From assembly GCA_036172245.1 (NCBI GenBank), contig JAYWIR010000003.1, forward strand, positions 2,046,001-2,110,000: a stretch of 64,000 nucleotides of DNA, written 5' to 3'. The notes under the pieces are model-generated. The model was not told where the DNA came from, searched no databases, and was given only the letters and a program-made list of their open reading frames with translations. Shown in pieces: positions 1 through 64,000 of this stretch. The translations under genes were made by a program, and so were the position numbers. The DNA is from Raillietiella orientalis. Taxonomy: Eukaryota. Numbering within the stretch: position 1 is the stretch's first letter; each line of letters begins with the position of its first letter.

Positions 1-1186
1 CTTCATTGTGAGCACATAAACAGCACGACGGTACACTTTGGGATCATCTTCAGGAATAGCTGTCCCTTTACCCTCCTTCTTTTGTTTGCGACGCTTTTCA
101 GCCAGCATCATATCTGTTTTGGCTGTAGCTTCTTCTATCACATCCGTACATTTAAGGCGTGTTTCCTCATTTTCAAGTGTACGATATGCCCTGTTTACCA
201 CTAATACATCAGGTGATTAGAATTAATTATTCTTTTTCTTTTTACCATCAAATGCTACCCGAGCTCTCTCTGAGTCAGCAGGATTCTTATCAGGATGTAC
301 CAAGATTGAAAGCTAGAAGGAGGAAAGGTTTTTGCTTGCAACAGGGGATGCTCACGTTAATTGCTTTACCCTCTTGTACTTTTTCTTCACATCCTCTAGT
401 GGGGTTTCAGGTTCAATTTGCAAGACTTCATATGGATTGAGATTGAAATATGTGGATCCTGGTCGCAATAGGCGATCAATTTGTTGTTTTGGAGTCAGTA
501 CTGAATCAATCTTTTCAATCTGCTTCACCTGGAAAAACAGTGGGTAAGAGTTCACAAAGTGTGTAACCAGAATATTAGAGCCTTCCAAATGTAACTAGAA
601 ATACATGTAATAAACCATCAGAGAAACAAGATGTGAAACAATTTAATCAACTCCACAAGTATACCTCCGATTCCCTTAATCGCTTCAATAATTCACATAC
701 AATCTCTCCCAAAACTGCATTTTTCATGTGGTGTCCAATAAAACCAAAAGTGACAAACAAGAAACAAGTGCCTACATGCATAACTACATAAAAATGAAGG
801 GTAAAAAACTAAATGCACGCATTAATACAACAATTCGTAATACTACTTCAGTTATTGAAAGTAAAACAATGGGAATAAGAATTTATGCAAACAGCCACAA
901 AAATTTTTCGGGTTGGTAGTTTTCCAATAACAATGATTGATTCAACACAATAACAAAAAGGGTTTTTAAATTTGATCAATGCAAAAGTACATTCATCTGC
1001 AAACTACAATGCACTTTACCATAACATTTAACACTCACTGTAACTTTAATCCACTTTAAAACAATCCGAACATTACTCAACATAACATTTATAAATGTTG
1101 ATTATTAAGATTACCTCCGAATAGAATTCCAGAAATACGTCTTTTCCATCTTCACTGGCTGACGTAGTTGACAAATTGGTAGTCAT
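1..1186 (-). CDS. DNAJC8: DnaJ homolog subfamily C member 8 (splicing-associated J-domain protein); 3' end runs off the window
   Basis: Manual splicing: exons 1186-1115, 528-370, 312-246, 200-1 with GT-AG introns of 586, 57 and 45 nt. Gives MTTNLSTTSASEDGKDVFLEFYSE-VKQIEKIDSVLTPKQQIDRLLRPGSTYFNLNPYEVLQ...KKYKR-LSILVHPDKN... (J-domain HPD plus the DNAJC8-typical N-terminus). Confidence 0.95.
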
Positions 1187-3699
1187 TCTTAATTTTACAT
1201 AATTAGTTGATCATAACTGTGTCCACCTTTCCTAGCATCAGCATCATTAAAGCATAATTAGCGATGGTATGAACAGCTTAAACATTCATTATAAAAAGCT
1301 TTCATTCACGAAAAGATTAGTTTAAAAGAATGATGATATTGGTTTCTTATTTGTAGTTGTTAAATTATAGCGTGCACATCAAATTGAAAACTCAGTATTC
1401 TAGATTATTCATAAAACTGAAACAAGTCGATCCTAAGCAGATACAACAAACAGTATTAAAACAACAGCTTTGAAGACATTTCATAATTTTGCAAGACAAC
1501 GGGGAGCGCACACTTTCTCTCATAAAATCTTGCTTTTGTCACTTAAAAAAAAAATGAAATTGTGTTTTGACTGTTGTTTACACCTATCAAACTTTGCTGC
1601 CCACTTCGATCGAAAACGAGAATGCACACAAAAATTCCGAAGTACCAATACTCATTTGAGAAAAGTTCAAATTATATGAAGGAATGCACACAAAAATATT
1701 TCATTTCCTTGCTTTCATCAAGCTAAGAGGTGAAGATGATTAAAGGAACAGTGCAGCCTTAGATCATTCCTGATGACGAGTTTCGAGACGACTTATTCTC
1801 TCATAAAATTCGACATAGGATAATAAAATAAAATAATTCTCATTGGAATGGTATGTTAAAACCATACGATAAACAGTGAAAATTTCACCCAATCCTGGCT
1901 CATCATAACTCCCAGCGTGGCATTGAAAAATAACTTGCACAAATTCTTTAACGACACAATTTTAAGTATTCTATACAAACCTAAATGATTGACTCTACAA
2001 GTACAATATAAATATTCTCCCAATGAAGAAAACGTTTATTGTAATTACCACTCGAAAATAAAATAATTTTCATTGGAATCGCATGATTTTAACAGTTGTT
2101 TAAAACTTTCTGAGGACAATTCAAGTCGTTTTGGTTTAATGCTGGACATAATAAACTAAAATTTTTCTGTTCAGAATGTTTGGGAATTCATGTAACAGCT
2201 CGTCTCAGACAAACATTTTTTCGATAATCTCTTTCTCAATTTCTATGGCTGTCTTGCTTCTATAGTAGCGTCACATGATTCGTGTAGACATTTGAAGCTT
2301 ATGGTTTTCATTCCTCTTTCTAGAGAGCTTAAAAAACACAGAACAATTCATTTATTGTACCTGCCATTTTGTATCCCATTAACATTCTTTTATTCAGACA
2401 AACTGAATTTGTTTAGACTTAAGATGCTGTATTTTTGTTGATGCATCTGTAGATATCATTAGTTTTTCAGAGTAGGATTTTCATTTTCAGTTAATTATGG
2501 CATTAGAATTTTTGTTTCTAGGAAGTTTGTTTTTGTTACCAAAGTTATGAAGACATTTATTTGAAGTTATTAGAGTGGTAATTACAATATACATTTCCTT
2601 CAGTGGGACAATATTTATATTGTACTAATAGAGTCAGTCATTTAGATTTTTATAGAATACTTAAAATTGTGCCATTAAAGAATTTTTGCAAAATTTTTTT
2701 CAATACCACCCTGGGAGTTTTGATGGGCGAGGATTGAGTGAAATTTTCACTGCTGAGAATTAAAATTTCATAGTTATCTTTCCAAATAATTATAACAGTT
2801 AATGAAACTCAGTGCTTTTCATTTTTGAAGTCAATTTTTCTAATTTATTTTTCTATATCTTCATTCTCTAAGTCGAATGTAACTTGTTTGTGATCACTCT
2901 GCTTAGTATAACATTCCCTGTTGTCGACACTATCCGTTCTTTATTACGAGCCCCTAATAATCTACACACTGCGAAAACAAAAAACTCATATAAAGCGATG
3001 TGCATTTAACTCTGTCAAACCTAATGATTTTCTCACTCCTGCAAGATTAAGAACTAGTGGAATATTTGTTATATTCCACTTATCTTCAAGGTGATAAAAT
3101 TTAAATATTCATTTTTCCCTAGTCCGGCAAGAGGTCAGGTATTTAATTAAAAACCTCACACAGCACAAAAAACAAAATAATACAAACTCAATGTTTTACA
3201 AGCGAACACACACAGTAGTCTGTAGTCTGATCCACAGTTCTCACACTTTACAAATCTCCCTTGTACTCTAATGTACTCTTGTAACTCTTGTAAATTTTCC
3301 CATGTAACTTGCATGTACCGAAAAGTTGCATCAAGGGTGCAACCATTCTTCTGTAACTGAAGATTTCTATCCCCTCATTAGCAGTCCTGTGCGAGGTCCA
3401 CTAAGGCTTGCTACTTCTACTGCTCTGCTTCTCAAAAGCTTTCATCTCCTTATGAAGATCCCTGTGATGAAGAATGAGATTGTAATCTTAAGTTTGGAAT
3501 TTTGTAAGAAAACGATATTTTGCCGCTGAAAAGCCACTCAAGAACTCCGTTCTTGTCTTCTCTCCGCACGTCTTGGGGAAGTCCTATACACTCAAATTCG
3601 GCGACGTCAACCGCTGCTTCCAAGATCTGCTTTCTTACATCTTTCTTCCTCTTGTGTTCGTGGAAAGTTGCCAGCATCATCCAGCAGAAGTCCAAGACT

Positions 3700-3990
3700 G
3701 TGGATCGAATAAACATCGCGAGTGTAGAGGGCACATGCGGCTACCATAAGTGGTCTCATCTTGTTCTCACATATTAGAGCGACACCCAATTCGCGAAAGA
3801 CTGTGTCATGTCTTCGATTTCAGTTTCTCAAAGGACCAACGATGATGGCATGCACGTTGGCTTCTACTTCTCTCCAAGAAAGCTGTGTGGTAACATCCCG
3901 AGACTTGGCTCCCTTCTCATTGCTTGAGAGGCTAAAGGCATCCTCTTTATTCTCAAAGAAGCAGGAAGAGACTACTTCGTCTGCTCCTTT
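3700..3990 (-). mobile_element. Degenerate C-terminal fragment of a restriction-like-endonuclease non-LTR retrotransposon (NeSL/Utopia/R4-like)
   Basis: Minus strand reads CFFENKEDAFSLSSNEKGAK...VHAIIVGPLRN*NRRHDTVFRELGV...NKMRPLMVAACALYTRDVYSIH. This resembles the D-V-x-C-PFEN...EK..KY...IIVGSLGSW...SRDIY.EH C-terminus of such elements; it has an in-frame stop. Boundaries approximate. Confidence 0.65.
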
Positions 3991-4036
3991 GGGGCAGAGA
4001 AGTTATACTTGCTACTTCACCTCCGTCTAAAACCTG

Positions 4037-4091
4037 CTAATAAGGGGAAGAAAGAGGGCCCTGAATGGACTCTCTGTCTTCCCCTTATTAG
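4037..4091. repeat. Hairpin with 15-bp perfect outer stem, extendable with G-T pairs
   Basis: ctaataaggggaaga (4037-4051) is the reverse complement of tcttccccttattag (4077-4091); the inner sequence also partly pairs. Confidence 0.85.
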
Positions 4092-5508
4092 GATTGGATT
4101 TCTCTTGCTCTTTGTCTTTTCCTTTCCACCACAGGGAATTTTGCGTCAGGGCCATGCTCTTCGTTGTTAGGTATTTCTTCCCTAGTTCGACTTCCAGTTA
4201 GAGATTAGTGACTTTCCCTGTAATTGAAGCCACTGTGTTTATTTCTTGCAGTGGGTTTCTTGCACTCCGTATCTTGCAGAAATAGCATTTCTGCGGCTGG
4301 GTTCAAAGGTATTGTGCACTAGCGGCACTTCAACTTGGGACAGACTGCCATTGAGTGACGAAATTACTTTCAGAGAATGGAAAAAACAGATGCTATCTGT
4401 GTCTGATGATTAATGGGAATATACGCTCATATTTGTCGCATTTGGAATAACCATGTTACTGTGTAAGAAAGGCTTCCCCCAAGCAGATTCCCGTCAGAAT
4501 GCTTCTAATCTCAACATTCTTCGCCTCCTTATATTTGGTGACGGAGTCCTAGATGCCTTTCTGGCTGGTGTCGAAGCTTATTCTGGATGAAAGCACGGTC
4601 CTGGTCTCCTTCTCATCGATCCTGGAACAATGAGTCCGTTCAGACTTAAGACTTGTTCAATTAAGGCATTTGCAAGCTTGCCATAGTAGGTGTATACTGT
4701 GAACCTCCTTTCGTACGGAACTTAATTTAAACACATGTTTTTCTTTATAAGAATAAACGTGCTTCTTCAAACGAATGCAAAATGAAGTACGGAAAATGTT
4801 AACGAGAGGTTCGGTTTTAATAATGTTTCAGATATCAAATATCAGGATAGATTTCAGATATCTTACAGGAAGAAAACCGTTTAAAGATAACTAACTAACT
4901 CCCACTGAATGTTAGCTACTTGAAGAAGTATCCGGACAGAAAGTATAATTCCACAATGAATGTAAGGTGATTTCTGGATGAAATTGATTGCATTTGGCAA
5001 ACTGAACTCAATATATAAAAACTAGATCTTCAGCAGTTTTTATTTTGCTTTCAAAATGCATTCTTCATTTCCTTTTTTGAAGTTCAATCTTTCAACATTT
5101 GTTTCTTATTTTTAAGATTAAGCGCTACCATCTCAATTAAGATATTACATTGGTTTTCGATGAAGAATGACATAATTCTATGGGTACGCCTGCTGTGAAA
5201 GAACTTAGAAACGAAGCTTATTCTGAAGGAATGTATATACAGCTGTTGACGTTGATGGAATTTGAAAAAGAAAGTTTCCTCTTCTAGGTGTTAACTACAT
5301 TATTTTATTTAATAAGGTTTAATACAACAAGGTAACTCCCCATTATAACCTATTACGGCATTCTTAAGGTTATTTTTTATCACTTTCATGAAAATTCCCT
5401 TTCGGTTAAGACGCTGCAATCCGTAATTCAGAATACATTCTTTGACTAGAATGAATGATACGGAATCAGTATATGTATAGCAGTCAAATTTCTTAGATCT
5501 GCAGACGG

Positions 5509-6858
5509 ATGGAAAACTTTTCTCCAAAGGACTTAAAAGGGCTAGAACGCCTGCTGTATAGGGCAAGCATATCTTCGTCTTCTAGTGAATCCTTGTCTGA
5601 TTCAAGTTCATTAGATGAAGTTGATTTTACTGAGATCCAGCAGACCATTGCGAGTAACACAAAACTCGTGGGATGCACAGTTAGTTATGAGAAATCTATT
5701 TTTATTAAATTTCATAAAATGTATCTTTAAGAAAAAGGATCTTGATGAGATTATACAATATATAAAGAACAAACGTTGTTCGAAGATTATAACTATGGTT
5801 GGTGCTGGGATATCTACATGTGAGTACATACAAAAGGCATTTTAGGTGTAGTCCCAAACAGCTTGTGGTCTTCCTGACTTTCGTAGCCCAGACACAGGTC
5901 TGTTTGTCAACCAAGATGACTTGACGCTTTCTGGTTTCATGGAAGCATCTACTATTGATTTTTTTGTTAAGAACCCGAAGCCCTTTTTTACCCTGGTCAA
6001 AAAGTTTTTACCATGTATTCTTCGTCCTTCTGTCACACATTACTTTATTCGTTTATTGAATGATAAAGGGCTACTGCTTCGCCATTACACACAGGTAGCC
6101 TACAGAAGGAAAAGAGTGGAACTTATTTAATTCAGCAGAATGTGGATACTCTTGAACATTTAGCTGGTATCCCCAAGGAAAAGATCGTGGAAGCACATGG
6201 CAGCTTCCAGACTTCTCATTGTATCAACCAGGAATGTCAACAACTGTATGATTTGGAATGGTTAAAGAGTAGGTAAGTTTTCTGGAAGCTTGTTTTATAG
6301 TTTGTAATAAAGACCAGCTGGTTGATAATGATATCCCTAAATGTGAAAAGTGCAATGAAATTGTGAAACCAGATGTTATTTTGTTTGGAGAAGAATTGCC
6401 CAATCAGTTCTTTGAGCAGTCCAAACAGGATTTCCCATGTTGCGATCTGTTACTGATATTGGGTACTTCCTTGTCTGTTCATCCTTTTGCATCCCTTGTG
6501 GCTAAGTGAGTCAACAAAGAGGAGTAATTAAGATTTAATGTGCCTGTAGAATTCATCCTGATTGCCCTCGAATGTATATTGATCGTAGGGTGCACGATGA
6601 CAGATTTTTAAGGAATTGGCTATGGCCTACCACCCCTAAACTGGGTGAAACTAGAAATGTGTATTGGGTAGGCGAGTGTGATGTGGTTTGTCAGGAGATT
6701 GCAGAAGCTTTGGACTGGCAGGCAAGTCTTTTATCTCCATACAGCCAATAAGTCTTCTTTTCCAGCATGATCTTACATTATTGGTGAAACCTGAAAAAGA
6801 ATCTGGTGAATTTGATACAGCTGAAAAACCTGTCAATTCATCTGGGGAGGGGGAATAA
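5509..6858 (+). CDS. SIRT2: NAD-dependent protein deacetylase, sirtuin-2-like (class I sirtuin), 7 exons
   Basis: Spliced protein has MVGAGISTSCGLPDFRSP, HYFIRLL..KGLLLRHYTQNVD, VEAHGSF, Zn cysteines CINQEC/CEKC, KPDVILFGE and GTSL. Introns 52, 42, 44, 44, 44, 44 nt; the last is GC-AG (6722-6765). Stop TAA at 6856-6858. Confidence 0.93.
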
Positions 6859-6946
6859 AGGCACATGGAATTGTGGGCAAATAAAATAACTAAATTATAA
6901 TATAAATTTTGATTCACTAACTTTTATGGTTTTTGTTCTAAAGGTC

Positions 6947-7942
6947 ATGCATACTGCTGATTTGTTACTGGAGATGGGATTTGATCCTGAGAAAGTGTAG
7001 GTACATAATGTATTTGAATGTATATGGGTTGTGTTCTAGAAGAAAAGCTTTAGAAGTCACTGGAGGACAACACCTAGAAGCAGCTATGGAATGGTGTGAA
7101 GGTTTGCAGTTTAGATTGACATCTGAGTAGGCTACTCTCCCAGGAACAGATTGCTGAATCCAATGATTCAGTGGAAACAAATGAAAGCAAAGCAAATAAT
7201 AATCCAAGTTCAGACCAGGAGGAGCAGATTCATACTCTGGAAACAAAGCTTCAGTTGCACAGACAGTGGATGAATGAGAAGGAGAAGAAAGACAATATTG
7301 AGCGAGAAAAACAGCGAATCAAGAGTGGCAAAGAGCTAATGGATGCTAAACGAAGGTGTGATGTGGGTTAGTTTATGCATCATTTGTTGTTGCAGGTTAG
7401 AAGAACAGGAAATGCTATGGAGAGCAGAAGAGATACGTAAAGAGAAACAGGCAGAAAAGATTGCCTGGCAGCAATTACAGCAGCAGATAAAACAAGAAAA
7501 GGAACAACGTCAGGTGCCTTCCTCATCTGCTTCTTTAGCCTCTTTAACTACTGTACATTCTGATCCAGTCACTGAACCTAAGAAGTATGAAGAAACAAAA
7601 ATCCAGGTGTCATGTGGATAGTAAATGAATTTCATAGAAAGCATTCTCACAGATTCGTCTGGCTGATGGTAGAAGTTTGATGGGTACATTTGGAGTTAAG
7701 CAACCATTGTCTGCTGTAAGGCTGTTCATTCAGGAAAGCATCAAAGATTTTGGTGCCAACTTTTCTCTCAGGACTACGTATCCTCGTCGTATCTTTTCCC
7801 TTGAAGAATATGATATGCCTTTAGATGTTTTAGGTAAGGAGTGCTCATCATAAGATCAGAAAAATTTTGGAAATTAGGTCTAGTGCCTTCTGTGGTGTTG
7901 CTGGCCACTGCAGATATAATTAAAAATCAAGATTCAAATTGA
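6947..7942 (+). CDS. UBXN1: UBA-coiled-coil-UBX domain protein (UBXN1/SAKS1-like p97 adaptor), 6 exons
   Basis: N-terminal UBA (LLEMGF...KAL..TG...EAAMEWLL), central EREKQRIKSGKEL...LEEQEM, and C-terminal UBX (KIQIRLADG...F...LSAVR...TTYPRR.F...L..LGLVPS). Introns 43, 37, 40, 46, 44 nt. Confidence 0.92.
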
Positions 7943-8951
7943 TAATGTTGCATACTTGTTTTGAACACTGATCAATATTTTATTGCTATTGAAAATGTAA
8001 TGGAGACATTTTGATTAGATAATATTTCTTAGTAATACAGGTTCATGCTTGTGTGTAGTATCAAAATTAATGTTTTAATTTTCGAATTCTGAATCATTTG
8101 CTTGTGTTTTTATATTGATGTGAGAGCGTTTTTAATGGCTTCAGAGATCATTTGCAATTGCCAGTGGGAACGTTAACCGAATGTATCACTCTGTAAGAGC
8201 TTTAGAAAGCTTGTTAAGCATTGCAGACATGGGTTTTGTACAGTAGATGCTATGTTTCAACCAATTCAATACACAACTTTTTATAAAATATTTATAGAAA
8301 AACATCATGATGTATATAACAAGGGAACCATTCAATAATTTCCATATGTACAAGGACAGTATTGTAGCTCTTGAGGTTTGCTGAGGTGTGATTATTGCTA
8401 GTTGAAAATGATTATGTGCTCTTTTTACTTGGTGTCAGTAAAGTTGATGTTTTAAAAAAGCATCACAGTTCTCATGTTTTCACCTGTTTGTTCATAAAAT
8501 GTCTTCACCTGGAAGTATTAGAAAATTCAAAAATCAGGCACAGTGCTGCAGAGGAAAAATCAAGGCATATGATACCAAATAAGGTATAAGAGAATGGAAA
8601 ATGAAATGCTTTTCTTGATGTTAATGGTTTTCGCCAAAACAAATTTTGTAGATCTTTCTGCATAATAAAGAATTTGCCTACGTTGCAGATCGGATGTTCA
8701 AAAGTTTTGCAAAGTACATGTAAAAAGCTATGAGAATGCAAGCTTTAGGGATAGCTTTTTCACATAAATGTAGAAGAAAACTGTATCAGATGATGGATTT
8801 GTGAAAAGGTGCAAAATTGGAGAATAAAGAAAATTCAAAATAGAATAGACATTGCTGTGATAATGACGAATGGTTTAGATGCACAGATGAGATTGTTTGT
8901 AAACATATGAATGACTGAATTTTAAAAATCAGAATTTTGTGATGGGAAAAT

Positions 8952-8983
8952 ATTGAATTGGAGAAAATATTCTCCAATTCAAT
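8952..8983. repeat. Perfect 14-bp palindromic hairpin with 4-nt loop
   Basis: attgaattggagaa-aata-ttctccaattcaat. Confidence 0.85.
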
Positions 8984-9910
8984 TCCTCAAAGAAATCTAT
9001 TTAAAGTAATTTGGAAAGTTTGACAATGTTTTTTCAAGGATTTTGACCAATAAGTCTTCAGCAATTTTATCATTTTCTGCTCATTTTAATTCTCTTGGTG
9101 CAAAGTTTGATGAAATTATTATAATTTATATTTTATGAGGAAAGGGTTATTATGAATTTCTAAACCATGTTGTGTGTCTTACATTTGAAAAGGATTTTCT
9201 TTCTGTACAAAATTGAAAACAAGCAAAGCATGCTGTGAAATGTTCTTTTATAAGTTTTAGAAGGCATTTTCGTTTTGGGGACATACATTCATCCAATATA
9301 AGCACTGCTACAGCAGCTTTTCCACTGCTTGAAAAGCAATCTTTCCAAATAATAAGCATTGCCTGTACAGAAAAAGGAATCATGCCGTATGAAATTCTTG
9401 TATTAAATTGCAGCTCTGAAAAATTAATTGTTACAGAAATAACAAACTGATGCTGTACGTTTATTTGCAAATAAAAATGTTAAGCAAACTAAAAAGTTGA
9501 GAAAGGAGCTTTAAGACTTGATTGGACTGTGTTATGTAATTAGCCACTGAGGAAAGTGTGCAGTCATGTTATCCATTTTAAATAGTATTTCTCACTTTGA
9601 TCAGGGGAGAATAAAGAGGCACTTTCAAGAAGTAAGAACGATGTCGATTTAGGAAAACCAAAAAAAACTAGATAGTAAAGATTACAGTGCATCAAACAAG
9701 ACATCTGCAGATAGTCTAGGGGAAGGTATTTCTGTTTTTTTTATTCACAAGCAACAATCGGATCTTAACAACAAAGTAAGACACCAAAGAAGGCCACTGA
9801 GGACTTTGTCAAATGACCTTGGATCCCTATCCAGCAAATTGTAAAAATAGTTTACAATCCTTCAATTTGTCACCAATTCCAAAATACATATCATATTAAC
9901 TTGGTCAGAT

Positions 9911-11376
9911 TCAATACTGAGGAAAAGTAGGATCTACCAAGGTGGCCCATGCTGCCAGTCCTCCAATAATGCTTCTGATGCACACATCTGTTGGTTTAAA
10001 ATGTTTTTGAAGGGAGAGCACAGCTTTCTGAGAATCATTACCATGATGGCAAATGACAAAAACTTAATCTGAATTAAGTGATGTGAATCCTTGTGCTTCT
10101 TACCAGGAAAGGGTGAATTCACTGCATGCTTTTTGATTTCTTCATGAATAACATGTAACTGTTCCTGGAGGTCTGATAATGGAACAGATAAAGACCAAGG
10201 GAGCAAGCATAGCTCCAGTTCCCTGCTAGGTCGGACATCCAACAGCAAATGCTTCTCTTGGCTATAAACAACTTTCTGGTACTCTTGGACTGTCACTTGC
10301 TTGTCAAGAGGCAGCTGCATTGGTGCAGTGCCATTTTCATCCTATAAACTGCATTAATGGTTGCATTTCCGAACAAATAAAATGTACATTACTACAAAAC
10401 TGTTTATAGTCTCCAAGTTGAGTGATGGATGGATTGGAACCGCATGCAGCACAGTGCTGCTGACAACCACGTAAAGCTATCATCTTGAAAGTCATTCGAA
10501 GCCCATCAAACAATAGCATTCTTTGACTAAGCACACTCCCCAATTTTGTCACAATTTTAATAGCTTCTAAAGCTTGCAAAGAGCCAATCATTCCTGTCAC
10601 TATGAGCAATTTACTAAATTCAGTAGTGTGCAACAATCATACCTGGACCCATTACACCAACTTCAGAACAGCTGCTCACTGTGGTTGGATCTGGTGGTAG
10701 TGGAAAAATACAACGATAACATGGACCTCCTTGATAATGATATACTGTTAATTGTCCATCAAACTGGAGGGCACTTCCTGATACCAGTGGCTTGTTTAGC
10801 AACACACAAGAATCACTAAGCAAATAGCGGGTAGCTACATTGTCTGTGGCATCTAATACCACATCATATGACTGTAATAGAGCTAGAGCATTGGAGGCAC
10901 ACAGGGAAACTGGATGTAGTTCCAGTTGTACTTGATGATTCAATCTGCTCTTACTGATTGTAAAAAATGTGGTGAATGATAATTTACCTTTGTAAGGCAC
11001 TGGTGATTGCTTCACATTTGCTGTGGCCAACATCTTGATCTCCATATAGTACTTGCCTGGGAAGGTTGCTTTTGTCCACTAGGTCAAAATCCACCAAACC
11101 AAGACGTCCTGCAAAAAATTGGTTTCTCTGATTACTTTTGCTTACCCACTCCTGCAGCAGTCAAATACTGTGCTGCAGGGCATCCTAGTCCTCCTAATCC
11201 TACAATTAATACTGCTGCTCTTCTGAGTAAGTTTTGACCTTAATACAAAAAATGCCTTGGCCCCTCTAGTTTTCTTAACCTGTTTTTCCGAAACCCTCCA
11301 ATAACACCTGTCTGCTGTACCTCAAGATATCCTCAGGTGATTCACATTGCAAACAACCAATTGTTGATGATTGCAT
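9911..11376 (-). CDS. MOCS3: Adenylyltransferase and sulfurtransferase MOCS3/Uba4 (MoeB/ThiF plus rhodanese domains)
   Basis: Spliced protein has [74 protein letters not shown] and a rhodanese loop CHHGNDSQ, ending DPTFPQY*. Introns include 41 nt (11239-11279) and 37 nt (11109-11145). Confidence 0.95.
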
Positions 11377-11508
11377 GTTTCTGTAATGCAAGGTTGTATA
11401 ACTGAGGGAGCCAACAATTCAGCAATGAGTGGTCTGGCATACCCTGCCACTCTCTGCTGAATACAAAAATAGCTTTTATTGATCTCAAGGAATGGAGAAA
11501 TTGAAAAT

Positions 11509-13470
11509 TCATCTAAAAAGCAAGATGCGCTGGAAAACAAAGTGGCGCACCCACAGGAACACTTGATAAGCTGAGATTCGTAACTGGGCCCATGATTGAC
11601 CTAAATGGATTCTAGCGAAGCACCACAGTCCATCACAATGATGTAAACGGTCTTGGTACACTGCACGCACACAACTGCGCATCATGGTGACAAAAGAACA
11701 CATACTAATAAACAGAATAAGTATCATCTAATCCAGTCTTTAACTACCTTGCTTCTGTGTGCAGTGCAAATTCAATACCACGTAATAAATCATTTGTCTT
11801 GAAAATAAGCAGCATTTCACGTGGCACACAGTTTAGTACAGTTGAAATCATTGGTATGTAGGCAGCCACTTGCTCTTTTACCCGACCTTTCTCATCATCT
11901 GTGAGAGATTTTGTACCAAGTCCTTCTTGGATAGCTTCCCAAGAACGGCCTGTTAACATGCATGCCAAAAGTCCATACATGTGGCCCACGCCTAATGTTT
12001 GGGCGGCACAACGAATGCCCTGCACATCAGCATTAAGAATGGCCATCCAAAGGGAAGCATATTGCAATCGGAATTTATCAGTCAGTGTAGTATACAAGCC
12101 ATGATCTAGCAATGCCACTTGGAGAACACCATCCTTCTGATGAACAACTACATTGCCAGGATGAGGATCACAGTGCACATAGCCTTTCACAAAAATCATT
12201 TCTGAGTAGAGAGCTCCTAGCTTGCATGTTACTTCTGCTGGATTTATTCCATGATTCTGCATATACTGTAAATCATTAACTTGACCACCTTCACAGAACT
12301 CCATAGTTAGAATTCTGGGGGAAGAAAGGTCCCAACGAATGCTTGGAATCTAAAACAGAGTTACAACCTTTGGCATTAGGTGCCACAACCTTCAGCCAAG
12401 TTAGATGGCGAAATAAGCGTGCTACCCTCTCAGCATTGTGGCCTTCAAGAAGAAAATTCAGTTCCTGAGGAAGATTACGCTTCATTTCCTCCACTAGCCA
12501 ATCAAAGTTAAAATCCTTGAAGAGTTTGCTAGCTATCCATACAAACATCTTCTGAAAAGTTATCAAATTTTATGCCACCCTCACCTCCATCATTTTCATA
12601 TCCACAAATGAATGTTCTTTGACTTGACGGTGTTGCACTTTCACTGCCACTGCTGTTCCATCTTTCAAACGAGCTTTATGTACCTGAGCCAAAGAGGCAG
12701 CACCTATAGGCTTGTCATCAAATTCCATAAACAGCTCCTGCGTCTACAAGAATTCAGTCAGGTTGATGACGACAATTATTCCTCGAACATAGATGAAAGT
12801 GTTAAAATAAGAAAAGCAAAGGAAACTGGATCTTACAAGATACTTGGGTCTAACAAGAACTCTATCTAATTTCTTGTAAGATCCAAGTATCCCAACATTC
12901 TCTGTTGCTGAGCCTACCTTTTGCTTGAGATCCTCTTGGATGACACATAACACATCAGACAAAGGGGATATGGGAGCATTTGCATGCAACACTTTCATGG
13001 TACTAAAATACTCTACAGGAAGAAGATACTCCATAGACCCCAAATGTTGGCCTACTTTAATGAACACACCTCCATTGACTTGGCACAAATTTAATAGCTT
13101 CTTTGCAGATCTGAGGTGAATCTTGAAAAAGTTTTCTGGATGTACACAAGTTCCCTGTTCTCTACTTACATCTGATACCAATTTTCTGTATTGAGAACAA
13201 CCTTTGTCCATCTTTGCTGAAGATAAATTTTTCTTATAATCAATGAATATATCAAACAGCTAAAAGACAAATGAGACTCTTTATAGCTATGTTCAAACTA
13301 ATGAATTTTCGTACTGTAACAAAACACCTTCCAAATCTTACTACTCCAATGGTTCCTACTTTCCAATCGTTTGTTTTTATGGTAATCAGCAATCCAGTAC
13401 CAATGCAAATTCCTATTCCAAGCTTTTTCACAAGGCTTTTTTTTAACAACAGCATGTTCTTTTGGAGCAT
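11509..13470 (-). CDS. ADCK1: aarF/ABC1-family atypical kinase ADCK1
   Basis: Motifs NGGVFIKVGQHL, AVKVQH, ELNFLLEG.N, MEFCEG, GYVHCDPHPGN, LLDHGLY and VPREMLLIFKTNDLLRGIE across short-intron exons. Confidence 0.94.
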
Positions 13471-15279
13471 GAATAAACTCAGTGAATGAATATACTAATT
13501 GTTCGACATATGCAGTCTGTATTCGGGGAAGTGGGCTTTAAAGTATTCGCACAAAAATTAAATCTCAAGAAATATGGAACAAAACTGATTCCAGCGATGG
13601 GATTAAAGAAATTATTGGGAGTTGAATTCATACATTTCAACCCTCAAAATGACTTAAAACAACGGCACGCAAACGTAAACACATGACGTTTGCAGGAGGA
13701 TACGGCAAAGTTTCAATTTAATTCAAAATCGGAATTGCACAGTCCTTCGGGGAACCGTAAATGAAAATGAAAATGCATGCAATAATTTCTTTTTTATAAG
13801 CTCCAACTTCTTAAATTTTATAAGCTCTTCAGATATTGATTTATTTTCCTTTTAAAAACTTAAAGGACATAGATTAATAGCTGCAAGATTTTGAAGTAAT
13901 AGTATTATAGTATCCATATAAAATATTAATAAGAATTGAGTTAGTGCAATAACCAAAATCATCATTTATTGCATTTTATTTTATTAAACTCTTGCAAAGA
14001 AAATAATCTCTTTTTCTTGTATGAATTTCATTCCATTCAAAATATGAGACAATTTTATTGCATTCTTATAGAGTGAAAAGTATACCTGTTCATCCACTTG
14101 TTTATTCAATTATTCTTTTTTGATTATTATAATGGCTTTTTCATGAAACTTACTCGACAATCTGATTTACATTTCATCTCAATGTCAAAAGTTCTAGTTC
14201 TCTGTTTTTTTTCACTAGTTCGTCTACGTAAATAAATATATATAAAGGAAAGGAAAAGTGATGTACACATACGTAGCAGGAACCATTTTATTCCATTTTT
14301 AAACGATCACTTTTCTTAAGGTATCATTCAGTTATGTGATTTAAATTTAAGGTACAAGCAAACGCTTAAATAATAGGAAAAAACTCTGGAAGACGTTCTC
14401 GATAAAGGTGAAAGAATACCGGAAAGCCTTCCGAAGAATTGGATGCCTTTTCCGTGGACACCTTTTCCCTTTTTCTCAGATGAAACTCATCCAAAGAATT
14501 TTTCAAACTTCCAGGAAAGACTACTGTGTGCAACCTAGTGTTCTCACACTTGCGTCTCTGTGGTTCTACTTCCTATCATCACATGGGAGACCATTTTTCC
14601 GTATAGCGGACGTGACCGAACCGATAGAGAATATGAGAAGAATCTCGTACCATAAAAAGGTTTTTTCCACTAGAGATATAGGAACAAAGTTCTCATGGAG
14701 CGATCGCTTATTCCATTCGCGAGTTAGAAATCCATGCATTCTTTCATAACCCCCTTATATGGAAGAATTTGCTTTCTGTATTCCCAAAGAATATGATTCC
14801 CTCGGTCCAAAACTTTTCCTCTATCTTCAGTGAATACCAAGTTCTTCGTTTTAAAGATCCAGAAATCGGTGTATCGAAGGTACGGATGAAAACAGTGAAG
14901 GAAGAGTTTACAGTTCACATAGCTAAGGTAAGCAGTGAGTCGACATACGCAAGGGTAAGTCGATCTTGGTATAATATAAATGAGGAACCACATCAGTTCT
15001 ATGTGCGATTCAATTCAACGTGATTCGGAATACTTTTTCTTTAACCAGTTGCTAATGGATGAATTCGACTTTCATCCTCAGTAGCCAAGTAATGTGTCTT
15101 ACCAGATGATTTTCTGATTTTGAGATAAACTATCGCAACAGCAAAAGGGAAATCCTATTTTTGTGAATCGAGTTCGGATTCGCTCACATATGTGAGCAAA
15201 TATGTTTTAACACATTTCCTGTGTCGAAGAGATTTAAAAGAGGCATGCTTGTTACACACAGCAGGTTGGTTTTTCCTGA

Positions 15280-16200
15280 GACCGACTAGGTTTTGCTATT
15301 CTTCTTGAGCTACTTTTCTTCCTCTCTCTTACCTCTTAATGTGATTCTTCCCGTATTAATCTTGTTTGTATTTCCAGGAGTAGTGTTCTTATAACTCGAA
15401 TCTAGACGATTCTACTGCATTGCCTCATTCCTGAACCTGTTGTTGACGGTAATCCAGGCGGCTGCTGCATTGGTCCGTTTCCTCTAGCTCTTTGGTCACT
15501 GGTGCTAGTGGCGTCACTGGCTCAACGTCAAGGAAGCATCCATGCTGCTTGAATGCTCAAATCTGAAGTGGATTTATCCTTATATACTCTTTTCTATTTG
15601 TTTCCTTATACGGACAGACAACCCTGAGGAAACTTTCGCCGTTTTTTCCAGAATCCAAGCAGAATTCCAATTTTTCCGTGGAGTACAGTAGGCTCTGTGA
15701 CCAACGGTACTCACAGAAAGTTCTTTCTTTCAATGGATAAGCCAGATTACTGAAAATCAGGACTTACTTTTGCACGGGTTCTGTAACTGGGAATCAATAG
15801 CTGATACGAAAAAGCCTCTGGGTGAAAAGCGTACACCAATGCACCAAAAACTAATGGGATGCCTGGCATTGGGAATGCTCCATTTGTTGCACTGATAGTG
15901 AGATTCAGTGGGATTCCCGAAACTCTATTTTCGCTCTCGTTTGATTAGAGTTCGAAGGCAGGAATACTTGTCGACAGTGTCAGATTTAGGGTGCAATAAG
16001 CATATTGATTCGAATCCACAACATTATATCTAGGAAAGCAATACTATTTATAATATTTCGGCTTTAACTCCATTTTTAAAGACTCAAAGAAAGGCTCTGA
16101 GGCTCTATAAGTGCCCTGAAACCGAAGAGGGTTATTAGCATAGAAATTATTCCGTCATCTTTGGATACTCAGAAGTAAGCTCTGGAAGCTTTTCCTGACG
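15280..16200 (-). mobile_element. Possible highly decayed Ty3/Gypsy integrase C-terminal remnant
   Basis: Fragmentary minus-strand peptides LLHPKSD.., PRKNWNSAWILEKTAKVS and RKSSSRRIAKPSR resemble the HPQSNG, W..G.I..K.G.VS and RRS.R..K.P.R motifs of Gypsy integrases. Many stops; boundaries approximate. Confidence 0.3.
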
Positions 16201-18083
16201 TGTGGTCTCGGCTCACTTAAGCATCTCAACCTAACTTCAAAATCTCATCTCACGTGCATCACAGTACTTTTAAAATTGACATGAAGACCTATAATTCAAG
16301 AGGTAGAAATTCCTCATTCCTAGCTAACTATTTTCCATGTTTTTTTCTTCCTGTTTTGTTCAGAACATTAAGCCGTTCTTACTTTTTCTTCGAAACCAAA
16401 GCATCTGTTTCTCTGTGACATTGAGAAATGTTAAACAGTGCAGCTAATAGGATTATTGTTTTTTCCTAACACGGCAATACCACCGTTTTTCACCTGGTAT
16501 TTGGACAGCTTGTGGGCAATCCACAGTCTTGTAGTTTAGATAGTTTTGACCTATGTAGCATTAAACGAAGAAAAAATAAAAAAATAAAATGTCATTAACA
16601 TTATCCGAAAATCTAAATTGGGTCTATGAACTGAAAATTCGACGTGCAGTAAATATCCAGACCCTGATTTTTCCATATTCCACGGAATTTTATGGTTGAT
16701 AAGAACATGGTTGATGATACTAATATTTGTCAAAGTAAAATTAGTAACAGTTTATTTAGGACAACTATTCTCCTGCCAGTCTTATGATTTCCAAAAGGCA
16801 CCCAAGCAATTCTTTACGGTGAAAAATGCTGCGGCTCTCTCCTGGAGAAAAGTCCTGGAAAACATTATTAATAGCCTTCCATTACTGTGTACACCTCTGA
16901 CATCCTTACTGTTCACCGGTGTTTCATGCAACATGCAAAAAAGTGCTTCATTTTTCCTGACCATTTTATCGATGAAGATTTTAAAACGTAATGTAAACCT
17001 TTCATATCAGCCGTAATTTATCTTCATGTTTACATATGGCAAGTGCTTGCTCTTCTGAAGGCTGACTCCCTTCAGATGAGCAAAATTCCGAAGCATCCGT
17101 TGTTATGGAGGATCCGTTTTGCTCTTTCATTGAGCTCCCTTCTATGCTCTCAGGAGGATTGCTAAAGACCACTTGAACGTCTGGAACCAGGAAAACGGAA
17201 ATCCAGCGCAGGGATGCGCTGAATTTTCGTTCTCCCGGTTCATCTCTGGGTGTGCGCACATCTGTTGTTCCCACCTCCGCGTGCCATCACCAATCCTCCG
17301 TATCCCAACTCGCGAAGATGCTAGAGATTCAGGAATCCGACTGAACGCTTGCTTTGAACTTGCTTTCCCTCATCTCGTGTAGGGAAATCTGCCTCATGAC
17401 TCCGTTAGCCGGAAGAAAAAAAGAATCACGCAGCGACGGGAGGCATATTTTTTCCATAGTTTGTTTTCATGACTGTAATTATCGCAACACGAAAATAATA
17501 AAACATTTATTCCTTCGACTGATGTTTTTAGAGATAAAAAATCCGAGAAGACTGAATTCCCTATCGGAAGCGCTTCAGTAACCACCATCGGTAGATGGGT
17601 GATTTTTGGTGAAACACACTTGGTTGATGCATTTTAAATAGAAAAATATTTGGATTCTGTACAGTAGCGAGGAGTGCAGTTTTCCCTACTGCTGTCCTCA
17701 GCCCTACATACAAGTCCGGCAACTCACGAGTTTTGCCATTGAAGCAATTGCGTGTTCCCTACTGCTTGGGATGTACGGTACATCTAGTTCTTAGGGATGT
17801 ACTTTGTTTCCATTGGAATTTATTTTTTCCATGGAAAGCTCGGTTGTTTTCTCTCTCTGTTTTAGAGAGAGAAAACAATCAATGCTACATAAAAATTACA
17901 CAGAAATTCTCAAACTATGGTCACTGGCGATTTTTTCGTAAACAAGAATCCACCTTCTGACATTTGTTTTATGTTTCGTTTTCAGGTGCTCAATTTAAGA
18001 CTTATTCGCCGCTGTTCAGTGCTGAAATCTGTAATGCAAAATGGACTGTCAATGGGTAATTCAGTTTATGGCAAGGGTTGAAG

Positions 18084-18127
18084 AAATCTGGATCGTATTT
18101 CTGTCGGCAGAAATACGATCCAGATTT
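18084..18127. repeat. Perfect 20-bp palindromic hairpin with 4-nt loop
   Basis: aaatctggatcgtatttctg-tcgg-cagaaatacgatccagattt. Confidence 0.92.
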
Positions 18128-18739
18128 TTCGAATGATTTGGCAGGAGAATTCCTATAATCTTCAGTTATAGAGGTAATTTTTCCGTTGCATATCAAATCT
18201 ATTTATTGGGTCTTAGAATCCATTTGGATGGTGTATGTACAGGCGTAAAACAAGTGACTTCGTTCAAGTGAATAAAGACTACACAATCAGGGGTAGAAAA
18301 AAAAAAAAAAACGCGTACAAGAGTGCTTGTATAGACTGTAAGAGTTTGACAGTTTGAGTATTCTCAGTTTATATACTTAATGAGATCAATAAGCTCCTTC
18401 CGAAATGTTTAGCAAAGGAAGGTATTTTCTCATTGAAAACCATCCTTCTGAGTAGTTTCGGCTTTCTCTTGAATCTAGTCTATCCTTCCGTATCATCCTT
18501 TTGAGTTACAGCTGCAGTTACAAACTTCAATGGTATAGAAAAACAGCTGCCTGTGAAAGTTTCTAGGAGTAAACTATTACTCTCTTCGCTCACATGCAAC
18601 AGCATCAAGCTAAATATCAGACGCATAAAAAATTGAAACAAAATACAGTAGGCCCTCGTGTAACTAAGAGAATACGTTCAGCGTTATACGAGCCCTATGG
18701 GTTATACATAAATAATATGACAGCATTTATAAAAGCTGA

Positions 18740-19645
18740 GAGGCGCATTTCAAAAGTAAGGGGGGACCGGATAGAAAGAAAGAACAAATGAGAGAAACAA
18801 AACTGTGTTGGCGATTCGAAACACGTGCATCCGCATGTGACTATTCTACGTAGTCGCCATTTTGTCTCCAGACACTTTTGATACCGTGGAAGATCCTTTT
18901 TGAAAGACCCTCTGCATAAAAGTCCGTCGCCTGGGGGTTCAGACAGTTTAGCAGCACTGCAGTTTTCAACTCCTCCCCTTCCCCCTCGCATCCTCGAGCC
19001 ACTTCTTGAGGTGCAGGAAGACTTGGTAGCCACTGGGGGCGAGGTCAGGACCGTAAGATCAAAAAGCTCCCATTCGAATTTCTGAGTCGTCTGGACAGCA
19101 CTGTGTGGGCGCGCGCCGTCGTGAAGGAGAAGAACGATTCCTGGTCTCAGCATTCTGAACGGCACGCCGCAGTGTTGAAAGTGTTTCTAAACAGTAGACT
19201 TGCGCACAGTAGATGGCTGTTCCAGGCTCCGTAAAGTCCACCAAAAGCACACACACCCTTTCGGTCCCACACACATGCCGTCCTCACATTCCAGACAATT
19301 CGAATATTCGAATGGGAACTTTTTGATCTTACAGTCCTGACCTCGCGTCCAGTGGCTACCAAGTCTTTCTGCACCTCAAGAAGTGGCTCAAGGATGCGAG
19401 GGGGAAGGGGAAGAGTTGAAAACTGCAGTGCTGCTGAACTGGCTGAACCCCCAGACGGCGGAATTTCATGCAGAGGGTTCCCCAGAGCTCCCCTTTCACG
19501 GTATCAAAAGTGTTTGAAAAAGAATGGTGACCACGTGGAAAAGTGACATGGGGATGCGTGTGTTTCGAACCACCAATACAGTTTTGTTTCTCTCATTTGT
19601 TCTTTCTTTCTATCCTATACGCCCTTTCTTTTGAGACGCGCCTCG
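18740..19645. mobile_element. Non-autonomous mariner derivative made of two inverted transposase 3' ends (fold-back MITE)
   Basis: Minus strand carries frameshifted mariner motifs WDRKG.LLVDF.EPGT, GIVLLLHDGARPH, WELFD, RYQKCL..NGDYVE. The plus strand at about 19290-19645 repeats the same 3' end. Ends are gaggcgcatttcaaaag and cttttgagacgcgcctcg followed by TA. Confidence 0.85.
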
Positions 19646-20376
19646 TATAACGGTACAATATTTGTTCCACTTTAAAACAAAAAGAAAAAGATTAAGAGTG
19701 TCCATATGATTTAAATCAAAGTAAAATGAGGCTTTAGGGTTTTGTTCGCATCTAATCAATTCGGTCCTCAGCCCTATCGTTCTCGTAGTGGAAAAACGAA
19801 TCTTGCACTATTTCAATCGCGAGAATTTCGGCTGCCAGGAGATTTGTTGCTAAAAAGGAATTTTTTTGAAATGTGAAACGACAAGAAAACCCAGCCTACT
19901 GAAATCATGTGTTCGTATTCTTTTTACAAGCAGCTGAGCTGACACTTTACCACAAAGTTAAAATTCATCTACGGCACTGCACGGGGATTGCACAAGGACT
20001 GTTGGCATTTTTTCGTGGCCACGTTGTACCAATCCGCAACATATGGGGATCCCCTCTGCTTTAAGGGTGTGGTAAGCTCCCGAATAATCTGTAAAGAAGT
20101 CAATCCTTCTACTTTCAAGGTACCTCGTATATACTCGTATTTTCAAAGTACCTCGTATATATCAGTGTACCTCGTATACAAAATTCCTGCTCTCTGTGGA
20201 AGGTACTGGAACGTGAGTATTCGTAAAGAATGGCATCATCCGCGAACCTCGGTACGGTTCGGTATTTTTTCTAACAAGGCAGAAAATGTTACGACCAGAG
20301 CGACTTTAGTATTAGGAATCGGTCCATTTCAACTAGTCAGCACATTATAGAAAGTTTCCTTTCTACAGACTATTAT

Positions 20377-23150
20377 CTACAGGCTTGCAGCCTGAACCAC
20401 TATGTTGAGGAGCGGTTCTAATGAACTCGATGGCGTTTCTTGAGCGGCACCGCCACGCAAGAAACGCGCCAATCTGGTTTCGATCAAATGCACTCGAATC
20501 ATTTCCTCTGTCGACCATCTTTGCTTGGAAAAACAAAAACAGGCAGAAGGCATTCCCGCTTTCGAGATGACGAATTTCCTGAGCATGCAACCCGGCTAGC
20601 TATGCTGAAGGTCGATTTCAACTGCACAGGAACTTGCCCGGCTTGAGCGAGTGGGATCCGTAGGACACAACTGCTCCCGCCTTCTACCCCCAAAATTCAT
20701 CAAAGTGAGAAACCAACGTGCACAGAGTCCAGAGGCTATGGCTGCCGACAAAAATCGAGACAGGAGAGGTTTGCTCCTGCCCTTCGCATAGATCAACGGA
20801 TAGCCGTGGCAGCAATCTTTCGCTGGAATTGGGAAGAAAGCGGTGGTGATTCTCACCCTGAATTCCTGAGTTCGCGTCACTAACCAGGAGCCGTTGCTAA
20901 AGAATCACGAACATACCTTGGCAAAGTGCCAGATTCCGTCCTTAATAGAAGAATGAAGACATGCTACAAATGACGGCTCACCTTCTTGTTCCAGTACACA
21001 ACTAGTAAGAATCTTTCCAGAGCCCGTTTCAACCTGTTGAGCTCACTTTCCGTTTCAAGGAGCTGCTCGTCGACGTTCTTCATCTCTGCGTGCACGCAAG
21101 ACAGTTCCTGGCACAACTTCTTCTCTCTCCGTTTCAGGTTTTCCAGCATGAATCCCATGGACTCGCTCAGAACTTGGGCGGAGGCATACTCTAGTGGGAA
21201 GTTTTCCGCACTTTCCGAATCTGCGCCGCAGCGGGCGGCGAAATCGCGCAAACGTCGGACAAGCGCTCCCCTCCAGCAGCAGAGGGCGGACAGGCGATCT
21301 TCCCGGGTCTTCTCCTGCCGCTGCTTCGCGAGCAGCTTCGTCTTCAGAGAGTCGTTTCCTCCGTAAAGCGAGGCGATCCTGTAGCAGACTGATCCTTTGA
21401 GTCTTTTGTACCTCTTCAGCTCTTGCCATCCTGAGCTCACCACGGATCCTTCGAGGAGGCCGTACAACGCGCTCATTTCTCCCAGAAAGGACTCCACTCT
21501 GTTGACCAGACTCTCCCGTTTACTGTGAGCGTAACTGTCGGAATCGTGGCTCAAGAATGGCATTTGCTTTACCGATGCTGCAGAAGAGCTGAAGCCTTTT
21601 GCTGCTCGTGAAGTTCCTCTTCAACCCTTTCCCTTCTGCTGCTCATTTCTAATCTAAGGTTTTCAGTTTGCTGACTTATTTGTTCTATCTGATACTCGTA
21701 CTGATCCAGGATCTTTTTCTTCTCGTCTGGAAAGAGAAGATCGATCATAGTAAGGGTTTCCAAATGTCAACAAGATGCGAAAATGTATTTTTTGTTGTTT
21801 CTCCGCGCTGTAATCTTTTTCATCAGACGACGGTAACTGATATCCTTAGAAAGAACGCCGATACCTTGCAAATGATGGTTTGGAGATGCAAAAGCTTCCT
21901 TTGTGCTGAGGAAAAAAGTGTTGCCTGAAATTATGGGCAATACCTCGTCCATCGTTTTTCATTCCGAAAACTTTGCCGAGAGGACCAACAGAGATCCCGA
22001 TGGATGGCTTCTTCGCTGCCTACGAGACCGCTTTCTCTGCGAACCGTTTTCTGTTTAATGCAGTGCGAGTTCCATGTTGAAATATGAAGCCGATTTAAGC
22101 GAATGTGAATCCACGGAACAAAGGAATAGGGAATGAATGTGACCGCTGTTTAGAAGAGTCATTCGTCACTTCCATGTGATTTGGGGGAAGTGTAATCAAA
22201 ATAAACTTCTAGCATCATTTGTCATGCATCACACACAATATTGAAATTTCATGCCTTATTAACATTTCCCTTCGCGTTTTGCAGCAGCATATTCGCTCGC
22301 TGTCTCTAATTTGACGTACACTATTCTGTGCAGTTTTTGACTCAAATGCTTGAATTGAGGTAAAAGCTCGTCTAGAAGGTCATTCGTAATTTACTGACCG
22401 ATAAACACAACTTCTGCTCTCAGTCGTTCCGCATTGGCATCAAATTCTTTTGATGTTGCTTCTAGCTCGTCACTGGTGCTCTTCAAAACTTCCATCCTCT
22501 TCTATACACACAGGAAAAGATCGGCTCTCTAGAAATTGTAAGCAACGAAAAAACCTTTGCGACAGCTTCCAACCGAGCTACCATATCTTGTATCTTTTGT
22601 TCTTGTTCACAGGCCACATTTGTTAAATACTCTGATATCACTTCTCTCTCTTCCAGCAAAGAATCCAGTTTCTCTTGGGCTTCTTGAAGTGCATAATGCA
22701 TGTGGCAGTTTATCTCATATTGCCTGGAAAAACAAAAGTGATTAGCTCTATTTCATTTTTCATTTTTTTTGTTACGGTGATCAGGAAATGCGATTGAGAT
22801 GCAGGAGAAATTTCATTATAATTTTCCCTATTTTACCGAGCTTAGGGGGATTTTTAAGAAGGGAGTTTTTAATGTACGAACACATGAAAGCAATCCATCA
22901 AACCATATGAAACTGCTCGTTCCTGAAGTACAGCCGTAAACCTTTCCGTCTCGGTTAAGTGTTTGCATCTAAACAGAAAGAGAAATAGCATCTCAAAAGA
23001 GAAACATGGGGAATGCTCATTTGAGGAGACCATCAAGTGCTGCCGGTATTCCCGCCAGAATTTCGGGACGTCCAGGACGTCGCAATTATTCACGCACAGA
23101 AAAATCGAACACTTTGGCAAGCAGTCAGAAATCGAATAGACACCCAAAGA
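20377..23150 (-). CDS. Multi-exon coiled-coil protein of unknown family (boundaries uncertain)
   Basis: A series of same-strand, heptad-rich exon-like ORFs (HYALQEAQEKLDSLLEERE..., RMEVLKSTSDELEATSKE..., KILDQYEYQIEQISQQTENLRLE..., 199-aa ORF 20964-21563) joined by short GT-AG introns. Confidence 0.6.
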
Positions 23151-24099
23151 AGTGGCAAATTTTCCACAATAAGATATCTGGACAAGACACGCTGTTTAAT
23201 TTGAGTTGGTTTATGAATGAAGACTTTGATGAATGAGCGTCCGATGGTTACACGAGTTACTCCGTTTGTGATGAGAGTAGCGCCAATGACCCTGGGAAAT
23301 GAAACACAGATCGATCTGAAGAAAACTGAAGAATGCACGAGGTTAAAAAAAAAAAGGCAGCTCAATAATCATTAAGTTCTCAATTCTGGATTTCTTTCAG
23401 GTGAAAAGAACAATCATTGGGGAACGAAAAACTCCCGTAACACGATAATAAGAATACCGCAGAGTTTTCAAACTTTCGAAATTCACAGAGGGGTATCCAC
23501 GGTTTTGGAAGAAATTTCATTTCTATTTCCTGAAAAAAAAAAAAAAAATCTGTGATGACGAGTGCTATGCCCTCATCACAGAATTTGCAGCTGTTTTCGT
23601 TGCTGTATAGTTCAGAAGCAGATATCTTTTAAGTGCATAAGGTTGCATCGTCATGCATCCTTTTGGCATTTTGTTGAATGCCTCGAAAGGACCATCGAGA
23701 GATTCTGTAATATGCAGGATTGATGCTGAACATTATTAAGCACAAGAAATCATCCTTGCTTATCCTTGCTGCCAGTTTTCTTATCCAAACTTTCTAATAA
23801 GTAAAATGCTTTCCTCTTTTGATAGTGGGGTTGCATTTACAGAAAACGAACTTAATTGATCAACACTAGTAAGCAGCAAACTAGATCAATGAACGAGTTA
23901 AATGCTGAACGAGAGAACATGTTTATGCAATATGCATGTGTGTGTTGTAGACTTTGATGCAATAAAATGTGGATAACCCTTTTGAGAGACAAGAAAAAAA
24001 GTAAATGAAAACGAATAAAGGGGACACTAAAGAACACACAGATGCATCTTTTCGGTTTAAAACGGACAAAGCATCAAAAATTTTAATTCCAGCAGAATC

Positions 24100-27000
24100 T
24101 TGCGTCAATTTCAGGGTCAATCAGAGCGGTACTTCAGTTACACACCACACCCACATCGGTTGACACCATTCCGCGGAGATCGATGTTCTGAGAGGTTTAT
24201 TCATCGGTAGGATGTCCCGAACTATGGATCCAATGGAAAGCAGGGCCATGTTGGATGTTGAAGGCAATCTCAAGGTGCCTCAAACAGCCAACATTGTCAC
24301 GATTTCACATCGTTGGTTTGAGCAAACGTCTTTCTCAGGAATGCAGAAATTGCCAATTGTGAATGGCAATTCTCTCACTACAGATAGTTCCATCGGCAAA
24401 AGGAGTACCGAACAAATAGAATGAGGTCCATGAAGCTCTTCGTATACAACTTAGGTGAGGATTGTTCCACGAGTGCACCCGCCTTCCATTCGTCATCGCC
24501 TTTCATTCGTCTCCTTGAACTCTGTTAATCCCACTCAGTCCTTCCTTGTCCAAATCTTTCCCTTTCAACTTGTCCAAGTTGCGGTGAAAAAAGAGGACCC
24601 AGTTGATCCCATTGGAATTTTACACCCTAGGAAGATCTTGGCATCATCCTAGTGGCCTCGAATCTATGAGGCATAGGTCTGGTGTCTTTCACACTGCCCT
24701 ACAGTTCATTCTTGCACATGGACGTCCGGAGAGACAACCTTAGATTACTGCTTAAACACGCTTGAGACAACGCAATGACTGCAGCTCTCATCGTTTGTAT
24801 GAAGACCAAACTTGGTAGGATCAAATTTAGTCTCCATCCCATGAGAACCAGTAAAGTATCTGGCTGACTGGCACCCACGAAGCTGGCTGCAAAGAACAGC
24901 CATTGCTCACTGAGCATTTCTCGAGTTCAAAGACTCAACAGACTCTAACAGGAAATGATGCTCTTCAAGAGCAGAATTGCCTGTTGGAGACTGTGGAGCG
25001 GAAAGATTTTTGTCAAAGTGAACTGAAAGCATGAAGAAAGCAAACAAGCCAAGGGAAACGATGTCATCAGTGAATTCCCTTGGACACTGATGTTTCCCAT
25101 GAGATTCGTGTTCCTGTCGTTTCAGGTTTTCGTCTACAAAATCCTTTTCATCTTTGCAAATGATCACCATGGTCCCGGGCTGAGGAGGATTCCTTTCCTG
25201 CTTGTATGAGCAAGAATTGTCTTTGTGAGCGAAAAAGCTTCCTCCTTGAGAGCTGGACGCGGTCATTTCCGCGGTAGCGGAGCAGCTGTGGGCCAGAGAA
25301 GCGGCTCGGAAACCTTTCGATGAGAGGGGCTTTCAAGAGACAGGATACCCACCAAATCCACGCCAGGTGGCCATAACTCCGAGAATTCATCCTCACGATG
25401 CAACTCGCGGAAACTTGATTCCTCCTTAAGCGCAGATTTTCTGGTCATCCCCACTTCAGACCTGAAGGAAGGAAGAAGAAGGTGTGGAGTATGCCCCATC
25501 CTCACGAAACGCGTGCTTTGCGCAAATGTTCCCTGATCACGGGAGCCCACCCGTGTTCCACAGGACTGCACCTTCGTCTGCCGGAGCTGCTCTCCAGTGT
25601 AGTGCATGAGAACACACTTTGCGCTTTTCCTCTCTTCCTTAGGTGCCTGAGTGCAAGACAAAATACCGCAAGCTCCTACGAAGGCTGCTTCGCCTCGGTA
25701 CCTGGAGAAGCATCCTATTTCCCTCGTGACCAAAGAAGATAGCTTCTGAGACACCACGGACAGCTTTCTTTGGATTCTCGATCGAAGAGGATGGGGAGGG
25801 GGGAGGTAATTTCCGTAATTCGGGACTCTCTCTTTTCCGTCGATGTGGTTGCGACAGTTGCAGCGGCTTTCTTCCTTTTACCGCTTCCAGGATGCCATCT
25901 TGTCGACGTCCACGGTTTGAAGGCTGCTGCAGACGGAGAGATTCGATGCACTCCGTTGAAGCATATAGTGCTCTCTTGAAGGCGGAAGACCATCGATTTG
26001 CTCTTCCAGCTTATCTGTCTGCCCATCTGAGATCTCCATGAGCGGAAATGCGATTTATCATTCCAGGATCTTAAGCTCGGCCTACTTCAATCAAAGTTCA
26101 TTTTTCAATAAAAGACTCCATTTTTCAATTCTGTCCACCTTCTTGTTATGTCCTTCTAATGTTATGGCACATCATTCCCCAAAATTCTACCTCCACGTCC
26201 ACATCAGTTGGTATCATTTCGGCTTTGAAATCGATGCTCCAAGTGAGTCCTTCATCGAGGGGATGTCCCAACCCGCGGGCCCCATAGATATATATTGGAT
26301 GTTGGAGGCAATAATAAGGCGCCTGATTTTGTCGAGGTGTAGCAGCGACAACTCTCGCTCTCATATCCGTGTGCAACCCATAGCACCCTCAGTTCTGATG
26401 GAAATCTTTCAGGTAGTTGCTGTTTGTCTCAATAGATGCCTCTTCAGTCGTTCATTCTCCAAAGTACGCTAAGCATTTGCAGTTTTTCTCATCGTTTCTT
26501 CGAAAGTCGCCATTCTCTACGGCTTCTTCCATCTGGTCGCGAGTTCAGGAGAGCGATGCTGCGTCTTCGAAAGGACCTTGATTTAGGGAAGTGCGCACGT
26601 TTCCGCGGGCTACTTAGTCTCTCCGCGCGCAGACTCTCTGAGCGTTGTTCGAAAGGCACGAGGTCTCTGCTTGTTGGGTCTGTCCACTCGATGCCAGAGG
26701 TGGGACAGCCCCGCTGCTCTCGACCAAGGCGGATCTGCCTTCTAGGCATTCCGCACTATCCTGTGCATCTCAGTTTCTCTCCTTTGGCAGCTCGATCCAG
26801 TATCCAAACTCTCGGTTCCTCTCATGCTGGGTGAATCCTCCCACCGCACTGACTCGAGTAGTTGTGTCACTTGCGATCACGATTCAGACTGTTCCACGAA
26901 GAGTTCAAAGGGTTCGAACACTACAAGTTCAAGAGATCGAAGAGGATGCAAAATGGACAGTCTCAGCATGATCTAAGCATGAATTCCTGGGTGCTCTTTT

Positions 27001-28450
27001 CACAGTGCCTCCCCCCCTCCCCTCTTCTCGGAAGCGTTTGAACCGACAGCAACGGATGACATTCCTGTAGAGTTTTCACGGATTGGGGGGGGGGGGGCAC
27101 TCAAGACGCTGCAGTGGCCTCTGTAAGAACACAGGGGGACCGGAAGCCGTTTCGCCTAGGGCGGTAACCTTTACTAGAATCATGCTCTAGAAAAGGAGCT
27201 GCAGAGAAAGTGTCAAGGCATGGTGTCGTGCTCCGCTTTGAAGTAGCAACGCCGTGTGGCTCAGGCCTCAAACATTTAGCTTTCGGATGCGTTTCACTTC
27301 TCTTCTTGCTGCATTTGCTGGCCCCACGGAGGACGCGCATCGCCTCGTCGCGCGCTTTTCGCCAGAGGAAGTTCCGTGCTCGATGACCAGGAGAGCAGGT
27401 GCCACGTTACCTTGGAGATGTTATTCGTAGATTCGGGAATCACCATCGGAAGTGCGCAGGGTGTCTAAGCCAAGCATGGCCCTGTTTTCTTCGCATCACA
27501 CGATGTACATCGCAAAGTCGCGCGGAATGCCAAAGGTGTCCAATGGGGTCACTTCGGCAAATCTTTCTGCAGCCACAGACTTCTCGAGAGGCTCGGTTCG
27601 AAAGTGAATTAGGAAACACAAGTACGCCATTCTTAGAAATGCTCTATCTTCCTTTGGTCCCCTCTGAGGGTTTCCCAAGTGCAATTATATCCGTTTGCAA
27701 TTTCTCGGATTGCCAGCGATTCGGATGATTCACACACAATCTAGACCCTCCACTCCGGGTTTCCCACACGCATCGTGACACAGGTCAGAAGCGTAATGCA
27801 GATTTCCAGCACCAGGAGAGTTTTTTGGTACTCTCGGCAGCTTCTTCGTTTGTTTGCCCTTCGGAATGTATCCATGGATTTTGGAGGTTTCTTTTCTTTT
27901 TTGTTTTCCCGAAGAGTCATCATTTATGACCTCCCGTCAGAATTGCGAGCATTCTTTCAGAATCCACTTCGTCTTCCCCTGATCCAGGAGGAGGTGAAGA
28001 AGGAAACGAGTGAATCCCCTCCAATCTTCGTATCTTTTATTCTTTTGATCGGAAGGGCTCTGCTGCCTTGAGTTTCGGTTAATGGACCAGGTCTGGAGTT
28101 CCCGAGATAGAACGCAGATGAACTGTTCGGTGGATCCTGTGCGATGTGCCCTCTCGTTCGAGGGTCGAATGATACAGGTCCTTCGATCGAAGGCATGTGT
28201 GGGAGAAATCGCCCAATCGGGAGGCGGGAAAGTTGCGGCCTCTGGATCACTCCATGCACTTCTGGGGTCAGCCCGTCTTCCCGCAGATTCTGCGCTTCTC
28301 CGGAGCCGTTTAGGGAGGTCGCGTCTCTTTCGTGCGGTGCTGCGTGGTCCATCTTCCGATCTCGTGGTGACACGAAGACACAGGCCTGTTCGCAAAGCTG
28401 GAACCGAGAGTGTGCATTCACCCTATGAAAAAGTTTCCCTCGAGCTTCCG
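24100..28450 (-). mobile_element. Heavily degenerate non-LTR retrotransposon, R1-clade-like
   Basis: Remnants in the expected order on the minus strand: gag-like region with a degenerate Cys/His knuckle (about 27500), RT-like ..SCPWCLRSYLLWS (cf. GCPQGS..GP.LWN), thumb-like LLRY...RRKLFRSQRQFLL, and C-terminal YFTGSHG...KFGL...C.HC. Many stops and frameshifts; boundaries approximate. Confidence 0.5.
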
Positions 28451-30832
28451 GGGTCACGAAGGGGCGGATCGTGGAGTTTTCCTGATGGCCGGCTCGACCG
28501 GTTCCCGTGGCAACCGCTTGAAGCGCAACGTGAGAAGCGTGCTGCGAGCGTCTCGATGATTCCTAGCGTGCAAAGGAGAATCAAGAAAAAGGCTAAAAGG
28601 AAGGCATGCAAAGCTCCTCAGGAGAGAAAAAAAAAGCTGCGAGTCTCTGGCGTCCTCTCCCTCTCAGGAGCGTTTGCGTGCATAGCACGAATCGAACGAG
28701 CTGCGAGCTACGCGCGCGCACCGCACAAGGCGCTTCCGTCGCTTCTGCGGAGGAAAAGCGCGCGGAAGGAGTGAGTGGGAATTTTCAAGGCGACTCGCCG
28801 TGAGATACCAAACGGGATTGAGCTCCCGCTGACCTCAGGCATCAGAGGAGGATCAACGCAGAATGATCAACTAACCCGCGAGCGCGCTCGTAGCGCGGGC
28901 AAACGACAAATCAAATGTGGGAAGCGCACAGCTCGGAGAGGGTGCGTCGAGCAGCCAGAGGACGCGGTCCGGAAGGCGAGGACCCCACCCCCACTCCTTC
29001 CAAGCAAGTAGGGACCGAACCTGCTTTACCACCTCCACTCTCACCGCTGGACCTGGCCAGAGCGATCTGTCAGGTGGCACCGTCTCGCGCGCACTCGTAG
29101 GGCACGGGGGCGCTGCCTCCGCGAGGATAGGGGGAGGAGGAGAGCGCTGCTCACAGGTCGAGGTGGGAGGGAGGAGGACTCCAAACCTGCAAAGCTTGTT
29201 CCTCCTTTCCTCCAGGCATTCGAGGAAGTGGTCCTCGCCGACGTCATCCTTCCGGGAAGGGTTTTTCCTCTGCTCCGATTTCTTCTGTTTTCTCTTCCTT
29301 TTCTTCTGAGGGAGCATCCGTCTGGAGGTATGCAGCATCTGGGGGGCCTCTTCGAGGTTTCGATCTCATCGATCCAACAGGAGCTTCTCCTTGGAGGAAA
29401 TCCCCGTCTGAAGACGAACGAGCGAAAGGGGAGGGACAGGTTCCGTGGGACAGAACGAGCGCCGTCCCTGCGCGTCTCATGACACTCCCCCACCCTCTGC
29501 CTCTTCCTCTCCTCTGGGAGATGCCCACAAGCGAGGCTGAAGCATCCCGAGGTTACCAAGGGCTACTCTGCACTCCTGGTCACCCACGTCGAGTGGTCGT
29601 TCCGGGTGGGACGCTCCCATCCTGGAATGCTGGCATCCCTGCTTCACCCTGGAGCGCCGTGGGTGAGGAAGGGAGAGGAGACGGGAACTCTGCTCTCTTC
29701 CGCCCGCCATCCTTCCCAGAGGGGAAAGGGGGGCAACCTTTGCTTCCCGGAGTTGCTCAGCTCCCTGCTCGGGAGAGCCTCGGGCGAGGAATAACAAAGA
29801 CGAGGGTCCCGTTCGCTCAGCAGGTGACCAGATCGAAGACCGCAGCCGGCAGCTCTTCCCCGTTCCTTCCTTCCGCCCCCGCGCTCGCCGGCTCCTTTCA
29901 CTTTCTCCAGTGGGAGTCGATGGGCGCTGGAGGTGGCTTCCACACTAAGTCCCTGCCGTGGTCTTGAATGGGTCACGCGGCAGGAGCCCTTTCGCTCCCT
30001 TATTGGGGTAGGGTCAAGAGCTCCTTCCTATGCACGCGGAACAGTCACTAGGAGCATTCCCCGGGGAGGTGAAGAAGCCAGGAACAAACCACGGTCTCTT
30101 CCTGGGAGAGAGGCTGTCCTGATCCGGGACACCCCCTTCCTGTTCGAAGGACGCTGTCCAGAGCAACATCTCGGGACCGAAGTGACTCCCGAGGTCCCTC
30201 CTGTATTCCGGATAGACTCTCCGAAACGTATACGGGGGAGGGGAAGGAGGGGAGCATCTGTATCTTCGGATCCTCGGTCGGTGTAGCAGTAAAACCCCGG
30301 CCTCAGGGAGGGAGGAGGATGTGGGAGCGGAGCTTGATCTTCGGATGGTGTTTACTTTCGCCTCTCCCTCCAGGAAACGGTGTAATCAGGACGCTTGGTG
30401 ACCTGATCTGCCCTCAGAGCGGGCTTGTGAAGAACACGTTGGCCTCGTGGGACTCTGCTCGGCTAGGACGAAGCCAGAAGGAACTCGGATGGAGAGCCTC
30501 AGCAACCATGAGGAAAAAACTGGAGGGAAGAGCCGGGTTGGGGTAGGGTGGGGTGGTTTCGGTGTGGGAAGACGAATCGAACTGTCTCGTAGCTGGGGTT
30601 CCCTTCGAAAAATTTTTCCTTCAGAGCAGTGGGCAGTCCTCCAACAGGAAGGAAAAACGGAGTCTTTTCCGGGTAAGAGGATGATTAGAAGATCACCTCA
30701 AGGACCAGATGACCTCGACTTATTCATCCAAACTTCAAATGGGTGAGGAGAGACCAGCCGGAACGCAGCGGTCTCAGTGGGTTCTGGCCGGTTAGCAGAA
30801 CTGGAGCAGCGGGATGAAGCAAACGTTGGGCT

Positions 30833-30864
30833 GCGGTGCCTTATGCATTCGCATAAGGCACCGC
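30833..30864. repeat. Perfect 14-bp GC-rich hairpin with 4-nt loop
   Basis: gcggtgccttatgc-attc-gcataaggcaccgc. Confidence 0.88.
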
Positions 30865-33800
30865 GGATCCCGTGGAAGATGCCGGTTACTATGCATAGGA
30901 GGACGGTGGGGACCGTCGAAGGAGGGGATCCTCTAAGGAATGTCGCCGCCGCCTCGCTTGCCGAGGAGACCAGTCTCAGAAGTTGGGTGGCGATCAAGCG
31001 TCGAACCCACCCATTCAAGTGCCGGGACAGATCCATTCCCGTTTTCCGGCATTCCATCTCCGGAGGACGGCAGGTTCACGGGGTTGCGGCGAGTCGACTG
31101 GTCGTGAGCTCCCCCGGAACCGCCGTCGGCGCAGATCTTGAGTTCACTCACTTTCGGGAACCGAGTATCCAAGGTCCGGTTTCTCGAGAGAAGGACGATT
31201 GACACCAGATTCTGAGACAATGTGGAAAACGTGTTTCTTTGACTGCGGTTATCGGGCAGCATGAGCACCTGGAAGTCCTTGAGCCACATCTGACTCAGAT
31301 CTTTTCTCAGCGATGGTCCTCGAGCTCATGATCTCATCTCTCTCATGGAGGGTAATGAAGATTTAATCAGCTTCGATCCTGCCTATCATCACAGGGAATA
31401 ATGAGCGAGGAAGGTTCTGATCTACGACCTCGGCTTCTAAACATCCGGGCTAACTTCGGAAGAAAGCTATCTTTCAGTCTTGAAGAACTCGCAACTCTGG
31501 TCATTTCTGATTTTCTGATCCCTCCTAGGGGAAGCTCCCCATGGAAACTCAGAAATTCCAGACTCCTTAGAGAATCACGTGTTTTTCCTCCACAAGAGAT
31601 TAATTTCCCGGAGTATAGAGGTACCCCACGTATTCTCTCTTTAAATTCCCTTGATGAAGAACACCTTCCTGCAGTCCTCTTAACAAAAGTGCCCAGAGAC
31701 ATTTCTGTTAAGTCTCTTTTGAGAGATCAGTCACCTCAGGTGCTTATCCAATAACTCCGTTTCTTCAGCCTACTGTGAAGTTAAAGAGAGATCAGGGCAC
31801 AATGATCTCCATGTTCAGATACTATACAGTCTGCTACCAACAGAAGTGCATCATTGATTTCCTCAAGAATTTCAAAATGCTTGTCATTCCAGCCTTCCAC
31901 TGTTCGAAGTTACTGGAATGTCACCTACCAAGATGTGATGAACTTGGAATCCTCCCTTTGTCATTCAAGAGTGTCGTGCTAAAGACTCGAAGATCAGAAC
32001 ATTCGACTGATCTCCGAAGTTTTGGAGCAACGTCGAATCAATCTTAATGTGTACATCTGTTAGCTAAGTTTCAGGGAGAGTTGCTCATCGTATACAATCT
32101 TTTAGCTAACTCCACTCGATAAGTAAGTGCAGGTAAGAAGATAGCATTGGTATGTGTACTGAGACATAACCTTTACCATTTATTGTTATGAAGATAGTCA
32201 ACGCAAGATTTTTTCAAAATGCGGTCCCTCTGTGGTACTTTTTCCATTTGATATTGACCGATGGTATTTTTATTGGCATTGGTATTTTTATACCAGGGAC
32301 TACAAAAGCATCACAAGAAGGGTACAGACAAATACTGCAGCTCAGCAGTGAAGCCATACACAATAGTCGAAAGCGAGCTTGTAATAAAGAACAAAACAAG
32401 ATCTGAGACTATTACCATACACAATTAAAATAATAAAGGAAATAGGAATGTCCACAAATAAATCGGTGAATAAGAATTTTCCAAAATTTCGCCTTTTTGT
32501 AATTCTCACTCTTTGAAAAAATTTGAAATTTGAAAAAATCTAATTAATTGTTTGCCTCGTAAGCAATCTTTATCTTCGTTCATATGCTGGCAAAAAGCCA
32601 TCTAAAATTAAATCGAAAATAGAAAGAAATAGTAGCAATTTCCATATCCAGTGAATCTCAGGTGACATGCAGAATAAAGGTATCTTTAAGGAAAGATTGC
32701 CCCAGGCATAGTTCATTACTATTTGAGCTGTTTGTATTACAGTAAAGATTTTAAGAAAAATACAACACTTATGATGTACACTCAGAGATACTATCATGTA
32801 TTTCAAAATTCTAGTTTGTATATGAGGAAACCATTTGTTATGATCTGAAAAGACAAGCTCACATCAAGATTCAAAATCGTTAGCTTCGTAAAAAATTCAA
32901 CTAACGATGAGGTTTTGACGAGTATTTAATGAGTTATATTGGAATTTTTTAACGAAATCGAGGCAGATTGTGTTCCTAAAAGCATATGCTTTTATGAATT
33001 GATGTGTTTTTCTACATATCGAGGCAATCGTAATTGTTGAGGTATGTGGCAGTACTTCTTAATCAAACACTTTCGAATGTTTTGGCAATGTTGTTGTTGG
33101 AATGCAAATTCGAAGTAAACATGAGGTTTTTTATCCGTAGTGAATGTACCTCTTTGTTGATATCCGAAGGAAGTGAATTATTTGTGTAGATACATATGAA
33201 TACTTTCACTGCAAGGAGTAGGTGAGGCATTTCATTTTTGTGTGCATGTACCTGTATGAATGGATCATATGGTTTGTTTTTAAAATTCAGGGAGTGCTAA
33301 GATTTACAAGTTGTCGTTTATTTGTGAATAGTCACCTGTCCATCAGGTGTTCAATTAGACCTTGTGTTAAGAGCCGTTCTCCGTGCGTTCTGTTGTTTTG
33401 CTTAAATATGCCATTAGCGAATGTAGTGCAGAAAATTATAAATTATACGATCCATAATCAGAAAAAAGCAGTGCCTGCGATCAGTGCTTTCTACTTTCCG
33501 GAAGAAATTAGGGACAATTACACATCCAAATTTGATGCTTCTTGAGTAGCGTTTTCCCATTTCTTTCGTTCAAGCTGATGTAGATTGTTTTCTGCATGTC
33601 TGACAATGTTCCAAAGATCGTGCAGAGTTAATTGAGTTGGTTTATTAGCGGTATATATCGCATTTATAATTTGCATTTTTTTGGAGTTCCAAAATTTATT
33701 TATCAAAACTAAACACCAAAAAAAATTGTTTTCAATGCCCACAATGTATATTTCTTTGATTGTAGGTTGTCTTGTTTATAATGATGCATCTCATCAGAGC

Positions 33801-33884
33801 AGTATGATATTTAAGCTTAGTGATGCTAAAGTTATCCCTTGACAAAGCCTTCTTGATGTTCAGATACATTAGCTATCTGATGCC

Positions 33885-36766
33885 ATGCATTATGTTCAGA
33901 GTTCTTCCAATATCATTTGTTGCCTGATTCTATGGTTAATTATCTTATCAGTATTTATTAAAGATGCAGGTATCTATAACATAAATGTAACCAAGTGTTT
34001 TGATTAATACATTTGTACCTTGCAGTCTGCATGGATGTTGGCATCCACTTCATTAGCATTCCTTCATCTGTGATAGGCAAGCCTGGATCCCAATTAACAT
34101 TTGATTGCACCACCAACACTAAGTTTGATAAAATGGAATGGCGCTATAATGGTTCTTTGTTAGAAGGCAAATATAAAAATTGGGATCGAAGTAGTAAGCT
34201 GATTGTTCGAATACCATCTGATCCCGAATTATATTGGGGAGTAACTGGAGGCTATCAAGTGAGCTCTGTACTTGATCTTAAATCACATACATTCACAATT
34301 TAGTGTGTTGCTTGGCTGGGTCCAGTAAGCATTACATCACTTCCTTGGAATGTAAGTGTGGCATACATCCTTAGGATTCCTGCAAAAGAAAAAGTGACTT
34401 TGGTAGTGTCCCTTCACAATGTAGCTGTTATTTCTTGCCCTTTACCAATCAGCAATCCATTCCCAATTATCCATTTTTACCATGATAACATGCTACTGCT
34501 TCAAGATAAAATTGAATTATCTTCGGGTCATCAGCGTACAAATGAAGAGGAAGTAAAAAAATTTCAAATAATGCCTTCAGGAAATTTGCACATTTATCAA
34601 GTGGGACTTGAAGATGCAGGAACGTACACATGCGAGGCTACCAATCCTGTGTCAGGAGAGACAGTGGTTCCCAATCATAAAGTGCATCTTCAGGTTGAAC
34701 AGAAGATCTCTCACAATACTCAGTTTTTATTGCGTCCCCAAGAACATTATACAGTACAACAAGGTCACAATTTGACTTTGGAATGTGTAGGACAGGGAGT
34801 ACCTCCCCCACAAGTCACCTGGTTAAAGTTTGATGGAGACTTGCAATTGTTGCCCCACATAGCTCAACCTAGCAGTTTATTATTGGTGAATGTGACACAT
34901 GCCCACAAGGGCTCCTATCTTTGTCAGCTAGGGGACGATAGAGGCCTCCGAGCACTAAGCAAAGTAGAAATTCATGGTAAGAAAAAGTGCAAAAGCAAGT
35001 TAAGTGATTGGTCCTTTTCAGAACCTCCTAAAGTATTTCATGTAACACCTGAGCAAAAGGAAGTTTTTGAGGGGGATAGTTTCATTTTGGAATGTTTGAC
35101 TCTCGGCATACCCCAGCCTGTAGTCACTTGGGTGTTTCAAGGTCAAGCATTAGCTTCAAGTGAAGATATACATATTGGAGGTGAGTAGAACAAAGATTGT
35201 GATCTCATTTGACTTTTCCTTCCTAGAACGTCGACTTGAAATTCAGCATGTAGCTAGGCATCAGTCTGGTGCCTATCAGTGTTTTGCAACTAATCATGTA
35301 GGTTCAAGCTCTGGATTGGCACTGCTGACAATAGTGCCTGTGGTCCAAAACACACATGTGAATCCCTTGTTGCAAACTAATGGTGATAAAACCCGAAGGA
35401 AAATTAAGGGCGGAAGAAAAGGAAAGCCCAGTCACCGAAGGAAGGGTGAAGACAAAAAAGCTTCTTAGAGTTGATAGTTTTTTTTATGCAGTTGTGATGA
35501 TTGCACCATCCAAACCTGATGTGACTCGTCTTTCAAACACTACTGTGATGATTCAATGGGCTGCTCCTGAAGGCAAGGGCTTACCCATCACAATGTACAA
35601 AGTACAACATCGTGACATAAATTCTGATACTGAATGGATTACTGATGATGATGACATTCCATCTCATCAGTTGACACATGTGATTAGGGATTTAATTCCT
35701 GGTCATACCTACCGGTAAATTATGTCACATTATTGCTACTTCTTCTAACAGTTTCAGCTAGCATCCGTATTCTGGCCATCTATTCCAACAATGATAATAA
35801 ACAAAGTCCAGTTGCCAAATTCACAATGGAGTTAAGTCCCATTTTCTCTCCTCCCATCCAGGCACCTCACATTATAACCATAATTCCACTTAGTCCTTCT
35901 TCCCTTGAATTAAATTGGGACTATGAAGATTTGGATCTTCCACCGGTGGATGGTTTTGTTATTCATTATCGGCCAAACACTCAAGCTGGAGATTATATGC
36001 GGGCAGTGGTAGATGGTGGCAATACTCGATCACACATTTTAACTCATCTACTGCCTGCCACTACATATGATGTCCGCATCAGTGCTAGGAATGCTGGTGG
36101 TACTTCGGCTCTCAGTGAGCTGGTTACATCTCGAACACTCAGTCGGAATACATCTTCAGAGCCACCAGCTCCTCCCCTGGAGGTGCAGCATGAAGGACTT
36201 TTACCTTCTCGCCAACATCTTTATACTGTTTTGGGAGGACTAATTGGTGGCCTAGCTTTATTGCTGCTCATTTGTTGCTTACTATATCGTCTGCGTTGTA
36301 AACATCATGATCCACCTTCTGATGTTCTGGCCCATGAAAAGTTTGGGGATGCATCACGACGAATCCACTGGCAACAGCAAGCTGTTGCTGAAGTTAACGG
36401 ATTTGTTCATAGAGGGTACCCATCTGTTGATCGACTGGATATTGAGAACAAGGTTTGGCAAGCATCACTATTCTGCTTAGAACATTACAAGCACATTGCC
36501 TCTGCAGTGCCTCATATCATCCTTGGATGATTCTGCTGGCATTCATGTTGCCTCTCCAGCTGATTTTCAGACTGTGCAGAAGATGCACTTCCATCCACGT
36601 AGTGCAGTATCTCTTCATTCCTTAGCAAATACAGAGGCTAACTTATGGAAGCATGCGAGACGGAAATCAGGTAAACTAAGACAGAATAATTGCTAATTGC
36701 TAAATCCTTTTGTGAATTGTAGATGGAATTTTACTTGGAGATCTTCCCCAGCAAACATCTGTGTGA
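33885..36766 (+). CDS. ihog: Interference hedgehog / boi / CDON-family Hedgehog co-receptor (signal peptide, 4 Ig, 2 FN3, transmembrane helix, cytoplasmic tail)
   Basis: Hydrophobic signal exon and four Ig domains (e.g. SGNLHI...DAGTYTC.ATNP; SGAYQCFATN). Basic linker, then FN3 domains starting MIAPSKPDVTRLS...W...GLPI..YKVQ and containing YSNNDNK, GF.IHYRP...AGDY. TM LGGLIGGLALLLLICCLL; C-terminus QTSV*. Confidence 0.88.
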
Positions 36767-38775
36767 ATCTCTTCAAAGTACCTGATTTTTTTTTTTTATA
36801 TCAACAAACTTCCTGACAATACATTTGTATTTTTGTAAAATGTTGGCTTATGTTGAACACAATTTGGGAGTATTTGAAGTATACTCAAGGATGTTCATCA
36901 ATTCTCTTCCCACTTGACATTGAACATTAATTTCTCAGTGGGTTTAGATGGAAAATCAGCAAACATTAATCACAACTTGAAAAATACATCAACAAAAGAA
37001 TGGAAAAGTATCAGATCAAAACTTCAAATTCATCTACGTAATTGGGTTTGTCACACACGAAGGAAGAACAGCGATACACTGCAACAGTTGTAGTTCGTTG
37101 CCATAATTTAAGTTTTTCTCATTTTTGTGCATGAATCATTAAGATGAAAGAACAGAACATAAGTTGTATGCTTAGTTGACGGCATTAGTGCCGACCCAAC
37201 AGTGTGCAATCACCATATACCAGCATAGCACATTGCTAAATTGCATTTGGATTTCTAACAGCTCATTATCTACTTTATCAATGTATTCTTTCGTGGATAT
37301 TCATTTACTTGAATTGTTTTTTATCTAATTTTAATCCTTTCTGTCTTCAATGAATCCTGGCAAACTTCATTCAAAATTAGACTGCAGCAGTGACTGCAAC
37401 AATGTGACTGCAGCAGAAACGCGACTTTAAATTCGCTTTGGAAACTAATAGATTTGTCTATGGCTATGAATTTATTATCAAATGAAATAGAGACAATTTT
37501 CCATTTTCAATTCGGGATCACAAAGCAAGATTTGCCTATTCTCTACAGTGAAAAGTACTAGAAAATAAAATGTATGAAAATAAGCAAAGATATATAACCA
37601 CCTGGCAACACAAAACCACCTTCTTATATGCTGTTTTGTGAACAAGTCTGACTTTGATGGTAGCCATTGTCTAAAAGTATTCATATCTATTATTAAATAC
37701 TGTGTATTCTAGGAAAAATGACTTTTCATTCCATAATGCTGAAGATGTGATCCGAGACTTTTATGAAGCCATTAAAAAACTACATTTTCAAACTATATTT
37801 TTATCATGTCATCATTTTATTCCACAAAAAAGGCTGAGAAATAAGCATCAGAAGTATATCAAGAAGTTGAGGTATGTATTAGATCATATAAGTTTTATTT
37901 TATCTGCAAAAGCTGGGAAGCCTGTTGAAGCAGTTGCGCATGTTTTGCATGTGGTAGTGGCCTTTTCCATAGCGCTAATTTATTTTGAGTATTTTGATAT
38001 ATTTTGGAAATTATCGAAATAATCGGATACACTTTGCATTTGTTTTGCGAATTATTAATGGCTTAATTCTCAAGTGATAACTTTGCTAAACTAATTTGCT
38101 AACAATACTAGGAAATCAACGGTTTCGCTGATTGTGTATAATATGAAAACAGCTGTAAGAGTGTGCCATGCATTTGTAAATTTTGAGTATGTTTCATTCA
38201 TTTCTATCTTAACATTGTAGCCGTATTAACATATACTTGTGTACTGTAATTCTATAAGTTAATCGTTATTTTATTGACAATCGTTTTTGAATATCATTTT
38301 GATTAATCTTGACTATGTGAGTGGAACAACTGGTGCTAAAGTGCCTTTACATGTGCCTTTCACATGGACAGATTTTTTATTATATAATGTCCAAATAAAA
38401 ACAATTCAAGTGATTGTAAATTTTTCCTCGTATTTATGTTTTTCATTCGAAGTGCGAATATGTGGTCTTAGTTGGACGTAAATTTGCAACTGTGATGTAA
38501 ATTATTAAGTCCTCACCTTTTTGTTGTGAATAAGTGTTGTATGAGAAATAGTTGCCTCAATTGTATGATCTTCGATTACTAAAGTGATGTTTACTGAGTT
38601 ATTAATTCCTTTTCATCGTTGAATTTACAGTTTTTTGGGTAAAAGAAGAATTCTTTTAAGTGGATATGTGAGGTTTGCAACTCTTGTAGAACATCAAAAA
38701 AACAGAGGAGCACAATTAATTGTGTACATACATTTTTTGAGTTTTTGAGAAAAAAGTAAATCCCCTAGCAGCAAC

Positions 38776-39558
38776 ATGCCTCAGAACGAGCACATAGAAT
38801 TGCACAAAAAACGCTATGGATACCGTTTGGATTATCATGAAAGAAAAAGAAAACGGTTGGGACGCCAGCCCCATAAAATCTCTGAGAAGGCCAGGAAACT
38901 GAAGGGCCTCAAAGCCAAATTTTACAATCGAAAACGATACCTTGAAAAGGTACAAATGAAGAAAACCATTAGCCAGTTTGAACGCAAGCAGACAAAAGAG
39001 ACCACACAGAAGTTTGATCATGATACAGCATTACCTGCATATTTATTAGATAGAGAAAAACAGAACCGGGCAAAAGTATTAAGCAATATGATTAAACAAA
39101 AAAGAAAAGAAAAAGCAGGAAAATGGGAAGTTCCATTACCAAAAGTGAAAGCAACAAGCCAGAGCGAGGTTTTCAAGGTTATTAAAACGGGCAAGTCACG
39201 AAGAAAGGCATGGAAAAGACTGGTTTCAAAAGTTTGTTATGTTGGTGAGGGATTTACAAGAAAACCTCCCAAATTTGAAAGATTCATAAGACCAATGGCA
39301 CTTAGGTTTAAAAAGGCTCATGTAACTCATCCTGATCTAAAAGCAACCTTTTGTCTTCCCATTATTGGTGTTAAAAAGAACCCCAATTCTCCACTGTTTA
39401 CAGGTCTTGGAGTTATAACAAAAGGGACAGTAATTGAAGTGAATGTAAGTGAATTGGGTTTGGTAACACAAGGTGGCAAAATTATTTGGGGTAAATATGC
39501 ACAAGTTACCAATAATCCAGAAAATGATGGTTGCATCAATGCTGTTTTACTAGTGTAA
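38776..39558 (+). CDS. NSA2: Ribosome biogenesis protein NSA2 homolog (intronless CDS, 260 aa)
   Basis: Starts [17 protein letters not shown], contains [27 protein letters not shown], and ends [22 protein letters not shown]. Confidence 0.97.
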
Positions 39559-41257
39559 ACAGATGTTTGCTTTGGCAGGAGAAGCCTTCTTGATCTTCAA
39601 ATGCAAATTTCCATCCATTATACATCACAATTTCTTGACTGTTAAGTTAGCTAATGTGTTTGCATGCAAAGGCTCAAACTTCTATCCTCATGTTTTGTGA
39701 TGCTATTCAAAATTCCTTCCAGTGTGCAGCCAATGAAAATATGTTCAAAATATTTCTGCACCATCTTGTAAGCATTTGAACATTAATTTAATAAAAAAAG
39801 ATGGTTGTTTTTGTGATAATTCCGATGCATGAAAAGGGGCGTAGCCACCAGATAAAGTTTTAATTGAAAAGAAAAGCATTAAATCATTCACCAAGTTTAC
39901 TGCATACTTTTCATGGAAATTCCTCAAAACATTCCTTGTCTTGTTTGGAACGTTTTGTATTAAGGTTGTTTTGAGGCGAATGATGGGTGCACAGAGATAT
40001 GCGCTAAATTGGTTTAATAACTGTTTTATTTACCTGAATTAACAAAATCAATGCAGAAGCTAATACTACAAGAATATATTATGAAAAGGCAGAATAAATC
40101 ATTAGGAGACGTGCATGTGTGTTTACATTGTGTATATCATTCAGATGTGTTCATAGCAAATTCTTACAAAGAGGATTCGTGAAAAATCGAAATTCGATTG
40201 CAGTCTGCCGTACTTCTACAACTTTTGGTTCTAAACCGTGAGACCGCTCCACATGATTCCTCATTTATTATTTATTTACATATTAGCCGTCCCTCTTCTT
40301 CGACTCTTTCCAAGCTCCCTCCCCAACATGAAGAAAAACCTTTCCCTTTGGGTCGGCAGAAGCCAAAACTCTCGCATAGTGAAGACGTTGTTTACATATT
40401 TCAAGTGAATAGACTGACAACATGGGAAGAGAATATCATGTCTCATATGTACACAGGTATCTTCATTGAGATTGTCCATTGATGACCTCGTTGATTCTTA
40501 GTTAAGATCGGTGGAGTAGTTAGTCTGATGGCCGATTATGGTTCCACAGTCTGTAAACTGAGGAAAGTGTGGAGATTATTCCACCATTGTTTGGACCACG
40601 GAAGCTTCTTGATGAAATACTATGCTAACGATTTCGTGAGACCCCTTCCCCTTCCCCTATGATGCTGCTGGCTCGAAATTAGAAGTAGCGAGCACCTTTT
40701 GCATACCGGTTCACCAGAAAGCACTTTGAAGTTGGAAGCAACAAACACTCAGTATCTCCGTAGGGAAAAAAAAATCCTACTCCATAATTATTTGAAAAAG
40801 CGAGTTTTCCATACAATCGGAAGCGCTGGGGAGCTTATTGTAAAATAAATAAGCAGTAACCAAAACAAAAACGAAAGTCACTCCTTCGTAACGGGACAAC
40901 AACACCATTACAAAACTCCAAGTGCAGGAGGCGTGTCTGCAACAAAGCAGAGTTCAAAGGAGAGTTCGCACAAAAAAAAAAGCAGACACATACCAAATAC
41001 CTCATAAAAACACAAAACAGAAAACTATCGCCCCAAAACATAGGTCTGGATGGAGAGCAAGAGAAAGGAACAAAACAAACAAACTAACAGCCACACCGAA
41101 AGCATCAGACAAAACAGCCGGAACGACTCCTGCTTGTTTGAGCGCCACTCTCTGCTGATGCAGCCAGGGGTTCTCAAGTGGGCAGCATTTCGAAGCAGCT
41201 GACCCTTCCAGAAATCGTTTTTCGCTTCGAGCAAGTAGCTCCCTCCCTCCCCCTCCT

Positions 41258-41895
41258 CCTTCCAAACCTCCCAACGCACCACGCACTTGCAGCTGCCCGC
41301 CACCTGCCGTTCCGCACTCTCCCCAGCCCGCTGCGCGCACGCGCGCTTTCCGAGGCATTTCCCGGCACCTCCGAGAGGAAACCGCGCTTCGACCCGAGGC
41401 AACTCTGGACCGCGGGCGAGAGCGCGACGGGCTCCCATTGGCCCGCAGCCCCCGAGAGACGCCCGCTCATTAAAAATGCGGAGCGTCGACGAAGCGAACG
41501 ACCCGTTGGCTCCTGCTTTCACCCATCTGCCGAATGCAACGCCGCTTCCCTCCCAACGCCCTCCCGCACGAGCATCATGGCTGCCGCCGCCAAACGACGA
41601 TTGGATGCTGGCTCGCGTGGGCCGAACGCGAGCCCGCTCCCCAGCGCGCCTCCGCGCTCCGTGATCGTCGTCGTCCCTGGCAACGGAACCTCGCGAGGTT
41701 CCGTCGGCATGCTCGCGGGCGGAGAAATTAGCGAATCCCGACGTGGGGGGCGCCGCCGCTGCCACCCGTTCGAGGGCGCTTTCCGACGCGCTGCCCGCAC
41801 CACATCGACCCGTGCGTCGCTCCTTCCGCCTCCGGGAGGCAAGAGCGAGAGGAGCCTCGTCCGAAGGCGACTTCGAATCGAGGGCGCACGCGTTC
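41258..41895 (+). repeat. GC-rich module copy A (truncated at its outer end)
   Basis: Direct copy of about 50646-51283; inverted relative to about 47655-48292 and 57043-57680. Confidence 0.92.
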
Positions 41896-44757
41896 CGCGC
41901 CCCATCAGCGGCGACATTCCGGCAATCTCTGAACGCAACCGAGCGCCGAGACCGCGCACCAAACCTGCTTCTTTCTCCCTCCTGGACGTGGTGAGATCTC
42001 CCTACCGATTGGTTCCAAGGTGGAGGCGTGCTCGCTGCTTCCAAACCGCGATCCCACCCTCGCCTGAAATGCGTTCCCGCGTTCGCTTCCGTCGGGCACC
42101 TTGCCCCGGGGAGCACCTTCCGTTCGCCTCGCTCGAGCCCAGCCCAGTTCCTCAACGCTTTCACCTTACGAGAACGCGCACCCTCAAAGTGGACGCAAGG
42201 AACGTGGCTGCTACGGTTTGGGGAGGCGCTCCCGGAGGGCTCGAGCGGATAATGGACGCCACACGAAATGGACTCTTGCAGCGAGGGAGAAAAGCTGCTC
42301 CAGGCAGGCCGCTCCGCGCAGGGATGCACGATGCTCTCTCCATGCACGATGCGCTAAGGGGGCCGAACGCACCGCAGACGTCGGTCGCACCTCCTCGACG
42401 AACCTGCCGCGCGCCTTGGGTTTCAAAAACGACCCCTGCAGCAGAGAGCATCTCTTCCAGCCTGCCTGGAACGTTCGAGCAGGTCAAGCGAAGACTGTCC
42501 CGTTCGTGCGTTGTCGCCTCTCACGACGGCGAAGATTCCACGAACACGCGCTTCTCGAGTCGCTACGGATACCCGCGAGCAAACGGGCGACGCGAATGCT
42601 TCCCTACAACATGCAAAGCGAAGGCACGCTGGCCACCATGCTTGGAAACGCCACGCACCTCGAACCAACGACAAACGCACCTCTCGCGGGAACGTGGCAG
42701 AAAGAACCCGGTTTCGATGTGTGGTCTCCCGTTCCATCCTCCCTCCAACCGCATCCCTTCTTAGGGGGCCTCCGCTCCGATTGCGCCTCTTCCGCGGAAC
42801 TTTCCAACCAAAGTCCGAACGAAAGCTCACGACACCCACGACCGCACGCAGGCCGAAGAACCAAAATTCAAAGGCGCTCCTGCGGCACCTTCAGCGCCAC
42901 CCTGTCAAAGTTCAAATCCATTCGCGGCTTCAGGAAAAGGAAACATCCCGGCAGCTCGTTGGAAGCATGGACTACTCGCACGCACCTTCCACGCAAGGGA
43001 ACGCACGTACACCTACCTCTCCACGCGCCTCGCGCTTGCCAACGAGTACGAACACCGTACGGACCGACGCGCAAAGCCACGAGGTTACCATCCAAGCACG
43101 AGAGCACCACCAACTCCACATTGCCTCCCCCACCAAAACGTGGATGCGCCATAAAGAGCGACAGCCATGCAGGCAACCCCCTCCTTTTCCACCAGACTTC
43201 CTCTCCGGCCCCTGATGATTTTCTGCAGATGCTACTCTTCCATGGGGCAACTACCTCCCTCCCTCCCTCCCGAATGGGCTACGAATTTCACTACCCGCAC
43301 AATGCCGAAAGCTGCGTGGCGTGGAAATCAAGCTCCCAATTTATGCTTCCCTCAGCCTGGACGCACCGTGGAAAAAGCCTGGGTTCCCAAAGGCCTCCCA
43401 ATACACATTTCGACCGAATCAATGATGCTCGGAACTTTCCAGGGGAACCTTCAGGATCCACAGCACTTTTGCAGAAAGCATCCCTTTGGGAATGCAACGT
43501 CCAACCCACAGATGCCATTCCTCTGCGACCAAACGCCCCAGTCAAGGGTCAGTTAAGATCAGAATCAACCTGAAACCATCCAATGCCATTTGACTGATGG
43601 ATGCAGCCTGATGAGAAATTCAAAAGCTCAACGGAATACCACCTGACAGGAAGACAGCATGCTGGGCGCGCAAACTGCATGCTCCATCGACAGATCACCA
43701 TGCTCCCAATCGGCCCGCTGGCATGCATCAGCAGCAAAAGCCTCCGAAACTGCTTGAACCTACCATGCCCACCCAATGCAACACCAAACACTGTGCTGGT
43801 TCGAGCCACCTAAACGCTTTCTCCCTGAGAGCAGGCTCCCTTTCCATACTGCTCAAAGCTTCCTGGACAACCCTCCCATCGCATGAGCCTGGAATGCAAA
43901 CAAGCCATGCGAACCCACCTTGGGATTCTCCCCTCCTCTCCCAAGTTCTTCATCAGTTGCCGTTTGTTCAACCATCCCAGGTTGAAAAACAAAAACCCCC
44001 TACCTCGGCACACTTTGCAAATTATTGTGGGTGGTCGTTAAACTAAACTCATGCTTACAATTTCCTTTGCACTCAACGCAGGCTCTCTCTTCACCACTCT
44101 CTCTGCCGCACGTCAAACGCTCACAGTTTGCAAGATTTACGTTAGATTTTACACTTGCAGAAATGCACTTCAGGAAGGGAACTTCAAGTGGCATTTCAGT
44201 TTTGCAAAACCAGGCACAGCTTCAACGATACATGCAAACAATATCTCCCGCAATGCTGATCCGGAAAGCACAACGGCAGACCAACCGTGTTGGGTGCACA
44301 GAAAACATCCTCATGATTATTATTCACCAAGCTTTCATTTTTGCCCTTGCTTGCCAGACAAAACACGATGCAACCATTTCTAAAATGGAACGTTGACATC
44401 CCAGAAGACAAAGGCTGATTTCCACAGCCAGACTCCACCAAACCGCTTTCCACACCGGCTGCATGCCATGCACAGCCACCAAACACTTCCTCATCATTCT
44501 GGATTTGCAATCAGCCCTGCACACTGCAACCGGTATTGCATCCCTGAGCACCAAATGAATTGCAGGCAAGCAAACAAGTGCAAGTTGCAGCTAATGCACC
44601 ACCTCTCATGGCCAAATCACAGCAGTGCAACAAGAACCACCTCTCTTGCACCTGTCTCTTGGCTTGGCAACACAGAAAAAGGATCGGTGAGCAGCGCCTC
44701 CAATCAGGCTGGCTTCCAGTCACCTCTGACGCTGTGCATTCTTTTTTTATTTCACCT

Positions 44758-46608
44758 CACAAGTCTCTGAACATCCGCAATATGGAGAACGAGCAAAATC
44801 GAGCTCACCAAACAAGATTACAACTTGGCTGCTAGGAGAAGGGAAAAAAAATGCAGCTGCATTGCAGCTGCCTTTCCCTCCACATCCCACCCCAGGCCTC
44901 CGACAGGGCATGCACTGGGTCGCTGTTTGGTGGCAACCATCAAAGAAGGCATGGAACTTGCACGTCGCATGGAAACCGGCCAGCCGTCTCACCATCGCGG
45001 TGTATTCGGCACACAATTCTCTGCCATTCCTAGGATGCAATACGTGCCCAACAGCAATGAATGGATGGATCTGCACAGCACTCCTGAAGTGCGTTCACGC
45101 GTCAAATAACAAGCTCAGCAAGCAGATGATGTCCCGTCCAAACGTACCTTTTCAAAAAGATCAAGAGCAGAAACCAAAACAACTAACTCTGCTTGGATGA
45201 GGATTCAAGGATGACTTTTGGGCACAATGCACCTTCATCGAGAATCCTGCTTTCCCAATGGTCCGGGCAGACACCTGGCCATTAGTGAAATGGAATGTGT
45301 TGCCAGGTGATCACAGCACCTTCAACTAGGAGGAAATCAAAAGTCCAACTTCCTCAAGGCGTTTAAGGGAACCTACCTCGCGCGTACCGTGTCCGAGTTC
45401 CGTACTTGAAAAGCCAACCAAGCGTTTCATCGTACCCATCCTTGCACGTGGCTACAACACGCATACAGAAACGTTTCGGTTTCTCGGAAGATCCCTGCTC
45501 ATACACCAAGTCACATGCAGTCGCTTCGCTCCCACTCCACCGAACCTCACTTCAAACATGGGGCGCTTGCGTACGCGCTCGCAAAGCAGCCGAAATGGCG
45601 GCGGCTTCCTTCAAGCACATGGCGTACCAAGTGACCCGATCGACGACCCAGTTGGCACGCCCCCAAACTCGTTCAGCTTTTCGTTCAACTTCCACATTTC
45701 CTGCGCCACCCACAAAGCTTTCACCGAGCAAACTCTCCAAGGCTTACCGCGGGCAGCTGACACACACGACGGGCTCGGCGAACAGCGGAATGGCGGCACA
45801 ATCAGGGCTGCCACTGCCTACAGCGAGCTCTCCAGTCGGAAATGCGATCGTGGAAGATCTAATCGATTGGGTGGCACCTTCAGTTACGAATGGAGTGGTC
45901 ATGGAGAGAAGCATCGGAAGGAGATTGGAAGAAGAATGAGGGATATAAGAGATGATTAGCATCCCGGGATTCTGGATTCCTGCATTCACTGACGAAAAAG
46001 AGCTGCCATTCGCAATAAGCATACAGCCTTCTTTCTTCAAAGCGATCCCTCCGATTCGGTGCATCTCTTGGTCGAAAGAAGACAGGTACGCGCACCCGCA
46101 TTCGATGGAACGAGCTGCTGGAAGAGTCTCTTTCTGTATCTGTTTGCAACCTACGCTTTCGTGTTGTTTTCCACAAGAGAACAAAAGGGCTGCTAACATG
46201 GGAAGAACCGAATCGTAACATTCATCGTACTCTTGAATCGAACGTTGGATCCCTACCCACGAAGCGATAAAGAAACTTCACGAGCCTACTCGAATCGCCA
46301 TCAGGCACATTTTCGCGCTCACCCATGTTTCTTAGTCGATCGTGGTTTCTGCTTTTGCCTGCCCGAAGAGCGATCGCTTGTCCCATTTGCCTTGTTTTGC
46401 CATCGCTACGAATTCTTACATTCTTTCTTACTCACATCATTCATCCCGAAGTTCGGTTTCTCCTTCGCGCACGGGTCGGCGATGGATCTCTCCAGAAGCG
46501 CCATTTCGAAACGAACACGAATCGCCACTTTCGTGTGCCGTTCCTTTCTCGCTTTTGCTGCTGTTACCACTGCTCCTGCCGCGAGCGGTGAACAGCGAAC
46601 TTGCATTT
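44758..46608 (-). other. Mirror copy of the candidate multi-exon transcript in the left arm
   Basis: Reverse complement of 52330-54180. Confidence 0.4.
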
Positions 46609-47654
46609 CGTCTCTTCGTTGAGGTCCTCAGCACATTCGAGGTTGCAATTTCCTTGGACAGTCAAACAAGTTCTCTGTCGATAGTAGCGTGGAAACGGGA
46701 ACCTCCGTCCGAATGCAAGGAATGTTTAGGAAGCGCACGCAACAAAAGACGAAACATCGGCTGCGAATGGCCCTCCACCGTTCCTGTTGGGTGCTTTCCT
46801 TTGAACCGGGGATCGCGCGCGCGCACGCGAAATTTAGTACGTCACAGCAACGCTGCCTGCATTTTCGCACCTGGAGCCTTCGGTCACTTGCTGGGTTCCC
46901 GAAACTCGTCGCATCTTTTCCTGCATTCACGCGTTTCCCTTTCCAGCGCGAACGACTTTGGACTGGCAAGTGCACACGACGCGGTGGCTGTTTCCTATCT
47001 ATGTGCACGTCCACGTCCGCTGAGGGATTGCGCTGCAAGAGCGTTTCGTCAACCCTCATTTTTCTATGGAGAATTGCTGGGAAAGTCATGTGCAAAGAGG
47101 AAAATCGCAGAAGCGCGCAGTGCAAGGTGAAATTCACGAGTGTTTCCACTCCCGAGTTGCACTATTCGAATCTGCCTTCTCGGCACCACGTGAGTGCCTT
47201 CGGAAGCGGCGACGCGTGTTGTATCCCTGGCTGAAAGACCGCAAAAAATCCGCTTCCTTGCAGATATGCGGAAGAGAATTCCACCGTCCGAGCCACGCGA
47301 ACGCATTGCTGCAGTCGTCCGATCTGCCGTGGTCCGCGAAATTGGACGAATATGCGATCTTACGCGCCTGATGTCTGCCTCGACGCTTCTCCAACGTCAT
47401 GCACCGAGCTCTCGTGCTTCCAAGATTCTTGGGTTTGGGTATTTCCTTTCCCCGACTTCGACGATCACCGCGGGAAGCGCGCAATGAATTTAAGCTTCAG
47501 CGGGAGGTGCGAGAGCTCCCGCAATTCCTCCACTCTGGGTAAACCCGGATCCCGTGTCCACCTTGGTGGAGCGTGTTCGCGTGAGGTGAAAACATCGAGG
47601 AATTGAGCGCTCGGACGAATATGCCACGCGGTTCGACGGATGCTGATCAGAGCA

Positions 47655-48711
47655 GAACGCGCGCGCCCTCGACCCGAAGTCGCCTTCGGACGATGCTCCT
47701 CTCGCTCTTGCCTCCCGGAGGCGGAAGGAGCGACGCACGGGTCGATGCGGTGCGGGCAGCGCGTCGGAAAGCGCCCTCGAACGGGTGGCAGCGGCGGCGC
47801 CCCCCACGTCGGGATTCGCTAATTTCTCCGCCCGCGAGCATGCCGACGGAACCTCGCGAGGTTCCGTTGCCAGGGACGACGACGATCACGGAGCGCGGAG
47901 GCGCGCTGGGGAGCGGGCTCGCGTTCGGCCCACGCGAGCCAGCATCCAATCGTCGTTTGGCGGCGGCAGCCATGATGCTCGTGCGGGAGGGCGTTGGGAG
48001 GGAAGCGGCGTTGCATTCGGCAGATGGGTGAAAGCAGGAGCCAACGGGTCGTTCGCTTCGTCGACGCTCCGCATTTTTAATGAGCGGGCGTCTCTCGGGG
48101 GCTGCGGGCCAATGGGAGCCCGTCGCGCTCTCGCCCGCGGTCCAGGGTTGCCTCGGGTCGAAGCGCGGTTTCCTCTCGGAGGTGCCGGGAAATGCCTCGG
48201 AAAGCGCGCGTGCGCGCAGCGGGCTGGGGAGAGTGCGGAACGGCAGGTGGCGGGCAGCTGCAAGTACGTGGTGCGTTGGGAGGTTTGGAAGGGAGAGGGG
48301 AAGGGGAGGGGGCTTTGGCGGGCAGTGCACGCGGTGGCGGACAACTGCAGGCCGCAGGGAATGCAGACTGCGGGCGGATTCTTCGCGGTGGGAGACCGCG
48401 CTGCGGTAAACGCAAGGTGGTGGTGGTGGTGGCTGCGGTGGTCGGGCTCGTTTGCCCCGTTGTGTTGGTACTCCTGGCGATCTCTCGTTCCTGTCGGCCG
48501 CGCCCTCGAGATGCTAAGGAGCAGCAAAAATAAACCGACAGGAAAAAAGGGTACACGGTAGCTCCCTTTGCGTGTGCTTCGGGATGGAAAACTCTTTTGC
48601 GGGTAGCGGACGCGAAAGGGAATACGGGAGTCTGGTTTACCCACACGAGTCCCGTTGCCAGAGACCATTCCGAAGTGCTGCGTCTTGTTTCGCGGGAAGC
48701 GACTGGAGGCG
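47655..48711 (-). repeat. GC-rich module copy B
   Basis: Aligns to 57043-58099 at a constant offset of 9388; core near-identical, last ~100 bp visibly diverged. Confidence 0.92.
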
Positions 48712-48904
48712 GGCTGCAGGGGAAACGCTGGGTACCAACAGGCATCGGCTGGCAAGGCGAGGAGCTGTTTGTTTGGTGGGGGAAGAAGCGTGCGACGTTC
48801 CCCTCGTTCCCCCTCTCTTTATTCATATGCGGAGCAGCGATGGGATCCCTTTCCGTCGATCGCGAGCTGTCCTGTGAGGGAGGGAAGCTGCATGAGGGCC
48901 AAGA

Positions 48905-49095
48905 GATCTGATTGGCTCAGTTGCGATGTACGTCCGTCGATGCGCATGTCATTTCGTGAATGAAATTTCGTGATTGGTGGATTGGCAGTGCGCTTTGAGT
49001 CGCCCTTGGAGTTGTCTAATCGAATCCCCTGTCCGTCGAGAATATCTAGTTGAGCTGACAGCAGAAAATCACAATTGTCAGGTGGCGCTCGCTAT
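48905..49095. promoter_or_regulatory. Candidate promoter motifs at the palindrome centre (inverted CCAAT boxes, CTCF-like caggtggcgc)
   Basis: ctgattggct at about 48908 (mirrored as agccaatcag at about 50021), gtgattggtggattggc at about 48970, and caggtggcgctc at about 49079. Confidence 0.3.
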
Positions 49096-50226
49096 TAGGA
49101 AGTCTATTTCCTAGGTTGCTGGTTTCCAGCAAGGAGAGCTATGAGCGTGAATCTCAGGCCACGCGGATTAGGAGAGAACGTATTTTCAATCTTCATGCAA
49201 GACCTGGGTTTTTCCCCCACCGTAGTCCTGCCAAATTTGAGATTTTCTTGGGAAAACGCTTCGATCTTTACTATTGATGTGGATTTGCGTGCCTTTGCGG
49301 AAATTTCTGCATTTCGAGATGTATGCTCGTGCAAAAAAAAAAGTGTCCAGGATTCAATATCGATGCTGGAATGCGAGATGCACCTATAATTATTCTGATT
49401 GTATGCAAATGAAAAAAAAAAAAGTTGTTCTATCAATGCAATATTTTTGTTGGATAAATGCTAAGGACGCGCACTATTCTACACTGTCTTTGATACTTTC
49501 GAATAGTTTTGAAAGCTACGGCTTCCTACTCAGGAAAACAAAATTATCCTTGGAATGCTTTTTTTAAAAAATGCAAAACATGGAGGGGATTCTCAAAGCG
49601 CGACACCCTTTTCAGATAAAAGGATAAAAGTGTGCCATCTGAATGTTGGAATCGAGAGACATTAAATGAAAATTCTTTCAAATTTTGAAGGTAATATAGG
49701 GACGCTACCAGCTGGGTGATTTATAGGCTTTCTAATAAAAAAATGAAAGCCCCGAACTAATAAAATACTTCCGTTTAAGCATTACCTTGGAAATCTGCTA
49801 CAAGGACTTTCAGGTAGCAACATCTCAAAGGGTATGGAGTAAAAACCCTGAAAACACGATACTTATACCAAGGGGAAAAACCAAATAGAAATTCTGCATT
49901 GCAGTCACTCCAAAGACACTCCAATGAGATCGATGTCGATTCGCGTAACTTCTCCAAAACCACAGTAAAACAAACAAAAAAGGAAATGACATGCGCATCG
50001 ACGGACGTACATCGCAACTGAGCCAATCAGATCTCTTGGCCCTCATGCAGCTTCCCTCCCTCACAGGACAGCTCGCGATCGACGGAAAGGGATCCCATCG
50101 CTGCTCCGCATATGAATAAAGAGAGGGGGAACGAGGGGAACGTCGCACGCTTCTTCCCCCACCAAACAAACAGCTCCTCGCCTTGCCAGCCGATGCCTGT
50201 TGGTACCCAGCGTTTCCCCTGCAGCC

Positions 50227-51283
50227 CGCCTCCAGTCGCTTCCCGCGAAACAAGACGCAGCACTTCGGAATGGTCTCTGGCAACGGGACTCGTGTGGGTA
50301 AACCAGACTCCCGTATTCCCTTTCGCGTCCGCTACCCGCAAAAGAGTTTTCCATCCCGAAGCACACGCAAAGGGAGCTACCGTGTACCCTTTTTTCCTGT
50401 CGGTTTATTTTTGCTGCTCCTTAGCATCTCGAGGGCGCGGCCGACAGGAACGAGAGATCGCCAGGAGTACCAACACAACGGGGCAAACGAGCCCGACCAC
50501 CGCAGCCACCACCACCACCACCTTGCGTTTACCGCAGCGCGGTCTCCCACCGCGAAGAATCCGCCCGCAGTCTGCATTCCCTGCGGCCTGCAGTTGTCCG
50601 CCACCGCGTGCACTGCCCGCCAAAGCCCCCTCCCCTTCCCCTCTCCCTTCCAAACCTCCCAACGCACCACGTACTTGCAGCTGCCCGCCACCTGCCGTTC
50701 CGCACTCTCCCCAGCCCGCTGCGCGCACGCGCGCTTTCCGAGGCATTTCCCGGCACCTCCGAGAGGAAACCGCGCTTCGACCCGAGGCAACCCTGGACCG
50801 CGGGCGAGAGCGCGACGGGCTCCCATTGGCCCGCAGCCCCCGAGAGACGCCCGCTCATTAAAAATGCGGAGCGTCGACGAAGCGAACGACCCGTTGGCTC
50901 CTGCTTTCACCCATCTGCCGAATGCAACGCCGCTTCCCTCCCAACGCCCTCCCGCACGAGCATCATGGCTGCCGCCGCCAAACGACGATTGGATGCTGGC
51001 TCGCGTGGGCCGAACGCGAGCCCGCTCCCCAGCGCGCCTCCGCGCTCCGTGATCGTCGTCGTCCCTGGCAACGGAACCTCGCGAGGTTCCGTCGGCATGC
51101 TCGCGGGCGGAGAAATTAGCGAATCCCGACATGGGGGGCGCCGCCGCTGCCACCCGTTCGAGGGCGCTTTCCGACGCGCTGCCCGCACCGCATCGACCCG
51201 TGCGTCGCTCCTTCCGCCTCCGGGAGGCAAGAGCGAGAGGAGCATCGTCCGAAGGCGACTTCGGGTCGAGGGCGCGCGCGTTC
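50227..51283 (+). repeat. GC-rich module copy C
   Basis: Mirror of copy B within the palindrome; inverted relative to copy D. Confidence 0.92.
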
Positions 51284-52329
51284 TGCTCTGATCAGCATCC
51301 GTCGAACCGCGTGGCATATTCGTCCGAGCGCTCAATTCCTCGATGTTTTCACCTCACGCGAACACGCTCCACCAAGGTGGACACGGGATCCGGGTTTACC
51401 CAGAGTGGAGGAATTGCGGGAGCTCTCGCACCTCCCGCTGAAGCTTAAATTCATTGCGCGCTTCCCGCGGTGATCGTCGAAGTCGGGGAAAGGAAATACC
51501 CAAACCCAAGAATCTTGGAAGCACGAGAGCTCGGTGCATGACGTTGGAGAAGCGTCGAGGCAGACATCAGGCGCGTAAGATCGCATATTCGTCCAATTTC
51601 GCGGACCACGGCAGATCGGACGACTGCAGCAATGCGTTCGCGTGGCTCGGACGGTGGAATTCTCTTCCGCATATCTGCAAGGAAGCGGATTTTTTGCGGT
51701 CTTTCAGCCAGGGATACAACACGCGTCGCCGCTTCCGAAGGCACTCACGTGGTGCCGAGAAGGCAGATTCGAATAGTGCAACTCGGGAGTGGAAACACTC
51801 GTGAATTTCACCTTGCACTGCGCGCTTCTGCGATTTTCCTCTTTGCACATGACTTTCCCAGCAATTCTCCATAGAAAAATGAGGGTTGACGAAACGCTCT
51901 TGCAGCGCAATCCCTCAGCGGACGTGGACGTGCACATAGATAGGAAACAGCCACCGCGTCGTGTGCACTTGCCAGTCCAAAGTCGTTCGCGCTGGAAAGG
52001 GAAACGCGTGAATGCAGGAAAAGATGCGACGAGTTTCGGGAACCCAGCAAGTGACCGAAGGCTCCAGGTGCGAAAATGCAGGCAGCGTTGCTGTGACGTA
52101 CTAAATTTCGCGTGCGCGCGCGCGATCCCCGGTTCAAAGGAAAGCACCCAACAGGAACGGTGGAGGGCCATTCGCAGCCGATGTTTCGTCTTTTGTTGCG
52201 TGCGCTTCCTAAACATTCCTTGCATTCGGACGGAGGTTCCCGTTTCCACGCTACTATCGACAGAGAACTTGTTTGACTGTCCAAGGAAATTGCAACCTCG
52301 AATGTGCTGAGGACCTCAACGAAGAGACG

Positions 52330-54180
52330 AAATGCAAGTTCGCTGTTCACCGCTCGCGGCAGGAGCAGTGGTAACAGCAGCAAAAGCGAGAAAGGAACGG
52401 CACACGAAAGTGGCGATTCGTGTTCGTTTCGAAATGGCGCTTCTGGAGAGATCCATCGCCGACCCGTGCGCGAAGGAGAAACCGAACTTCGGGATGAATG
52501 ATGTGAGTAAGAAAGAATGTAAGAATTCGTAGCGATGGCAAAACAAGGCAAATGGGACAAGCGATCGCTCTTCGGGCAGGCAAAAGCAGAAACCACGATC
52601 GACTAAGAAACATGGGTGAGCGCGAAAATGTGCCTGATGGCGATTCGAGTAGGCTCGTGAAGTTTCTTTATCGCTTCGTGGGTAGGGATCCAACGTTCGA
52701 TTCAAGAGTACGATGAATGTTACGATTCGGTTCTTCCCATGTTAGCAGCCCTTTTGTTCTCTTGTGGAAAACAACACGAAAGCGTAGGTTGCAAACAGAT
52801 ACAGAAAGAGACTCTTCCAGCAGCTCGTTCCATCGAATGCGGGTGCGCGTACCTGTCTTCTTTCGACCAAGAGATGCACCGAATCGGAGGGATCGCTTTG
52901 AAGAAAGAAGGCTGTATGCTTATTGCGAATGGCAGCTCTTTTTCGTCAGTGAATGCAGGAATCCAGAATCCCGGGATGCTAATCATCTCTTATATCCCTC
53001 ATTCTTCTTCCAATCTCCTTCCGATGCTTCTCTCCATGACCACTCCATTCGTAACTGAAGGTGCCACCCAATCGATTAGATCTTCCACGATCGCATTTCC
53101 GACTGGAGAGCTCGCTGTAGGCAGTGGCAGCCCTGATTGTGCCGCCATTCCGCTGTTCGCCGAGCCCGTCGTGTGTGTCAGCTGCCCGCGGTAAGCCTTG
53201 GAGAGTTTGCTCGGTGAAAGCTTTGTGGGTGGCGCAGGAAATGTGGAAGTTGAACGAAAAGCTGAACGAGTTTGGGGGCGTGCCAACTGGGTCGTCGATC
53301 GGGTCACTTGGTACGCCATGTGCTTGAAGGAAGCCGCCGCCATTTCGGCTGCTTTGCGAGCGCGTACGCAAGCGCCCCATGTTTGAAGTGAGGTTCGGTG
53401 GAGTGGGAGCGAAGCGACTGCATGTGACTTGGTGTATGAGCAGGGATCTTCCGAGAAACCGAAACGTTTCTGTATGCGTGTTGTAGCCACGTGCAAGGAT
53501 GGGTACGATGAAACGCTTGGTTGGCTTTTCAAGTACGGAACTCGGACACGGTACGCGCGAGGTAGGTTCCCTTAAACGCCTTGAGGAAGTTGGACTTTTG
53601 ATTTCCTCCTAGTTGAAGGTGCTGTGATCACCTGGCAACACATTCCATTTCACTAATGGCCAGGTGTCTGCCCGGACCATTGGGAAAGCAGGATTCTCGA
53701 TGAAGGTGCATTGTGCCCAAAAGTCATCCTTGAATCCTCATCCAAGCAGAGTTAGTTGTTTTGGTTTCTGCTCTTGATCTTTTTGAAAAGGTACGTTTGG
53801 ACGGGACATCATCTGCTTGCTGAGCTTGTTATTTGACGCGTGAACGCACTTCAGGAGTGCTGTGCAGATCCATCCATTCATTGCTGTTGGGCACGTATTG
53901 CATCCTAGGAATGGCAGAGAATTGTGTGCCGAATACACCGCGATGGTGAGACGGCTGGCCGGTTTCCATGCGACGTGCAAGTTCCATGCCTTCTTTGATG
54001 GTTGCCACCAAACAGCGACCCAGTGCATGCCCTGTCGGAGGCCTGGGGTGGGATGTGGAGGGAAAGGCAGCTGCAATGCAGCTGCATTTTTTTTCCCTTC
54101 TCCTAGCAGCCAAGTTGTAATCTTGTTTGGTGAGCTCGATTTTGCTCGTTCTCCATATTGCGGATGTTCAGAGACTTGTG
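52330..54180 (+). other. Candidate multi-exon transcript of unknown product in the right arm
   Basis: Chain of GT-AG segments matching this genome's intron size: 52503-52547 (45), 52616-52652 (37), 52914-52958 (45), 53191-53237 (47), 53562-53612 (51), 53619-53663 (45), 53706-53749 (44). Splicing opens TCKDGYDETLGWLFKYGTRTRYAR-VE-GVCPDHWESRILDE-ELVVLVSALDLFEK. Confidence 0.4.
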
Positions 54181-57042
54181 AGGTGAAATAAAAAAAGAAT
54201 GCACAGCGTCAGAGGTGACTGGAAGCCAGCCTGATTGGAGGCGCTGCTCACCGATCCTTTTTCTGTGTTGCCAAGCCAAGAGACAGGTGCAAGAGAGGTG
54301 GTTCTTGTTGCACTGCTGTGATTTGGCCATGAGAGGTGGTGCATTAGCTGCAACTTGCACTTGTTTGCTTGCCTGCAATTCATTTGGTGCTCAGGGATGC
54401 AATACCGGTTGCAGTGTGCAGGGCTGATTGCAAATCCAGAATGATGAGGAAGTGTTTGGTGGCTGTGCATGGCATGCAGCCGGTGTGGAAAGCGGTTTGG
54501 TGGAGTCTGGCTGTGGAAATCAGCCTTTGTCTTCTGGGATGTCAACGTTCCATTTTAGAAATGGTTGCATCGTGTTTTGTCTGGCAAGCAAGGGCAAAAA
54601 TGAAAGCTTGGTGAATAATAATCATGAGGATGTTTTCTGTGCACCCAACACGGTTGGTCTGCCGTTGTGCTTTCCGGATCAGCATTGCGGGAGATATTGT
54701 TTGCATGTATCGTTGAAGCTGTGCCTGGTTTTGCAAAACTGAAATGCCACTTGAAGTTCCCTTCCTGAAGTGCATTTCTGCAAGTGTAAAATCTAACGTA
54801 AATCTTGCAAACTGTGAGCGTTTGACGTGCGGCAGAGAGAGTGGTGAAGAGAGAGCCTGCGTTGAGTGCAAAGGAAATTGTAAGCATGAGTTTAGTTTAA
54901 CGACCACCCACAATAATTTGCAAAGTGTGCCGAGGTAGGGGGTTTTTGTTTTTCAACCTGGGATGGTTGAACAAACGGCAACTGATGAAGAACTTGGGAG
55001 AGGAGGGGAGAATCCCAAGGTGGGTTCGCATGGCTTGTTTGCATTCCAGGCTCATGCGATGGGAGGGTTGTCCAGGAAGCTTTGAGCAGTATGGAAAGGG
55101 AGCCTGCTCTCAGGGAGAAAGCGTTTAGGTGGCTCGAACCAGCACAGTGTTTGGTGTTGCATTGGGTGGGCATGGTAGGTTCAAGCAGTTTCGGAGGCTT
55201 TTGCTGCTGATGCATGCCAGCGGGCCGATTGGGAGCATGGTGATCTGTCGATGGAGCATGCAGTTTGCGCGCCCAGCATGCTGTCTTCCTGTCAGGTGGT
55301 ATTCCGTTGAGCTTTTGAATTTCTCATCAGGCTGCATCCATCAGTCAAATGGCATTGGATGGTTTCAGGTTGATTCTGATCTTAACTGACCCTTGACTGG
55401 GGCGTTTGGTCGCAGAGGAATGGCATCTGTGGGTTGGACGTTGCATTCCCAAAGGGATGCTTTCTGCAAAAGTGCTGTGGATCCTGAAGGTTCCCCTGGA
55501 AAGTTCCGAGCATCATTGATTCGGTCGAAATGTGTATTGGGAGGCCTTTGGGAACCCAGGCTTTTTCCACGGTGCGTCCAGGCTGAGGGAAGCATAAATT
55601 GGGAGCTTGATTTCCACGCCACGCAGCTTTCGGCATTGTGCGGGTAGTGAAATTCGTAGCCCATTCGGGAGGGAGGGAGGGAGGTAGTTGCCCCATGGAA
55701 GAGTAGCATCTGCAGAAAATCATCAGGGGCCGGAGAGGAAGTCTGGTGGAAAAGGAGGGGGTTGCCTGCATGGCTGTCGCTCTTTATGGCGCATCCACGT
55801 TTTGGTGGGGGAGGCAATGTGGAGTTGGTGGTGCTCTCGTGCTTGGATGGTAACCTCGTGGCTTTGCGCGTCGGTCCGTACGGTGTTCGTACTCGTTGGC
55901 AAGCGCGAGGCGCGTGGAGAGGTAGGTGTACGTGCGTTCCCTTGCGTGGAAGGTGCGTGCGAGTAGTCCATGCTTCCAACGAGCTGCCGGGATGTTTCCT
56001 TTTCCTGAAGCCGCGAATGGATTTGAACTTTGACAGGGTGGCGCTGAAGGTGCCGCAGGAGCGCCTTTGAATTTTGGTTCTTCGGCCTGCGTGCGGTCGT
56101 GGGTGTCGTGAGCTTTCGTTCGGACTTTGGTTGGAAAGTTCCGCGGAAGAGGCGCAATCGGAGCGGAGGCCCCCTAAGAAGGGATGCGGTTGGAGGGAGG
56201 ATGGAACGGGAGACCACACATCGAAACCGGGTTCTTTCTGCCACGTTCCCGCGAGAGGTGCGTTTGTCGTTGGTTCGAGGTGCGTGGCGTTTCCAAGCAT
56301 GGTGGCCAGCGTGCCTTCGCTTTGCATGTTGTAGGGAAGCATTCGCGTCGCCCGTTTGCTCGCGGGTATCCGTAGCGACTCGAGAAGCGCGTGTTCGTGG
56401 AATCTTCGCCGTCGTGAGAGGCGACAACGCACGAACGGGACAGTCTTCGCTTGACCTGCTCGAACGTTCCAGGCAGGCTGGAAGAGATGCTCTCTGCTGC
56501 AGGGGTCGTTTTTGAAACCCAAGGCGCGCGGCAGGTTCGTCGAGGAGGTGCGACCGACGTCTGCGGTGCGTTCGGCCCCCTTAGCGCATCGTGCATGGAG
56601 AGAGCATCGTGCATCCCTGCGCGGAGCGGCCTGCCTGGAGCAGCTTTTCTCCCTCGCTGCAAGAGTCCATTTCGTGTGGCGTCCATTATCCGCTCGAGCC
56701 CTCCGGGAGCGCCTCCCCAAACCGTAGCAGCCACGTTCCTTGCGTCCACTTTGAGGGTGCGCGTTCTCGTAAGGTGAAAGCGTTGAGGAACTGGGCTGGG
56801 CTCGAGCGAGGCGAACGGAAGGTGCTCCCCGGGGCAAGGTGCCCGACGGAAGCGAACGCGGGAACGCATTTCAGGCGAGGGTGGGATCGCGGTTTGGAAG
56901 CAGCGAGCACGCCTCCACCTTGGAACCAATCGGTAGGGAGATCTCACCACGTCCAGGAGGGAGAAAGAAGCAGGTTTGGTGCGCGGTCTCGGCGCTCGGT
57001 TGCGTTCAGAGATTGCCGGAATGTCGCCGCTGATGGGGCGCG

Positions 57043-58099
57043 GAACGCGTGCGCCCTCGATTCGAAGTCGCCTTCGGACGAGGCTCCTCTCGCTCTTGCC
57101 TCCCGGAGGCGGAAGGAGCGACGCACGGGTCGATGTGGTGCGGGCAGCGCGTCGGAAAGCGCCCTCGAACGGGTGGCAGCGGCGGCGCCCCCCACGTCGG
57201 GATTCGCTAATTTCTCCGCCCGCGAGCATGCCGACGGAACCTCGCGAGGTTCCGTTGCCAGGGACGACGACGATCACGGAGCGCGGAGGCGCGCTGGGGA
57301 GCGGGCTCGCGTTCGGCCCACGCGAGCCAGCATCCAATCGTCGTTTGGCGGCGGCAGCCATGATGCTCGTGCGGGAGGGCGTTGGGAGGGAAGCGGCGTT
57401 GCATTCGGCAGATGGGTGAAAGCAGGAGCCAACGGGTCGTTCGCTTCGTCGACGCTCCGCATTTTTAATGAGCGGGCGTCTCTCGGGGGCTGCGGGCCAA
57501 TGGGAGCCCGTCGCGCTCTCGCCCGCGGTCCAGGGTTGCCTCGGGTCGAAGCGCGGTTTCCTCTCGGAGGTGCCGGGAAATGCCTCGGAAAGCGCGCGTG
57601 CGCGCAGCGGGCTGGGGAGAGTGCGGAACGGCAGGTGGCGGGCAGCTGCAAGTGCGTGGTGCGTTGGGAGGTGTGGAAGGGAGAGGGGAAGGGGAGGGGG
57701 CTTTGGCGGGCAGTGCATGCGGTGGCGGACAACTGAAGGCCGCAGGGAATGCAGACTGCGGGCGGATTCTTCGCGGTGGGAGACCGCGCTGCGGTAAACG
57801 CAAGGTGGTGGTGGTGGTGGCTGCGGTGGTCGGGCTCGTTTGCCCCGTTGTGTTGGTACTCCTGGCGATCTCTCGTTCCTGTCGGCCGCGCCCTCGAGAT
57901 GCTAAGGAGCAGCAAAAATAAACCGTCAGGAAAAAAGGGTACACGGTAGCTCCCTTTGCGTGTGCTTCGGGATGGAAAACTCTTTTGCGAGTAGCGGACG
58001 CGGAAGGGAATATGGGTGTTCCGTTTTTCGACACAAGCCCCGTTGCCTGAGGCCATCGCAAAGTGCTGCGTCTTGTTTCGCGGGAAGATGGTGGAGGCG
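57043..58099 (-). repeat. GC-rich module copy D (extends about 420 bp beyond the palindrome end)
   Basis: Same orientation as copy B; similarity continues to ...cgcgggaag..tggaggcg at 58099. Confidence 0.92.
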
Positions 58100-61000
58100 C
58101 ACAGTAGCAAAAAGCTTTCTGATTCCACGGTCATCCTTTGGTGTGTGTGAGGGTTCTTTGTCACATTGATGCTGAGGCGACAGGACCTTGCAGGACGCCC
58201 TACTAGCGTGTTCTTTCAACTGAGTAAAGGATTGGCCATGTTGAGCAATTTGGTTTCTATTTCAGAGGGAATTCGATGAAGTGTATTGCTGAAGTATGGC
58301 TTTTCCCGGAAAGCTGTTGCTAGGGCGTTCGTCTCCCGCATTTGCGTTTTTGCTCTTCCGCAAGGTTGGAATATTTCTCGTGCGACGAGTATTGACGTTG
58401 GACTTGGTGTGGTTCCTGTTGAGCAGGTTTGGCGCTAGTGAAGCGGGTGGCGCATGACTGTTTTCTCGAATAAGTGTGAAGGTGATGTAGGGCTCTTGTC
58501 TTCCTGCAAGAGACGTTATTGTGGCTATCTGACCGACTGTGGCAGGAGCAAGTAACGCTCCTTTAAGGAATGAGAAGAGGAAATGTCTTCGTCATGAGTA
58601 GGCAGCACCGTCGTTGCCTGTTCTACGGTGTACCTGCTGAATTACCTTCCGGACTCGATAGCGGTTCCATCCTTGCAATCCCGTTTTGCCTCATCCGTGC
58701 AACTGTAGGAGGTCGCTTGCTTTTTGCATTGCTTTTCCCGTGGCTGAAAGCGAGCAGCTTGAAGGGAAAGACCACGAGTGAGCTCGTGACACATTCTGCA
58801 GCAGGCAAGCGGTGAGAAGGTGTGCTGGAGGTCCCAGTCGTTTCAGGAGCAGAATCTGCAACACGGAGGCGATTCCCCTTGCCGTTTGCTGTGCTTGCTC
58901 TGACCGAAAAGCGTCTGGAAGGGTTAGCTGCATCGAAATGGTGCCCACTTGAAAGTCCCTAGCTACATCTGCACAGCGTAGCAGCACAAGGACAAGCAAG
59001 AGTCCCTCTGGCTGTTTTGTCCGGAGCCCTCGAGCTTTTTTAGAAAAGAACAGCGCACTCAAAAGGACCTTGGATTGCATGGAAAACCAATCACTGCCTC
59101 TCCTACAGTTGAAGACTTTTGCTGCGCCTTTTTACCAAGGGTAGTAAAGACTGCAGATTTTGAAGACCAAAGTGAGCTTGAAAATCTCTGAAGCATTTCC
59201 TGTGGGCATTGCTGAGCTGGGGTCAGTTGTGAACAGTTTCTATGTATGAAACTGAGTCACATGGGGGGCTTGCGAAAAACCAGCTCAGGCAAGCATAAAC
59301 TTTTTGCACACTTAGAACACAGGTACTCATGAAAGGAGGCAAAACCTGTCCTATGGTTTGTAATAGGCAATAGAAGTAGGAACCTTGTGCCTGTAAACAT
59401 CTCCTGGTTGAACGCTGATGTATTTCAAAGAAAGGCCTTTTATTCCAAGGTGAGGAGCATGCAACTTAACCCAGCGTCTATGAAAAACTTCCCTTAAAGC
59501 AGAATGCTGAAAGGCAACAGAAACACAGGTCTTCCTCGAGTTCTCAGTTCAACAGAAACACAGGCAAATGAACTCAAAGTAACAGTACTATGAAAACCCT
59601 TACAGAACACAGTTCGTTACATGCTTTCATGAGAAACTGAAAGCAAAACACTTCAGCTGGTGCGCAAAGATGAGATGCATGCATTATGGTAAGAAAGAGA
59701 AAGAATAGAAAGTTGCATGCTCACATGACAGCATTCCCTTCTTTGTGGAACGAGCAACCACAGAAATGCATTTCACACTAATTCAGCCAAACACATTTGA
59801 TCATCAGATTTTCTCATGATTCCTTTGAGGAAGTGTGGCTGAAATATCAACTCATGTTGGTCTGGAAGCAGAGGTTTGTTGCCTGTGCTTGAAAAATGCA
59901 GCAAGCACTTCTCATGGTGTGTGCAGACTTGTTTTCTGCACTGCTGAATAAATGTAGACGGTAATATTCTGTTGGCAGGTGGGGTAGTGGGGATGTCTTA
60001 TGATGAGGACCAAGGAGTTCTTGTGGTACTTGCAAGATGAAAGACATCTGCAGACCTCAATGGTGTAAAATGAGATCAAGACCATGAGTCTGTCTAGTTA
60101 TTGCTTGCTGCCAACGGATCTACTCACATTGAAATCCATTCTGATTGTTTGCCTACTTGCACATGCATAAACAGTCATGCACTAGCAATACATTGCTGAT
60201 TGTCCAATTTTGATTAAGTGCAGGGTAAGAAAAGCTGAGTGGGGCAAAAGATGGCACAACTCACATCCCCACCACCTTTGTGTCTAACTCTCCCTCCAAC
60301 AAACATGAAAGGGAGAGAGCAAAAAAGGAAAATGGCTTGCTAATGCTGCCTGCAGACCAATGGAACGCAAGGTATGCAACATGACATCTACCTCTTCCCA
60401 GCATCACTTACATATTGACCCGTATTGCTTTTGGCAAGCAGTTGTAAATAGAAATTTGCAAAAAAGCGGCCAAAGCATACAGTGGGACTCCGATGGATGT
60501 ATCTGACCCAATTGTAAAAACGGTTTCCTCTACTTGCAACCTACTGTTCACAAACATTTGAAGCTTTGGAATCTTTTTGGTACCACCCTTGGATGCATCC
60601 TTCTCATGCACCAAAACGTTATCCGCAGTGCTTCTAAAACAACAGACGGAGATTCGGGGCATGCCATATTTTACCCAACATTTGCATCTACGTTTTCTTG
60701 GATGGATGGTAACTGATGGCAAAAGGCAAGCGGGTCATGAACCTCCACCACGTTACACTGACTGGTAATGGAAATGCAAAAATAAAAAGGATTTCTATCC
60801 GCCCTACGATTTATTTCGAACATACAGGCAGTACCCCTACCGTTCACTTGAAAGAAGCACATTTATGATCCGTTCTCAAGAACTGATGGCACAAAAAGAA
60901 AAATCCACAGCAAGTGATGGCGATTATTTTGACAAAAAGAAATTACTTCCAGGAACGGAAAACACCACCATTTGACACACCACGGCATAGTGAATAAGCG

Positions 61001-64000
61001 AAGCTTTGCAGCAAAACTTGGCCAACTTACAATGGCGCACGAACGGGCAAGGACGCCACTGCAAACGCTCAGCGATCAGGATTCATGATTGCCAAGTGCA
61101 AAGATTGAATGTATTTTCATCGATGCTTGCCATGCAAGCTTGCATGTGGCAGAGCAATACAAAAATGACACCAATCAGCTTCAGATAAAATATCAAGAGA
61201 AAATATCACATTAGAACAAACAGAAATCGAACGTGGAACACCTGCTTTGCAAATGACAGAAAGGTGAAGGAAGTTTCCGTGAGCCTTGAGAAAATTATGC
61301 TCTTTGATGTAAACACGTGAGACGAATCAAAAGCCGACAACGTAGGAGTACTTTGCTTTGTAATTCCGTCCTAACCAATGCTGATTTCCATTATTCCGGA
61401 ATATTTTCAGTGAGTTGCAAATCCAGCGTCATCCTAATCTTGTACTTGACGGGAAGGAAGAGTCCGTTCGCTTTAATAAGAAAATATTTTACTTTGCTTC
61501 ACCCATAGTTGCTCACGGAAGGTTTGGAATCTTTTCGGTTTCCTGCCCCCTCAATTTGTCTGTTTACCATATCAGGATCGCATCCTTTCCTAAAGAATCA
61601 CGCTTCTGATTAATAATATCTGTTCTTCTCGAAGCTTTGAGTGCAATGTGGATTCTAGTCAGAATTCTACCTGCGAGGATAAGATGAAGAATTTAAAGAT
61701 TCCATATTCGTGAATGCCAAACTTATCCGAGGTCGAAAGCAGAAAACCGCAGGGGAAGGAAGCTGAAAAGAAAACCATGACTTGCAAAGTTCGAGCATAC
61801 CCTTGAGGGCTCCACCAATAGACGGTCGCCACTCTGAGGATGCAAAGCTTCTATGGGCATGAGGAGATCTCAATAACCGATAGTTATCAAATGGCAGTTT
61901 CATGTGACTGGACGATTTTTTATTCTGCTCTAAGTATATGGCAATTTGAATATGCTGATAGTTTTCGTGGTAGACCGAATGGATAGAGATGTGCGACATC
62001 ATCAAATCAATGCTGAGTGCCAGAAACTTTCGAGGCAGCAGCCAGAGGTGACAGGAGACCTTGCCTGTTGATTCTGCTCTTGTTCTTTGCCGAAGGTAAC
62101 GGAACTGATGGAGTTTGAAATTTTTTTTTTTTTACATGTGGGGCACTTGAGTTGTATGTGTAAGATACCATGCAACAAAGTTAAAATCCGTTGCAGCATC
62201 CACAGAACCCAGAGGAATCTCTGGGGTTTGTGCACACCATCCGAATGCTTCGCAAAAGTGAAGTGAGAAAGGGGGTGGAAAAACGTACGCGGTAAAGGTG
62301 CGAGTTCTGACAAGACCCCGAGGGGATGAGGAAAGAACAGACAATAGTTCTACCTCCAAGAGTCAACTGGGAAACAGTGCATGCCTATCGAAAAACAGCG
62401 GATTCCGCGACGATGCAGACTTAGCCATGATCATCGTGACGCTGCTGGGATTCTTCAGTCGTGCACTGCGTGGAGTCAAGGATGACTGCAGAGAGCCATT
62501 ATCAAGGTCTCCATGGCGTTTAAGGTGGTACAGAACTGCAGGTCCAGTTCTTGAAGCAAAAGGGAATCTCTTTTGTCCTGGGATACGTGCTGGAATTCTT
62601 TTTAATTTTATTTCCGAACCGAAAGGGCATTGTTTCTGCTTCTGATCCACAGAGAGTTGTCGCAACGGCACTGCAATCCGGCCACACGTTAAAACGCGAA
62701 ACGCGTGCAGTGTGCTGCCTTACACTCCGAGGTCATTCCCAGGAGTTGCGAAGCTTGCGATAGCCACCGAATCTGTCTGGAAGTCCGCGGTTTTGTTGCA
62801 AAGCATATTTTGCGACATTGCCATTTTACAATTGGATTGTCTTCGGTTCGGAAGAACGAGGCTGCTGCCTTTTTTCCATTTTCGCCGCATCAGTCGACTT
62901 CAGATCGGGCAACAGCACTCTCTGGATTCAAGCATCTGCATCCGTGGAAGAACTCTTTGATGATGACGCTGTCCATGCGGCTTCGTCGGTTCAGAGCATC
63001 ATTCGCAAGACTGCTTTGCAAAGGTGGAATTTTGACTGAGCAGTTTTGCGCTGCCCGATGCTGGCTGCATGCTGTCTGGAGAGCAAGAGATTCCGTCTTT
63101 TCAGCTGCATCGTAGGAACGTAATTCTTTCTTGGAAGGATGACAACGTTTTGTAGGGGACCATTCGGCCAATGGTTTCAGAGGCAAGGAAGCAAGGACAT
63201 CGAGAGAACTCTCTCCCGTCAAAGAGAAATTGTGGGATTTATAGGGAGAAGTTCACTCCGATAGACGGCGTCAGTAAACAATGGATGGACTACACCCTTC
63301 TAATAAGCGTGGAAAGCTCCTCAGAGACACACGCACACGTGAAACAACGGAAGGAGCGGACTTGAATACAAAGTCCTGAAGGAGAAGATTCACAAATGCG
63401 GGAATTTAAGACCGGAGCTTGCCCACGAGGGAGAGCGTGAGCGTTCGAGCAGGGAAAAGCGGACCGTCTGGGGATGCGCGCTACAGCGAGCGCGCTGGAG
63501 TTCGGAGCAAACGATCTCTACCCTCCTCCGCTTCGAATGTTGCTGACATCTCTTTCTCGAAACCCACTCCCGCATCAGTGATGCGGTTGCTCGTTAGATG
63601 TCAGGAGCTGCCTGCGCATCGCCGGTGGCGTTCGCCAGCGACCGTGGTGGAACGCTGCTGTCCGAAGAGAACGTTGATCTCCCCCCTCTTCTCCAAGGTG
63701 CAAGAAGCCACGTTGCGGGTGTACACTCAAGTTTCACTTTTGTTTGATTTCGTGCTCCCGTTCCTGCCGACACCTCCCTCCGCCGGCGAAGATGCAATCC
63801 ATCATCAATCGTGAATAACGATGCCTGTTCACGATAGCACGCTTTTCGCCACATCCATTTGTTAGTCGCCACATCTTCCCTTCGATCAGCTGCAGAGGAT
63901 AGCATTTCTCTCGAGCAACCGGCTCGGACAGCTGAATGATGGCGGCAGTCCGAAGAAGAGGCTGCCAGTCGCGCGCACCCGCGAACCTGCCAAAAAACCC

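Follow-up and report, generated by a model that had tools for sequence, protein, structure and literature searches.

Contig C3 (JAYWIR010000003.1) contains a large palindrome that we interpret, with about even confidence, as a nested inverted duplication of old date, made up of non-coding DNA that probably bears promoters, the copies of which would have been homogenised recurrently by intrachromosomal gene conversion. The window analysed is the 64-kb stretch at positions 2,046,001-2,110,000 of this contig, and the genome comprises 210 Mb in 491 contigs. The palindrome is real in the assembly, and it is very probably real in the genome as well. Exact pairing of the assembly sequence (position x with 98938-x) matched the arms over 7,698 bp with three mismatches and no indels, corresponding to an identity of 99.961%. 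The palindrome spans 16,423 bp with a spacer of 1,027 bp, in agreement with the 16.4-kb span, 7.7-kb arms and 1027-bp spacer reported in an earlier, sequence-only reading, and the longest perfect run between the arms is 6,402 bp. Its components are as follows.

41258-48955, plus strand: left arm, 7,698 bp, 99.96% identical to the right arm
48956-49982, no strand: spacer, unique, 1,027 bp, 40% GC, with a sharp inner boundary
49983-57680, minus strand: right arm, reverse complement of the left arm

A 9-bp direct repeat (48951 and 48965) spans the left spacer junction. The arm mismatches at positions 41265, 41404 and 47807 are all substitutions. All three fall within the part of the arm occupied by a GC-rich module, which makes up 22% of its length (chance 0.011), and two of them are located less than 150 bp from the outer arm end. 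Each arm is bounded at both ends by inverted copies of this module, which is ~1.07 kb long and shows 66-69% GC and a CpG o/e of 1.2-1.3. The four copies (M1 to M4) and the oldest remnant of the inner inverted pair are located as follows.

41237-41909, minus strand: module copy M4, truncated at 41237, 69% GC, CpG o/e 1.28
42129-42243, plus strand: oldest remnant of the inner inverted pair, 66% identical to 47510-47618
47642-48711, plus strand: module copy M1, in which 47749-48265 equals M3 over 517 bp and divergence rises stepwise on either side
50227-51296, minus strand: module copy M2, mirror of M1
57029-58099, plus strand: module copy M3, extending ~400 bp beyond the arm end at 94% identity to M1 and M2

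The four-copy GC module noted earlier is present as M1 to M4, and the earlier observation of only three mismatches, all inside it, was reproduced by exact pairing; every one of the three is private to a single copy among the four. M3 continues past the arm while M4 is cut at 41237; therefore, the break lies on the left. A 25-base pattern of the module gave no matches in metagenome contigs.

M1 and M3 differ at 32 positions over 1,059 bp but contain an uninterrupted 517-bp stretch of identity. None of 200,000 random placements of the differences reached a run of this length (mean longest run, 129). Moreover, 15 of the 32 differences cluster within 48 bp (48625-48672), next to an identical patch of 27 bp. 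The identity of the inner module pair is patchy, ranging from the 517 identical bp down to 66-69% at the edges. Even divergence is expected from a single duplication and a patchwork from repeated conversion. Because the M1/M3 identity is patchy, conversion is favoured over a duplication of even age.

Inverted homology also continues outside the arms in an older and more diverged form. BLAST carried the arms outward to 41237 and 57702 through a diverged purine tract of 21-22 bp, the alignment score of which was equalled by 1 of 5,888 control 21-mers. The flanking elements are listed below.

41097-41235, minus strand: old outer homology on the left, abutting the arm end, partner 58894-59032
41237-41257, minus strand: diverged purine tract, in register with 57681-57702
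57703-58893, plus strand: indel segment of 1,191 bp on the right, missing on the left, separating the arm end from the old homology block
58894-59032, plus strand: right partner of the old outer homology, matching 41097-41235

The segments 41097-41235 and 58894-59032 were 77.5% identical by BLAST (E 1.5e-23) and matched at 110 of 139 positions by global alignment, and they represent the sole flank-to-flank match of such kind found in 36-64 kb. Three age layers can be distinguished: the inner pair (down to ~66%), the outer pair (~78%) and the core (99.96%). The simplest history would be that a unit which itself included an even older inverted pair was duplicated in inverted orientation long ago, and that the core was homogenised recently. 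The palindrome had previously been regarded as very young or actively homogenised. The second part of this description fits better, since the core is bordered outside by older inverted homology and the inner modules are mosaic, and a fresh duplication is improbable.

A history of three steps is proposed, the first two of which have left remnants. The GC module of ~1 kb and its surroundings were duplicated in inverted orientation 5.7 kb apart, long enough ago for the identity of the unconverted parts to have dropped to ~66%. The whole unit was then duplicated again, inverted and with a spacer of about 1 kb, leaving unconverted outer parts at ~78% and the 1.19-kb indel. Finally, fold-back pairing may allow one arm to repair breaks in the other, which would yield the 99.96% identical arms and the patchwork modules, while the 1.19-kb indel would stop conversion tracts from spreading outward. 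The symmetry may then have arisen as a side effect of repair and not through selection for it.

Recurrent conversion has to be weighed against a single recent template-switch or break-induced replication event, in which the left copy was broken near 41258, 7.7 kb was copied from the right copy and the ends were rejoined by microhomology at the spacer; the arms would then be young and would decay. This is a less probable but serious alternative. It accounts well for the sharp inner boundary with the 9-bp direct repeat at the left junction, for the presence of only three private substitutions and for a copied tract that begins exactly within old homology, but the multi-level mosaic of the modules requires several earlier conversion tracts at the locus in any case. 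The single genome sequence fits both recurrent conversion and one recent long tract. The 6.4-kb arm interior free of mismatches is equally expected from a collapsed assembly consensus. It is improbable but conceivable that the palindrome is real and that the arm interiors were merged by the assembler or polisher, with a true identity below 99.96%: there are 0 differences in 6,402 bp, the differences are limited to 22% of the arm, and two of the three adjoin unique flank. On the other hand, the difference at 47807 survives 1.1 kb from unique sequence, all three differences persist although three other module copies carry the alternative base in each case, and tandem arrays of 93-94% identity and >9 kb are resolved in the assembly, which suggests long reads.

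That one arm is absent from the genome, the palindrome being a fold-back chimera or a haplotype duplication, is very unlikely. Near-perfect inverted copies are generally known as a product of amplification chimeras, but two chimeric junctions would be required well inside a contig of 7.4 Mb, with one of them in register within old homology. A simple two-haplotype flip between modules predicts that the left flank adjoins M2 and the right flank M1, an arrangement that was not seen, and no comparable fold-back occurred in the sampled sequence (464 kb and 18 loci). No second near-identical fold-back was found across the 464 kb of C3:1,846,001-2,310,000, where the next inverted matches were 1,016 bp long with 96% identity and 637 bp long with 98.7%, nor in 18 contig-end or small-contig loci (151 kb, 10 contigs), where the best inverted match on the same contig reached 88%. 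Least likely of all is a non-autonomous transposon with terminal inverted repeats of ~1 kb (M2 to M3) that hopped locally in inverted orientation. The segment 50227-58099 is indeed bounded by 1.07-kb inverted repeats that are 96.5% alike, but the genome search yielded no further copy, the repeat ends fade rather than end sharply, no partner terminus exists for the outermost 244 bp of the duplicated unit, no target-site duplication was seen by eye at the junctions, and no transposase domain was found. When the genome was searched with the arm, the arms themselves and the local module copies were the only matches (the search skips very common words), and Pfam scans of ORFs detected no transposase, reverse transcriptase or recombinase domain in the palindrome, as had been noted earlier. 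Regarding the features of long-TIR (foldback-type) transposons, dispersed copies were absent, as were, by eye, sharp termini with a target-site duplication. As regards a hairpin-RNA (endo-siRNA) locus, no homologous target was found elsewhere in the genome.

The gene pair of unknown kind proposed for the palindrome in the sequence-only reading was not substantiated: it gave no Pfam, Rfam or homologue match, and the long ORFs show no codon-position bias. When 27 ORFs were scanned against Pfam with E up to 0.5, the cut-off was passed only by the flanking Ig/fn3 and NSA2 controls. No match at the curated cut-off was obtained with 102 of the 125 ORFs from 39.6-50 kb or with 68 of the 72 ORFs from 57.7-64 kb; among the remaining 23 ORFs of the former interval, 20 were included in the 27-ORF set in the same or a longer form, and three short frames at the spacer edge were left out. 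The 395-aa ORF (41577-42761) had 0 matches among 1.84 billion representatives and none in phages, and in its own genome this ORF, like the 501-aa ORF, matched local copies only. No homologue was found for the 177-aa ORF or for the 114-aa ORF, the latter compared with longer proteins only, and searches of the Atlas were likewise blank.

A bias of base by codon position was evident in all eight control ORFs (p 1.8e-3 to 3e-28) and was not detected in the arm frames of 395, 501, 310 and 304 aa (p 0.40-0.97). GC content is flat over the three codon positions in the long arm ORFs. A 442-aa arm frame showed marginal codon periodicity (p 0.04), and the 114-aa ORF at 45595, one of 10 arm frames tested, showed weak periodicity (p 0.01), which leaves it as a coding candidate. 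The length of a 540-aa frame was reached by 0.2% of 500 local shuffles, and this counts for coding; the same frame has no periodicity (p 0.43), and neighbouring GC-rich DNA also holds similarly composed frames of 460-520 aa. Within the region, the two 300-bp windows with the strongest periodicity (chi-square 23.7 and 19.1) coincide with the paralogous flank block, and 0.8% of 495 background windows reach 19. This block possibly contains a decayed or very divergent coding exon; the old paralogous blocks offered too few synonymous and non-synonymous differences to choose a frame. Generic splice-site scoring was uninformative, known genes included. Overall, these analyses do not support a protein-coding gene in the arm or spacer, although lineage-specific small exons could be missed.

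Several features suggest non-coding transcription instead. The following tracts are depleted in CpG and rich in TpG.

43200-45200 (mirror 53700-55700), no strand: tract in the arm, resembling nearby gene bodies, no recognisable coding exon
58800-60800, no strand: right-flank tract (CpG o/e 0.35) in which no coding exon is recognisable

Across the 624 kb scanned, equally strong CpG-depleted tracts mostly coincide with conserved-looking genes, some of whose names we presume. The palindrome and its right flank probably carry non-coding transcription units. In arthropods, the methylation of exons in transcribed genes is an ancestral trait (PMC7343188). M4 read on the plus strand contains an element at 41334, a box at 41437-41443, an AT-rich box at 41469 and an element with an ATG at 41577. 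These motifs, which we take to be NRF1-like, CCAAT, AT-rich and YY1-like, respectively, occur in promoter order in every module, with small counts. The YY1-, NRF1- and CCAAT-like motifs number four each in the arm plus spacer, at ~4-6x the background density, a figure in which module copies are partly counted twice, and further CCAAT boxes are present at the spacer edge. The modules may be CpG-island-like promoters of non-coding transcripts, as these motifs weakly suggest. Rfam gave three matches, all with E of at least 0.25, and no known ncRNA family. Among 292 windows examined for precursor hairpins, 4 fell below z -3 (best -3.4) and none was strong, and no tRNA was found.

The palindrome is flanked by a housekeeping block on one side and by a split Hox cluster on the other. 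On its left side are a gene for an Ig/fibronectin receptor, which we take to be ihog-like, and the last recognisable gene on this side.

38776-39558, plus strand: NSA2 homologue, a single ORF outside the palindrome

The best match of the NSA2 homologue was 80% identical. Between the palindrome and the first exon of the next gene on the right, 0 of 117 ORFs matched Pfam at E 0.001. This gene (C3:2,136,020, plus strand) is situated 32 kb from the right arm, with a homeobox at 2,148,771, and encodes an Antennapedia-class homeodomain; judging from its place and diagnostic motifs, it is presumably Dfd-like. Six homeoboxes, presumably those of Scr, ftz, Antp, Ubx, abd-A and Abd-B, are located at 2.31-2.85 Mb, all on the minus strand, and a miR-10-like hairpin below the Rfam cut-off is located at C3:2,213,058 on the minus strand. 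Genes that we take to be lab and pb are found at 5.71 Mb and 5.79 Mb, respectively, and a miR-993-like hairpin is on contig C1. No Hox3 homeobox was found in the best 18 other homeobox matches, two matches on C3, 100 kb at pb and 60 kb around miR-993. A homeobox search of the 64-kb window was likewise negative, which rules out the arms as recognisable copies of Hox3/zen. Since the Dfd-like gene is on the plus strand, Scr to Abd-B are on the minus strand, and pb and lab are distant, the Dfd-like gene is inverted and the cluster is broken on the side of the palindrome. Both this position beside a split, partly inverted Hox cluster and the nested duplication history had escaped the earlier reading.

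The link between the palindrome and the Hox rearrangement is positional only. As for staggered-break duplication, no copy at a second breakpoint was found in C3:2110001-2310000, 60 kb around miR-993 or 100 kb at pb, one local repeat of 115 bp aside. A causal role of the palindrome in the split is not shown: the copy predicted at the other breakpoint was not found in these intervals, and recombination between copies at the locus would invert no more than the spacer or the inner segments of 5.7 kb. A more speculative and rather improbable scenario is that the gene-free nested palindrome, kept by conversion, forms the outer boundary of the broken Hox cluster, that its four promoter-like modules drive convergent non-coding transcripts folding to hairpins of ~660 bp or bounding or enhancing the inverted Dfd, and that the locus is the fragile site of the split from pb and Hox3. 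If the conversion history is true, conversion tracts could easily be measured in such a small, nested and apparently non-coding palindrome of an arthropod-like genome, with its four module copies, three levels of divergence and several possible flip isomers. Its position at the broken anterior edge of the Hox cluster makes the positional link testable.

Arm-to-arm conversion is documented mainly for gene-bearing sex-chromosome palindromes, and it reportedly operates in palindromes of the mouse X (10.1101/800185). The present palindrome resembles mammalian X/Y palindromes in its arms of >99% identity (in the assembly sequence), its unique spacer within their size range and its sharp inner boundary. 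The old flanking homology and the module mosaic would also suit arms older than their identity suggests, as expected under concerted evolution. It is unlike them in having no recognised protein-coding gene, a nested four-copy module and an arthropod-like host. In the primate X study, spacers range from 77 bp to 358 kb, the arm cut-off is 8 kb and 21 of 26 human X palindromes hold a protein-coding gene (PMC8327919); the 7,698-bp arms described here are just below that cut-off. Staggered-break inversions (PMC1885836) likewise leave non-repetitive DNA duplicated in inverted orientation close to the boundary of a rearrangement; in contrast to copies at two breakpoints, both copies here are 1 kb apart and none was found beyond the Dfd-like gene.

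A literature survey, mostly of journals outside subscription, for nested palindromes in arthropods or for palindromes adjoining their Hox clusters pointed to Folsomia. The palindromic collinear blocks of Folsomia candida and Adineta vaga are also inverted duplications in an invertebrate genome, and the Hox cluster of Folsomia is also rearranged (PMC5490193). According to the text available from that study, the blocks are multi-gene with a wide and often high range of Ks, for which the authors rejected concerted evolution in Folsomia, and the Folsomia Hox breakpoints are associated with transposons, not with a palindrome (PMC5490193); here, in contrast, no gene is recognised and the identity is 99.96%. 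The closest parallel for the setting is the split Hox cluster of Tetranychus, which, in the part of the report available (PMC4862073), is likewise broken between pb and Dfd and lacks Hox3 (here, not found in the matches inspected). Unlike in Tetranychus, the Dfd-like gene is inverted, miR-10 remains on the same side as Scr, miR-993 maps to a different contig and the cluster includes an abd-A-like gene.

The composition of C3 (contig JAYWIR010000003.1) is strongly two-phase across positions 1,846,001-2,310,000, with GC-rich domains (55-70%) of neutral CpG content alternating with AT-rich, CpG-depleted blocks that carry genes of housekeeping type. The palindrome is located where such a domain borders such a block. 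Other features of the window and of further loci are as follows.

Window 1,874-2,752: 183-bp inverted repeat (87%) around 514 bp.
Window 9,934-13,259: exons resembling MOCS3/UBA4 (+) and ADCK1 (-).
Window 18,740-19,644: decayed mariner-like fragment, inverted halves 85% alike.
Window 20,964-21,620 (-): 218-aa coiled-coil-like ORF.
L015:7535-8227 (-), covering window 63,737-64,000 and beyond: 231-aa frame (codon periodicity, p 4e-4).
L058:2708-5524 (+), ~5 kb left of the window: 939-aa ORF, acidic and low-complexity.
L019:1100-1760 (C3:2,111,100-2,111,760), ~24 kb upstream of the Dfd-like gene: TATA-like box with clustered Hox/Pbx-like sites.
L106-L109 and L114-L115, at contig ends: tandem arrays (units of ~280 bp and 1.1 kb, identity 92-95%).

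The MOCS3/UBA4 and ADCK1 exons were named presumptively from their translations. The 218-aa ORF gave only weak Pfam matches, all below the cut-off (THOC7, E 0.004), and codon bias was strong in the 939-aa ORF. The 231-aa frame contains a 115-bp repeat with copies 77% alike, and no match was obtained when pieces of it were searched against Pfam; it is possibly a lineage-specific exon. The 183-bp inverted repeat is probably a MITE. The fragment whose translation we take to be mariner-like has a second copy (91%) at C3:1,942,088.

The Hox cluster was found in three pieces, at C3:2,136,020-2,849,310, C3:5,714,247-5,794,115 and C1:9,060,709. The homeobox genes (Dfd-like, Scr, ftz, Antp, Ubx, abd-A, Abd-B, lab and pb) were presumptively identified by diagnostic residues. 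No Hox3 homeobox was seen among the 18 strongest other homeobox matches and two C3 matches, in 100 kb at pb, or in 60 kb around miR-993. A miR-993-like hairpin lies at C1:9,060,709, on a separate contig from the Hox genes, and lab and pb are on C3 itself, 2.9 Mb beyond the main piece. The Dfd-like gene is oriented opposite to miR-10, Scr, ftz, Antp and Ubx, and to abd-A as well as Abd-B. The motifs at C3:2,111,100-2,111,760, which we presume to be Hox/Pbx-like, suggest that this region may be an autoregulatory enhancer or promoter.
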